NCBI GenBank assembly: GCA_904063045.1
Contig: CAJFCJ010000015.1
Location: forward strand, 62,001 to 126,000
From: Dimorphilus gyrociliatus
Lineage: Eukaryota; Animalia; Annelida
Direction: 5' to 3'
Length of the DNA: 64,000 bases
In this document: positions 1 to 64,000 of the stretch, one piece after another
Numbering within the stretch: position 1 is the first letter of the stretch
Layout: every line of letters begins with the position of its first letter
Notes under the pieces: model-generated
Databases searched by the model: none
What the model was told of the DNA's origin: nothing
Seen by the model: only the letters and a program-made list of their open reading frames with translations
Program-made: the position numbers and the translations under genes

Positions 1-799
1 TATTACAATATAAACAATTTAAATTATCCAATTTCTTTTGTAGGGCCATAATCATCTCTCTTTTATATACTGTTGTATTGTTTATAAAGATTATTTAATG
101 TAATAACTATAGAGTATGGATATATACCTATGTTTTGGGGAAGGCCAATATTTAAATGATGATATTTTGACATATGATTTAGTAAATCGGCTGGATTCGA
201 ATTATGTAATTCATATTTACAAAACAAGCACATGTGGGAGAATGATTTATCTTTACTCTCCTCTTCTAAATGCTTTATTGCAGTTTTCTGTGTGGATTAA
301 GCTATGTAGATGAATATCTCTATCTGTGTAAAGCTATAGGGCTACTCAAATATTCATGTATTTTACCAGATGTTGTGATTGAAGGGATAATCTCAGTTCT
401 TTATCCAAGGGCATGTCCTCACTAAGTATGTAAGCTTGGGAGCTGTCAACCATAGTATCCAAATTGCATAACTTATCGATAGAGTTGATTTTTAATTGCT
501 TTCTCCAAAAGATTAAATACCTATTTGGAGAATAATGTGTATAGAATTGAAAATAACAATTAATTAAGAAATAAGAAGTACTACCATGGTAAATAAGGTA
601 TACGTTCATAATTAGTAATAATTATTCTATGCTTTTGTAGTAAGTGGGTCATATATTCTTGAACGAAGGGAATTCTACTTTTATATTCGCATAATAGACA
701 ATTCAACTCATCGCATATTTCATTTAACGATTCGTTATCAACTTCTATAGATAATTTAAGGCTTTTTTTCAATGTTTTTTCCAAGTTTTCGGCGGACAT
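1..799 (-). CDS. ZNF277: Zinc finger protein 277 homolog, 5' part (continues off the left edge). Exons 799-585, 520-367, 287-128, 69-<1
   Basis: The spliced translation MSAENLEK...CLLCEY...HLLQKH...LPW|YLIFWRKQL...DKELRLSLQSQHL|KTAIKHLEEESKDKSFSHMCLFC...LLNHMSKYHHLNIGLPQNI|VYKREMIMALQKKLDNLNCLYCN matches my recollection of ZNF277 motifs (YILYWRKR, CMFC...LNHM..EH.FNIGLPDNIV, LQKKLDNLQCLYC). Introns are GT-AG, 64, 79 and 58 nt, and phase-consistent. The start codon is uncertain. Confidence 0.9.
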
Positions 800-1771
800 C
801 TCGCCCAAATGTTGAATATCGACTTTCAAATAATCTGGTAGTTCTAGTTGTGTTTTACTGTAAAGTGTACAAGTCTACATGTGCCATCTATCGGTAAGAA
901 TTTTTTGAGAACTATCTATTGATTTCATAGATGGCAACAGTCTTTTCTTAATCTCTTGATAGTCCATCTAGCGGGAACCTTGTAACTCAGACAGTAATTC
1001 ATAATTTTTTATACTATACGTTCAATAAATACTTTCAATGGCATTTACATTGAAAGGATAGCCGGTTTCTAAGTCTAGTCTACGATCTGCCCTCTTTTTT
1101 ATGCTATACAATTATATCCATTCTTATGACTGTCTGGGGTGAAAATCGTTATTAGAATATCTAAGAAGCATTTTTTAAAGTTCAATTTAACGCCAATATA
1201 TCAGTATAGTTGTAAGCATTAATTTGTAAAATTCTTTGAGAAGAATGACCGTCCTAAATACCCTCAAATCCTGGCGGGTAAATTATTCGTCTAGACAGCA
1301 AGTTACAAACGGTCTCAATCATTTCTCATTCAACGGAAATATACACGACAAACCGTCCGACGAATATATTACTATATTATGTTTATGAATGTAAACATTA
1401 GCGTTGATTGGCTGCTATAATTTTCAACGGCTCAAACCGCATGAGTCCTAGATATAGACGATAATTGTGCGCAGGAACATAGTTCGATCAAAAATTTAAA
1501 AGTTTCTTAACGAAATTTAAGTAACAGCCTTTACTTGTTAGAATTTTAAATTTAGATGTAAGCCTAAATATAAACAAAGATTATTTATTTGTTTTCAAAG
1601 AGACTTTGGAATTTGGAACAAATTCTAAAAGTAGTGGGCGAGTGGCGCAGTAATACGTCGGCGAGTGATCACGTGGTATCGAGTCTCAGTTGCTAAAACA
1701 GTTGTGTCAGTTTGTGTATTTTCTCTGTATTGGACGGATCTAATTCTTATCATTTAACGGATCGAAAGACT

Positions 1772-3728
1772 ATGTCAGTTAAGAACAGTGTAACTAAATT
1801 GATACCTAAGAAACTCAGAGACGCTTTTGTCTGTACGAGTCCTGAAAAAGAAAAAGGTAAGTTTTAAGCGCTTATTTAGGGAAAAAAAAGAACTTTCACT
1901 TTTTCGTCTATCAAATCTTTAACACTCGATCTCTTTTACTTGTAGTTCGAAGTGACCGAGCTAGAGATAAAGAAATGTTCGAAAGGACGTACGCCGTACA
2001 CCAAGTTGTAGGCAACGGCGGTTTTGGAACTGTTTACGCGGGAACGAAACGACGATGTGGAACTCCCGTAAGTTTTTTAGCTTCCTTTTTCCCACTGTTA
2101 GAACCGGAAGTTTTACTTGGCGCGCTTTTTTATTAAACAGGTTGCGGTAAAGCAGATCGCAAAAAGTAAAGTCACCGAATGGGGAACGGTGAGTAATCGA
2201 ACTTTAATAGTATGAATTATGCTAATGCTCTGACTCAAAAAATTTAAGGTTGACGGCAGAACCGTTCCAATGGAAATTGTTCTTCTAAAAGCAGTAGAAA
2301 ACATTGAACGCGTCGTAAAAATGCTAGATTGGTTTGAGAAGAGTGATTCATTCATAGTTGTGATGGAACGCCCTGATCCAGTAAAAGACCTTTTCGACTA
2401 TATAAGTGAAAATGTTACTGCTTTGGATGAAGATAAAGCGAGGGATTTCTTCCGCCAAATTGTCAAAATTATATCTCAAGTTCACAACGCTGGTGTTTGC
2501 CATAGAGATATTAAAGATGAAAACATCTTAGTTGACTCAAAAGGAGACTTGCATTTAATAGATTTTGGAAGTGGGGCGTTCCTTAAGGATACTGTATATA
2601 CCGACTTTGAAGGTAAGCTACTCTTTTGACGACGTGGCTAGACGCTAGGTTGCTAGGAAACAACCGTCATTGACGTAGTTGTATAGATTATGTTAATGAG
2701 GGCGTAGGAGTGCTTCAATGTTTGCTCATAAATAGTTATATCGACTATCGGTTCCAGGATCAAACCAAACATAGGGAATGTAAATATTGTTATCTGACCT
2801 ACATAGAGAGGAAATACGACGTTTTCAGCTCAATATCGTATTGTTTTGACGGGTGATATAGGGGTCACTGTCGGCGGTGAATGACTTAGGCGAGAAAATA
2901 AATGAAGGGAGTTAGCTCGTTGAGCCGAATAGCGCCCAAGGTTCTATGATTGTCCCTAAATCTAGGCGAGTAATTTTCTGCAGCCCTTTGTTTTCTTAGT
3001 GATTATTTGTTTACTAACAAAAGAGTGAGAGTGACTCACTATCGTATGGTAGGGATACCATTCACGAATTGTACTGAGCTAAAAATAGACTTTGTCACGA
3101 CTACTATTTATGATGTCCTACATCCTCAACTAAGAGAATCTCTGAATCATAGCAAGTACTTTCTAACGAAATATTTCATAAGTCTTATGGCCATTGTATA
3201 CCTCTACAAATGTTAACCGTCGTAGTTAGAAGGGACTGCAGTGGCCTCCATAGGCATTGAAGCTCTAACAAGATGGACTAAATTGAGCCCAAGGCCCTAG
3301 AATTTGTCCACAAATCTAGTCAAGTCTAGCTAGTTTTCTTTTGCTATTATTTTGTCAAAGTACTTATAGTATTCTTTTATTTAACAGGAACAAGAGTTTA
3401 TAGTCCACCAGAATGGATAGCTCATCATCGTTATACAGCGGAAGCAGCAACAGTCTGGTCTTTGGGTATCCTATTATTCGACATGGTCTGCTATGACATT
3501 CCCTTTCACGAGGATAGAGAAATTTTAAAAGCAGAACCTCAATTTAAACCAGGCCTTAGCGAAGACGTTAAGGATTTAATACGTCAATGCCTGAGCCTTA
3601 AACCATCAAAAAGGCCACGACTAGCAGAGCTTTTGGAACATCGGTGGATGAAAGAAGAAGGAAACAGCGATTCCTCACTAGCCTCCTCAACCGATTCAAA
3701 CAATTCCGATACAAGATCTTCTGCTTGA
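1772..3728 (+). CDS. PIM: Pim-family Ser/Thr kinase, ~319 aa. Exons 1772-1856, 1946-2067, 2141-2188, 2249-2612, 3388-3728
   Basis: Has [15 protein letters not shown], the Pim-specific hinge [27 protein letters not shown]...[14 protein letters not shown] and [19 protein letters not shown]. All junctions are GT-AG and in phase. Confidence 0.95.
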
Positions 3729-6700
3729 GATAGAAGAATTGTTAGGAAATAAATTGACTTTTGCTCCATAAAATGGTGGTTGTGTGCTGTAAATTGTTCG
3801 GCCGACTATCTCAAAAGAAGAGGCAGCTATATTCTTCTCGCTTTTTTGAACTGAAAAATCTGTTACATGACGCTCAGATTTTCGTTGTACTATTGTCAAC
3901 GTCGTTGTTTTACTTTTTTTTTTCGCTATGTCAGGCTGTTCTACCTCGTTCAGTCCTAATTTATTGAAAACGTTAAATTCAAAGAAAATAATAAAAGACA
4001 AAAAATTATATCACATACATAAATACTAAAAGTATTTTTATTGTATACGATTTTGAAATTTTGGCGCTAACTGGAAAATTACAGTGTAGACATACACATC
4101 TAAAGCTATATTTATAACGTAGGTATTACGCCTATAGTCTTGGCAACTTGCCAGTCCACATTCCGGTACTGCAAAAAAAAATCAATAGTCAGTTTTCTCT
4201 GCTGCACAATCACTGGTCGACAACCTTCACCTTATTACTATCCCCTTTAATGTTAATTTATATGGCTGTTTTTTGGGTCTAGCTCTCTTTCTTGCCTGGT
4301 CTAATGACTGTCAGTTATCTAGGGCTTTGCCGTCGACATCTAAATCAGCCCTGGTAACAATCCATCTTGTCTATGCGACAACGTTTATCGGTAGCAAGAT
4401 AATCCTGGCTATACATTAACAAACAACTAATTAACTATTTGTGTGTACAAACAGCAATGATAAATGAGATGAGTACTCGAATAGTATAAATCTTACTTAA
4501 GCGTCCTAAAGAGAAAAAGATAGAAAAAATAGCTTTTGAATTGCTTCCTCCATAGAGTTTAATTTGTACAATTCAATACGCACCGTGTCCTAACCACTCC
4601 TATATTTATTTATAGTACTAATCATTACAGCAAGGGAGAAATTACAAATCAATAAGTCAAACTCGCTTTAGTTATATTAAACTTTTTTTTGTTTTATTCA
4701 AAAGAAAGCAACAATTAAAATTTGGTGTTCATCTTCTATTGTTCTCCCATTCCACGTGCCAGTGATCACGAGATCCACGCATGGGAAAATTTAGAGGCAT
4801 GTGCACGGTAATAATGACGCCATAGTTCAAAACCACAACCAGTTTTAGGAAAAGCGGGCGGAAAACTTTTATAAATGTTATTTAATCATTTAATCAATAA
4901 TTCACAACAAAAAAAATCCAAAGTTATCAATTTCAAACATATTTATGATTTCTCTATCTTCATGGGAATATAAATATAAAGAGTACAGTCTTTTCATTCG
5001 ATGGACATCATTTTGTATAAGCGTGCATATATTGTTAAGAAAGTATAAAAAGTAACATATAATTATCTAGTCTAAAAGTAGTATAAAATGTGAAATTTAT
5101 TCTGTATGAAAAATTAATATAGTCTGTGTTATGCCATTAGTCTAGAGTTTCGTGATTCATTGCCACGGTGAAGTTCTATAATACCTAATTAGAGTATATT
5201 ATTATTAATACGAATGATATATTGAGTACATATTGTATATAAACACTTTTTCTAGTTTCCATAAAAGAGGTTAAAGTAATGATGTGTAGTTGATATGTAT
5301 ACATAAGAATACAGATATTAGAAATAGATATGCATTAATAATCATTTTCTATACATTTAAACTATTCGTTACTTATTCACTAGTGAAGAAATGTAATAGC
5401 TCTGGATTTGACCCGTGAAAAAGTCAAGTAATTAGAATAACAATCCACACTTAATTATTTTTTAATAAGAATGAAAAACTTGACGTTTTCCCTATATTTA
5501 GTTTTTGTCTTAGTATGGTAATTAAAAATACATAAAAATAGAAGTTAAGTTCATTTTTTAAATAATAGCATAACAGTCAAAAACTGTAACATCCAAGAAC
5601 TGGTTCATAATAAGTAGTCAGACATGTAGCCCAATAATTTTCAATTCTTTTTTTCCATTAGACAAACTAAAACAACGAATTGAAAGATAAGAAAGAGAAA
5701 ATATATGATAAGTTATATTAGTAAAATGAATATTGAAATAATTAGGGTAGGGTCCAAACATAAAAGAGAATGTCTCATTATCTCCCACCCCCTTTTCTCT
5801 CCTATCCCTTTCAGCCTTTCATCAACTGTCTGAAACTAGAGCATTTCAAACTCCAGTATTACTTTTATACCAATACATATTTTAATTTTACGAAATACTT
5901 TGCCTAACTCGGATATTTACTATATTCTTTCATTAGGACAATCTCGTTAATAGTAGACTCTCCTGAAATCTCTCCTCTATTGATATTTCTATTGCCATAT
6001 GAATTCGGATAAATATAAACCCTTAATCAATTATTTCAATAACATTTGCAAAATTTTAGACATAAAGAATATAATACAAGTAGTCAAGCTGTTAATACTT
6101 ATATTAACTTTATACATAGATTTTGCTGAAAATTTGGTCGCCTTTAAGCAATATTCAGGTGATCTTATTGGATATTCTCGACAGATATTTAACCTTAGTT
6201 AGCCGTAAGCTTATCTACAACAACGTTTTTTAGAAGAAAAATAAATAGAAGGAAACGGCCGTAATTATTAGTATATCGTTAAATCATAGAAACAGTTCTA
6301 GGACAAATGCAAAAAGGGAAACGTGGGAGGCGGGAGAAAGGGAAGGGGGCGAAAAAGAAAAAAAGAAAATATCCCATTAATAGAGCAGATGGAAACGTAC
6401 TATAGAGAAACTCGTTTACGAGTCTGGCAGAAAGGGGATTGTACTCACAAAGTAACGCCTGAATAGATGGAATGTGGCTCGAAAACGGTACACTTTTGTA
6501 ATTAAAAAAAAATTTACCCCGTTAACTGAAAGCGGCTCAAAACGGTGACAGTTTATTAATTGAGTTATGAATGGAAAAATACTATTATATTTGATTGTGC
6601 AATTAATGAAGCTGACATCTCAGGGAAAATCGAAGGGATTGTGACCCAGAATTGAGACAATAAGCTTGTTTAGGGTCTCCCTTGGACATAGTTAAATATT

Positions 6701-8640
6701 GATTTGAAGGGGAAAAAATATGACATTAGATTAAATGAATAAAAACAACCTCTGTGGAATAGGAACCCTTTGATGCATTAAGATACTATGCTTTTCAACA
6801 TATAAGAAGTAAAAACAATGACAAAATAAATTAGTTGGCTACTCCCATAATGGAGGCTTTCTCTTTTAAATAATTTATACTGATAAGAACTACTATTATG
6901 CAATATATCCTTATCGTGTAGTACTATCCTTATAATAAACTATTAAACAACATTTCACTCAGCAAGGAGCGAACAAGATGGCATAATTAATTCAACTATA
7001 GTTTACTATTTCTGTTCTATGTCAAAATATGAGACCAAATAAAAGCGGATTATAATAAAAAATTGTCATAAATACTTAATTCCTTGGTATTAAAAATAAA
7101 TAAAAGGTGATCAAAGGTTAATGTTATTTAAAAGATTATCGGTATTAAAACAAAATAATAAGAGTTAATCTTATAGCTAATTTAAAAAATCATAATAAAC
7201 TATCAATCAACGTGCTTCTTATATTCTCTCTTTCGCCCCAAGTTTTCTCCCTTTATTAAGTTTTTTCTTTTTCTTAATTTTTCTCCCTTATTGTAAATCT
7301 AAACCTTTTAGAGAGGCTTTTTTTAGTAACAATTTACAATTACCAAGGTCAATGTTAAACTTGAATAAAGTATGATTCTCTTTTCTTTTTGGGTGTAGTT
7401 GAACTTTTAACTATGAAATTGAATACGAATGACCGATTTTTAAAAGATTATACGCTATAGAGTAGTCTGAAATTAGTACAAAGTTATTATCCGTAGGGAC
7501 TTCCCTCGTTATTTAAAACGCTTAAAGGATTGGATTAACAGCGTGTTAGTTGAAAGATGATTTATAAGGGGAGGGGTAGATGAGAGAAAAGAAAAAACTA
7601 AAACGATAATAGACAGTTGTATTACCCCGTCCGTTCTGTCTTATATTTTTCTTTTACCATCTATTACCAGTATATCTATTTGTCTGTCTTTTATTTGATT
7701 GATGTTTTGTCCTCTATTTTTATTGTTCATAGTAACAAATTCAACGGAAAGGAAAGAAGCTAAAAAAAAGATCAAGTATAATTTATATGCTGTATAAATT
7801 TAGTATACGAAGTGAGTTATCTAATTCTTTAAATAGATTTCAAAGGAAAAGAAACAATAAAAATCTGGGGTATTATATAGACTAAATAAATATATATATA
7901 TATATAATTCTTATGCATCATAGAATATATATATATATATATACAAATACTAATTTATTATTTATTTTTATCGTTATCTCTATTCAATTCCTCGTTTAGA
8001 TTGATGAAAGTTCTTCGAATGTTGCGTAGATGTAATAGATAAATAACCTTCGAATCAAAACAATCGAAACTCCAATTTCCAAAGCCTATTGTTCTATAAA
8101 TAAAGATGAGAATGAAAGGATGCCGAGAGAGAGAGAAGAGAAAAGGAGAGGAAAGAAAAAAATAAATAAATAGATACACAGAGAACAAAGTACACAAGCT
8201 ATACGCAAAACTATACACCTTATTACGTATTTGAATAAAGATAACAAACAGGAAAATACGTCTTTTCTTTTTGCAAAGATTATTTCCATTGACATTACAG
8301 TTTAATATATATTACTGATATTGCATCCTCAGTATTGCGCAATTACTACCTAATCCACAATAAATTACGCAGTCTAAATAAATGCTAGATCGATTAAGGA
8401 ATTAACACTGTTTTGAGACTAGACAGGCCTAATACTTTAACGAGTGTTTTTTGACCTCTACTCTTTATACTGTCTTGAAAAAATAAGGAAGAAAAAACCC
8501 TGTTTTTCGAAGAAAATTCATCAACAAATCATTGTTTCTAGACGACCAAACCCTTTTATGCCTATGTTTTTATTCTCTCTTATCATTTTCTGAGAACTGT
8601 AGACATAAAAACGATTAAATAGGCTTTCTACTATTTGTCT

Positions 8641-8767
8641 TTCCCGAGAAAGCAAAACATACGTATTCGACGAGTCTGCTCAACGTTTGTTCTAAAACTT
8701 GACGTCACTAGTATATATAAATATTTGTATATATGCCTAGTGATAAGGAATTTGCTGACGTCACTAG
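8641..8767. promoter_or_regulatory. Putative enhancer: two full CRE palindromes (TGACGTCA at 8700-8707 and 8756-8763, each followed by CTAG) and a TTC-N4-GAA STAT-like site (8641-8650)
   Basis: Motifs read directly from the sequence; a third TGACGTCA lies at 11429-11436. Function is inferred. Confidence 0.35.
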
Positions 8768-11700
8768 GACAAAGTAGGGCATTTGAAAGGGAAATTTTTT
8801 AACCTTGGTTAGTGGCTACGGTGTTACAGGTTCGAATAAATTTAGAAGTTAGTGCAGTTCAATAAAAAGGAGACTTGGAATGTTTGAATTTTCGAGAGTG
8901 CATATCCATTACTTTCTGACTCATTCATTCAAATTGTTGCGGCTAAGGTGTTCAAATTCTATAGACACAAAAGTAGTACTATATTGATATAGCATGCATG
9001 GAATTTTTTCGTTCAGCAGCTGGTTGCTAGGTGGAGCCACGCTCCTGACTAAAAAAATATAATAGATTAAAACTTTCTTTCAATATTAGATACTTTTATC
9101 TGAAGAAAAAAGAAAAGAGAGAAAGAAAATACTCTTCCTTCAATTTAGTTTTATTGTCTAAAATTTTTCTATTATTTTCTTAAAATAACTTTATTATCTT
9201 CTTTCATTTTTTCCCTCACTTCTCAATCAGTTATTTATAACTAAAGTTTTTTTTTGTTTAGGTGTAATATATTCCACCCTCCCAGTCTAAAGAATTTTTC
9301 CAAGGGATGCTCTACTGATCTGGGTAGTAAAATAACACAGTCTACCTCTTTCCAATTTAGAAACTAGTACTTATTCATTTATATGCATTGAAGGAGAAAA
9401 ATTGAAGATTTACAAGTTCGTTAACTGACTTCTATCTGTGTTAATAACACTTATTGAACACTTCTCCGCAAAGCCGTCCACACATACATACATGTTAGTT
9501 GGACTGAATAAACACTCAAAAATTAGTACAAGTAAATTACTCATTAGATAATATAGGTTTAAATATCCATAACAATGGAAAGGTTTTAAATAATTACCAA
9601 ATTACTATAATTATTGTAAATTATCAATATTTATTCACTAGTTATAACAATAACAATAGTACAAGTTAAAGGAACAAGTATAGAAAGTTTCTATAAATAG
9701 ATATAACAAGTAATAAAACTTTTATGAAATACAAGAAAGAATTTCACCAATATGAACAGTTTTTGCTTTTTTTCAATGAAAATTAATATGATGCTACGCA
9801 ATAGGTGTTTTATTCTTTTGAAACTAGTGCAGAATAAATTAACTAGTTACTGGATTAGTTGGGATTATAAAGAGGAAATAAATCAGTTTTTCTTATGGTA
9901 ATTTTGCAACATTTCAAGCTGTTGAACTGAATATGAATGGATTATTATAATTTATTCATATCAGCATACATACCATTTGGGGATTAGTGGTTAGTAACGA
10001 CTAAAAGAAACTTGTAGTGTAAATCAGAAACGAAACAAACCGCTTTTCTGGAATTAAAATTTTTGAATGAGATAATTAGAAGAGTATCGAAGAATGGGAG
10101 GGGCGGGAGGAATGAATATTAGTGGGTGTGGGAGGTTTTTAGATAAGAAATAGATAGATAAATAAAGTTGCACTTTATTTTCTAATTGATATAAATGTTA
10201 CATAAAAGTCTATTTTTATTCTTTAGCTAGTAATATAAATGGTATTTAATACATCGAAAGCTATTTAAATCAACCATAATACTCTTACTATACTTTTAAA
10301 AGGAAATAGGTAGTTAAGTATAAAGAAGAGGTAATTTGATAAAAATACATTCATATATATATAAAAAATTTTAATTGAACACAATACGAGGAAAACACCT
10401 GTTTTAAGTTATTTTAAGGTTAAAATCGTACAATATTTGTTTTCATCATATTATGTACACATAAAAAATGTAGAGGTACTAAAGAACATGGAACTTGTAC
10501 CAACAATTAAAAAATAAAAAGAAAGATTTAGTCAGATATTTTAGCATTCTGTAAAGAGTTTAAAAAGAATAAAGAGAAAAGGGCGTGGAAAGTGGAAACA
10601 CCTAAACATATTTATTTATGAATAGGAGTGTAACAGTAACTATTTAAAAGATATTCGCCCTAGCGCATTTTACTTTCTATTATATATGTATATATATATA
10701 TATATATATTCTATAAATAGGAAACAAAATGTTGTTTTGTAAAGTTTAACTATATTTTCTTCTAACCATGTATTAGTATTTTTATGGAGTAAACAGTGTG
10801 TATTTTGATATATGCATATATATATATATATATACATACTAATATATTTAACATTTTCCTTATATAACTGTTGTTGCTATCAACAATCCACTCCTCCCTT
10901 TTCTTTCACTCACTCATTGTTTTTTCCTTCCCTTCTACTGTATTTTTTTTTGTTTCTTTTCAAACAATCAACACGCTATTGAATAAAGCTAAAGAGCAAT
11001 AAACAAACTGTCATTTTGCCCTTTTGTTCATATCGATTAACTTTTCACTGTCGAACAAGACTAAGAAGATAAAAAAATAAAAAAAAAAAGAGCTTCTAGA
11101 ATTGTACTTAGTACAAAAATTTAACGTACTCTATGCATAATAGATCATTATGACAGTTTTTTTTTGCCATTTATTAATAGCCATGTAGCTATGTAACGAT
11201 TGAATGTAAAAATCTTGATTAGACAGTCTTGTCTTCTTTTTTCTAAAATATGCGTAGGCGAAGGTTTTTTTGAACGTCCATACAGATGTTTTTCATTCAC
11301 TTATGGTTCGATTATTTTTTTTTTAATTTATAAAAAAATTCTTTTTCGAGGTCGGATCAAAAAAAAATCTATATAGACATTAAAATACTTTATGTAGGCG
11401 TGCAAATGGATTAATTTGTTGTTACTTATGACGTCATGATTATAATGTAACAGCTGTATTGAATAAACTTTTTGCTGCCTTCATAAAAAAAGTATTACAG
11501 TAATATATACAATATATAAATAGATATAAAAAAGAAATAACTATAAAATTAAATTATTAAAGGTGTTTAATTTGAATATCTAAAAATAGGTGTTAATTTG
11601 AAGTGAAGTTATTACTATTACAAGGACTATGTCCATTATTATTTTATCAAGAGATAAGAAATAAAGATAATAGTTGTTTTTCTGGTTAAAACCGTCTGTT

Positions 11701-12224
11701 GATTGTTCAGTAGGAATATAAAAGATATGAAATAAAAATTTTCAGCTGTTTTATCAAGATAAATTTCACATGAAAATTGTATTCTTTAATTATTATAGTT
11801 TTTTTCGTCGTAATAACCTAATTTTTTCATGCAAAGAGTCTGTTTTCCTTTAAACTACTTTATTTACGACAAATTTAACTAAACAGAAAAGTAAAAATCC
11901 ACTTGTTGTTGTAAATTGTCTCGTATTTCCTATCCTTATTTACTTTTATGTTTTAATAGGTTATTGAAATTTACTTAATAAAATAGGCAATTTTAAAGAA
12001 AATAGCAAAGATTGATGAGCCTCTATCTATAAGAAGATATAGTAAATCATTACGTTTTCTGAGAAAGTAAACAAAGGTGTTGTTGTCCTATTTAATTACT
12101 TAAGGATGAGGGGGCAGAGCTTTTTTAAAGAGATTAACGATTGTGTTAAAAAGTACTAGAGACTCTTAATTTATTTAACTCTTGAGCATGACAAAGGTTT
12201 CATTACAATTAAAGACAAGTTAAA

Positions 12225-14065
12225 CTAATCAAAGTCCATTAGGTAGAGCCCGCGGTCAATAGCCACGTAGGTGTATCGATAATCCAGCTCTAGTGAAAAA
12301 ACCGGTGTTTTCCTCTTCACGGTGAAAAAGTATTGCATAGGCTTTTTTGTGTATCTTCTATCCCAAAGTGATATTCTAGCGTGATTAGATAATCCGACTG
12401 CTATTGCATTGTCACCATCGGTTTGCAAACTATATACAAAACTATCAAAAGGATCGGAGAATTCCAAGATTGGCTTTGTCCAAGCCGATCTGGTATCCCA
12501 AAATCTGACGTATGTATCGTACCCTCCTGTTAGAATTGAATTGTCATCGTAATTTCTTATAGCGAGTATACCAGCTCCTTTTCTGTTATTCGATCCTAAA
12601 AAACCTAATAAAATCTCTTTTTCGAGATTCCAAATTGTTAGAGGAGAAAGAGCATAATTAAGATAGGATGTGCCACATACTATATGATCGTCTATGAATG
12701 AATTAGAAAGAATTCGATCATTTAAATTAAATTGAACTTTTTTTTCTATGTTTGAACTTTTCCATATTTTTAATACTCCGTCTTCCGATCCAGTGCAGAT
12801 AGTATCTTTTGCTACTGATATACATAATATATCAGCCGCATGACAATTCTCTTTCCTCCATAGTAGATCAGCTGTAGAAGCATTAAAACAGGCCATACTC
12901 TTGTCTCTGCTTACACTATACAATTTTTCATCTTTGCAAACAAATCGGGTAACATCCTCATTATGTCCCCTAAAAATTTGATCTTCTCTCACGCAACCAT
13001 TCTTAATCTTTTGAAAACCTATGATTTCTGATCCCAAAGACATCCATAATCGATTTCCATTACTTTGCAACCAAGGTAAATGAATTTCTTTTGTCTTCAA
13101 AACACTTTTCAATTTGAATTTCCCTTTTTTTATATTCAATTCAATTCTATATTTTTCCTTGGCTACATTTTTTTTTAAAGAAAATCTTTTGTCAATTAGT
13201 CATAAAAAGAAAAAAAACTAGTTTAACGAGTTCTACTACTTTTTTCTTGAACAGCTTAGGCCATCTATATTATATACTGTCTTTGAATAATAATGTGTAC
13301 ATTCAAAATTTTTGTTTATTGAGTATTTTAAGAATTATAAGCTTTGTAAAAAGTTCTATATTTACATTCTTTTATTGCGTAATAGCTTTTTTTTATTGTT
13401 GTTTATAGTTTATTTTCGAAAGATTAGTGTTACAAACACAGAAATTAATTATAGTTTTAAGGCTGAACAAATCGTCTTAGATTTCTTTATTTTTGTTAGG
13501 TGAGTAGAATTTCTCCTATCTTCTTTGTTAGAATATCTAAAAGTGAACATTTCACGCTGTGAAAGGTTTACTTTTAGAATATACAATTGAAAATAAGATA
13601 AATAGCTTCTAAAAAAAACTAAAGCTATTCTATACTCGTATTATGCAAGAAAACACATGTTCTTCTTACCATAAAATTTATTACATCTTTATACAAAGTT
13701 AATGCTTGGCCTTGGCTTACATAACTTAAGTATTACGCAATACATAAATCACTTTTGTAAGATAAGAAATGTTAAAAATCCTAATAAATTTTCTCGAAGA
13801 GTAAAAAAAATGTAGCCAAAGTACAATTTAGTTTACAAACGCTTGTTTCGTTCGAACAGCCCACTATAGTGTGACTGATTCTTTTGCGGTTCCATATACA
13901 ATTTGAACTAAAAACTTTCCTGAATCTTCTAGATACCATTGATAGACGACACAAGGTTGTACTATCACAATAACTGGCTATATCTAAGAGAATATCGTCA
14001 GGTAATTCTCCGAAGGAGAACTTCCTATTTGACACATTAATTTGTTGTTCGTCGTACATAGACAT
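12225..14065 (-). CDS. FBXW4: F-box/WD repeat protein 4 (dactylin) homolog, ~388 aa. Probable exons 14065-13837 and 13162-12225
   Basis: F-box LPDDILLDIASYCD...LCRLSMVSRRF. WD part GHNEDVTRFV, SPLTIWNL, GAGILAI, TGGYDTYVRFWDTR, EFSDPFDSFVYSLQTDGD, LWDRR, PVFSL parallels FBXW4 (GHDEDVCHFV, CGYDTYVRYWDLR, EPHDSTLYCLQTDG). The exact junction is uncertain because an alternative acceptor exists near 13186. Confidence 0.9.
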
Positions 14066-17000
14066 ATTACAGAATACTGCGGATTTAATGATAATATTCT
14101 AATTTCTCGTTCTACGGCAACGGAGTATTTCGAAATTATCATATTTCTTGATAAATTCACCTTTACGAAAGTTCTTTTCAAATTGCAAAACTAGTCAGAC
14201 ATGTTTTGTAGTTTCGTACACCGCGTGCTTGCCAACCGACTACGAAAATAACAATTTCCCCGCTAAAAATTTAAACAGAAAAAAAATGGAAAGAGATTAT
14301 AGCGTCAGTCTGAAAAGAATGAAAATGTAAAAATGGAACCCTCTATATAAACCGATTTATTTATATAGACAAAAGCAATTTTTATGTTTTAACTATAATT
14401 AAAGTAATGAAAAATTTAACGATTCTTTTATTTTGTATATAATATAAACATGCATATGGCTTTTGTTGACGTCTAGACGTAGACATAAAAAATGGCGCAG
14501 CCTTTACTTTTTTTTAACTAAACTGTAAAATTAAATGTGGATTATGTTACTGGTGGGCGTTTTTATTGATATCCTACATAGTCCAACCAGCACTACTTTT
14601 GGTTTCCATATCAACAGTCTTAAGTCTCTTTAGAGAATGTTCCATAGAAAGTTGATTCCTTTCTCTATATTTTTTATATTCAGATAAAGAATACAAAAGT
14701 AAATCTATAAAATAGAATATTAGAGGGTTATGTTTGTCTATTTTGCTCATTTTCCCATCTATTCATTCAAACTATTAGAAGTAACAATAGAATATAAAGC
14801 TAAAATTGTTACCCATTTCATAAAAAGTTAATAGAATCATAATCTACTAATATAGGTCAATAAATTTATATAAAAGACATATATTCCCTTGTTTATCTCG
14901 TAACGACAAAACAATCCCCGATGTTTGAAAATAAATTACTCTTCTCTACTCCCTTTCCTTCTTTCAATTTAGAATCGAAGAGAAGAAGTAAATAAGGCAT
15001 TTTCGATTTCTTTTTGAAAAAAGAAACGCTTACGTCAGCTTTTTGTCGTTTTCAATATCCGGATAAATTACTCCATTCTGACTCTCTATATTTACTTATA
15101 ATTCGTATTCTACTAAATTGTTCTACTACTGTATATAGTATATTTATAGATATTAAGTGTTTGCAGTATAAAGTAATATTATATATTTATTAATAGTACG
15201 CTTTATAAAGGGTTTTTCATTGTATCAGTAAAAGTTTTGTATAACAATTAATATGCAAATTAGATATTGTTTTCAATGCGTCATCGTCATCATCATACTT
15301 TTGTATAATTGTTTATTTATATGACCTAAAAAATGTTGTGATAGGATTAAGTTCTTATTCTCAATTCCCACTCTCTCTCTCTCCCTCCCTCCCTGATCAA
15401 CTAATTAATTACATATTATACGTAAAAACTGTATAAGTCGAATTAAAGAATATTCCAGAATATTTCACCTTTATGGAATAGTTCTTCCTTGAATAATTTT
15501 GCATAGTCCGTGTCGTTTTACATTGATTTATTAACTAATATATAAAAAGATTTATTTTTAGATTGTAAAATTACTCTATTTATATTGTAATTAACTATAG
15601 TATAATGGAAATAACGATTATCTCTATTGATAAATCGTAATATGTTACGTTTGATTCACATTTCAGAAATAAAAGTTATAGTTGAATAAGTTAGATGGGT
15701 TAATTATCCAATAGAAGATCAAAGTAGGTGGGCTAGATAGATAATAAAACTAGTTATACAGAGAAAGAAACAACTATCGTGAAAAGGGAAAAGAAATGAA
15801 TATTTAATATACTAATATGAATATATAAATATATACTAGTATACATTATTGTAATGCGTAGATGAATAGATGAATTATTAAGTTGTATAATAGAGTAATT
15901 AGTTCCTTATCATTTCAAACAATTATTACTGTTTAATTACTTTTTCCCCGAATAAACCTATAACTGTCTATATAAAGTTTTGCTGATTAATGAAAATTTT
16001 TAAATAATATAAATGTAATTGAATTTAATAAATAAAATATACTATAAGTAGAAATATTCAATTTGTTAGATAGATTTTACTGATTACCTACATATGTTTA
16101 CTATTTTTAGATAGAAATTAGATTTTTAGGAAATATGTCATGTGAAAGGAGTTAATTAATAAAGGTTATCTATATTTCTCATCTTTTAACATCCATGTTT
16201 TAAAACACTTTTGATGTATGCAACATTTAACCATGTGTTTAAGACTCTTATTAGAATATAGTATGTCATTTTTATTAATATTTATGCTTTAGATCATTAA
16301 AACTACATAATTGTTTTTAGAATGAATGTAATAGTAGCTTTTTCTCGTTAAGTACCATTCATAACCCTTTGATGTTTATTACGTAATTATACCATATTCT
16401 AGGAATATCATATCAGCTATGCACACATATATATAGAGTACACAGAAGATATAAAATCCTTAAACGTGACGAATTTCTTAAAGAAATCCCTGCTTTCAAA
16501 CAAAATATCTACTATTTAAGTCATTTAATTGATAAAGGAAGGGGAATAGTCAATAGACATATTAGACAACGACTTTTTTTAATTATCTAGCAATAAGATT
16601 TTCTGTCATCCCTTGAGGTTTTTTGTTTCTTTTCTAAATCTGTAGATGTTTTATCTTTGGAAGAAAGAGAGAAAGAAGGAATGAAGTTAACGAGGAGAGA
16701 AAAGTGAAAGATAAGGCGGTAGAATAGGATATTTTACAAAGATTACAGTATATACATGTATTATAATAAGTCTCTAAGTGAAAGTCATATGTGTACAATA
16801 TATTTTTTCAGGTTTATATTGTAGCCAACATCTGTAAGCCCAAGCTGGTATAAGCTTTCACAATAATCAAAAAGAGTAGATTGTATAGATTTTCCAGTTC
16901 GTTTATTCAATTAGAAAGACAAGGTATTTCTTCAAATTTCTCAACAATTACATATATTCAACAAATTATGTCTGCTCGTAAATGTGTATGTGTATGTACA

Positions 17001-17322
17001 AGTGATAATGTGTTCGTAGTGTTGAGAATTGGCAAGAAACATAGAGACTATACAAACAGAACCAAAAAGTTAATTAAGGGCTAAACTGAGGTAACAGCTG
17101 TATAAATTACAAATTACGTACTCGAGACAAAGCGTAAATAACATATAAATAAGTGGAAATTTAGATGATTGAAATAGATAATCTAAAACATTTCTTAGAG
17201 GACGTCTACAGTTCGAATCTAATCATAAACGAGGTAAACAAGATATTCAAGGATATATGTACATCACACAAAGAGTAATAAATATCTTATCGTTCACACA
17301 TTTAGTTTATCTTCTTACTCCA

Positions 17323-18445
17323 CTATAAGGATAATTTTGAAAAAGCTTCAAGATTAGCTTCAAAATTGTCATCATTTAAACCTCCCTTCAATTGTGGAGT
17401 TTGATACACGTATTTTACGTATTCAGGGCATTTAGAATGGCTTTGCTTTGAAAGTCTGTCCAATTGATTGCTTTCATTGATAAATTCAATTATACTTCTT
17501 AACCGATCAAGGTAACTCTTTCCATAAGTTTTCTTCAAGTATTCATGTATAGCTATGGTTACTTGATCTTGGCCCGCTTTTAATTGAGGATACCTTTGTG
17601 ATGGTTTTAAAACTGTATAGGCCACGATGAGCATAGCTTCTTCTTGAGTAATTTGCAAGTTCATCATTCGCTTATAACTTTCTACTCTAAGATCTTCTCC
17701 TGTCTCTGGACTTAACTTTTCAATACATGCAAAATTGAGTTGCATTTGTTTCCCATTCAAGCACATTGTGAGTGTACCTGTCTCCGACACTGAGAGGGAC
17801 CGGTTTGCAGTATATATTAATACCATGTAATTCAAAGCGGGTACTGTTAGTGCGATAAGCTCTGCTTTCGAAAGATTTTCTGTTCCGGGCAGGCACTGTA
17901 CAAATGATACTAAATATCTCAAAGCCACTCTTAACAGTTCCTCCGACAGATTGATAAATGTTTTACGATTATCGGGTTCGATACCTGTAACAGAAACAAT
18001 GTCCATGTAGTCTTGAATACTGAAGAATTCAATTTCATTCATTTGATTTATCTCATCTATCATATTATCCAAATTAGAAATTTCTTCATGCCAATTAATA
18101 TTTTTTAGCTGTGAAAGACTTATGCGACATTGAGTTAAAACATCTTCAGTGATAGAGAATGATGGTGAATTAGGTAAATTGATTTTTCGACTAATTTCGT
18201 CACCATATATTAAACTTTCATTATATCTTTTTCTCTTTTTTGAATAACGACCAATCTTGATCTTATCCCGGGACATACCGGCCATCAGACACTTTTGAAA
18301 TCGGCAATATTTACAAAGGAACGCATAATCATTTTCAGGTATACAATCTTGTCTTCCAGTCCGACATTTATAATCTTGATGCTTCTTCTCTCCTCGACGA
18401 AAAAATACTTTACAACCTTCGCAGGTGTAACTTCCGTAGTGTAGG
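17323..18445 (-). CDS. NR1: nuclear receptor terminal cassette exon (second half of ZF1, ZF2, hinge, LBD); no own first exon found
   Basis: Acceptor ttttag|C CTA CAC TAC GGA. Reads LHYGSYTCEGCKVFFRR...CRTGRQDC...CKYCRFQKC..GMSRDKIKIGRYS then an open LBD (FVQCLPG) to the stop at 17323. The 311 bp upstream spacer has no CxxC..GG|GT exon. Confidence 0.9.
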
Positions 18446-18756
18446 CTAAAAAAATGTTTATCATGTAAAATATTATAAATGATTTAATAAATTTATATAA
18501 TAAAATATATATTGGAAAGATAGACGGTGGAAGAGAGAAGAAGAGAGAAAAGGGACAAAGGAGGTCCAAGGATTAGTTGATAAAAGATTGAATGAAAAGC
18601 ACATTAGAATAGAAATTAAATTTGAATTTTCCAACAGATTTACTTTTATTGCAAAATTTAAAATCTTCGTTATCTTATTCTGTTTGTTTTGTGTTTCTTT
18701 AGCTTTTTACAAAATGGCAACAATAATTATTGAATTATATATAAAAAGTTAAAGAG

Positions 18757-19882
18757 TTATTGAAGAGCATATTTTTGAAGGTCATCTAGAAGATTTTTAC
18801 TCTCCTCCACTTGACCAATATTATAAAGAAACTTCAATAGAACGCCTGGAAAAACGTAATTCAAGTATTTTTTATTCTGCTCATAAAACTTTTTTACTAG
18901 TCCATCAAATTGCTTAAAATAAGCGAGAAAATTAATGATGCTTTGGAGACGTATTACGAAAGAATTGCCATAAGTGCTCTGCATATAACGAGTAAATGCC
19001 AAAACTAAACGATTATGTGCAGCCATGGATTCTTTACATTTCTTTTGAGATGATACAAGATTAATGGCAAGGATTAGCATAGTTTCTTCCCAAGTGAGTT
19101 GTAAATTAAGGAATCGTTTATGATATTCTATATGGAAATCGGCTATTTCTTGATTGGATATTTGTATCATATGATTTCTGTCCAACCCTAATCGGTAATT
19201 TTGAAGGTTGAGGAAAAATTCTTCACCTTGCCATGTATATACCCCTAGAACAGCAAATGTTAAATGTACAATATTGATTGAAGATAGGATATTGAATAAA
19301 ATTTCGGCCTCTCTCAAATTCATCATTCCTGGTAGTTGTCTAGCAAAGGGGAATACATTTTTTATTGCAACTTTAAAGAAATTCTCAATTAAGATTGAAG
19401 AATGCTTTCTCTCATCGGCTTCGACTCCGGTTACTTCTAGAATATCCATGTAATCATGATTAGATAGTCTTGCGTCCTGTGCTTGTAAAGCTAAATTAAA
19501 GCCTGAATGAAAGTTTTCGATTTCCGAAGTCCATTGAATATTTCGCATGTGATTAAATGCGATAGAGCATAAAACTAGAAGATCATCAGCGTCTGAGTAA
19601 ACAGGTAATTTAGGGATATGAAATTTAATTTGTCTTAATTCTGCTAATTGTTTCATATTTTCTAAACGTCTTTCCCTGGAATATGGACCGATTTTAATTG
19701 CTCCTTTGGACATTCCGACTGACAAACACTTGGAATATCTACAAAAACGGCACAGGAATGTGTAATCGTTTGCAGGTGTACATCGTTTCTTCCCATTACG
19801 ACACGTATACTGTTGATGCCTATGTTCACTTCGCCGGAAGAAAACTTTACAAGCTTCGCAGGTATTTGCTCCATAATGATAA
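18757..19882 (-). CDS. NR2: nuclear receptor terminal cassette exon; no own first exon found
   Basis: Acceptor tttag|T TAT CAT TAT GGA. YHYGANTCEACKVFFRRS...GMSKGAIKIGPYS, LBD FARQLPGM, frame intact. AATAAA at 18650-18645. The 2.6 kb upstream spacer has no CxxC exon. Confidence 0.9.
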
Positions 19883-21532
19883 CTAAAAATACAATGGATC
19901 TAAGAGATTTTTATAACTATCGAGTATAGTTTTTTCGCAACTAGGGTAATTTAAGCAGGTAGAATCTCTTATCTTTCATCATCAAACTTATTTCTCAGGC
20001 TGAAAATCAACAAAAGCAAACAAACAAAATTTTTTTGTCTTTTCATTTTATTCTTTCTCCTTATTCCTTGCTTTTAATTATAAAAAATCATATAAATAAA
20101 TATGTCTTTTTCTTTAATAAAAAAAATGAATAAATATCTCAACTAATTAAAAACTTATTAATATTCAGATTATTCATTTTTTTTGCTTGAAATAACGAAT
20201 AAAAAGAAAGAAAAGTTTGTTTGTATTTTTTACTGAGCTTCAATTATTATGTCTCTCTTTTTAATTTGTCGAGTTATGATCAAATAATCATATAAGTAAA
20301 AAAAATGGACGATTTATTAATAAAATTCGTATTCCAAATACGCTTATATAAATCATACTAAAAATTAACAGTCTCTTGACTCGTAATGGATCCCATTAGA
20401 TTTTTATTAATGGATAAGTTATTCACATAAAAGTTAATTGAGAATTTATCTTAATCGAATATAGACCGTTTCAGAGTAAAGTCCTGGTTTAAATGGATGA
20501 GCATTTGTCAATTAAAATCTCAAGAGAATCTCTAAATCATTTAAATTATTCAATCTAAAGACATCAGTTTTTTATTTATTTATAAGAAAGTAGTAGTAAT
20601 TTTATTTGTTCTTTTTAAAGTTATCTTTATGGTGATGAAATAAAAGTCCTAATTGTTTATATATTATCAACGTATACTATAATTTATTATTGTGTAGACT
20701 ACAAGAATATTATTTGCTCTTAACTATCTTATACATTGTTTATTGAACTCTTATTTCACTTTGAGAGCTATGGGGTTTTGCTTATCGTACAGCTACAATA
20801 AATTAGAGTTAACAACAAATTGCCCATACGTGATTAGCATCTGTAAAAATAAAGAGAACAAGGATAGCAATAAGTTGTCTCTAATAATTTGATAGGGCCT
20901 TTATTACTGTAATATTTCAGCTTGAGTGTTGTTTATATGCTTTTATAACCTTTTTCCCCCGCCGGAAAACTCCATTTAAGATAAATAATTGAACGATACA
21001 CACAGTTTTACACGGAAATTGAAAATTCAATGTTGAATTACAAATGATCCTTTCCGGTTCTATAATCGAATATTCATTAAATTTTTTATTGATATAGACA
21101 AATTGAAGAATGCAGAGCTTTTAAAGAAATATATTCTTTGTCAAACGAAGACGCTTTAATTCTATATTCCTTCTAATACATTATTAGCGAAATTAATTAC
21201 TAGTAATTGTATAATTGATCTTCTCTTGAGACAATTCGAGTGGGAGTAAAAAAAATATGTGCACAAAGAAGGAAGACGTTCAAGGTTATACAAGCGAGTT
21301 TTCTTGGAATTTTAGTTCAATGTTAGACTATATTGTTCCATCGGATAATACAATAGTATTATCAATGACTTGCCACGCTGTCTAACTTATCATCCTAAGC
21401 CACATGACAGCTCTCATAGTTCTTCAATAACGTTTTTAAGAAGCATTTAACATGTGGGAAAAGACACTCTAAGTAATTTTTGTATTATGATGTTAACAAA
21501 ACAGTATAGGTGTTTTAATGATTGATATGCAG

Positions 21533-21533
<1 letters not shown>

Positions 21534-21561
<28 letters not shown>
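21534..21561. repeat. (TA)n microsatellite; similar tracts near 7887-7943, 10681-10708, 10815-10835, 31827-31863, 32056-32073, 49659-49681 and 57989-58060
   Basis: Direct reading of dinucleotide runs; boundaries are approximate. Confidence 0.9.
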
Positions 21562-21563
<2 letters not shown>

Positions 21564-22455
21564 CATTATCTTTACGTGGAAATATCCTTTGGAATAGGCT
21601 TCAATTAGTGCTATTAATTATTACATATAACAAATGAATAGCTTACAATAGGAATACCGTAACTCTTTCCCATTTTAGAAACGCAAACGCAGTAGTTTTA
21701 ATCCTTTTTCCCTTCGCACAATGAGAAAGAAACTTAACGAGATTCTCATTAAAGTTATCAACGTTTTTAAGGAAAGAATAAAGGGAAAGTGAAAACTTTG
21801 TTCTCTTACAATTGAACATTCCCATTCCATCAGAGTGTCTACTGTGACAAAGAGCAAGTGCTGAGAAGTAAATATATTTTGTATTGTAGTTTTCAATGAA
21901 CTTTTTCCTTACTTATCACACAAATGGTGTATCACTATATACTATACAGTATATATTAGTATATAGATATAGCATATATATTGACTTTTCAATAGATAAA
22001 CTTGCTTTATTCTTTACTCACAGATGAAGCATTCCGATTGAATTCCACCCAATAAACTTTTCACCCCACTTTACAAACAATACCTTATTATCAAATTAAG
22101 CCTAGTCACGTCAAAACTATCTGTATAATCCGTCCCTAGTTATACGTATTTTCATTCAATAAAGACTCAATAGCTGCTAATTCGTAGAATATATTAATTA
22201 TATTTTAGAAATTCATATAATAACAATATAGGTAATCAACGAATTATACGGTTGATTTATCATAAATTCATTAATTAGAATTAAGTCAACTAATTAACTG
22301 CTGTTTCAAATTCAAGAGACAGACAGCAAAAGTACATAGAATAAAATGTTGTACGTTAACCACAAAATCTATCTTTCTCCACTTTTAGCTTCGTAAAAGA
22401 AGAAAATAATCGAAGAAAATGACATTAATTAAACGAAATAACAAAACTAAATAAA

Positions 22456-23569
22456 TCAAAACAATTTTAACTTTTCAATACTTGCAATATTCTCTTCATA
22501 ATCACCGAGACGGTACATACTTTTAAATACTGGATTTTTAACCGTTTTACTTAAATATTCTCCATATTTTTGATATTCTTTAACAATAGCTCTCTGAAAT
22601 TCGGCTGATCTTACAAAGAAAGATAGCAATTGTTGCCATCTTAATATTGACGATTTATTATATTTATTTTCTAAATAGTTGGATAATTCTACAAGTATTT
22701 TTTTATAATAATATGCTAATATTGGTGATTTACGACTTTTAAAAAAGTTTAATGAACAAATAAGAACAATTTCTTCTCTTGTGAAATTGATTTCTTCAAA
22801 ATCTTTTGCAAATTGTTTTAGTTTTTCAAATGTAATAACAGTTGATACACTTTCTATTAATTCAGTATTAACTGTTATGTTAGTATCGCATAAATGTACA
22901 TTATATTTTTTATCGAACCAATCTTTAAGAATATTTAAATGTAGGAATAAATAAATAAGAGTTACACCAGGTACAAATCTTGTTATCTTTTCTCGTTCGC
23001 TTAATTTATCAATTCCAGGTAGATTATTTAAACAATTTGCAAACAATTGTATATAGTGAAAGAAATAGTTTTCAGAAGCTTTAAAAATTTGTGCCCTACA
23101 ATCTAATTCAACACCTGTTACCTCCCAAACGTTCACAAATTCTTCGAGTGATACAAAGTTATCTTGAGGCATTTCTGCCGCGCTAGCATCAATTTGAATA
23201 CTGAACGAAGTTACAGAAGATAAAACTAATAACGGAGAAAAGGCATTCATACATATACTTAGAATATCATCCGCTTTTAGGAATGGAGAATATAGACATC
23301 CACGATCATTTAATTTATTAGAATTACCTACAATATTCAATTTTACAATTTCATTATGTTTTATTCTAGTATAACGTCCGTATCTAGTACGATATCTGGA
23401 CATTCCTATCCTAAGGCATTTGTTATATCGACACTTTCTGCAAACAAAGCCGTTAAGACCCGGATAGCAGTTATCTTTTCCGGATTTACAATTTAAATCC
23501 TGTATCTTATTCTTGTAACGACTGAAGAACACTTTACAGGCTTCACAAGTATATGCTCCAAAGTGAAAG
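22456..23569 (-). CDS. NR3: nuclear receptor terminal cassette exon; no own first exon (127 bp spacer)
   Basis: Acceptor ttctag|C TTT CAC TTT GGA. FHFGAYTCEACKVFFSR...GMSRYRTRYGRYT, LBD open to the stop. Only 127 bp separate the NR4 stop from this acceptor. Confidence 0.9.
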
Positions 23570-23696
23570 CTAGAAACAAAGATTAAACGGTATTTAACAA
23601 TTGTCTCTGTTTTTTTTTTTACTTTCAAATGTGATTGAGTGAGGGAAAAAAGAAAAAAAAAGCATACATTTAGTAGGTTACATAGTAATTTTATTT

Positions 23697-24822
23697 TTAT
23701 AGCTTTAATGCTTTGATACTACGAAGATTCTCTTCCATATCACCAACTCTGTACAAGGTTTTTACAATTGGACTTTGGTATACGTAAGAAAAGTATTTCT
23801 GATTTTTTCGTAACATTTTATAATGATTCATAGAGAATTCTCTCATATATGCCAAAGTATTTACGACGCTTCTCATTCTTTCCAAATAGCGATGCTGATA
23901 TGTCATCTGCATATATCTAGTGAAAGCTTTATGTATGCGTTTTTGTGCGTTTATTAATTGCGGATATTTCTTTTCAGGTGATACTAAGCTTAAAGCGAAA
24001 AGTAGTAAGATTTCTTCAAGGGTTAAATCTAAACTAACTAGCCTAAAATGGTAGTCCTTTAACGATTCTACATGTTCCTCATCGGATAGAGGAATTAAAC
24101 CTCGATAGTTCATTTGTAACTTTTTTCCCTCAACGTTAACAACGAAATATTCACCCTCGAATGAATGCATCATTTCCGTTGTTAACGCTAAATGAAGAAG
24201 AGACGTACATGACAATAGTCTACACAAAACTTCCGACGAATTCATATCATTTAAACCTGGTAACTGTTTAGCAAAAGGTAAAATGTTTAAAAGTACAACT
24301 TCCATAAAGTTTTCGATAACACTAATAAAACTCTTTCTATTATCTACTTCAAATCCAGTAGTTTCCAAAATTTTAGTATAATCCTTTAAAGAGAATAAAC
24401 CTTGCTCCATCATGTGAATTGCTCTTTCCATTTCTCCGTGTAAATTTTGAATTTCTTTAGTCCATCTAACACTCCTTATATTAAGGAATGTATTACAAGA
24501 TCTCATTAAAATGTCATCAGCGTCTGTATTGCTAAATAGATAAGGCGTACTTATAACGTTAGAACTATTCTCTCTTATTTTATGATATAATATTTTGTGT
24601 TTTCTTCTTCTATCATTTGTATAACGGCCCATTTTTATTTTTTCCTGTGACATACCAATCTTTATACACTTTGCAAATCTGCAATATTTGCAGGTGTAAA
24701 TAAATGTATTAGTAGGTTTGCATTGGCGTTTTCCATCGCTGCATTTATAATGTTGCTTCTTATCCTTATTACGATGAAAGAAAATCTTGCATGCTTCGCA
24801 CGTATATGCTCCATAGTGAAAA
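23697..24822 (-). CDS. NR4: nuclear receptor terminal cassette exon; no own first exon found
   Basis: Acceptor ccttatag|T TTT CAC TAT GGA. FHYGAYTCEACKIFFHR...GMSQEKIKMGRYT, FAKQLPGL. AATAAA immediately after the stop (23695-23690). Confidence 0.9.
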
Positions 24823-25316
24823 CTATAAGGAAATATATAAACTGTAGTCTATTTTAATTCATCACATCGATCATAATCATTCAAGCTGCCAATTACATCC
24901 TAAGATAAAATGCTTCGAACGTGCTTATAAACAGGTAAATAAATGTCCATATATATATACTGTATATATGTATATAAATGGATATTTATAAACGAAATTG
25001 AATTTCTAGAAATTCGCTATCCTAAAGTTTCCTGTTCTTGTAAAAAAAAAAAGATAAGTATCCATGGTAATAATAATATTTTCATTGATTTTTCCTGGAA
25101 TTGAAACAACAGAGAAAGAGAGAGAAGTGTAAAAAAATATACATATAAATGCATATTATTACTTTCGCTTTGAGTTTTGTTTTTGTTATTTTTTAAATTA
25201 TAATTCGACAGGAACAACAATAAAAAGAGAACAAATAGAATGAATAGAGTCCACATAAAAGTGAATATATTGAGATGATAATACACTGTTATAGTTTATC
25301 AATGTAAAAAGTATTA

Positions 25317-26478
25317 TTAGTATAGTTTATTTTTCTTTGATAAAAGTTCAGCAAAGCCTTGGCAATTTTGTTCTATTTCTACCATAGCGTATGATGTTTG
25401 TTTTGATTGATCGTTAAACCAAAGAGAAACGAAAAATTTACTTTCGTACAAGTGCATTAAATAATTTTCATCCTTTTTTGCTTTCTTTGTTACGAATAAT
25501 GTTTCCTTCATTGATCCCATATAGCTTACTATTTTATGTATTCTTTTATGATAATCTTTACCATAGGTAGATTCTAAATATCTCGTAAAACTTAACAACA
25601 ATCGATTGTAGGCGGATTGAAATTTTGGAAATTTGTTCTTATCCGATAGAAGAGTTATTGTTAGAACGTAGAAAATCTCTTCTAGAGTTAGATTAAGTGG
25701 AAATGTACAACCGGTTATTACTTTTAGAAAATGCGATAAAGGTTCCCCGTGAATATCTGTAATATTTTCCCAGCTTAACGGTAGTGACCTATTGTTAACT
25801 TTTAAAACAAATGTATCATTTTCCCAATAGCTTTGAGACAAGGCCATTATAGCCATACAAATGACATCGTAATTCTTGACAAGGTTATTTATAAATTCTA
25901 ATGGTTCTATTTCACTTAAACCGGGTAGTTTCACCAAAAAGCTTATAATTTGGGTGAATACTATTTTTAGAAGCCTCTCGATGAAAGATGACAATGCTTT
26001 TCTGTTATCGATAGCCAGGCCAAGCGTTTCAAACACATCCATATACACTTGCCGGTCAAAGAGGCCCGTTTCAGCAACACTTGCCGCTTCGTTAAAGATC
26101 ATATCGAAATTTTCAATTTTATTTGACCAAATAAGATTTCTTATTTCATAAAAAGTACTCGCACCGAATACGACAAAATCATCCGCGTCTGAATAAGGTA
26201 AAAGATGGGGTGTGGCTAATTTTCTCTTTTGCATTTCAGCAACTAATAGCCTATTTTTTAATTTCCTTACGATGGTATATGGTCCGTGCCTTATAGCGTC
26301 ACGAGACATTCCGACTTTCAAACATTTAACGTATCTACACAGTTTGCAAGGGTAAACACATTTGTCAGATGGAAGACAATTCATTCTACCCGTTCGACAA
26401 GTGTATTTCTTATGTTTTTCCCAGCTCCTTCGGAAGAAGACTTTACATGCTTCGCAAGTGTAGACTCCGTAATGCAAG
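25317..26478 (-). CDS. NR5: nuclear receptor terminal cassette exon; no own first exon found
   Basis: Acceptor tattcag|C TTG CAT TAC GGA. LHYGVYTCEACKVFFRRS...GMSRDAIRHGPYT, FLVKLPGL. Upstream spacer is 345 bp. Confidence 0.9.
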
Positions 26479-26823
26479 CTGAATAGAAACGTAACAGATT
26501 CGATCTTATTAACTGTATCCATAACGGAGAATACTTAAACAAAGCGAAGCGCGACAAAACAAAACCAACATACCACCAAAAAATCTTTGAACGCCAAAAG
26601 CGGAACTCACTAAAGCAATATTCCAATCGTATTTGAAGAAATAGATAGAACAGAGGGATTTTAATTAGGAATGCAAACAATTTCATTGTATTATTCTTTC
26701 TCTACATAATTATGATAAGTTAATACTATAACAATTTTGTTAGAAAAGAAACAGATTTCTATGTTAGCATAGGAGTATATTCTGTATGCAGCATATATTT
26801 TTATAAAGCTCTTTCATTACCCG

Positions 26824-27943
26824 CTAATTTTGTGGAATGTGAACAGACGTAATATTTCTTAAGTGATCCTCCAGATTACCTAATCCATAAACAGCTTTTA
26901 CAAGTGGTTTTCTATATACCAAATTGTAATATTTCAGACCGTTCCTGCTCCCTCCTGATCTAATAAATGGACATTGACTATAATGAGACATCAAAGCTAT
27001 TATAGCCTGAAATTTTCTTATATAATCTCTTCCGTAAGTAGTCGTTAAGTAGCGAGTGAATGCTGACACCATCCGTTTATAATGATAATTTAAAACAGGT
27101 ATACCCCTTTGGGGTGATAAAAGATTTAGTGCGCATACAAACGAAAACTCTTCATCTGTTAATTTACACTCTTGCAACAGTACCTGACTTCTTCTTTTAA
27201 AATCTACTAGCCTTTCAGACATAACTGCTCGCGCTACTTCAATTCCAACAACAACTTTATGCCCATTTAAGTTGATAATCAAAAATTCATTTTCGAGTGC
27301 GCATATATTTTCCATACTCAAAACCAAATGTAAAAGACCTCCTGAACTAAGAAAGTCGCGAAAGAAATCCTTCCTTTTAACCTCCATCATACCTGGCAAT
27401 TGTTTGATAAATGGTAAAAGTTTCAGTAAAACTACTTCCAATAAATCTTCGATCAGTTGTAGCGCAATTCTTCTATCATCTACGTGCTTTCCAGTCCCCT
27501 CTAGCACTTGTACAAACGTATCTATACTATGAACTGGACTATAGATGCACTTTTGAATATTATACATAATCTCCTGAAGATTTGGCAGAGTATCAAACCA
27601 TTTAATTTGTCGTATTGAGTAAATATTATTGGAATTTCTAATTATTAAATCGTCGAGATCTGAATAAGCAGGTAATAACGAAATAGTAACTACATCTGGC
27701 GGCTGAAATTGTTTTTTATTCTTTTCTTTAATGATTTTTTGAGCATAACGTCCTCTAACAATTTTTTCTGTTGACATTCCAACTACTAGACATTTCCTAA
27801 GTCTACAACTCTTGCACAAAAATGTTGAATTTTCATTAGGTTGGCAAGTATTTTCTCCAATGATACATTTAAAATGATCCTTCTTCCGACAACGTCGAAA
27901 AAATAGTTTGCAAGCTTCACAGGTAACGGCTCCGAAGTGAAAG
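26824..27943 (-). CDS. NR6: nuclear receptor terminal cassette exon; no own first exon found
   Basis: Acceptor tttatag|C TTT CAC TTC GGA. FHFGAVTCEACKLFFRR...GMSTEKIVRGRYA, FIKQLPGM. The 924 bp spacer has no CxxC exon. Confidence 0.9.
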
Positions 27944-28867
27944 CTATAAAACATACATTAGAGTACTCCTAACTTTTTATTTTACAAATTAAATGTTATT
28001 TTCAAGACTATTTTATTATTTGCTATAATCAATCATACGATGATATGCTAAATATATAAATATATTAGTATATATGTCATCCTATAGTATTATAGAAAAT
28101 TAATAAATTATTAAAAAACAAGACATTTCATTACATTTTCTTTCCTTATCTATCGTTAAAAGAATAAATTGAATAGTCCTTGAATAATATAAGATTTGAT
28201 AACAGCGAAAAATAAGTGTTAAGGTCATTTGAAAATGTATATATACAGTAGATATACATATACTGTATATTACTATCTATGCATTTTTTATCGTATATCG
28301 TGTTAAATAATATTACGAATAAGCTTTTCATATATTTAATGTATTGATGAATATTGTTTTATAAAAGAGAAAGAAAGACTACTTATAGCAGGATAAATGG
28401 GTGATTGTCTTCTTAATAAACATAAAACAATTACTTGCCAATGCACATTGATTGTTAAAATTTCCATCTAAAAAAAGTAACCTAGAATTCAATATTCTTT
28501 TATAAAATGAATTCGCTATAAGTACAATTGATTTAATATATTTCTTCTACCTAAATAATCACCTAGTATTAAAAATTAGATATTATTAAATTTAATAAGT
28601 CTCTGCCTTTTTCATCATCTCTCCTATTTATATTAGTATGTTATCTGTTTCTTATGCAAATTATTAGAGAGTGAAAAATGATTTTTGAGAATATGAATCG
28701 AAAAAGATTTCAAGCAAATGTTTAATAGATTTAAGGTAGTAGTCAATAGCAACACCTCATGCCCAAAAAGCTTACAGTAGTGAGTGACCAACGGACATTG
28801 AAAAAGTAGTAAATTTAAGGATTTACAATAACAACAGAGTAATATATAACTCAGTGGATGGTCTTTT

Positions 28868-31160
28868 TTACATTCCTTCTAGATAATTATTTTTCTCGAA
28901 AAACATTGATGAATCTATTGACATTGATTTTAGAGCCTGATTAATTTGTTCAACTTCTTCGATTGTTCCCCCATGATATAAGAGCTTTAGAAAACAGTCA
29001 TTATTGTATATATGATCTATATACTCTTTATTATTGTTTATCCATTTGATTTCATTTAATTTACTTTCACTTGCAAAACTTAAAAAACTAACAATATCGG
29101 AAAGTCTTTTCTCGTATTTGTGACCATACTGCCTTTCCAAGTAGCGAGTAAAAGTTAAAGCAATCGTCTTGTAAATTGGTCCAAAGTGTGGAAATTTCGT
29201 ATTTGGTTTTACAAGACAAAATAGCAATATAATTACTGATTCTTCAAATGTTAGTGCTATATCTTTGTAACGATTAAGAAATTGTACTTCTTGTTCATAA
29301 GATTCTTGGTCAGAAAAATCTACATAACTTTCTTTATCCAAAACAAGTTGGGAACCCTCTGGGAATTCTAACACAAACTTATTGTTCATAAGCTTGCAGC
29401 GTTCGTTAGGAAAATATAACCAACCAAACTGATCATAGTGACTAAGAATATTTTTCCTGAAGCTATCTTCATCTAATTCAATCATACCAGGTAATGAACG
29501 TAACAAAGGAAGTACTGCTAGAAAGTTTTGCTTTGAAATTTCGTCCGATAATTGCATATATTGTTTTCTTCCATCTAATTCAACTCCTGTCACCTGCCAA
29601 ACATCCATATAGATATCTTTTGATACTGTTCCATTTGCAAGTATATTACTTGCTTCGCCGCAAATTTCTTTATAGCTTGGTGACCATTTTACTGATAACA
29701 GTTGAGAGAATGTAACGGTAAATTGATTAAGTAAATCGTCAGAATATGTGTGCCTTGGTAAAAAAGGTATAAAACTTTTCAAACGTTGATAATTAGCTCT
29801 CTTCTTCATATTTTCTTCATGTCTAACCTTTGAATAACGTCCAACTTTAATAGCAGATCTCGACATTCCAATTTCAATACATCTCTTATATCTACATGCT
29901 TTGCAGGCGAACAAAAAACGAAAATTTGGACTACATAATTTCCGTTCATTTTTACATTTATAACTTTCATGTAATTGTATACTTCGGTAGAAGAAGACTT
30001 TACAAGCTTCGCAAGTATCAGCTCCATAGTGATAGCTGTTAAATGATAAGTACTGTTCAGCACCCTACAAGTCTTTATTGATTTAAATTTTTTCAAATTT
30101 CTAATTTATTTACAATCATAAAATCCTAAAGATTTTTATATTGCTACGCCCTGTAATTGAGAGAACCGCCCTGTTCTCCTACTAGAAATAATTGATCACC
30201 GTTCTGCGAAAAAAATCGCTTTCAGCCAGGTAACCATACTTTTCTATTATTAATATCATTTCTTGAAATTTTATGTGATTATCGGTCAATGTATGCAACA
30301 ACTACAACTATTACACAATCACTTTTTCAGCTGAACGTAAGAAAGTATACGAATGCTAGCGATAAGAGTTATCTCATAATTTGGTTGTATTTAATACAGA
30401 AATAGAAGAGAAAAGTACAGAGAGGAGATAACAGATAAAAAGAAAGCCTATTAAACGTAAAAAGATATTTTTAAGTATTTCTTTTTCTGGAAGGACAATG
30501 TAAAGAAAAAAAAACAAGTTTTTTTTTATCAATTTTTGTTCTGGTGTTTTCTACAGATAAGATAATCATTAACCTTTCACCTTCTCTAAACAAGTGCCAC
30601 GAAAGAGAAAAAATAAGACAAATATAATGAAATCATTCAATAATATGTAGACAACAATAATTACAATATTGAAAAAATCAAGTGGTGAAAATCAGTTAGA
30701 AAGCAAAAGAGGTCTTTTTTTTCTGCTCTTGTCTAGTTTCATTCAATCTTATTATGGATACGGTTTTGAACGAATGTAACAATTTATTTATTTAACTTGG
30801 TCAATATGCTTTTTTTTTCTCTCTTAAGTTCTATCCATTTATCGAAAAATCTTCAATTCTCTGAACAATCTTTAACTTATACGATTAAAAAAAAAAAGAA
30901 TTTCGCGTAATATCGATAAATGGTATAGAATGGAAGATATCAAGGTTTTAAAAGGCTAATGGTACATACCCAGAAGAATTTCCTCCGCAAACTTGACAAG
31001 GAGGTAGAACAGTCTTCGTTTCGAGAGGCTCAATTTGTCTCACGCTATTCGAATCAGATGAGCTTACAGTAGAGCCTGGAGGTGAATCACTGTCATTGCT
31101 ATTTGCAATTTGATTAATGAAATCGGTCAAGTCATCATCTATGTAATTCAATTCATCCAT
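28868..31160 (-). CDS. NR7: complete nuclear receptor, ~452 aa. Exon 1 31160-30970, 934 nt intron, cassette 30035-28868. Exon 1 is the candidate shared first exon for NR1-NR7
   Basis: Acidic N-terminus MDELNYIDDDLTDF...LPPCQVCGGNSSG|YHYGADTCEACKVFFYRS, donor GG|GTATGT. Probable 5'UTR intron at 31292-31230. Confidence 0.92.
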
Positions 31161-32242
31161 TTTCGGTAGATCAACTGTACCAAAGTTTATTTACATTCAA
31201 TTATTGTCATTCAAAAATTCTACAAAGATCTGTTCAACGAAAAAAAAGGTCTTCAAGGCTTTAACTGGTTTCTATATGCGTCATAGTTTTACCTGTATAT
31301 CGTGGCGCCGCCTGTCGAATTGTTAACTCTGATAGTTTCGTATAAAGTTGATAAATTCATTATAAAGCACACCTAACGTACATATCTATGAAAGCGATGT
31401 TTAAAGAAATCAATAACTACATATAAATGATACATAACCTGTTATACACGTTTTAATTAGGCAATATATAAAGAGAAGGTATAAGAAAAGACTTTGGAAA
31501 AATTTTAAGCAAGAGTTCCCCTACCAATGACAACTTTATCATACAATAATTCTTAGATAAAGATAGTCAATTGGGGATATAGTGAGCCTCACCTGTATTT
31601 CTTTTCATATATTTACATACGGTTTTGATATGCTGTCTCCGAGTTCTAAGAATAATAACTAAACAATTTCAATAAAATCTTCTGGAATTACTAATAAATA
31701 ATAGATGAAGAAATTGATTAGTATCTATTCTATTTTATTATTGAGTTCCTAACCAATAATAAGTTATATATAAAATAAAATGCCTTTATACTGTATAATT
31801 TCAATTTCTATATAAGACAGCAACTAATGAATATATATATAAATACATATATATATATATATATTAAAGAAAAGATAAGGGAAAATAATAAAGTTTCTGA
31901 TAACATTTTATCAATTTATAAAAAAATAAAAAAACTAATCGTCCCGAAATAGAACTTAACGAATAAAAATATTCATAGATAAGATGAATACGTACCAATG
32001 ACGAAGCTATATACTCCCACACATTTCATGCATGCATGAATATGTGCGATATACAGTATATATATATATATATCTAATAAAAATAACCATATAAATTTAC
32101 CTCCTGCAACGGTTGATAACATAAAAATAAACAAGTAAAAACAGTTGACATAGCAAAAGAGTCATTTAATCTTTTGTACTAGAATTTAATAACAGAAAAC
32201 TAATATGAACAATAAGTTAAATATTGTCAATTTAAGTTTCTT

Positions 32243-33717
32243 TTACTTTATATACATTTCCTGTATTTTTTTAATATTACTCTCATAATCACCAATACCA
32301 TGTGATGCTTTGACTAGAGGATTTGTATAAATAGTATCCAGAAATTGGTTATATTTATACATATATTTTCTTGGAACTGAATTAAGTTGTGTTAAAAAGG
32401 CTACTAGATTTATAATTTCTTGCATTCTCTTGGTTGAATCTCTCCCATAGTTCGTGTCCAAATATCTTGAGAAAGCTAGAGTCATGCGATTAGAAGCTGT
32501 TTTTAAAATTCCATTGTGACTATTGCATATTGCCAATAAGTGAAGAGAACAAACAAACATAACTTCTTCATGCTTTAAATTAGCTTGAATAATTCTATTG
32601 TGACATAATTTTTGCAGTCTTACATTGTCCTTTCCCAATGTGTTTTCTAGGCTATGTAATGGATGACGGGTAGAAAAACCATTATAAGTAACTACAAGGT
32701 TGTCATCTTCAAAACCTAATATATTTTGGCTAGTTACAGCAATATGAATTAAAGCTGCAGTCATAAGAAACAGCCTCCAGAAGCTTTCCCCTTGTAGTTC
32801 ACACATTCCAGGTAATTTACTCACAAATTTGTAATAATCTGTTAAAATTATCTTAAGGAACTGTTCATTGTGTTTTAAATAGACTCTCCTATCATCCAAC
32901 TCTTTACCAGTAGCATGCCAAACTTCTATAAACTCTTCAAAAGAAATAGTATAGTCATATTCAGATGGGCTTGTTTTCTTTGCGGGGCAAATTACTTCAG
33001 ACCAATCTAGATTTTTAAATTCACAGAAATTGTTTGAACACATAATTATAAGGTCATCAGCATCCGAATGCGAAGATAATAATTGTATCTTTGATACGGA
33101 TTTGCTTGAATTATTTAATTTTTCCAATTGTGAAGCTCTAATTTTTGATTGACGACCCATTTGAACTGCTTTTTTTGACATTCCAATATCTAAACAACGT
33201 TTTAATCGGCAATATTTACAATTAAATGTAAAATTTACACCTGGACAGCAAGTTTTTCGACCGCTCAGACACTTAAATGTACCCATTTTCTGATTATTTC
33301 GAAAATAAAATATTTTGCAGGCTCTACAAGTGTATGCTCCATAATGATATCTAATAAAAAGAAAACATAGTAGTAGATAATCGTATCTTGAATCTTTAAA
33401 AATTGTTTATGCAAAGTAAATTACGGCGTTGTTAAGAATGTTTAAATGAACAAGTTTTATTTAAAAAATCGGTAATAGCAAAGAATGTTTTGCATCTTGA
33501 ATAAAGGTGTTAAAAGATAACATAGTTACATAGTACTATATGCATACCCTGTTGATTTTGCTCCACAAACCTGGCAATTCGGTAAATTTTTGTCATTTTC
33601 CGGTTCATCTATTGGGACATCAGCAAAAAATTCATCGGGACTGCGATCATCATCACATATCTTTGTTACAAAGTCCATAAAATCTATATTCAAGTCTTTG
33701 AAATTATCTGCAGACAT
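32243..33717 (-). CDS. NR8: nuclear receptor. Exons 33717-33548 and 33350-32243; unusual P-box CRACK
   Basis: CQVCGAKSTG|YHYGAYTCRACKIFYFR; 197 nt phase-2 intron; LBD open. Confidence 0.92.
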
Positions 33718-34211
33718 TCTTTCAGGAATATTTGAAGCTATTTTCCAATATATCTTTGACTATTACAATACTATTTAGTATAGCAAAAGGTTAGTGAACC
33801 CTAATAAGTTGGATAGGTGGAGCTGCGTTAGTGTAATAGGATAGCAGAAAATATCCGCCAAATTTATTGTTTTTTATTAGAAAATAAAAAGTCAAACTTC
33901 ATTAATTTATAAATAACGTCTTATATAAAAGTGAATTGAACAGTAATATATCAATTTAAGAATGTCGAGTTCAATCAAATTTAACTTTTAATATTTCCTT
34001 ACTGATCTTTTTTCAAATTAAATCCTTCTATTTCAAATGTTACGTCATTATTCTTTAGTTAGAGAATACCTCAGAAAAGAATCAATAATTAAAAACTAAA
34101 TATAGATTTCTATTTTCATAATATATAGTGAGTCATTGACGTTGAGTATACTGTACAGTATTGTACAAAAAGTACATTCCCATTTCGGTTTATTCAGTAA
34201 TGAAACAACAA

Positions 34212-35587
34212 TTAATAAGATTTATTATGTAGAATATCAGAGATAAGTTCCATTTTTTCATCAATTTCGTTACTTAATCCACCATAAATAATTCTAAACA
34301 TTGGTGTCTTATATACCCAAGAGAAATAATCTTTATAACATTCTCTCCATTTATTGTATATAAGTCTTTTCTCTGACAAAAAGCTTAAAAAGTTTATGTA
34401 ATCCGCTAATTTTAAATGATAAGAATCTCCATATATTCTTTGAAGGTATCGTGTAAGTGCCATAACAAATCTATTATACGTCTGAGGTGAATATTTAAAA
34501 TCTTTTACTGGCATTGAGAGACTCATTGCGAAAATTAATAATAACTCTTCCCTATTTAGGTTCATTTCATCTTTACGGTTTATAGCCTCGATTCTTTTAT
34601 CGACTAGATTGTTCCCTAGCCATAATTTAAGGGTTTCACGAGAGAGCTTTACGGAACCATTTCCTAGAAAAATTTCTATACCATTTGAATTTCTATAAAC
34701 TGGTGCTATCAAATTGACCAAACAAAAATCGTATTCGTGATAACATAAGAGTTTTATAAAGTCTTTGTCAGATATCTCTCTCAAACCTGGCAAACCTTTT
34801 AACAGAGGTAAATAATTTTGTACGCCAAGTTCAAATATCTCACAGTGTTTTCCTGTAAATTCTGCCCGATCATCCATCTCTATACCTGTTACTTGATGTA
34901 TATCTATAAAATCATCCATGGAGACGAATGTTTTGTTGGATAATAAATTTAAATATTTTATTTGCTCATCGAATTTATCAATTTTTCTAGTCCAATTACT
35001 TTGAAGAATATTATTCAAAATAGAGAAACAACTTGAAATAATATCATCAGCGTCAGAATAAACTGGCAATAGTTCTGCTGAACATTTTGATTTAATATTG
35101 GATATTCTTTTTAGTTTCTCTGCATTCGTCTTTTTTGAATGTCTTCCTACTTTTATTCTTGTTTTTGACATTCCTTCACTAATACATTTTTGATATCTGC
35201 ATAATTGGCAATTGAATGAATAAGATAAGGAAGGAGCGCATTGATTTCTGTCGGTTTTACATTTGTAATTTTGATATTTAGTAATACTTCTTCTAAAGAA
35301 AATTTTACAGGCTTCGCAAGTGTAGATTCCGTAGTGTATGCTTCAATTTGAAAAAAAAAATACAATCTTTAAATAGACAGCAATCTTGTGTCAATGAATA
35401 ATATCTCTATATATATAGTAATAAAAATTTATACATATATATAGTATACTGTATATATATATAGAAAATGAGTTTGAATATGTTGGCCTATAATTGCTCA
35501 CCCATTCGATGGTCCTTGACAAACTTGACAAGGTAGAAATATATCTTCATTATAACCATTCCGTACTTCTTTTAGTTGTTCAGCCAT
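34212..35587 (-). CDS. NR9: nuclear receptor. Exons 35587-35502 and 35340-34212
   Basis: MAEQLKEV...LPCQVCQGPSNG|IHYGIYTCEACKIFFRRS; donor GG|GTGAGC. Exon 1 is absent from the ORF track because it is short. Confidence 0.9.
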
Positions 35588-36960
35588 TTTTATACCTTTA
35601 AATTAATTGTAAGTTATGAAAAATAAAAACAGTATATTATAAAATATTACGACCATACATAGGTGTCTCTACGGGAATTTTTATCTTCGTATTTATTTTC
35701 TAATCAATAGTTTATCGTTCTCAATCATTACATTTATAGTCTGACTGGAAATCTAATGTCAATATTTAGAATATGCACCACCCACAAGTTCTACATATTT
35801 AAATTTAATAAAATTGTGCTTTTTAAGTAATACAATTAGTTTCTTACTGTCAATCTACTAGATACTTTATAATAGCGGTTGAGTAGCTATCATTAAACTC
35901 AACTATTAGTATATCTAATGTAGTTAGTTAAAATATATTTTAATTAGATAATAAATTTAGTATCAAAATCAGCTAGACATGCCTTTTAGCAACTATATAG
36001 TAGAAGTCTCTTTCAGTACACTGCTTTATCAGCAAATTCTAGTTTATCGATATTTTACTTTGATTATTAACCAACATAAAATAGGTTTATGCAGACAAGC
36101 TACCAGTTTTCAGCATAAGGTTACTCACCTTACTTTAGGAGTTAATGACACGTACCTGTGACAACAGATGTCATCTCATTGGAAAAGTATTTTCGTACAA
36201 ATTTTAATTTGACTATGCTTTTCTTCAAAGTTACGCAATAAATATATTTTCACTTTTCTTAAATTTAGAAATATAGAACAGACTATTCAAATATTGAATA
36301 ACTATATAGATAGTTATACAGACTGCTATATTTCTTCCTCCGATCCGCCCTCTCTCAATATACTGTACGAGATAAAACTATCTTGACATTTATATTGTAA
36401 TATACCTTGTAGTCACACATATAATAAAAAAATTGATTGAAAATAAGTCTTATTGTTGCTGATTACGTCTTTTTCTCTTTTTTTGTCAAACAACTTTGTT
36501 CTTTCTCTTATAACTATTATTCTTTGAAAGAACACTATAAATGATTTTACCTAAGATCAAACGATAAACCTCGATTAACAAGAATTAGAATAACGTAATA
36601 TGAAAGAGAAATATTTTCCATCTCTTAAGTCTTACTATGTTTATGGAACATTGAAATTTTACACTTTTAGATTCCGTCTATTTTTGTCAAATTTTTCTTC
36701 TTCCATTATAGTTCAAAGTGTTGTTTTTTTTTGTCTTTTTCAAATATAAACCGGTATATTCCTTTATAATGTAAATGCTCAATTAAATTATACTTTAATA
36801 TATATACTATATATATATCTTTATCTGTTAGAAGGGAATGAACCAAACTGATCTATAGAACGATTGTTTTCACTATAGTCCTATAAGATATTCACCATTA
36901 AGAAATAGAAAACAAACGAACAATAAAGTTAGAACAATAAAAATCTCTTTTATAAATCTT

Positions 36961-38382
36961 CTATGGATTCTTTATGTACTGGGAAAGAACATCCATATTT
37001 TTGTCAATTTCGTTGCTAAAGCCAGCACAGAATATTCTTGAAAATGGTGTATCGAATACGTGTTCAAAACACGATCTATTATCCTCTCTCCAACGATTTG
37101 ATGATACTTTTAGTTCATTAAAGAATGATAGGAAACTAATCAATTCCGATAATCTATAATGATAAGAATCTCCATATGTTTTTTGCAAGTATCTTGTCAA
37201 GGCTTGAGAGACCCTATCATATGCTGATGGAAAATATGGATAATATTCATTAGGTGTAACCATATTAATAGAAAATATAAATAAAATCTCTTCATTTGTT
37301 AAATTTGCTTTTTCCATTTTTATAAATTTTTTGTGCCTCAAATCGGTCATAGAATTTCCAATCATTCGTTCTAAATTCTCATTACTTAAACAAATACTTT
37401 TATTATTTAGAGAGATATGTAAACCATCCCTCTGCCATTTCATACCAAATTCAAGAGAGATTATTAAATGAAAAGCATCTAAATGCGAACAAAGTATATG
37501 AAAGAAAACTCTATCATCAAGTTCAATCATTCCTGGTAATGCTTTTAAAAAAGGAAGCCAATATCTTCCTGATATTTCCATTAATTTTCCGTTAAATTTA
37601 GAGAATTCTTTTCTATTATCAATATGTAATCCAGTAACTTCGAGTATATTTGTAAAATCGTCTTTCAAGAAGAGGCCAGTCTCTATTATGTATTTCATTC
37701 TATCAAAAATTTCATTAAGGTCACTTACTCTTTCTGACCAATTGATATTTCTTAAGTCGTCAAGTAATATCGAAAATTTTGTTGTAATATCATCAGCATC
37801 TGTATATTTTAATAATAAAGGTACTACCTCTGAAGAATTTTCGCTTATATATAATTTTCTTAGAGCCTCCCTATTCTTTTGATGAATCTCTCTTGAATAT
37901 CGTCCAACTTTTATCCTTGTCTTAGACATACCTTCACTTTCGCATTTTTTATATCTACATAATTTACACGAAAATACAAATTTTTCATTCGGAGAACATT
38001 GGTTTTTATTCGTTAAGCAAGAGTAGCTTTGATTTTTCTTTACGCTCCTTTTAAAGAATATTTTACAAGCGTCACAAGTATTAGTACCATAGTGAAGGCT
38101 ATTTGTGTAGTACCAAAGAGAAAAAAAGACATAAGAAAGAAATAAGGTAGTTCGCTATTCAATGAATGAAATTACTTGTTAACAAGTAAATTAAACATAC
38201 CCTGTTGCGGTAGAACCGCAAATATTACACGGTGGCAAAATCGTTTTCTTCTCTTTGACAACTCTTTTCTTCTTAGGCTTATAAGACGATGCAAAGGTTG
38301 CTTTATTTCTAGAGTCACATGGTAACGAGAAATCAAAATCCTTATTATCAATTTCTAGGCTACTTAACAACTCCTTTTCCAT
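36961..38382 (-). CDS. NR10: nuclear receptor. Exons 38382-38201 and 38098-36961; P-box CDACK
   Basis: LPPCNICGSTATG|LHYGTNTCDACKIFFKRS; 102 nt intron. Confidence 0.92.
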
Positions 38383-38969
38383 TGTAGATATATATATATA
38401 TATTACAGAATAATTAATAAACTATAGGTGATTCTCCTAGAATTTATATGAGAATATTCTAGGATGGAAAACACACGCTTTCAATAGTCATAATTTTCAC
38501 TATAGATGTCTCTGTCAATATGTAAGACGCAGTTGATAAACTTATGAACATATAGTGTACATATGAAATGCATACATTAGTTTATTAATATTGTATATTA
38601 AATTTATCAAATTTCTAAATTTAACCTTGAATATAGTAGAAAGTTCACAGTACGATAAATATATTAACAAACGTACTCTGTTTAATCAAATTCTTTTCAA
38701 ATAGTAATAATAGTATAGGGGAAAAGTAAAAATGTTTCTTTAATTATCGTTCTATGTACATTCATTATTGAAGAACAGACGTATTTTTCAATATACTGTA
38801 TAGTGAGAGTAGATTATTCAAATTTAATATCAATAGTTAGTTTTTCTATTCCGCCGGTAAATTATTGTTAGCTGTGCTCTCATTTAATATTAAAATAAGA
38901 AACCAACGGACAACATAAAACAAGATGACTATTTACAACATGAATATTTTTGAATAGAAGTGTTTTAGT

Positions 38970-40314
38970 TTAATATGAATTGTCAAGCATATTCAAAAAT
39001 GTATGATAATAATTTTCTGTGCTTGTTGGTCTACCAAGTAGTAGTTCTAATTTTGGTGATTTGTATATCTCCGTTAAATAGAGTAGATTTTGATGTTTAT
39101 TGCATCCTCTTTTGTATGCTTCTTCTCGAATGACAGCTAAAAAATTGACTAATTGACCTAAACGAATATGATAAGAATCATTATACTTCTGTTTGAGATA
39201 ACGAGTTAATACTAAAGTCATTTGATTACAGGCTGAAGTAAAATGTTTAAATTCAGTATTTGCCTGGAGAAGATTTACTAAAAACAGTAGTAATTGTTCT
39301 TCCTTGGTGAAGCAAGCGGCCTTTCTATACGTATTAGCCAGGGAAGAATCACTCATTACATCATAGCCTACAACTTGTTTTATTTGATCTCTTTTAAGTA
39401 TTATTCTTTCATCGTTCAGATCCATATGAAGCTCACCAACTCTCCAATTGTAAACACTTGTCATTATAAACAACGGTCGTATTAAGTCTAAATTATCTAA
39501 TATTAGCTTTACAACTAGTCGGTTGTCTAATTCCCGAAAACCTGGTATTCGTTTAACAAAAGGCATAAATAAACGGAAAAAAGTTTGTTGAATTTCACTA
39601 GCAAGGATCATTATATCTTTCCTTCCATCAATTTCTTGACCAGTAATAACAAAAACATTATGATAATCTTCTGTTCCAAAAAATCCATCTTCCACAGCAT
39701 TCCGTGCCTTTTTAACATTCAGTGAAAAATCTTCCATTTCTTCTGACCATTTAATTGATGAAAACCGATTTGCAAAATCTAAACAGTATATTAAAACCTC
39801 ATCTGCATAAGTAAATTGCGGAAGAGCATATATGCTATTCGGTGTATTCCTTAATACCAATTCATTCTTTTTGTGCATTTCCTTTGAATATCTTCCAATC
39901 TTTATTCTTGTTTTACTCATACCTTCGTCAATACATTTTTGGTATCTACACTTTTTACAATGAAAGGTATGATTATCATCTGCGATGCAGAAATTTCTTC
40001 CCGTTTGGCATTTGTAAGATAGATATTTTGTCACACTTCTTCTAAAAAATATTTTACAGGCTTCACAAGTATTAGTCCCGTAATGAAGTCTACAAATATG
40101 AATTTAAGTGTAATTATCCGATTTTATTATTAATTAGTAATATTAGATAAACAGGTGAATATATAGTTTGTACAGTATAAATAGAATTTAATAATTACCC
40201 TGTAGCAAGATCACCGCAAACTTGACATGGAGGCAGTATTGTCTTCTTGTAATTTACTTTTCTTTTCAATTTCGGTTTAGATTCGTTAGACACTGATAAA
40301 ATTGACGTTGACAT
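38970..40314 (-). CDS. NR11: nuclear receptor. Exons 40314-40199 and 40089-38970
   Basis: MSTSILS...KKTILPPCQVCGDLATG|LHYGTNTCEACKIFFRRS; LBD FVKRIPGFREL. Confidence 0.9.
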
Positions 40315-40555
40315 TATTCAAGACAATTCATGCTAAGAGACTAAAATGAATGTTTTGTTGGCAATTATCTATATCGGTCAGGTGTCGCTTCAGTATACTT
40401 TTATTTTCGTATCCTTTCAAGTGTTAAGTGCAACGTTAGGCTTATTTTATTTATAGTACAATTTTCTATTAACAATTGTTTATTTACATTTAAATAGAGT
40501 GTAAACATGTTGGATGTACAATTTGAATTGAGCATTATTTCTGTATGTCAATAAA

Positions 40556-41958
40556 TTAACAAGGCAAAAAGTTTTTCTCTTTCAAGATTTCAAAACATTC
40601 ATCGTCATTTTTACTACTAATTCCAAAGAGGAATAGATTATTGAATTGAGATCTACCAAGAGCTCTTAAATACTCCTTATTCTGTTCCATAAATTTTGAT
40701 ATTAATAGTAATTTTTCTTCATATTCTGCAAAATAATTCACTAATTTGCCCAAATGCAGATGATAAGATTCTCCGTAAGTTGTTTCAAGATATCTCGTAA
40801 ATGATGAAATTAACCTATTATAGGCTAATGAAAGTTGTGGAATATCCTTTCTTGGTTCAAACATTTTTAATAAAGAAACTATTATCAACTCTAAATCTGA
40901 TATACCCATATTTTTTTTATAGTTTTGTAAATTGTGACCATATTCATATAGATCTTTACCAACTGTTGAATGTACAGATTCCATAGTTATCATGAGCTTT
41001 TTATCATTTAAATAGATCGCAAGTCCATTGTCTTCCCATTGGACTACTTTAGAAATTGAGAGTATCGTTCGAATCTTGGCGCAATTGGAACAAATTAATT
41101 TTGCGAATGCTCTATCATCCATTCCTGATAGACCTGGTAATGATTTTAAGAAAGGTAACCATTGACGTAATTTAATTTCTTTGACTTTGCTAAATAAATC
41201 ACACATTATCCTCCTATCATCTATTTCAATACCCAAAACGCACAGAATTGAATGATATTCGTCTTTTGGAAAAAAGCCTGTTTCGATAATTTCATTAACT
41301 TGTAGTATTACTTCATCAAAATTTTCTATTTCTTTTGACCATTTAACCTGAGAAATGGATTCTATAAAATTACCAAACTTCGTTAAAGAATCATCAACAT
41401 CAGAGAATTTAGGAAGATAAATCAATCGTTGTGAAGATAACTGCGATAATTTCTCCAATTCCATTTTATTCTTTGAATGCATCTCTCTAGAATATCTTCC
41501 TATTTTGATTCTAGTTCTTGACATTCCTTCATCAATACATTTTTGATATCTACATAATTTACAATTAAAAACGTAATCTTGGTTTGGCTTGCAAACATTT
41601 CGACCATTTCTACATTTATACTTAAAATATTGAAGAGTACTCCTTCTGAAGAAGATCTTACAAGCTTCGCAAGTATTCGCTCCATAGTGAAATCTAAAAA
41701 TAGAATAAATAACAGCTGATTATTATTGATGATCATTAAGAAATATTTCAAATTGATTAGTTTGTACCCCGTAGCAACACTGCCGCATATTTGACATGGA
41801 GGTAATATAGTTTTCTTTAGGAGGACCCGTCTCTTTGTTTTTTTTTTGACAGCCTTGGTCGAATCGTCATCACAATATATTTGATCAGCTGGACTATAGT
41901 TGGCTATTTTTCCTTTATATTCAAGTGTATTCATTGTATGATCCGTCAATGAGGTCAT
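40556..41958 (-). CDS. NR12: nuclear receptor. Exons 41958-41768 and 41693-40556
   Basis: KKTILPPCQICGSVATG|FHYGANTCEACKIFFRRS; 74 nt intron. Confidence 0.92.
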
Positions 41959-42487
41959 AGTTTTATTCTAATATATTAAGGTCATCCCTTTTTAAATAGT
42001 CGTTCTAGATAAATGGACCACTTTTCAGGTGTCACTGCAATCGCTATCATTTTCGTACGATATACGAGCTTTAAGTGCGAAAAAGAATCTCTTTATCTAT
42101 AAAATATTCTAAACAAAAAACTATAATATCGTTCCTTCATAATTGCTACATGACAAAGAATATATCGATATTAGTTTGACAAAGGATCTTTAGATACACG
42201 TTTTCTCAGCGTTCGAAAGAATAGTATTTAGCTTTATCTCAAAGAGTTTTTTTTAAAGTGTTTATTACTTTGTAGAGATGATAATATGTTACGTATATCT
42301 GTACATAATGATATAAATACTATAATTAGTTTCAATATGTTTTTTTATGTACAATGATACAATTCTATAAAGGCATATTGAATAGGTAAGGTTATAACCA
42401 TATATATTTTATACTGTATATACAGTACGTACTGTATACTGTTTACACAATACATTGTCTCTTCTCTGTTTTATCCATGAATTAAAG

Positions 42488-43805
42488 TTATTGTAAGAAA
42501 TTTTTCTCCTTTAAAATTTCGAAACATTCATCGCATTCTTTATCGTTGTTATTACTAAATCCAAAGAGGAAGAGATTATTGAATCTTGTCCTTCCTATAC
42601 CTTTCAAAAAATCTTTATTCTGTTCCATATGCTTTCTATTTCTTAGTGATATTTCGCTCAACTCTGCAAAAAAATTCACTAATTTACCTAATTGTAAATG
42701 ATAAGAATTTCCATAGTTTCCTTCAAGGTGTCTTATAAATGTCGAAAGTAATCTATTATAGGCTGATGAAAGTTGTGGAATATCTTTCCTTGGTTCAAAC
42801 ATTTTTAATATAGATATCATAGCTAATTCTATTTTAGAAACGTCCATATTATTTCTATATACTTGTATATTATAGCTAATTTCTCGCATTCTTTCTCCAA
42901 TAGTTGAATCCATTAATTTATTTTGTAATACAATTTTTTTATCATTTAAATTAATACAAAATCCGATATCTTCCCATTGGAATACTTGATGTACTGAGAA
43001 AATTGTGTGAATAAGGGTAATATCTGAACAAATTAACTTGACAAATGTTCTATCATCAATATCTGATATACCGGGTAATGATTTTAAGAAAGGTATCCAT
43101 TGACGAAGTTTTATACTACTAATTTTACCTGCTAAATCGCACATTACCCTTCTATTATCTATTTCAATACCTAGAGCATTGTAAATTAATTCGTATTCAT
43201 CTTTTGGAAAAAAGCCTGTTTCGATAATTTCATTAATCTGTTGAATCATTTCATCTAAATTTTCTATTTCTTTTGACCATTTAACCTGAGAAATGGATTC
43301 TATAAAATTACCAAACTTCGTTAAAGAATCATCAGCATCAGAGAATTTAGGAAGATAAATCAATTGTTGTGGAGATAACTGCGATAATTTCTCCAATTCC
43401 ATTTTATTCTTAGAATGCATCTCTCTAGAATATCTTCCTATTTTGATTCTAGTTCTTGACATTCCTTCATCAATACATTTTTGATATCTACATAATTTAC
43501 AATTAAAAGCGAACTCCTTATTTGGTTGACATAATTTTTGACCGTCTATACAACTGTAAGTTAAATATTGAGTAGTACTCCTTCTGAAGAAGATCTTACA
43601 AGCTTCGCAAGTATTCAGCCCATAATGAAACCTAAAAGAATTATTCAATATTATCCTTCTAAATATCTTTGATCCCAATAAATAGGTATTTTAATATTAA
43701 CCCTGTGGCCTGTTTACAGCACACTTGACACGGGGGTAAGACCGTCTTCTTTTGATGTACCCGTCTACTCCTCTTCCCATTTACTTTCCTTTTTCGAGTA
43801 TTCAT
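42488..43805 (-). CDS. NR13: nuclear receptor, closest paralog of NR12. Exons 43805-43702 and 43631-42488
   Basis: MNTRKRK...KKTVLPPCQVCCKQATG|FHYGLNTCEACKIFFRRS; 70 nt intron. Confidence 0.9.
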
Positions 43806-43994
43806 TACGTAAACTAGCTAACTGTCAAAGATATTGTTATAATCCTTTAATTAATATTGAAAATGGTATCAGATTATATCAGCAGATATCGTGACTTCGT
43901 TTTAGATATCCTCTCTAAGATATAGCTCTTGTCGAAAAAGTTTATTTTCGTATTTATTTCAAATTAAATATTATAATATATTGTATTGATTTAT

Positions 43995-45377
43995 TTAATT
44001 AGAACAGAAAAGTTTAACATCATCATTTAATTCTTCAGTTAAGCCACAAAAAAGAATACGTAAGACAGGAATAGTCATTACTTGCTGAAAGTATTTCTTA
44101 TTCTTGCTCCTAGCGCGTCTTAAAATATTATTATAATCTGCATATCTTGCTTGAAGATTTACCAATTCTCTTAGTCTCTTATCATAATTATCACCATAGA
44201 TTGTTTTCAGACATCGTATAAATACTTGTACATAGTTTTTATGAACCTCTTTAAAGTGTGGAAACTTTTCGTTTGGAGAAAAACATGGTAAGACGGCTAT
44301 GAATAGTATTTCAAAGTAGTTTACATTTATACTTTTACCTCTTATTCTTAAATCATCTTTCAGTTGGACAAACTCATCTCCAAATAATAACTTTAGAGTA
44401 TCTCTATCTAGATTTACACTTGTCTCATTAAATTTTAAGTTTAAACCAGGATTTGACCATTCATAATTTGAGAAAATTCCTACTAAAAGTTTAAAATTGT
44501 CAATATTTTTTGATAGAATATGAATGAAATCCTTCCTATCTAACTCTATAAAGCCAGGTAAAGATTTTAAGAAAGTTAGATTATAGCGTACTATTACGTC
44601 AATAAACTTCCATTGTAGTCTTTTGTAAATTGATCTATTATCAATTTCAACACCTGTTATATTGTAGATATCTAGGAAATCTTCCAAGGGAACAAAAGTA
44701 TTTCTAACTGCTTTGTGTATTGATTCCATTACATTCGAAAAATCCTTTATTTCACTTGACCAATTAATGTTTGTCACTTTGTGGTGAAACACTGATATTC
44801 TTTGAAGAAGATCGTCTGCTGCGTAAAATGTTATCATTCTTGGAACTTCTACATCATTTTGTAAAGAAATCGTTTTCTCTTCTCCGTTAGTTTTCATTGG
44901 ATATCTTCCTATCCTTATACGAGCTCTGGACATACCTTCCCTTAAGCATTTCTCATATCTGCAATACCTACAAATGAAAGTGAAATTTCTAAAAGGACTA
45001 CATGCTCTTTTTCCTGTTCTGCATTGATAATTTTGGTACTTGGTATCGCTTCTCTTAAAGAATATTTTACAAGCTTCGCACGATAAAACTCCATAATGTA
45101 TACTGTAAAAAAGAAAATTCTATCTAAATAAACGAAAATAAAAGAAGATAAAAGTTAAGAGAATAAATCAAATACCCAGAAGCCGATCCATTACAAATTT
45201 TGCACAATGCTAAATGATATCTTGAAGAGGAGACCAATGTCCTACATTTCATTTTCTTTTCATTTTTATCTTCATAATTTCTATCGTCATCGCATGATAA
45301 CTCTAAAGTAATTTATTAAAGTTATTTATATCCAAAACACTTTTTTTATTTAATTAACCTGGTTTTACAATTTCCAT
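43995..45377 (-). CDS. NR14: nuclear receptor. Probable exons 45377-45359, 45302-45176 and 45102-43995
   Basis: MEIVKP|ELSCDDD...LALCKICNGSASG|IHYGVLSCEACKIFFKRS. The 19 nt first exon is inferred from a phase-consistent 56 nt GT-AG intron. Confidence 0.87.
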
Positions 45378-45817
45378 ATTCCTTTCTAGTTTTATTTTGT
45401 TCTCAAATTTAATTGTTTTCCACCATCTTTACAAGAAATATTTAGCATGTAGATGTCACTACAGTCAGCACTTATCTTTTTATCAAATTATCAAATTATG
45501 TCATATTTTCTCATTTGATACGCAGGTTCAATACTTAAATACAATTAAGTAGATAGTTTGGAACCTAGGCAATTATCTAAAATAAAAAAGAGAAGGGAGA
45601 TAAAACTGACAACCATTGGGAGCGACGATAAGCTTATAACTTTTTTTAAGTTTATCAGTTTTTTTTATTCTGAGTCAATAATAACAAAAAAAAAAGCAAA
45701 AAACCCAGATAATAGAATAATTGGTCAAATCTCTGAACCTAGAATAGAAAGAGAGGAGTCTAAAAATTCTGTATTTAAGGTCCAATATTTCCTTTAGGAT
45801 AAATTACAGTATATAGA

Positions 45818-47248
45818 TTAAGTAGAAATACGCAAGAGAGGTGATAGAAGGTTTATATGTTTTTCTATATCTGATGTGCATCCACCCCAAAGAATTCTTA
45901 GACATGGTGTATCAAATATATAATTCAAGTAACGCTGATTTTGTTTTCTCCACTGGTAACATGAATGTTTTAGTTCGTTTGAAAAAGCCAAAAAATTGAC
46001 TACTTCTCCCATTCTTATGTGATAATCGTCTCCGTATTTGCTTTGTAGGTATCTTGTAAAAGCTAGAAGTATTCTGTTAAATACTGATGGAAAATTTTCC
46101 CCTATGATCCCAGGGCTAACGAGATTTAGAGTAAATACTAAAATTGCTTCTTCATGCGTTAAATTAACCTCTTGCCATCGTCTACCGAACTTATCTTGTA
46201 TATTCATAATTTCTGACCCATTCAGACTTTTAAAGCTCTCGTTCTTTATCAACACTTTCTGCTTGTCCAACTTGATACCTAACCCGCCAGAACCCCAATT
46301 ATAAACTTCTGATGTGTACAAAATAAGATACATATCGTAAATATGATCAGATATATGCTTGAAAAACGTTAAATCATCTAATTCAAACATTCCAGGCAAG
46401 GACTTTACAAATGGTAACCAATGACGTAAGTTAGCTTCTTTAAGTAATCCATTATAATCTGAAAATTTCCTTCTGTCGTCCATTTCAACACCTGTAACTT
46501 GTCGGATATCTTCAAAGTCATCTTTCGGGAAGAAACCTTCATCTAATATTTTATTCATATCACAAACAATTTGATTAAAATTTTCGACTTTTTCTGACCA
46601 ATTAAAATCTTTCATACAAACTAACAAATTTGAACATTTCACGATTATATCGTCTGCATCAGAGAAGTTCAAGAGAACTGGGATATTTACAGAGAGATTT
46701 TGAGAATTTTTCGATAATTCTTTTAATTGGGTATGCTTTTCTCTGGAATATCTTCCTGTTTTTATCCTTGTTCTGGACATTCCGACATTAATACACTTCT
46801 GATATCTACACAGTTTACAAGCAAATGAGAAATTACTGCAGGGGTTACACATATTTCTTCCATTTTGACATTTGAAGTTTTGGTATTTGTTAATACCTCT
46901 ACGGTAGAATACTTTGCAGGCTTCGCACGTAGTAACCCCATAATGAAGTCTGCATGGAAAATAGAATGGAATGTGAACAAACGACAGATTATTGCAATCG
47001 TCAAAAATCAATTAACTTATTTTTTCGCTATATTACCCGGTAGCTGGAGCTTCACATATTAGACATTTTAAATTGGTTTTATATTTTCTCATTTTCTTCC
47101 TTCTCTTTTTCGGTGGAGATTCGCTGTAAGAATCATAAGATGAGTCATCATCTTCTTTATAGTCAGAAACTATTTCATTAGACAAGTCATCCTCTGATAC
47201 TCCATTACCCGGTGTACTGAGATGAAGTGAAGTCGAATCACAGCTCAT
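45818..47248 (-). CDS. NR15: nuclear receptor, most upstream unit. Exons 47248-47037 and 46949-45818
   Basis: KKRRKK (NLS-like)...CLICEAPATG|LHYGVTTCEACKVFYRRG; 87 nt intron. Confidence 0.92.
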
Positions 47249-48535
47249 CCTAATTATGGTAAATAATTAACAACTTCGAGTATTTGATAATCAAGCTCTC
47301 AAATAAAGATATAACCCACCTTGAGTGTTTATAACAATTAACTATAGATGTCACTCATAATATAACTATTTTCGTATAAAGAATAGTTTCCTATGATTTT
47401 AGTTTGAAATTTGGAAATCTTTTAATAATGTCTTTTATTGTTTGGATCAAGATTTTGAATTTTTCCATTAAACTAATATAAAGTGATACTTTTCTCTAAT
47501 CATAACATATTAAAGAAGAGCTAATTAATAAAACTTTGCAAAACAAAGATAAATAACGGAAAAAATATATGAATAAATGTTATATATAATTATATAGTTA
47601 TCTATCTTGTATGAAGGACGATTAGAATAATCATAAGTACTAAAATCAAATTAACTCTTTTGACAATCAAAACAATTTTTTATAGTTTGTAGACCTCTTT
47701 TATATGTATAATTCATTTTCAATAAATTAAGAAAAACAGAATACATGCCTAAACAGCATAGTGATACCAAAACAAAAAAAGTCAATCATTACTTCACTAA
47801 CATTATGCAGAATGTACAATTTCATCTATTTTTGAACTTAAAATGAACATCCTACAAGAACATAAAATTTTTTCAAATAGGATAAACTCACTACTTACTT
47901 CTAAAAAATAAAAAGAAGACCAGACAAATAAAAAGAAAACAATAATTTCTTTGACATGACGAACATCGTTCTTTTAAAAAAAATACCAAAAGCACCACAA
48001 AAAAAAAATGATATATCTTTTTAAGTGCATACATGACACATGTATACAATATTGAATTTAAGTATACAGATGCGTAATATGTACGTATATTCATTTTTTT
48101 TGGCAATTCGTTGTTTGATTCAGACTAAAAGTTGATAATAAAAAAAATAATCAAACAGAAAAAAACAAATAGGCTCGGAAAAAAAAACAATTTTTTTGAT
48201 ATATCAGACTTAAGAGTAAAAATATTCCCAAGTCTGATTTTGTAAAAGTAATGTGGATAAAATAGATCAAGATATTCATATTACCTTGTAAATTCTTTGT
48301 AATATGTTTTTCTTAGTGCTAAAATTATGATAATAATTTAAATGAAAAATTAGTAAAAGATTAATACATTGTGACGAATTTTTTGATTTCTTAATTCATG
48401 CCTTTATCTATTTTGTCCACATCAATACTCAATTGATAATACTCTGGTATAAAAGCTACGCTGATAACTAAATTTAGGGAAAAAGTTCGTTAAAACACAA
48501 ATTTAATCTTCAAATAGAGGTAATGAGATTCTAAT

Positions 48536-51500
48536 TTATTTTAAATCGATTTTCTCGTTTTTCTTATTCTCCTCTTCATCGTCATCTTTCTCATCGTCTG
48601 TCATTACATTTACTAGCGTTCCAACGGCCTTACCAACCTAAAAGCAGTTACTTATTAATGATTGCTAGTCCGAAAAGATCAGTGTAACGATGCAATGTTT
48701 TTCGTGCAATAAAACATTAATCTAGATTTATGCAAAGTACATACTTGATTAGCCATTTGTAATAGGCTACTTAAGCTGTCCTTCCTTTGTGTTATTATTG
48801 GGGGTGAGAATTGTGGTTCGTCCAATTCACCTTCTGTTTCGGAGCGTCCACTTAAACTTGATCGGTCAAGAGAAGAATCCCGATAACGTATTTCTGTGTA
48901 AAGGGAAAAAACATAGATATATTACAGAGTCAATTGATTAAGTGCTTTAAAGCGAAGACCTCTGGGATCAGTATAGGAATATCGACTGGAATTTAAAGTT
49001 CTCCTGCTGGGTGTATTTGGTAGAGAAGTTTGACTACAACTTGTTAAAAGTGAACTTCCTCCCGTTCTTAATCTTGGTAAACTTGTCGTTGAGTTTGTTG
49101 ATTGATTGGAAAACAATTGATGAAGCCTTTTCAACTGAGCCTCTAACTGAGTATTATGTTCTTCTAATATCTGCATTCTAGCTTCTAATCTCCCTTTATG
49201 CTGCCTAAGCAGCCTCGCCTCGGTCATTAAATCTGAGCTACCTTCACCTCCTGCATTACTGTGCCCCTCGTCCACCTGACAGTGATTTTCGACCTTTAAT
49301 GTAAAAAAAATAGCGGACAGACACTAAGTAAAATTTGGATGCTTTATTATTTCAATAATTTTTTTACCTGGGAGCACAAGGACTCATATTCCACTTGCAA
49401 ACGTTTATTTTCTTCTTCCAAATCTCGTATCATTTCTTCAAACTCTAATCTTTGCTCCGCCTCTACGCTTACCATCATTTGTAAAGGGCTGACTAATTGT
49501 TGCTGTTTCTTTCGATCAGTCGATCCGGTTGATTGCAGACTAGCACAATAGGCGGCAATCAATTTGTGCTCTTCGTCCATTTCATTTGGCTTTGAGTTTT
49601 CTGTTTTGTCGACGTCCTCCACTTGTGCTAACCTATTTTGTAAATATTCATATATACAATATATATATATATATATATATAATTCCAAGTATGCTATACG
49701 GTAAAAATAATAATAATTGTTCTATCAAGGGGAAACGATTCGCATGAATGCCTCAATTACTTATAATAAAAAAACTGAGATAGCCCGTTAAATCAACCTG
49801 CTTAATTCTATTTAACACTAATTTATGTGAAAACTCTATAAGTTTTCGTAGAATCAATTAGCCTTATTATTATAGAGAAATATCCTTCTAATGAAAAGCC
49901 TCCTCCCTCATCCCCTTAACTTGCTTGTGTTTCTTTTTTTTTACTTTAGTTAATGGTCTTGCTAGCTATTTCTATGGTTATAGTAGCTTGTGTTAAAAGT
50001 TTAAACATAAGTTGTCTGACATGAATTTATATTTTTCTCAAGGGGACAACTTTTATGGTTACTCATACATCTAATATATTTTTTATCTTTTACCTATGAG
50101 CATAAACTTCCATTCGAGAATGCATATGAGTTGTGGGAGAGGCCGGACCGACCTCGATATTACCACTAGTTGATGGTTGAACTTCAAATGTAGTAGTAGA
50201 CCAGTGACGCGGCGTTGGTGCCGGGCTGTAAACACGATAAAAAAATTTTCTCTGCTATAAATATAAAATATAAATTTATATATAATTGAATTTGATAAAT
50301 GAATATGTCGGGTCCCTAATAACAATATTTATTATTTATCATAGCTTTTCTTTGTCACTATTTTCTTTAAACTAATGACTCAGTTTAACAGAAAGAACAA
50401 ACACCTATTTCATTTTCCAGTTATTAGAGTCCAAAGTTGACGTTAGCTTGGAAGTAAACGAAATCAATTAATAATTAAGAAATCATTAGGGAAAGTAAAC
50501 GTTCGTTTAAAATTTCGCCTTTAGCCATTAAACTAGTTTATTCGTGCTTCGCCTTCTACAATATTTACGCCCTAGCCTGAGGATTTTTGTATTTCTTTTT
50601 ATCTACCTTTTTTATTCAGATTAGGCTCATTTACAGAAACTTATAAATTGATATGAAAGTAGAAGAAATGCCCTTTTAACCTTTCAATTTGATCTCCTTC
50701 CTTTACAGTCTGAACGGGCAAATATCCCAATCGAGGATGTTTCTTGAAGTATCTCTTAGAACGCAATTTGTTTTTACACATTTGGGTAAAGTCTTTCATG
50801 TCTTCTCCTGACGTTGTCTAATTAATTTGTTAGTAGATAAATTATTAATTAAATATAACAGTGTAATTAGGAAAATAAAACAGTACCGTTGTACAATATT
50901 CATTCATAGGATGAGATAATTTATGATGTTTAGCAGTTCGCCCGGCAAAGAAACAGTTTTGACACATGTCGAAATTAAAGCACCTTAAACAACGATATCT
51001 AAAAATTCACCAAAAAAAATTTTATTAAGAGAGCGTAAAATTATAAATTGACTGTTTCTCCTTACCGAAATCCAATTATTGGATACTGTTTGCAAATGCT
51101 ACATTTAGCTTGATGTCTTGCCGATTCGGCGGCAGAGAGTCTATGTAACACTGGAAGCCAGACCAACGATTGTGGTTCCATTTTCAACCATTCCAAAAAT
51201 TCATTAATAGTAACATGGTGACGACCGTTCTGTAATTTTTTGAAACAAGAACGAACGGATGGCTCAATATTGCTTCCACCAAATGCTGCTAACTCTCCCA
51301 ACGCTCGCGGGATTTGCTATTAAGAAAAACAAGAGGGGTTACTATGATGTTAAATTGCATTAAATTTGACTTTAGTTGATGATAGATCTAAAGAATTTTA
51401 TTCGATTATTAGCCCTTAGGTTATTCATTGAATTTTAAACAACCTTTGATTTTTTTTTATCACTTAAGGACTATTATTAGGGCAGATTTAGTGCAGTTCC

Positions 51501-54500
51501 AATTCGTCAATAATTTAGTGAGAACCATTGAAATTTGTGGTCACATATAGAAATTCAATAATGCATAAGGATTTTACGTATTAATACTCAAACCAGATAT
51601 TCGTTTCAAAATCATAAAAGAAATATTTGATTGTGACTCTCAAAACAAAAGAGGCTGATGAATAATTCGTTTTTGATGGTTTTGGAAAGCGTTACTCTGC
51701 TACAATTTGTTTTCTATACGATTGCATAATAACAAATACATACAAAAAAATGTCTATTATTTCAAACAAGAAGAGTATTTCCAGCTAAAAATAACGCCAA
51801 AGTTAATGTTTATGTCGATTGAAAAAACAATTCGCATTAATTTGAGAGTCTTCAAAAATAAACAATTTATTAAAAAAAAAAAGCTTATTTTGGTTTTAGC
51901 TGATGCCCTAATCGCTTTTGAAAAAGTAAATTTCTAGATAAATTTCCGACACTTTAATTACGATAAAATACGCTGACTAAGCTGTTTATTACGCCTACAC
52001 CAAAATATATGTTGGAGGATTATTCGGTGCAAAGTTTTTTTTTTCGCAACTCGAGCTGCTCTTAAGCCACTTTCAACAATCGGAAAATTACATATTTATT
52101 CTGAACAAACAGACTGATTTGAAATTCATTTATTTTACGCTGTTTAACGAGTCAAAGAGTAGTCGAATAATCTTCTCTGTTAACTCTTTTGAAAGAACTA
52201 AAGAGGAAAACAAAGGAGATTGAAGCTATTAAATTATGTAAATTTTTTTCCAACTCTGGTGGCTTTGATTAGCGTGATATTTGTCTGGCTTCATTCAAAA
52301 AAAAGAAAATAAGGGGCGAAAGTAAATAAGAAAAAAAACAACACATGGCTACTTTTAACCAGATATCGGCAAAAGTCAGCAATCCATTATATAAGAACGT
52401 TTTTTGAAGGAAAATATAAAAAATATATAGAAAAATTTATAGGAATTTGTTTACCTGACAATCATGTAGAAGGAGGGCAAAATGCCGTTCGTCCACCCTC
52501 CCTGAAGAATCGGCTACTAGACGAAATATATATCGGTATTTCTCTTCTAAATGAGCTTTACACATGAGCACCAGCAAAACTTTAAAAGACAACGTTCGAA
52601 CTTGCCCACTCCTCGATCTAGATAATAAAAGAGCGAGACGCTTTCTTATTGTAAATCAAGATAAAGCGATAAAAGTCAATTGTATCTTTTCTTACGGATC
52701 GTAAACGTTTAATATCCAATTCAGCACTAATTCAACGCAAAGTGAAACGTTTATCAGTTTTGGATGATCATCGTGTAGTAGATCGAAAAACGCTTGAATA
52801 ACTTTCGTCATCTTTTCGATATCTAGAACATCTTCACAAAATCCTAATCCATTCTCCTCGAAAGCGGAAACGAGGCTGGCTATATCGACTAGGTACATAC
52901 ATAAATGTTTCTGAATAGCCCGTACTTTCATGGCAAGACGATAAGCGGAAAATCGAACATCGTTCAGTTTGCCTGGTAAATTGAAAAAGAGGAGAAAATT
53001 AAAAATTTTTGTATACAAAAGAAACAGTTAAAAAAGATTAATGAGAAAAAAGCCTATTCTTTTTTTATATTTTCTGTTTTTTGTTCCAAAAAGCTATAAA
53101 GCGAAATGAAATAGAGGAAAATATCGAGATTTTCTCTTTTTTCATTTTATTATTCCGACAGAGGAAATGTATGCAAAACGATTAAAGTTGTTTAAAAATT
53201 GGCTTTACTTTGTAAAATAGTTTGAATATATTAAAGCTATTTGAAATCGGAATAACCCTTTGAAGACAACTAGTTTATGGTCTAGGGACGGCACCGCAAA
53301 AGATTCGTTTATACATCAAAAAGAGCGGTACTCTCCTTAAAAAAATTTGTTTAATTTACACACTAAACGTAAAATCAAAGGGCATCGTTGCATCACTGAC
53401 GCAACAACATAAACTTCCAAGTAAGAATGAAGCGTAATTTGTTCCTTGTAATATACAGAATAAACTGATCTTAGAGATTACATAGATCTTATCATAAAAT
53501 TTTCATCATTCTATTTTGTACAAGTATGCTTCGCAAATGTTTCGTACGAAATATAACACATGTTCGAAAACTAATCATATTTTTTTTATTATCCCCTTCC
53601 TTCTTCCTTACTTCCTTTTCTATTGTCTATAGTTATAAAAAAAACGCAAAGTAAAAATGTTCCATTCGAAAATCGAACGTTCAAAAAAGTTTTCTTTTCT
53701 TTGGGTGGAGCGAAAACAATAGGGAATATTTGTATGTTTTATAACAATTATTTATCATCACACTATTTGATAAAGACCAGCCTTTAAAAAAAACCTATTT
53801 TTTTCTACTAATTTTAGCTATTTAAAAGACAATTGCTTATACTTGTATACGTTACTAATTGAAAGAGACAATAAACTTATTAATAAACCCCTTAAAATGC
53901 TATAAATATTCGATTCCTTTTAACTTTTACATTTCTCTCAATGTTAATTAAACAAAAAAAATTACTATATATAGGACACTACTTATATATCACTATACAA
54001 TACTATAGAATAGAGAATATTCTTACGATAAAATTTCGCAAATTCGTCTTTTCGAGTTATTTAGATTTGGTAATTTCTTTTGCTTGAAGCAAAGTTTGTA
54101 ATACAATAAATTTCATTAAACCGTATAGTCGGCTTGCTTAGTAAAAGGGAAATGTACACAAGCGGCGAGTGCTTATTACTTCACTTATTTTGTAAACGCA
54201 AACTCTTAATATCGTAGGGTAATTGTGTACGAGAGAGTTGTACACGAAAAGGGATACGTACATAAGGATTTCATTAATTGACTCATCTGTGGGTGATCCC
54301 ATTGGGTACATTGTTCTCCATGGCTGATAGAAAGAAGAGATTGTATAGAAATTTGTTATTGAAAGTAATCAGATTATTTACTTGATATAATAAGGCACTT
54401 GATTTTCGGCCGTGGAACGAATCCATTCAGAATCTAGGCTGGCATCTGAAAAAAAGCACAAAAAGCTAATCCTGATAAGAATAGATAAGGGAGGATGCCA

Positions 54501-54566
54501 TTAAATATCTAGAGAAAGTAAAAAATTAAGAAAATTATACGTACCCTCAATCCCATCGATCCTCAT
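48536..54566 (-). CDS. Short dystrophin-family protein (WW, EF-hands, ZZ, coiled coils), ~683 aa, 13 exons: 54566-54545, 54445-54382, 54323-54262, 52972-52696, 52617-52455, 51316-51066, 50998-50887, 50817-50681, 50225-50094, 49632-49368, 49275-48960, 48893-48745, 48637-48536
   Basis: [16 protein letters not shown]...WDHPQM (WW), [77 protein letters not shown] (ZZ), [49 protein letters not shown]. All junctions are GT-AG and in phase. Confidence 0.9.
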
Positions 54567-54667
54567 TTTTATTGCATTATACGATTAATTCTCCGACGGT
54601 AAAACCGAACAAAACTCGTTTTATAACTGAGGATCATATAATTTGGCTTATGATGTAGATGTAAATA

Positions 54668-54849
54668 AGGTCAAGGTCAAGGACCAAAGAATTAGTTCCG
54701 CAGTCGAGAGTGGAAATTTTACGATTTGACCTAAGCTATTTTACACAAGAAATAAGAAATTAGTAGAAGATGTATTAATATAAAAAGACACTATTTGTAA
54801 TATTATAATTAGTCGACTGCTGATTGGTTGGTTCTTTGGTCTTTGACCC
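54668..54849. promoter_or_regulatory. Divergent promoter region (dystrophin-like / SGF29) with nuclear-receptor half-sites: AGGTCA-AGGTCA-AGGACC (54668-54685), TGACCT (54727-54732), TGACCC (54844-54849)
   Basis: Motifs read directly from the sequence; includes TCAAGGTCA (ERR/SF-1-type site) at 54671-54679 and a reverse CCAAT near 54822. Confidence 0.35.
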
Positions 54850-55034
54850 TTTTCCCGGAAGAATTGTGTTATCGTAAAGATAAGAATATTTTACATAAAT
54901 ATTCATATAATTAGAACACTTTTATCACCCTCCGGAAGCTTTAAATTGTCTTTAAAAGCGAGAACATGACAAAGAAAGTGTTGTTCAACCTAATTCTGTC
55001 CGGTTCTTTATAATCGTACACAGTTCGAAAAGCT

Positions 55035-57292
55035 ATGAGGAGGTCGAGAGGAACCTTAAATAGCGCTCCATCGAGTCTTGTAACTTCAACGAAGGAATTG
55101 AATCAATCTGCAAGAAATTCACCGTCTTCAATGAATGATTTAAACGTCACTGAAAGTCTGCAGGAGTTAACAGACCTTGTTCAAAAGGTTTGTAAACTGA
55201 ACAAAATTAAAACCATATTACATAATCATTCATAAAATATATAATATATTTTATCTTAATAGTTTATTATTTCAAATTTTAAAAAAAATGTTTATTGAAA
55301 ATGCTGAAAAATCAACAGTAAAATAACTTGAACTAAAATTTCACTTTTTCAATTCTGGAGTCATCATTTTTCATATTTTGTGAAGAAAAACTTGAAATTT
55401 ATGCAAAACTTTAACTTTTACAAGTTTCTCCAAGTGTTTCAAAGTCTTAACACTTGTTTAGAACAATATCTTTTCTACGCCATCTGGCGCTTATCATTCA
55501 GTTGACAAACTCAAGAAGACAACGTCTACGAGACTATTGATCTTTTTTCTCTAACGAGCAAGATAATTGCCGTCATAGAGCCCTTCACAGTGGGATATTT
55601 ACGCTTTTTTAAAAGTTTTTAACTTATAAGTGGTTGGGGCATTTAATCTACTGTATGAGTCGTTTGCCTTCAGGCTTCTTCCTCAATAAATGAATAAAAT
55701 TTAAAAAAAATCTTTTAAAATACTTAGACTTTCCTTTCTCATAAGCTTATATTGAAAAAAGCGTATGTTGTTTTTTTTACCGCCTAAAGAGTTCCGGCTA
55801 AATCATTAAGCATTGTAAGGATGAATGAATAATTCTTTCTCTTCTTATTTTAGGTTGAATCCGAACGGCAGCATAGTGAAAATACGCTGGGTAATATTGA
55901 AAAAACGCACGAAAAAATTCAACAAGAGCAGAAAGTGTCTCAGTATTATAAACAAAAACTCAAAGGATTGTATGAAAGTGCCCTGCAGGATGCGTCATCA
56001 GAGATTGATGCTCTAAGAAAAGCTTTACATAAAATTAGTGAGATACGAAGCTCAATGAAATCAGAATCGACAGTAGTGAAGCCTCTAATGAGAAGAGGAG
56101 TTCTTATGTCTATGCTCTTGAAAGAGGGTACCTACCTCCCACTTTGGGCATCTAAACACGGAGAAACTGCTCCAACACTTTGCGGAGCAATACAAGCTGA
56201 TCCTTCCTACATCTCGCAATCTTCCGATCATGTAGCAGCAAGGGTAAAGGGTAATGACGGTGAAGAAAATTGGATTTTGGCTCAGGTATAAAAACTAAAA
56301 TCTTTAATTCTTTGTTGCCATTTTGCTTAAATTAAAGACATACCAGATGTCTCTGGAAGATATTTAGCGCTATTTCTTTAATAGAAATTCATTATTAGAA
56401 ACTAAATAACCTACGCTATTATTTTTTTAACCGTCTCAAAGGGTGGTGTAATTCGTAGAAGCCTTATTTTCCCACTGACATAGGACTATTAATGTCGCAA
56501 CTAGTTCTTTTAATCTTTTAGAATCGACGTATCATAAAAACCCTGACTTTATTTTGATATTTTCCTTTTATGAATTACGCAAAAAAACAGTCACTAAATT
56601 CTTATTACTTTTGACAATACCCATTTATCCTATGCAATTATTTAGACTGTTTTTTAAATAATTGATGTATCTATATATTATGAAAAGGTATTTCTATTTA
56701 GTTGATGGAGATCATCGAAAAGTTTTTGCTAAATTAATCACTGAAATATTTAAGTGAAAAATGAAAAAAAAGTATTATAGGAAGTTTACTTTAAAAGTTC
56801 CGCTTTCTTCCTTTTATAGTCATATTTTTCATGATATTAAATAAAGTAAAATAGAGAAATATTATTGTATTAAATTTATTCAATCGTTATAGGAGAAAAC
56901 GTCTAATGAAATCTAAAAATAATAATATTTATTATTTTTTTTAGGTTGTTTCATTTAACTCGGCAACGGGTAAATACGACATTGATGACGTCGACGCCGA
57001 AGAAGGTAAAGAGCGGCATACTCTCGGAAAGAGACGCCTTGTACCTTTACCTAAGTATAAAGCAAGCCCAGATACAGATTCCTATGCTCTTTTCCCAAAA
57101 GGAACAACTGTCTATGCTTTATACCCTCAAACAACTTGTTTTTATAAGGGTATAGTCCATGAATTGCCCACATCCAGTAATTTAGATTATTCTATTTTGT
57201 TTGAGGACAGTTCATATCCCAGTGGTTACTCTCCCCCTTTAATGGTCAGCCAGAGATACGTTATAGCTTGTAGGCACGAAAAAAAAAAGTAG
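55035..57292 (+). CDS. SGF29: SAGA-associated factor 29 (tandem Tudor). Exons 55035-55187, 55854-56285, 56945-57292
   Basis: KTHEKIQQEQKVSQYYKQKLKGLY, MRRGVLMSML, GEENWILAQV, KYDIDDVDAEEGKERH, VPLPKYKA, VYALYPQTTCFYKG, LFEDSSYPSGYSPPL. Confidence 0.95.
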
Positions 57293-58146
57293 CTATTTCT
57301 AATTTGCATCATTTGCTTTGTGATGCTTATAATCTTGCAGAAGAGACATTCATGCATATTTTAACAATAATAATGTATCTGCAATTTCATTGTGCTTATG
57401 TAAATTACATAACTGTACATTTTTTTCATTCATGTATTGGTTTAATTTCTTTAATTTATTTTCAATAAAGTATACATCCTAAATATAATATTTTGTGTTT
57501 CTGTTTTGGGGAAATTCAATATACACTAAGTTATGCCTTTCTCCTACATTATACGTTTGTCAATACTGTATATAGAGTATATATTTATAAGAGAAATCAA
57601 CCTTAGAAATAACGCAGAAGCGTTTACGGTCAAGCAATAAACTCTTTCTTCATTTTCTTCAGTTTATTGATTTGTTATCGTTTCTTTTTAATCAATAAAT
57701 TTTTTAAGCTGTTTTTAAAAGTGAAATTTTCAAGTACAGGTCATTCTTTTGGGATTTTCCTTTTTCGCTGCTTTATATTAACTTAAAATTGTTTCAAAAA
57801 ATATTTCTCTTTTATCGATAAAGGCATTTCTATGTGGGGAACATTCAGGAATATATGGGAAATTAAGTTATCGTAATAATTTATACAACATAGTTAAGCG
57901 GATATCCAAACAATATATACTAAATACATCTAAACAATTTTCTTTACAATTTCGTTTGATAACGATTCTATGTCGACAATATAAGTAAGATATATATATA
58001 TATATATATATATTTATAAACACATTATATATATACAGTATATATATATATATATATAATGTTATATTACAATATATAAATATATTATATATAAATAAAA
58101 TTTTTATATATTTAGAACAAAAGGCCCTAGCGAAGTTTGTAGTTCT

Positions 58147-59822
58147 TCATAATATTCTACAACATTGATTCGTTTTCTTAGCCTATAAAAAAAAGAATCC
58201 AATAAAATAGAAACCAATTACTTTTATTATTATGGTAAAAAAAAATAACCCGTATACGTACAGTTTTATAAAACGCCTTCGACTGCATACTAAGAGCCTC
58301 ACTTTTATCGACTAAGTCGTCTAATTTTTCTCCTCTCTGCAATACTTTATTGATGGTTTCATGCTGTAAAGAGAAAAAAGAAAATAATGATTGTTTGCAA
58401 GTCGAAAAAAATGCTATATTTCTATTTTAAGAGACAGAATTAAGAGAATAAAAGAATTTCTTTTCTATTTCTTAAATCTTATGTAAGAATTTAAAATATG
58501 TTTCTTGCACAAGATGGATTATTAAAAATTTATTAAATTACAAGAATTTTCCAGTTAAATAGTAATTTTAAACGAGAATAAGTTTACGACCGTCATGTTC
58601 GTTATATGAGAAAATAATTACATTCAAGGCTTTGGAAAAATCATGAGTAAATGATTTTTCTTTGTCTCAAATAGGCTTATAAACTACTTTATGCTAAAAA
58701 ATATTATTATTATATGCTCTCTTTAAAGAGAAAATAATTAATTATATGCTGCATGCTAATCCTATCTTTTGCTTTTTTATAAAAGACTTATAAAGTAATA
58801 TACTGAAAATATTCTAAAACATTTACCAATATGATCTTTGTTTCGTCTAGATCAGTTTGTAATTTTATCATTCCATCAGCTTCTTTAGGATTCTATAAAA
58901 TTAAAGAAGGGAAAAAGCAACTTTATCATTGTTAAGCTTTCTAAAATAAATTGTTTCAGTTACCTGATATTTTGTTAAAAATTGCTCTAATTCTGGAAAT
59001 GTAAGAGAGTGGTCCCCAGCACTAGTCCATGCTGATGGTGGATATTTAATTGAGAAATCGTCTAATACTTTATTCATCATAGTAAATGCGACTCTTTTCG
59101 GATATTCAAAATCAGATATCAAAACAGCCGTTAAGTTATCCATTCTAATATAGCAGTGGCACATGTAGTCTAGAGAAAAATGATTCAAAGTTAATCAATC
59201 AATTTAAAAGACAGATTTGAAACAATAAAAAAAAGAATATGAATATCAAAAAATATAAAAAAAGACAAACAAACATCTCAGAATATTTGTAAACTATCAC
59301 GTACTTTTCTATTTAAGTAAGAGATGAAAATAATTATCTAAATCGATATTTTTTTGTTGTTGTACGTGGACGCAAACAACGCTAAGCCTTACTAATGATG
59401 CAAAATATATAACAAAGAGGTGTAAAAGACCATGAGTAACTCTCACTAGACGCTAATACTAAACATAATTTTGTTGAATTAATTAGCTTTCCAAATAATG
59501 AGTCCATTTTGGAAAGAAATTTTGGTTTCTACATATTCTACGAATTAAAAAATCAATGCGAAATACATTGAACAAAATATATAAAATATCTTGTTATTAA
59601 TTACCACTGATTACGTGTTGAGATTTACGTACCCTCGTGTTTTACACATGATCTGTCTCCCATATTTGACCGTTCAGCGATTAGCCTACTGGTAAATTGC
59701 ATAAACTCTTGAAAGCTGCTTCTTTGGAAAAAACTGAATGTTGTTAAATCTTGATAAGATGACAAGATAACTGCTTTGTCCTCATTATTTCTGTACAGAA
59801 CTGCTAAACTGAACAACTTCAT
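58147..59822 (-). CDS. YKT6: Longin R-SNARE Ykt6. Exons 59822-59633, 59169-58964, 58892-58827, 58363-58262, 58182-58147
   Basis: [81 protein letters not shown] (CCaaX tail). Confidence 0.96.
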
Positions 59823-60117
59823 TCTTTATTATCAATATTCCTTTGCTTGTAATGTAAATCGTAGAAGTAGTAGAATCTGTCGAAATTAAAGCACGATAAA
59901 AGCCGTGAATTAACTTCGATGTAAATATTTATTACATTTATTTTAGATCTTACTAACCAGAATAAAAATCTGTCTCTTATTCGGCTTGATTGCTTTGAAA
60001 CCAGGAGGTTTTCGTCGTGAAATCTGGACAAATCAGCAGTGAATCATCAAAAACGGAAGCGCCACAAAAAGCCTGACACCAGTTCCACTGCAAGTCAAGA
60101 GACCAGATTATTATCAT

Positions 60118-60585
60118 GGCGCGAAAGTTTAAGTGTTTAAAAGTCTTTCCTGTTCAAAACTAACTTCAAAGAATATTCCTACTGCTTTTGAGGCGGTTAC
60201 GATTGGTTTGCGATGAATTGACACGCGCACGCGTTAATATGTATTTCTTTAAACATATAATAAGTGTCTTATCTTGAAAAACAACACCTGCTCGAAAAAT
60301 TCCTTTCGACGGGGTTGAACTACACCTGTCCACAGCACCTGTTCCCTTTTAACGCTTTTTCTCCCAATCAAACTTTTATTGGTCTATTGTTTAACCAAAT
60401 TTTTACAATCGTTTATCTATTAAAATCTTCCTTCCAAGTCTTCCAAAAACAATAATTGTCACGTTTTAGAACGATGTCAAATAAAATTGAACGTAGAGCA
60501 AATTGAGATAAGATTCTTCGGTTTAAGTTAAGTTTTGCGCGCGGCAGAGAGAGAGAGCGCGTGAAGGGCGCCCCGAATCTTTGAA
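60118..60585 (+). promoter_or_regulatory. YKT6/NEK2 divergent promoter: E2F-like sites (60118-60126, 60533-60545), CCAAT boxes (60201-60206, 60364-60368, 60378-60382) and CHR TTTGAA (60580-60585)
   Basis: Motifs read directly from the sequence. The combination is the established architecture of G2/M cell-cycle promoters. Confidence 0.45.
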
Positions 60586-60612
60586 CACTTGGCATTCAAC
60601 ACTGCGACCGCG

Positions 60613-63529
60613 ATGCCGATAGACGACTACGAAATTTTGGAATCAATCGGCTCCGGGTCTTACGGCGAATGCCGAAAGATAAGGAGAAGAAGAGATGGAA
60701 GACTTTTAGTATGGAAAGAGATGGAATATGGTGCTATGACGGAAACAGAGAAACAGATGCTCGTCTCAGAAGTGAATCTTCTCAGAGAATTGCGACATAG
60801 GCATATCGTTCGTTACCACGATAGATTGATTGATAGACAAAGATATGTTCTTTATATAATAATGGAATTCTGCGAAGGCGGTGATCTATCAGCAATAATC
60901 GGTCAACACAAAAGAGAGCATCGTGCGATAGACGAGTCGTTCGTGTGGAAGATGTGCGTACAATTGGCTTCCGCTTTACAGGTAATTTTTCTTCTTTTAC
61001 CCCGTCGTTATTTATTATAGTTGAATAAGAAAGGGCGTCATTATAAGAAAAAGTGAACGGAACCTTAGCGGGAGTAAAATTTTAGGGTCTTGAACGTTTC
61101 CGAAATATTACACTTATACCTATTAATTCTATGTTACAAAATATCGTTCTAGCGTCTAAATTTACTTGTTTCTTTTATACCAAAGTGGATTAAAAGAAAA
61201 TAGAGGCTTAAAATGTTCCACTATTTTTTTTAACTTGAACAGATCATGTTCCATTACATATATTTATATATTTAGGTTCAAATTTCATTTTTTCCCAACC
61301 CACTCCTAACTCTTCTTTTATAAAGAAGATAAAAGTATATTCATATGTCAAGGGTCATATTGATATAGACTTTTGATGGATTGAATCAAAGAAAACTAGC
61401 CGTAATTTTTTATATTCATACCTTTTTAAATTCTTATTTTCACATTACTCACACTGTGAAAGTTTACTTTGGTACTTATAGTAAAAAATTCCTACATTCT
61501 TGTTGTATTTGTTTGCTTTCTAGGGTAATTTTCAGGTCAAACGTATTCTGTTAGTGTAAACTATTTTCGACGGTTGAATAGAACCGATATTTGTACAACT
61601 GTCTTGGGGATGAAAAAGACGTACTTAGGAAAAGTCTAATAAAAGACCTATACATTTAAAACGTTAAGCCTATTTAAAGTTATTCTAGCGTTCCATCGTG
61701 AGCCTACCTTAACAGCATAGGCCTATTCAATAGAAAGTAGCACGAACATTTTTTCGGAACATGAAAAAAATGAAAAGTGGTCTTACGCGAATAAATTAGT
61801 GTGAACAATAGGACAGAATAGGTTTGATAATTATAAAGTAGAAGAAATTACTAAGGTGTCACGAATCGCAATTTATCACTCTCCCATAACGACTTTTTAA
61901 ACTATCCAACGGTGAAAATGAACCGTTCCCTGATTCCATTTAAAGGGGAGACATTTAACAAAGATGTACGACCTGCATGCCTCCATAAATTACCCTTTAT
62001 TATAAGGGTCATTCTATTTAAACTTGAGACACGCGAGCAGTTAAAAAAAACGTATTTTCATCTTTATAACAGAGGAAATAGGATTTTGTTTCGATTTCTT
62101 TTTGTTGCACGGATTAAGAGTTTCTTTTTAAGGGTGTGAAAATTTAATTAAATGTACCTACGGGGCTAAACTCTGTGTAAGCCATTGAAAATATCCCGCT
62201 GCCAAGGGGCTAATAAATTCGGCGCCGCTTTTTATTGTAATAAAATGAAAGCGTCTCTAACGCGCTTTGCACGTCAAATATTTTACTTCGTCGGCGTTCT
62301 TTTTGAGTTGAAGTAACGGATATGGGTAGGTGTATTAAGTGCATTCAGAAAAAAAAGCACATAAATCATAAGTGGGCTATAAGGGTAGGTTAACAGACCG
62401 TTATTAATAACTGTAAATTATAATGGTGGAAGACCTTTAACCTTTTATTATTGCCGGCAGGTCTGTCACACGCGGTCAAAGAACGGACGAGGAGCAGTTT
62501 TACATAGAGATCTTAAGCCTGCTAATATCTTCTTAGATTCTAATCGAAATGCAAAATTGGGTGATTTTGGCCTAGCAAGGGTATTAAATCCTGACAATGC
62601 TTTCGCACGGACATTTGTTGGAACTCCTTATTACATGAGCCCGGAACAGGTGAACTATTTGACCTATAATGAAAAATCGGACATCTGGTCTTTAGGTTGC
62701 CTTCTGTACGAACTTTGCGCCTTAAGGCCTCCGTTTATAGCGACAAATCAGAAGGAACTGGCCGTAAAAATATCCAAAGGTGTTTTCCAACGTATTCCCC
62801 AGCAATATTCAGAAGAATTAAATGACTTGATTAAACTACTTTTACAAGTTGATGAATTCCGTCGACCAAGTATTGACCAAGTTCTCGACCACCCCGTAGT
62901 ACAAAGGAGGGGGGCCGAATATTTGCAAGTACTGCAGAGATCGTCTTCGCCAGCTGACAGGACTATCTTAAGAGACGATTCTCAGCGTGAGATGGAAGAG
63001 GCGCTAAGGCTTAGAGAGGAAAGTATTAAAGAGAAGGAGCAACTGCTGAGAGCCCGAGACGAGTACGTCCGGCTCAGAGAAGCGAAAATTGCCGAGAAAG
63101 AAAAGGAGCTTGAAAGTAAGATACTTTACTTTACTTCTTAGTTGTTATACGATACTCTAGAATGCAGATTCTCTTGTTAGAGTATCCATGTAGTAGCACC
63201 ATTCTAGTAAGCTAATCCCTTCTTAAATTTTTTCTATAGAACGAGAAGCTGCTCTCGTACTCCGCGAAAAACTAATTGAGGAACGCCTGCAGAGATACGA
63301 ACGTCCGATAGAAAGGAAACGCGTTTCGTTTAGCGTTCGAGATAAAGAAAATGATCCACCTATGCCAAAGCAACGTCAAACCTCCTTCAGATTACCAGTC
63401 CAAGTCCCTAAAGGAATAGAATTCGACTTGAAAACGCGGCTGAGAAACGCCCGCCTCAAAGCAGACGAACTCCGGCAATTGGAGACGGAAGCCAGACAAA
63501 AAGCCCAAAATACATTTGGCATTCGATAA
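60613..63529 (+). CDS. NEK2: NIMA-related kinase 2. Exons 60613-60981, 62461-63115, 63240-63529
   Basis: DYEILESIGSGSYGEC, LVWKEMEYG, EKQMLVSEVNLLRELRH, HRDLKPANIFLD, DFGLARVL, FVGTPYYMSPEQ. The tail has a leucine-zipper-like coiled coil, RKRVSF (PP1 RVxF), a KEN box and a terminal GIR* (compare the human NEK2A MR tail). Confidence 0.95.
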
Positions 63530-64000
63530 TGTGTCAATTTCCTACATTCCATTTCCTCCAGTTTGTGCAGAGAGAGAAAAATTACCCAAAAGATATCGTA
63601 TTTGGGTAAACTTTTCTCATTATCTTCAATCGACACTGTATGTAATATTTCTTTCAAAATTTACTTTCTCCTTCATCCGTCCTGAAAGACAGTCCGGCAA
63701 TAGTAGCAGGTGTTTTCGAATGTTGGGGTTAAAAAGAATCGGTTATTTCGGCAGGTGCAAAGGCTTTAGTCGTTTTGAACTGAGACAGATGGTGCGTCTA
63801 CTTTCGAACAGTTCCAAGCCTATTGTATAACGATTTTTGTCCAAGTTCACTATCTAATTTTGCTATTGTAAAATTCAAATGTACTTGTATTATTATTGAT
63901 GTTTGAAAATTTGGCCTTGAAGAATTTCCTTATTGAACTGTATATGATTCTCTTTTTTTATTACTTTGTACAGAATACGCCAATGTTATTGAATAAATAT

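Follow-up and report, generated by a model that had tools for sequence, protein, structure and literature searches.

A probable shared first exon for alternative nuclear receptor cassettes in the annelid Dimorphilus gyrociliatus

How can a nuclear receptor (NR) cassette that lacks the first two cysteines of its DNA-binding domain (DBD) give rise to a complete zinc finger? The question is raised by a 64-kb stretch of D. gyrociliatus scaffold CAJFCJ010000015.1 (hereafter the window). Its minus strand carries 15 NR cassettes, each an uninterrupted reading frame of 374-420 codons. All 15 are preceded by a pyrimidine-rich AG acceptor in phase 2, located exactly 22 nt 5' of the P-box cysteine, and every cassette ends in its own stop codon. 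Nine of them (NR7-NR15) have a first exon of their own, which runs from the Met to a CxxCxxxxxG motif with a GG|GT donor and has its last base at 30970, 33548, 35502, 38201, 40199, 41768, 43702, 45176 or 47037. The other six (NR1-NR6) are orphans in this respect.

The orphan cassettes occupy positions 17323..18445 (NR1, the last of the array), 18757..19882 (NR2), 22456..23569 (NR3, 127 bp past the NR4 stop), 23697..24822 (NR4), 25317..26478 (NR5), and 26824..27943 (NR6), all on the minus strand. Their first exonic bases after the acceptor (18445, 19882, 23569, 24822, 26478 and 27943, in that order) complete a Gly codon (GG+N) in six of six cases and leave a finger spacing of 13 residues. Recomputed spacers measured 311, 2573, 127, 494, 345 and 924 bp. 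When positions 17000-31300 of the minus strand were scanned for a Cys-x2-Cys motif with a GT donor after it, the only hit of the exon-1 type outside the cassettes was at 30998/30970, and a tblastn search of the spacers for hidden first exons with the nine exon-1 peptides returned nothing at E<0.09. The original prediction, made from the sequence alone, had described nine first exons with a GG|GT donor, six orphans that keep an acceptor in the same phase and at the homologous codon, no CxxC GG|GT exon in the NR1-NR6 spacers, the same spacer lengths, and an NR7 intron of 934 nt; all of this was confirmed, the lengths being identical. The 2573-bp spacer between NR2 and NR3 holds what is probably left of an eighth, decayed cassette (20331..21051, minus strand), as judged from weak colinear tblastn matches to NR15 residues 31-105 (E 0.02) and NR2 residues 220-259 (E 0.36).

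The donor at 30970 belongs to the first exon of NR7 (30970..31160, minus strand), an open frame of 63 codons plus 2 nt that ends at GG|GTATGT and encodes an acidic A/B region together with cysteines 1 and 2 of the zinc finger (CQVCGGNSSG). It is separated from the NR7 cassette (28868..30035, minus strand), which carries the remaining DBD, the hinge, the ligand-binding domain (LBD) and a stop, by an intron of 934 nt (30036..30969), whereas the equivalent introns of the other eight genes with first exons measure 70-197 nt. A bipartite upstream element (ACGAAAAT, ~13 nt, then GACAYCT) lies 70-210 nt before the ATG of NR9-NR15. The element is, as originally claimed, missing from the NR1-NR6 spacers; however, NR7 and NR8 carry only a degenerate form of it, and consequently its absence from the orphans tells less than had been assumed.

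We consider it likely, with a probability of about 0.65, that the region 17323-31160 (minus strand) is one transcription unit in which exon 1 is shared by alternative cassettes. A single promoter would drive the constant first coding exon (31160-30970), which would supply an acidic N-terminus together with the initial cysteine pair of zinc finger 1, and its one phase-2 donor (30970) would be spliced in cis to any one of a series of cassettes further downstream. From its conserved acceptor onwards, each of these would complete finger 1 and add finger 2, the hinge, a divergent LBD and its own stop, so that every splice choice would yield a different complete NR with the canonical C-x2-C-x13-C-x2-C spacing. 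That one exon serves seven mutually exclusive cassettes is suggested by purifying selection on the half finger, conserved acceptors, the exon-less layout of the array in a related species, the published absence of spliced leaders, and the existence of a second, larger array.

Direct evidence comes from contigs of the public sequencing run X1. This run is RNA, since the paralogue DgyrCDS12402 appears in it with a 72-nt intron removed: a loose contig end at 30034 proved to be the exon-1 end of this paralogue abutting exon 2 directly, whereas in the genome a GT..AG intron of 72 nt separates the two. Contig depth ranged from 56 to 1148 in X1, compared with 211-298 in run X3, which is DNA. Nearly the whole locus is transcribed, with 0.93-0.97 of sampled words present in X1 across 17326-24848 and 25200-31200, spacers included. 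One contig (record 1, depth 387.5) joins donor 30970 to the NR6 acceptor at 27943 on the minus strand, skipping 3026 nt with exact GT..AG borders and continuing through 2513 nt of NR6, spacer and NR5 with 0 mismatches, its exon-1 side being 21 letters long, short of the 31 letters required of a bridging record. Exon 1 therefore reaches one downstream orphan cassette, and the resulting NR6 product has CQVC, 13 residues and CEAC, a complete first finger. The junction search covered a 6-kb stretch that holds two of the six predicted junctions (NR6 and NR5) and the NR7 acceptor. Of the two, the joint to NR6 had been correctly predicted, whereas the joint from 30970 to the NR5 acceptor at 26478 was not listed among the X1 contigs, the sequence running unbroken through 26478. 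Nor did the list include the usual joint of NR7, from 30970 to 30035, the contig being unbroken through 30035. Both absences are weak evidence, because contigs drop rare paths; they also mean that the sharing of exon 1 between two alternative cassettes lacks direct demonstration.

The depths of these contigs bear on two competing explanations. Record 7, which covers exon 1, stops exactly at 30970, reaches upstream to ~31324 and has a depth of 1148, whereas the path through the retained 934-nt intron (record 4, colinear over 28140-30999) has a depth of 240, less than that of the junction contig. Exon-1 depth is greater than that of both observed continuations combined (387 + 240), a pattern that fits further splice partners. 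It is unlikely that NR7 exon 1 serves NR6 with or without NR7 only, the orphans obtaining their CxxC exon elsewhere: from NR8 exon 1, from another upstream exon through read-through, or in trans as in mod(mdg4). The NR6 junction is the sole one seen, an NCBI model that fuses NR8, NR7 and NR6 hints at evidence of read-through, and the acidic regions encoded by exon 1 of NR7 and of NR8 are similar. Against such a source stand the position of NR7 exon 1 as the nearest phase-2 donor, the excess depth of its contig, the lack of any other donor within 17000-31300, and the lack of data joining another exon to the orphan cassettes. A second explanation takes the NR6 junction for noisy splicing of read-through RNA and the orphans for decaying duplicates; it draws on the disrupted NR6 and NR3 of the related species, the dead cassette between NR2 and NR3, and an X1 contig that reads through NR6 into NR5. 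We regard it as highly improbable, given that the junction contig is deeper than the unspliced path, that six frames of 374-405 codons remain open in NR1-NR6 despite 30% GC, that dN/dS is ~0.1 in NR2, NR4 and NR5, whose synonymous sites are nearly saturated, that NR1 has a pN of 0.29 against a pS of 0.77, and that a second array holds 15 more intact cassettes. We infer that NR1-NR5 also use exon 1, that joining occurs in cis rather than in trans, that each cassette has a separate polyadenylation site, and that some rule picks the cassette to be joined.

All 15 cassettes match the Pfam zf-C4 profile (PF00105, best E-value 2e-16), with matches that begin only at profile position 12-14 of 70, so that the cassettes lack the first two cysteines, and the six remaining DBD cysteines are invariant. 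On reading frame and phase, NR1-NR5 joined to exon 1 would give the same finger spacing and Gly codon as NR6. A single splicing choice had been proposed to swap the P-box, D-box and ligand pocket together. Of these, the P-box is nearly constant (CEACK in NR2-NR7, CEGCK in NR1), and the differences between cassettes lie in the D-box region, the hinge, and chiefly the LBD (25-35% identical). The Pfam LBD profile (PF00104) was weakly matched by 2 of 15 cassettes (E 4e-4). The NR1 cassette is nevertheless predicted to carry the helical-sandwich fold of NR ligand-binding domains: its AF2 model has a pLDDT of 85-92 across the LBD, and Foldseek retrieved full-length NR structures together with the LBDs of ROR, LXR and VDR at probability 1.00 and a TM by target of ~0.6.

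Comparison with the orthologous array of a related species (L001/L008), in which cassettes are 65-82% identical at the nucleotide level, indicates which parts of the array have been maintained. The first exon is absent from every spacer of that array, and the acceptor AG is kept in all seven comparable ortholog pairs (NR1-NR7). NR1-NR6 thus have the properties of variable exons, being devoid of a first exon of their own, retaining a phase-compatible acceptor and sharing a layout conserved in the relative. Values of dN/dS against the ortholog were 0.13 for NR2, 0.10 for NR4 and 0.07 for NR5 (0.13 for NR7), and fell to 0.04-0.08 in the DBD of NR2, NR4 and NR5. The half zinc finger (first 17 codons) had a pN of 0 at pS of 0.18-0.62 (0.55 in NR5). 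These substitution patterns point to purifying selection on NR2, NR4 and NR5 that is strong in the DBD part. NR1, with saturated synonymous sites, has an intact ortholog in which the first 21 residues are identical. The NR3 ortholog is frameshifted and that of NR6 is disrupted as well, which counts against the shared exon.

The same comparison bears on the view that NR1-NR5 are independent genes for N-terminally truncated proteins, either LBD-only products starting at the methionine of the GMS motif or, in NR5, a half-finger product. NCBI models of 311-318 aa begin at this internal Met, and that of NR5 is 401 aa long; furthermore, a 140-nt conserved noncoding block before the NR5 acceptor (26479..26618, minus strand) could be a promoter. 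The core of the block (~26550-26479) is more conserved between species than the synonymous sites of the cassette. However, the DBD part lies upstream of that Met and is preserved by strong selection, its six cysteines being invariant and its first 17 codons free of amino-acid change; the acceptor AG is kept as well. In addition, ATGs that lie in frame ahead of NR5 and NR6 are either missing or shifted out of frame in the relative (the one at 26522, within the NR5 block, is out of frame there), and the 127-bp spacer before NR3 leaves hardly any room for a promoter. We therefore find truncated genes very improbable. Even less credence is given to the cassettes being downstream genes of an operon, with a spliced leader added at their conserved acceptors. 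Acceptors with no donor of their own and short spacers would suit such an operon, but finger 1 would then miss two zinc ligands although its second half is conserved, the sole junction seen goes to exon 1 and not to a leader, and an Rfam search of the window found no SL RNA. The genome paper reported no over-represented leader in D. gyrociliatus 5' UTRs and neither operons nor trans-splicing, as in other annelids (PMC7854359).

Other observations count against a shared exon. Short introns (median 66 bp) are removed best in D. gyrociliatus and retention rises with intron size, whereas the model requires introns of 3-12.5 kb. AATAAA or ATTAAA occurs within 400 nt past the stop of NR2, NR4, NR6 and NR7; neither was found within that distance of NR1, NR3 and NR5, which also speaks against it.

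Alternative-exon arrays behind a constant exon, as in Dscam, make competing RNA structure a natural idea. Dscam-like docking and selector control is not supported here, the regions upstream of the cassettes showing no consistent complementarity. One candidate docking site (30737-30765) paired better than shuffled sequences with the upstream regions of NR5 and NR1 only, and was not found in the ~1 kb of orthologous intron available. A block of the NR7 intron that is conserved in the relative (30502-30587; TTATCTTATCTG, GATA-like) showed no excess complementarity to these regions, except weakly to that of NR2 (z -2.2).

Nuclear receptors are textbook one-gene proteins with one DBD and one LBD. 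To our knowledge, the known NR isoforms (RAR, ROR, E75, EcR) vary only in the N-terminal A/B region, through alternative promoters, with DBD and LBD fixed. The array involves the same protein family and the same A/B-DBD border, but would hold the A/B region constant and exchange the DBD and LBD. In the Drosophila genes lola, broad and mod(mdg4), an invariant 5' part is joined to one of several alternative 3' exons that encode DNA-binding modules, each with its own stop, and trans-splicing is established for mod(mdg4) and lola. The likeness would consist of one promoter, constant N-terminal exon(s) and many 3' exons that make many transcription factors from one locus. The constant part of those genes, however, comprises an entire BTB domain and their variable part C2H2 or FLYWCH fingers, whereas exon 1 of the present array stops within a zinc finger, giving two of four zinc ligands, and the variable exon comprises the rest of the DBD and the whole LBD. 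Clustered protocadherins and UGT1A have variable first exons with their own promoters and constant 3' exons, the choice being made by promoter. The likeness to the proposed array lies in tandem, diverging full-module exons that use one constant part, so that isoforms are gained by exon duplication; the polarity is mirrored, with variable exons 3'-terminal and a choice that would have to be made through splicing and/or polyadenylation. The supplementary nhr genes of Caenorhabditis elegans also form large tandem arrays of fast-diverging orphan NRs with barely recognizable LBDs, but each copy is taken as a complete gene, whereas a first exon accompanies 9 of the window's 15 copies and none of the 15 in the part read of a second locus. 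The original prediction knew of no comparable NR arrangement, and our literature search found no description of an NR locus with a constant A/B region and exchanged DBD and LBD. The arrangement is real, probably new for nuclear receptors, and partly demonstrated. A constant N-terminus with swapped DBD and LBD would represent a new route of NR diversification, in which the first zinc finger is completed only by the splice, and would show a very compact genome (median intron 66 bp) expanding a family by duplication of terminal exons and not of whole genes.

The second locus, on scaffold CAJFCJ010000009.1, contains 15 intact cassettes with acceptors in the part read and no first exon across 22.8 kb. 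We tentatively suggest, as a speculative extension, that most of the D. gyrociliatus repertoire of >40 NRs derives from a few loci with a constant exon and a cassette array (7 cassettes here, 15-24 on CAJFCJ010000009.1), the zinc finger being assembled across an alternative junction by cell-specific or stochastic choice. If true, ligand-sensing transcription factors would be diversified much as protocadherins are, and a compact genome could expand a gene family with no duplication of promoters.

Public annotation has been affected as foreseen, automated models having truncated the orphans. NCBI represents NR1-NR4 as truncations that lack the DBD (the NR4 model has 311 aa from an internal Met) and fuses NR6 with NR7 and NR8. 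Faulty D. gyrociliatus models comprise proteins of 1206 and 808 aa in the window, of 986 and 685 aa in the second array, and at least six DBD-less models of 311-338 aa. Owing to these truncated and fused models, NR counts and expansion analyses of this reference annelid are wrong.

All 15 stop-free blocks of the window (374-420 codons each) lie on the minus strand, and each starts with xH(Y/F)GxxTCxxCK, with zinc finger 2, the hinge and some 300 more residues after it. Nine of them (NR7-NR15) have a short exon ahead that runs from a methionine to CxxCxxxxxG and ends in GG|GT in phase 2; these ends, located by open reading frame and donor, are at 30970, 33548, 35502, 38201, 40199, 41768, 43702, 45176 and 47037 (-). 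A pyrimidine-rich AG acceptor was found in 15 of 15 blocks at the same codon position, 22 nt ahead of the P-box cysteine. The cassettes are real receptors: zf-C4 was matched in all of them, and the AF2 model of NR1 predicts a confident LBD, matching those of ROR, LXR and VDR as well as full-length nuclear receptor structures.

The original prediction held that the other six cassettes, NR1-NR6, have no CxxC exon with a GG|GT donor in their spacers, and this was borne out. A scan of all minus-strand frames of 17000-31300 for CxxC followed by GT yielded no first exon for NR1-NR6, since every site was inside a cassette or in the wrong phase, with the sole exception of 30998/30970, and tblastn of the nine exon-1 peptides against the masked spacers gave no match. 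Spacer lengths, intron lengths and coordinates were likewise all reproduced on recomputation. Two candidate first exons were rejected: at CFIC|GTGAGT (22031) the phase is wrong and Cys2 would be split, and CWFC at 26570 is not kept in a related species with an orthologous array. The donor at 30970 closes the first coding exon of NR7 (exon 1, 31160-30970, minus strand), and splicing from it to each orphan acceptor would give a complete Gly codon and the canonical 13 residues between Cys2 and Cys3.

Contigs of public sequencing runs were aligned over 25200-31199, a stretch comprising exon 1, NR7, NR6 and NR5. One of these runs, X1, is dated 2017 and its library kind is unrecorded. A loose end of X1 at 30034 proved to be the exon-1 end (CQVCGISSSG) of a paralogue, DgyrCDS12402, joined straight to exon 2, where the genome copy carries an intron of 72 nt with GT..AG ends, and a DNA run, X3, has intron sequence at the same site. 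Because this intron is removed in X1 and present in X3, and because depth is uneven in X1 (56-1148, versus 211-298 in X3), X1 is identified as RNA. It holds 93-97% of sampled words across both long queried stretches, spacers included, and almost the entire locus is therefore represented in RNA.

The decisive X1 record is a 2534-nt contig with a depth of 387.5, whose first 21 letters, fewer than the 31 of our bridge criterion, match the 3'-terminal 21 nt of exon 1 and whose remainder runs from 27943 down to 25431 with zero mismatches. The joint between 30970 and 27943 skips 3026 nt that start with GT and end with AG on the minus strand. A second record (depth 1148) terminates precisely at 30970, and a third (depth 240) begins 30 nt within exon 1 and continues colinearly via the 934-nt intron into the NR7 cassette, which is the pattern expected of a 31-mer assembly graph that branches at a splice donor. 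The proposal that exon 1 is spliced to alternative cassettes thus stands for NR6, the joint being at the predicted position; the corresponding joints with NR7 and NR5 are not listed among the X1 contigs over 25200-31199. These contigs are continuous across the NR7 and NR5 acceptors, so that, among its contigs, the X1 sample has such junctions rarely or not at all. Retention of the 934-nt NR7 intron is in line with the poor splicing of long introns published for D. gyrociliatus (PMC7854359), and it makes the splicing of the 3-12 kb introns that the array model needs a point to be explained. Contigs of X1, X3 and X7 break, with many loose ends, in a low-complexity or repeated A-rich and TA-rich stretch at 28075-28270, which overlaps an 18%-GC segment (27944-28139); X1 coverage is zero over the 196 nt that precede the NR6 acceptor.

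Other runs were less informative. Run X7 was rejected as RNA because C>T and G>A changes pervade its contigs over 25200-31199, which identifies it as a bisulfite or enzymatic-conversion methylome library; it bears the species label, yet holds only 3% of words. Run X2, a coral metatranscriptome, gave short contigs 97-99% identical to the locus over 26016-28062, and the coral sample is consequently home to D. gyrociliatus itself or to a closely allied strain. One X2 contig spans the NR6 acceptor unspliced at a depth of about 3, and is uninformative on junctions. Logan-derived proteins and contigs found by look-up were colinear, unspliced contigs of genomic type from the related species.

A search of 5.8 billion proteins turned up a single close relative, which led to a 17-kb contig of this species (runs SRR23372216, -28, -29 and -31) in which NR7 exon 2, NR6, NR5, NR4, NR3, NR2 and NR1 follow one another as in D. 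gyrociliatus. Nucleotide identity between orthologous cassettes is 65-82%, spacers are mostly unalignable, and a first exon is absent from every spacer of the relative's array. An assembly that had dropped the first exons would have undone the prediction; this explanation was rejected because the relative's independent assembly has equally exon-less spacers. The acceptor AG is kept in 7 of 7 ortholog pairs. Values of dN/dS, proposed earlier as a check, are 0.13 (NR2), 0.10 (NR4) and 0.07 (NR5), not near 1, and 0.13 for NR7, which is directly preceded by its own first exon. In the half finger, 17 codons long, non-synonymous changes number zero at pS 0.18-0.62, and the first 21 residues of NR1 are identical in a protein with 54% identity overall. 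That the NR6 junction is splicing noise over pseudogenes is unlikely under such constraint, even with NR3 and NR6 disrupted in the relative.

With the half finger strictly conserved, the acceptor conserved and no start codon of their own, the orphan cassettes must receive the other half of the finger from an upstream exon. A spliced leader cannot supply a half finger, and SL trans-splicing is reported absent in D. gyrociliatus and annelids generally (PMC7854359); an SL operon, which would place an acceptor ahead of each cassette as observed, is unlikely. No donor lies within reach other than the one closing NR7 exon 1, and this was seen joined to NR6. We favor, with a probability of roughly 0.65, a single transcription unit in which one constant exon, NR7 exon 1, would be spliced to any of several terminal cassettes used as alternatives. 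Its main rival, that some cassettes take another first exon (e.g., that of NR8) or join in trans, we regard as rather improbable. A phylogenetic tree, in which NR9-15 form one well-supported clade and NR1-8 are deep with poorly supported branching order, is compatible with both single and multiple origin of the orphan cassettes.

The array evolves through the birth and death of cassettes, as indicated by the disrupted NR6 and NR3 of the relative and by a decayed cassette in the NR2-NR3 spacer. This probable dead eighth cassette (20331-21051, minus strand) retains weak colinear remnants of a finger-2 region and of one LBD segment, and its presence explains the 2573-bp length of the spacer. NR12 and NR13 (40559-43805) stem from a recent duplication of a whole gene (branch lengths of about 0.2, support 100/100), and their first exons have the basic end KKT(I/V)LPPC in common.

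Searching 1.84 billion cluster representatives with a profile built from the 15 cassettes recovered DgyrCDS10211 and DgyrCDS10212, identical to window sequence; the family comprises about 50 clusters at 50% identity, ORFs of the relative among them. Adding 62000 to a window position gives its coordinate on scaffold CAJFCJ010000015.1. Truncated automated models had been anticipated, and NR1-NR4 are indeed deposited without a DBD in GCA_904063045.1, as models of 311-318 aa starting at an internal Met past it. These models would suit cassettes that are independent truncated genes, an unlikely reading given the conserved half finger. The public NR5 model (401 aa) starts at the ATG immediately upstream of the acceptor; in the relative, the ATGs that stand in frame just ahead of NR5 and NR6 are missing or in another frame, and the annotated NR5 start is hence fortuitous. 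NR8, NR7 and NR6 are fused in a single 1206-aa model (26824-33717), and NR14 and NR13 in the 808-aa DgyrCDS10211 (42491-45303). Such fusions are annotation errors, and among the models inspected only that of NR15 matches the two-exon structure. At a second locus, DgyrCDS7638 (986 aa) and DgyrCDS7639 (685 aa) each fuse two or three cassettes, and a 2192-aa model is probably a similar fusion. This locus, reached through the first two fusions and located on scaffold CAJFCJ010000009.1 around 1.56-1.59 Mb, spans 22.8 kb and contains 15 intact cassettes of 369-381 codons, each with a perfect acceptor ahead, and no first exon was found anywhere in the 22.8 kb. The exon-less arrangement is a design of the gene family and not a local accident.

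The nearest systems in logic are lola, broad and mod(mdg4), transcription-factor genes with constant 5' and variable 3' parts, and the protocadherin and UGT1A clusters show the mirror image of the D. gyrociliatus locus. Three features set this locus apart from all of these: it encodes nuclear receptors, what is exchanged is the rest of the DBD together with the LBD, and the junction runs through a zinc finger. In known nuclear receptor isoforms it is the A/B region that varies. A literature search recovered no account of such a nuclear receptor locus or of nuclear receptor arrays in D. gyrociliatus, and the constant-exon and cassette organization is here partly demonstrated. Within the portions of the text and supplements of the genome paper covered here (PMC7854359), nuclear receptors are unmentioned and only nine expanded families are reported.

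Conserved noncoding elements may bear on cassette choice. The longest conserved block found in the 934-nt NR7 intron (30502-30587, minus strand; 76% over 93 nt versus the relative) contains TTATCTTATCTG, with two GATA-like sites, and shows no excess complementarity to cassette upstream regions apart from a weak one for NR2; an intronic enhancer at this site is possible and would also account for the length of the intron. A Dscam-like docking site in this intron was supported by neither pairing nor conservation: the candidate beats shuffles only for the NR5 and NR1 upstream regions and was not found in the available part of the relative's NR7 intron. Ortholog comparison revealed noncoding blocks of strong conservation immediately ahead of the NR5, NR4 and NR2 acceptors (26479-26618, 24856-24907 and 19883-19959, minus strand), candidates for splicing-control elements or internal promoters. 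The core of the NR5 block is conserved above synonymous sites of the cassette, and the NR5 and NR4 blocks share a GATCGA(A/T) core. A 73-nt block of the NR2-NR3 spacer (21359-21431, minus strand; 11183-11255 of the relative's contig L001) is 77% conserved in an otherwise unalignable spacer, has stops in every frame, and could be a regulatory element or small RNA. NR9-NR15 first exons are preceded by a bipartite promoter-proximal element, ACGAAAAT and G(A/T)GACAYCT separated by about 13 nt, at 35669-47375 (-) and 70-210 nt upstream of the start codons, with an extra copy at 36196/36172; NR7 and NR8 have a degenerate version only. Its second half bears a loose resemblance to a CTCF-type core, which is reported as the motif found most often in promoters of D. 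gyrociliatus (PMC7854359).

An Rfam search of the window returned no family, a protein atlas search with the kinase exon gave nothing useful, and polyA hexamers (AATAAA or ATTAAA), in DNA of 70% AT, occur within 400 nt of the stop in NR2, NR4, NR6 and NR7 and not in NR1, NR3 or NR5. Genes on either side of the array are of ordinary kinds: a dystrophin- or dystrobrevin-like C-terminal coiled coil (48922-53018), an SGF29-like exon (55935-56291), a YKT6-like longin exon (58901-59188), NEK2 (60589-63141), an F-box/WD40 gene (12225-14065) and a PIM-like kinase exon (2270-2629). NEK2 was named by Pfam and homologues, the F-box/WD40 gene by Pfam, and the others from translations alone. The D. gyrociliatus protein DgyrCDS1651 shares no more than 63% identity with the NEK2 exon and is therefore a paralogue.

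What the first reader, a model, noticed from the sequence alone, without database searches (positions are those of the whole stretch)
30737..30765. Candidate Dscam-like docking site in the NR7 intron with staggered complementary selectors in front of cassettes
Seen: + strand 30737-30750 (TTTCATTCAATCTT) is the exact reverse complement of 18584-18597 (AAGATTGAATGAAA), which lies ~140 nt upstream of the NR1 acceptor; pairing extends to 18 bp with one bulge (18580-18597 with 30737-30755). The adjacent 30752-30765 (TTATGGATACGGTT) is complementary at 13/14 positions to 26511-26524 (AACTGTATCCATAA), 33-46 nt upstream of the NR5 acceptor. The two pairings overlap on the docking side (30752-30755), so they would be mutually exclusive, as in the Dscam exon-6 docking/selector system. 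Weaker G-U-containing matches occur before NR3 (23579-23589) and NR4 (24895-24912, 25058-25065); none is convincing for NR2 or NR6. Caveats: the DNA is AT-rich, so one 14-mer alone could be chance. Also 26498-26510 resembles the docking region in direct orientation, so the NR5 match could be paralogous intron sequence with a 12 bp micro-inversion.
Basis: partly seen in the sequence, partly recalled or inferred. Interest (0 to 1): 0.75.

Follow-up and report, generated by a model that had tools for sequence, protein, structure and literature searches.

The report
Conserved intron element pairing with cassette leaders
In a worm gene that joins one first exon to any of seven complete hormone-receptor bodies, the proposed intron "docking" stretch is kept almost letter for letter in a related species and can still zip to a kept stretch in front of receptor body 5. 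It has matches for at most three of the six distant bodies, so an RNA switch is plausible but unproven.

Summary
The reported sequences are exactly as described (14/14 with the NR1 leader, 13/14 with the NR5 leader).

Searched over the whole intron and all spacers, a 14-mer is chance level (P 0.15 exact, 0.85 scored).

The segment is nevertheless the best-conserved island of the 5' kilobase of the intron in a related species. Its core of 27 nt differs at one position.

- **NR5 partner:** it lies in a conserved island, and the 13/14 duplex persists in both species (-16 to -18 kcal/mol; island-versus-island P 0.004-0.01).
- **NR4 partner:** it also lies in a conserved island, but the pairing is marginal (P about 0.05).
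- **NR1 partner:** it is absent from the relative.
- **NR6, NR3, NR2:** they have no partner, yet contigs of a public run join exon 1 to NR6 and to NR2.

There is no compensatory change. The docking element and the NR5 island also share a 14-mer in direct orientation, so a paralogous or shared-motif origin is an equally live rival.

Verdict: a real conserved intronic element, and a possible but unproven docking site for NR5 and perhaps NR4. It is not a general Dscam-like selector system.

This scan has noted similar conserved helices in other genes of this genome, and a 24-body receptor array on other DNA.

The parts
30970..31160 (-). Exon 1. It holds the ATG and the N-terminal 64 codons, ending in the first half of zinc finger I (C-x2-C-G-x4-G). 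The donor GG|GT is at 30969-30968.
   Evidence: ORF and donor. It is the only exon-1-like sequence between 17.3 and 31.2 kb. The X1 contig of exon 1 ends exactly at 30970.
30036..30969 (-). Intron between exon 1 and the first receptor body, NR7 (934 nt). It is at least 2.06 kb in the relative.
30739..30775 (-). Conserved docking-like element (DE). The 27-nt core at 30739-30765 differs from the relative at one position. The left half (30752-30765) is complementary to the NR5 island. The right half (30737-30755) is complementary to the NR1 spacer and, with a bulge, to the NR4 island.
   Evidence: blastn of window intron against relative intron gives its best hit here, E 4e-7. Coordinates. Duplex energies.
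30546..30587 (-). Second conserved intron island (D), used as an internal control. It has no above-chance complementarity to any spacer in either species.
26479..26575 (-). Conserved island S5, directly upstream of the NR5 acceptor (core 26486-26554). It holds the selector 26511-26524, a local 6-bp hairpin (26515-26534), and a direct copy of the DE right half (26498-26511).
   Evidence: Cross-species alignment. Hairpin and duplex. Direct and complementary statistics. Coordinates.
24856..24913 (-). Conserved island S4a, 33-90 nt upstream of the NR4 acceptor. Its 5' part (24897-24913) is complementary to DE with a 4-nt bulge. Its 3' part carries a sense copy of the motif shared with DE and S5.
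18580..18597 (-). NR1-spacer stretch complementary to the DE right half (14/14, or 18 with one bulge). It is not conserved in the relative.
28871..30035 (-). NR7 terminal exon (rest of the DBD, hinge and LBD, then a stop).
   Evidence: Pfam zf-C4.
26827..27943 (-). NR6 terminal exon. An X1 contig joins 30970 directly to 27943, and the skipped part has GT..AG ends.
25320..26478 (-). NR5 terminal exon.
23700..24822 (-). NR4 terminal exon.
22459..23569 (-). NR3 terminal exon.
18760..19882 (-). NR2 terminal exon. A 57-nt X1 contig joins exon 1 (30997-30970) to 19882-19854.
17326..18445 (-). NR1 terminal exon.

Best explanation
Window 30739-30775 (minus strand) is a conserved cis-element of the pre-mRNA, 204 nt downstream of the only donor of a gene with seven alternative terminal exons.

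Proposed mechanism (inferred, not shown):
- Its left half forms a long-range duplex with the conserved element 32-45 nt upstream of the NR5 acceptor. That duplex has a 10-bp perfect core, one mismatch and 3 more bp.
- Its right half, plus the AUCC of the left half, pairs more weakly with the conserved element upstream of the NR4 acceptor.
- The footprints overlap, so only one duplex can form at a time.
- Each duplex would loop out the proximal receptor bodies and bring a distal acceptor within about 250 nt of the donor. That would offset the first-come advantage of NR7 and NR6.
- In the NR5 island the selector can instead close a weak local hairpin with a DE-like arm. The choice may therefore be a competition between local and long-range pairing.

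The 14/14 match to the NR1 spacer is either lineage-specific or chance. NR6, NR3 and NR2 are chosen without such pairing.
For: Gene layout:
- 15 receptor-body exons share an acceptor in one phase.
- Only nine exon-1s exist, and there is none between NR7 and NR1.
- A public run holds contigs joining exon 1 to NR6 and to NR2.

Conservation:
- DE is the top conserved island in the first kilobase of an otherwise unalignable intron. It sits 204 nt from the donor in the window and 719 nt in the relative.
- S5 and S4a are the only strong islands near acceptors.

Pairing:
- DE-S5 is -16.4 and -17.8 kcal/mol in the two species. DE core against the S5 island gives P 0.004 and 0.011.
- The best-pairing 29-nt windows of the whole intron for the NR5 and NR1 spacers both fall inside DE.
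- DE-S4a is -13.9 and -13.6 kcal/mol at orthologous places (P about 0.04-0.06).
- The equally conserved control island D pairs with nothing above chance.
- The only substitution in the DE core faces the only substitution in the S5 arm. This is the mismatched pair in both species.

Precedent:
- Competing pairings govern 3' variable regions of PGRP-LC, CG42235 and Pip (PMC6191721).
- Partial duplication of intronic stem-loops is a proposed origin of docking/selector sets (PMC6071210).
Against: - There is no compensatory change. Both arms are simply invariant, so the pairing is not distinguished from conservation for another reason.
- The facing variable position is a mismatch in both species (C.A and U.U). 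It is equally explained by one degenerate position of a DNA motif present in two orientations.
- DE and S5 share a direct 14-mer as significant as the complementarity. S4a shares sense motifs too.
- Only one partner (NR5) is robust. NR4 is marginal, and ungapped scoring is not significant. NR1 is not conserved.
- NR6 and NR2 are spliced to exon 1 without any partner, while no exon 1-NR5 or exon 1-NR1 junction was seen in the one run available.
- Other, non-conserved windows of the intron reach similar summed energies.
- DE-derived 8- and 9-mers are not enriched in the spacers in either orientation.
- Only one related species was available.
Confidence: 0.42

Rival explanations
1. DE, S5 and S4a are conserved because they bind the same protein(s), or act as DNA-level enhancer or promoter elements. 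They share sequence modules because the cassettes and their upstream introns arose by tandem duplication. The complementarity is a by-product of one module lying in inverted orientation in S5, through a small inverted duplication or inversion. It has no role in splice choice.
For: - A direct 14-mer is shared by DE and S5 (P 0.003 in the window, 0.05 in the relative).
- S4a and S5 share a sense motif of about 10 nt, identical in the relative.
- S4a also has a sense copy of 8 nt of DE.
- The islands are invariant over 27-70 nt. That is more than a helix needs.
- The variable position common to the two inverted copies fits one degenerate motif position.
- NR6 and NR2 are used without partners.
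Against: - An inverted copy kept letter for letter next to an acceptor is what RNA helices look like.
- The control island D, equally conserved, shows no complementarity.
- Duplication of stem-loop arms is the proposed origin of true docking/selector sets (PMC6071210), so paralogy and pairing are not exclusive.
- No known factor was identified for the motif, and Rfam gives nothing.
Confidence: 0.33
2. The pairings are chance matches in AT-rich DNA. The overlap of the segment with a conserved island is coincidence.
For: - The whole-intron nulls are at chance level: exact 14-mer P 0.15, scored P 0.85.
- A direct-orientation 14-mer also exists.
- The NR1 partner is not conserved.
- Other intron windows pair as well by energy.
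Against: - DE is the best conserved island of the intron's 5' kilobase.
- The NR5 and NR4 partners also fall in the few conserved islands.
- Island-versus-island P is 0.004-0.01 in both species.
Confidence: 0.12
3. The distal cassettes are transcribed from their own promoters and trans-spliced to exon 1, as in mod(mdg4)/lola. On this view DE is an element of the common intron that promotes trans-splicing, and S5 and S4a are promoter-proximal elements.
For: - Conserved islands sit immediately upstream of two cassettes.
- A conserved element sits in the intron after the common exon.
- The analogy with Drosophila mod(mdg4)/lola rests on my own knowledge and was not tested here.
Against: - X1 contigs run uninterrupted from the NR6 exon through the spacer into the NR5 exon, and from exon 1 through the intron into NR7. 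This fits one long precursor, although contigs cannot prove single molecules.
- The NR3 spacer is only 130 nt.
- No promoter evidence was sought.
Confidence: 0.08

Closest known systems
Competing RNA pairings in 3' variable regions of Drosophila PGRP-LC, CG42235 and Pip (Pan et al. 2018, PMC6191721)
   Same: - Tandem 3' cassettes are spliced alternatively to one upstream donor.
- There are conserved intronic elements.
- One is reverse-complementary to elements at or near the cassette acceptors.
- The footprints overlap.
- Local pairing may compete with inter-intron pairing.
   Different: - Here each cassette is a single terminal exon encoding a whole receptor body.
- Only one partner is robust and one is marginal.
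- No covariation and no mutational test exist.
- The animal is an annelid, according to earlier notes of this scan, and I did not check that.
Dscam1 exon 6 docking site and selector sequences (Graveley 2005, as cited in PMC6191721 and PMC6071210)
   Same: - A docking element lies in the intron just downstream of the constitutive exon and is highly conserved.
- Selectors lie upstream of the variable exons.
- The pairings are mutually exclusive.
   Different: - In Dscam every variant has a selector and the variants are internal exons.
- Here three of the six distal cassettes have none.
- Exclusivity is already guaranteed because each cassette is a terminal exon with its own stop.
Origin of docking/selector sets by partial duplication of intronic stem-loops (Ivanov and Pervouchine 2018, PMC6071210)
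   Same: - S5 holds a local stem-loop whose 5' arm resembles the DE left half.
- DE and S5 also share a flanking direct repeat, as expected if one arm of a stem-loop was duplicated along with a cassette.
   Different: - Here two docking-like arms (DE and the local arm) would compete for one selector.
- The model describes several selectors competing for one docking site.
lola and mod(mdg4) of Drosophila: a common 5' part joined to many alternative 3' exons (own knowledge)
   Same: A constant N-terminal exon is joined to alternative C-terminal exons that each carry the DNA-binding specificity.
   Different: Those genes use trans-splicing for part of their isoforms. Nothing here shows trans-splicing, and the contigs suggest read-through precursors.

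Membership tests
Docking-site/selector competing RNA pairing (Dscam exon 6 and 3' variable-region type) | A cluster of alternative exons that all use one constitutive splice partner | tested here: met
   - Seven terminal exons share the acceptor phase, and there is one exon 1.
- Contigs join exon 1 to NR6 and to NR2. The junction sides are 21 and 28-29 letters, under the tool's 31-letter rule of thumb.
Docking-site/selector competing RNA pairing (Dscam exon 6 and 3' variable-region type) | One docking element in the intron next to the constitutive exon, conserved between species | tested here: met
   Window 30739-30775 matches L012 5970-6010. The 27-nt core has one difference, in an otherwise unalignable intron.
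Docking-site/selector competing RNA pairing (Dscam exon 6 and 3' variable-region type) | A selector complementary to the docking element upstream of each (or most) variable exons | tested here: not met
   - NR5 has one: yes in both species.
- NR4 is marginal.
- NR1 has one in the window only.
- NR6, NR3 and NR2 have none above shuffles or above other intron windows.
Docking-site/selector competing RNA pairing (Dscam exon 6 and 3' variable-region type) | Selector footprints overlap on the docking element, so pairings exclude each other | tested here: met
   - NR5 uses 30752-30765.
- NR1 uses 30737-30755.
- NR4 uses 30739-30751 and the AUCC within 30752-30765.
Docking-site/selector competing RNA pairing (Dscam exon 6 and 3' variable-region type) | Pairing kept in evolution, ideally with compensatory changes | tested here: inconclusive
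   - The DE-S5 duplex is kept (-16.4 and -17.8 kcal/mol) with no compensatory change.
- The single variable pair is mismatched in both species.
- Only one relative was available.
Docking-site/selector competing RNA pairing (Dscam exon 6 and 3' variable-region type) | Disrupting the duplex changes exon choice and restoring it rescues the choice | not testable with these tools
   This needs minigenes or in vivo editing.
mod(mdg4)/lola-type trans-splicing of alternative 3' exons | 3' exons transcribed from their own promoters and joined in trans | not testable with these tools
   The only run available is kept as contigs. Contigs that run through the spacers hint at read-through precursors but cannot show single molecules.

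The most novel reading that the evidence does not exclude
A bipartite, deeply conserved docking element in the first intron of a seven-tailed nuclear-receptor gene decides, by competing long-range RNA duplexes against local hairpins, which complete receptor body (DNA-reading helix plus ligand pocket) is attached to the common first half-finger. That would be an RNA-structure switch choosing between whole transcription factors, in an annelid.
Probability: 0.35. Interest if true: 0.7.

Novelty: new member of a known kind. Interest (0 to 1): 0.5.

Why it matters
If the duplex works, it gives a concrete, mutable handle of 27 nt on how one gene chooses among seven different nuclear receptors. It would also extend RNA-pairing control of 3' variable regions beyond the insect genes where it was proven.

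Even if the pairing is not functional, the three conserved islands (30739-30775, 26479-26575, 24856-24913) are the obvious places to look for whatever controls cassette choice in this unusual gene.

Tried and rejected
1. **RNAduplex of the whole intron against whole spacers with shuffles.** I replaced it with windowed duplexes and a diagonal score.
2. **An early wrong conclusion.** From the alignment with L006 I concluded that the docking segment was not conserved. The relative's assemblies break at a TA repeat inside the intron, and the ortholog lies on the exon-1 contigs.
3. **Conserved island D as an alternative docking site.** It has no complementarity above chance.
4. **Pairings among all conserved islands.** None was kept at orthologous places other than DE-S5 and DE-S4a.
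5. **DE as a microexon on either strand.** The splice-like flanks on the + strand of the window are not kept in the relative (read by eye).
6. **An in-frame ATG inside the NR5 selector as a start codon.** The frame is not kept in the relative.
7. **Rfam on 17-34 kb.** It found nothing.
8. **Ortholog search with the neighbouring gene at 32246-33286.** It found nothing.
9. **A third, distant species (L005).** It has no DE- or S5-like motif.
10. **The search of earlier findings by sequence.** It returned nothing.

Full report
**Observation**

- + strand 30737-30750 is the exact reverse complement of 18584-18597. The match extends to 18 positions with one bulge.
- The reverse complement of 30752-30765 matches 26511-26524 at 13 of 14 positions.
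- The two docking-side footprints overlap at 30752-30755.
- The direct-orientation resemblance of 26498-26511 to the docking region is also real.

**Setting**

The minus strand carries 15 long open exons of about 370-390 codons. Each starts inside zinc finger I of a nuclear receptor, four bases before the H of HYG, with an AG acceptor in the same phase. Each runs through the rest of the DNA-binding domain, the hinge and the ligand-binding domain to a stop (Pfam zf-C4).

- Nine short exons supply an ATG, an N-terminal tail and the first C-x2-C of the finger, ending in GG|GT.
- The eight upstream bodies each have their own such exon and are ordinary two-exon genes.
- The exon at 30970-31160 is followed by seven bodies (NR7 to NR1, 30035 down to 17326). 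There is no further exon 1 among them by regex, three-frame reading or tblastn. One spacer is only 130 nt.

The 'cassettes' are therefore alternative terminal exons, not internal mutually exclusive exons.

**RNA evidence**

The one public run that holds the region (X1) is kept as contigs and its kind is not on record.
- One contig joins 30970 directly to 27943, the NR6 acceptor. The 3,026 skipped bases have GT..AG ends on the minus strand.
- A 57-nt contig joins 30997-30970 to 19882-19854, the start of NR2. I checked this against the window.
- Another short contig carries exon 1 plus nine letters shared by NR6 and NR3.
- The junction sides are 21 and 28-29 letters. That is under the tool's 31-letter rule of thumb, so this is good but not perfect evidence.
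- Other contigs run unspliced from exon 1 through the intron into NR7, and from NR6 through the spacer into NR5. This fits long read-through precursors.
- No junction to NR7, NR5 or NR1 was visible in this run. Contigs show presence, not absence.

**Chance, first pass**

Against the whole 934-nt intron and all 4.8 kb of spacers, an exact 14-mer complement appears in 15% of dinucleotide shuffles. A scored match as good as the NR1 one appears in 85%. A direct-orientation 14-mer also occurs. On that basis alone the finding would be chance.

**Related species**

The word search with NR1 found a 54%-identical protein (P0002). Its Logan contigs carry the same array in the same order, NR7' to NR1', again without internal exon-1s. 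Introns and spacers are unalignable apart from a few islands:
- two islands in the NR7 intron (D at 30546-30587, and the last 90 nt);
- the last 95-170 nt before the NR5 acceptor (S5);
- 58 nt ending 33 nt before the NR4 acceptor (S4a);
- two blocks far up the NR2 spacer.

I first concluded that the docking segment was not conserved. That was wrong. All assemblies of the relative break at a TA repeat inside the intron, and the 5' part lies on other contigs. I reached those through the exon-1 peptide (P0041, 70% identical).

On them, 719 nt after the donor, lies the ortholog of 30739-30775. The 27-nt core differs at one position, and this is the best local match of the whole 5' kilobase (E 4e-7). 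I call this element DE.

**Chance, second pass**

With DE defined by conservation rather than by complementarity, the results change.
- **NR5:** the DE core against the S5 island gives -18.2 and -17.7 kcal/mol in the two species, with shuffle P 0.004 and 0.011. The ungapped score gives P 0.01 and 0.004. The trimmed duplex (10 perfect pairs, one mismatch, three pairs) is -16.4 and -17.8 kcal/mol.
- **NR4:** DE against S4a gives -14.5 and -13.2 kcal/mol at orthologous places (P about 0.04-0.06). Ungapped scoring is not significant.
- **NR1:** DE against the NR1 spacer is strong in the window (-21.1 kcal/mol, 0 of 300 shuffles). The relative has no counterpart, and the NR1 spacer has no conserved island.
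- **NR6, NR3, NR2:** nothing above chance in either species.
- **Control:** the equally conserved island D pairs with nothing above chance.
- In a sliding scan of the intron, the best 29-nt windows for the NR5 and NR1 spacers both fall in DE.
- With other intron windows as the null, DE is in the top 5%, 1.5% and 2% for NR5, NR4 and NR1. Two non-conserved, more GC-rich windows reach similar sums.

**What argues against a simple docking/selector reading**

- Both arms are invariant, so there is no covariation.
- The only substitution in the DE core (C in the window, T in the relative) faces the only substitution in the S5 arm (A versus T). That pair is mismatched in both species. This fits an internal loop free to vary. 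It fits equally one degenerate position of a DNA motif present in two orientations.
- DE and S5 share a direct 14-mer immediately next to the inverted part (13 of 14; P 0.003 and 0.05).
- S4a shares sense motifs with both, and its 10-nt sense motif is identical to that of S5 in the relative.
- S5 also contains a local 6-bp hairpin whose 5' arm resembles the DE left half.

The islands thus look like rearranged copies of one module. It is also what the stem-loop-duplication model for the birth of docking/selector sets predicts (PMC6071210). Paralogy therefore does not exclude pairing, but it removes the independence of the two arms.

DE-derived 8- and 9-mers are not enriched in the spacers in either orientation.

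**Mechanism proposed (inferred)**

- DE, 204 nt after the donor, pairs with S5 or, more weakly, with S4a.
- The footprints overlap, so one pairing excludes the other.
- The duplex loops out 4.2 to 5.9 kb holding the proximal bodies. It places the distal acceptor near the donor, in competition with the local S5 hairpin.
- This is the logic shown experimentally for PGRP-LC, CG42235 and Pip (PMC6191721).
- It cannot be the general selector of this gene. NR6 and NR2 are spliced to exon 1 without partners. Exclusivity needs no RNA structure here, since every body ends in its own stop and presumably its own 3' end.

**Membership and novelty**

The case meets the layout, docking-conservation and overlap criteria of the docking/selector family. 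It fails the 'selector for each variant' criterion, is inconclusive on covariation, and is untested functionally. I therefore file it as working like, and possibly being, a small member of the known kind. If real, it is a new member, not a new kind.

Earlier notes of this scan name the genome as Dimorphilus gyrociliatus. They also report a 24-body receptor array and several letter-for-letter conserved intron helices elsewhere in it. I did not verify the species name. I tested only the layout on this window.

**Limits**

- Only one relative was available, and all its samples are identical at the three islands.
- Only one run was available, and it is kept as contigs.

Noticed in passing
window 32234-47100, minus strand: Eight further receptor bodies lie upstream of the array. 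Each has its own exon 1 (last exon bases 47037, 45176, about 43701, 41768, 40199, 38201, 35502, 33548) and a short intron of roughly 60-200 nt. These are ordinary two-exon tandem genes. The U12 donor is GTTAAT.
   Followed up: partly
window 25431-27943 and 28140-30999 (run X1): One contig runs from the NR6 acceptor through the NR6 stop and the spacer into the NR5 exon. Another runs from exon 1 through the whole intron into NR7. The exon-1 contig has a mean word depth of 1148, against 240-390 for the bodies. This hints at read-through precursors and a shared first exon.
   Followed up: partly
window 30546-30587, minus strand: A second conserved intron island holds two TTATCT (GATA-like) motifs, TAATGA, and two 5'-splice-site-like AGGT stretches. 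It has no complementarity to any spacer. Its function is unknown.
   Followed up: partly
window 30805-30820 versus 23651-23666: A 16-nt perfect complement links the NR7 intron and the NR3 spacer. It is built on an A9/T9 run plus GCATA. It beats all 400 dinucleotide shuffles, but homopolymers inflate that figure. No matching island was found in the relative.
   Followed up: partly
window 30070-30081 versus 22156-22167: A 12-nt perfect complement links the conserved end of the NR7 intron and a conserved block of the NR2 spacer. The pairing is not kept in the relative.
   Followed up: partly
window 22057-22294 and 21245-21436: Two blocks of about 200 nt in the 2.6-kb NR2 spacer are about 65% conserved in the relative. 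They have no open frame and no Rfam match. They may be remains of a decayed cassette or another regulatory region.
   Followed up: partly
L006 2834-3170 and 7983-9115: In the relative the NR6 and NR3 orthologs each need a frameshift to be read through. They are possible pseudogenes, or assembly errors at homopolymers. These are also the bodies whose spacers show no conserved island.
   Followed up: partly
window 26520-26522: The ATG inside the NR5 selector is in frame with the NR5 body in the window, giving M-D-T-V-N-K... ahead of HYG. A 1-nt indel puts it out of frame in the relative, so it is unlikely to be a start codon.
   Followed up: yes
L005 1-4169: A third, distant organism (Logan ERR14224705) has three tandem receptor bodies of the same kind, with spacers of 190-310 nt and no exon 1 between them. 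The shared-first-exon layout may be widespread.
   Followed up: no
window 60589-63141 (+) and 12225-13139 (-): Two flanking open frames were seen: a NEK-like protein kinase in at least two exons, and a WD-repeat-like 304-codon frame.
   Followed up: no
window 28056 (run X1): A contig leaves the window sequence at 28056, in the NR7-NR6 spacer, and goes on for 255 unlike letters. It may be an allele with an indel, or a further joint.
   Followed up: no
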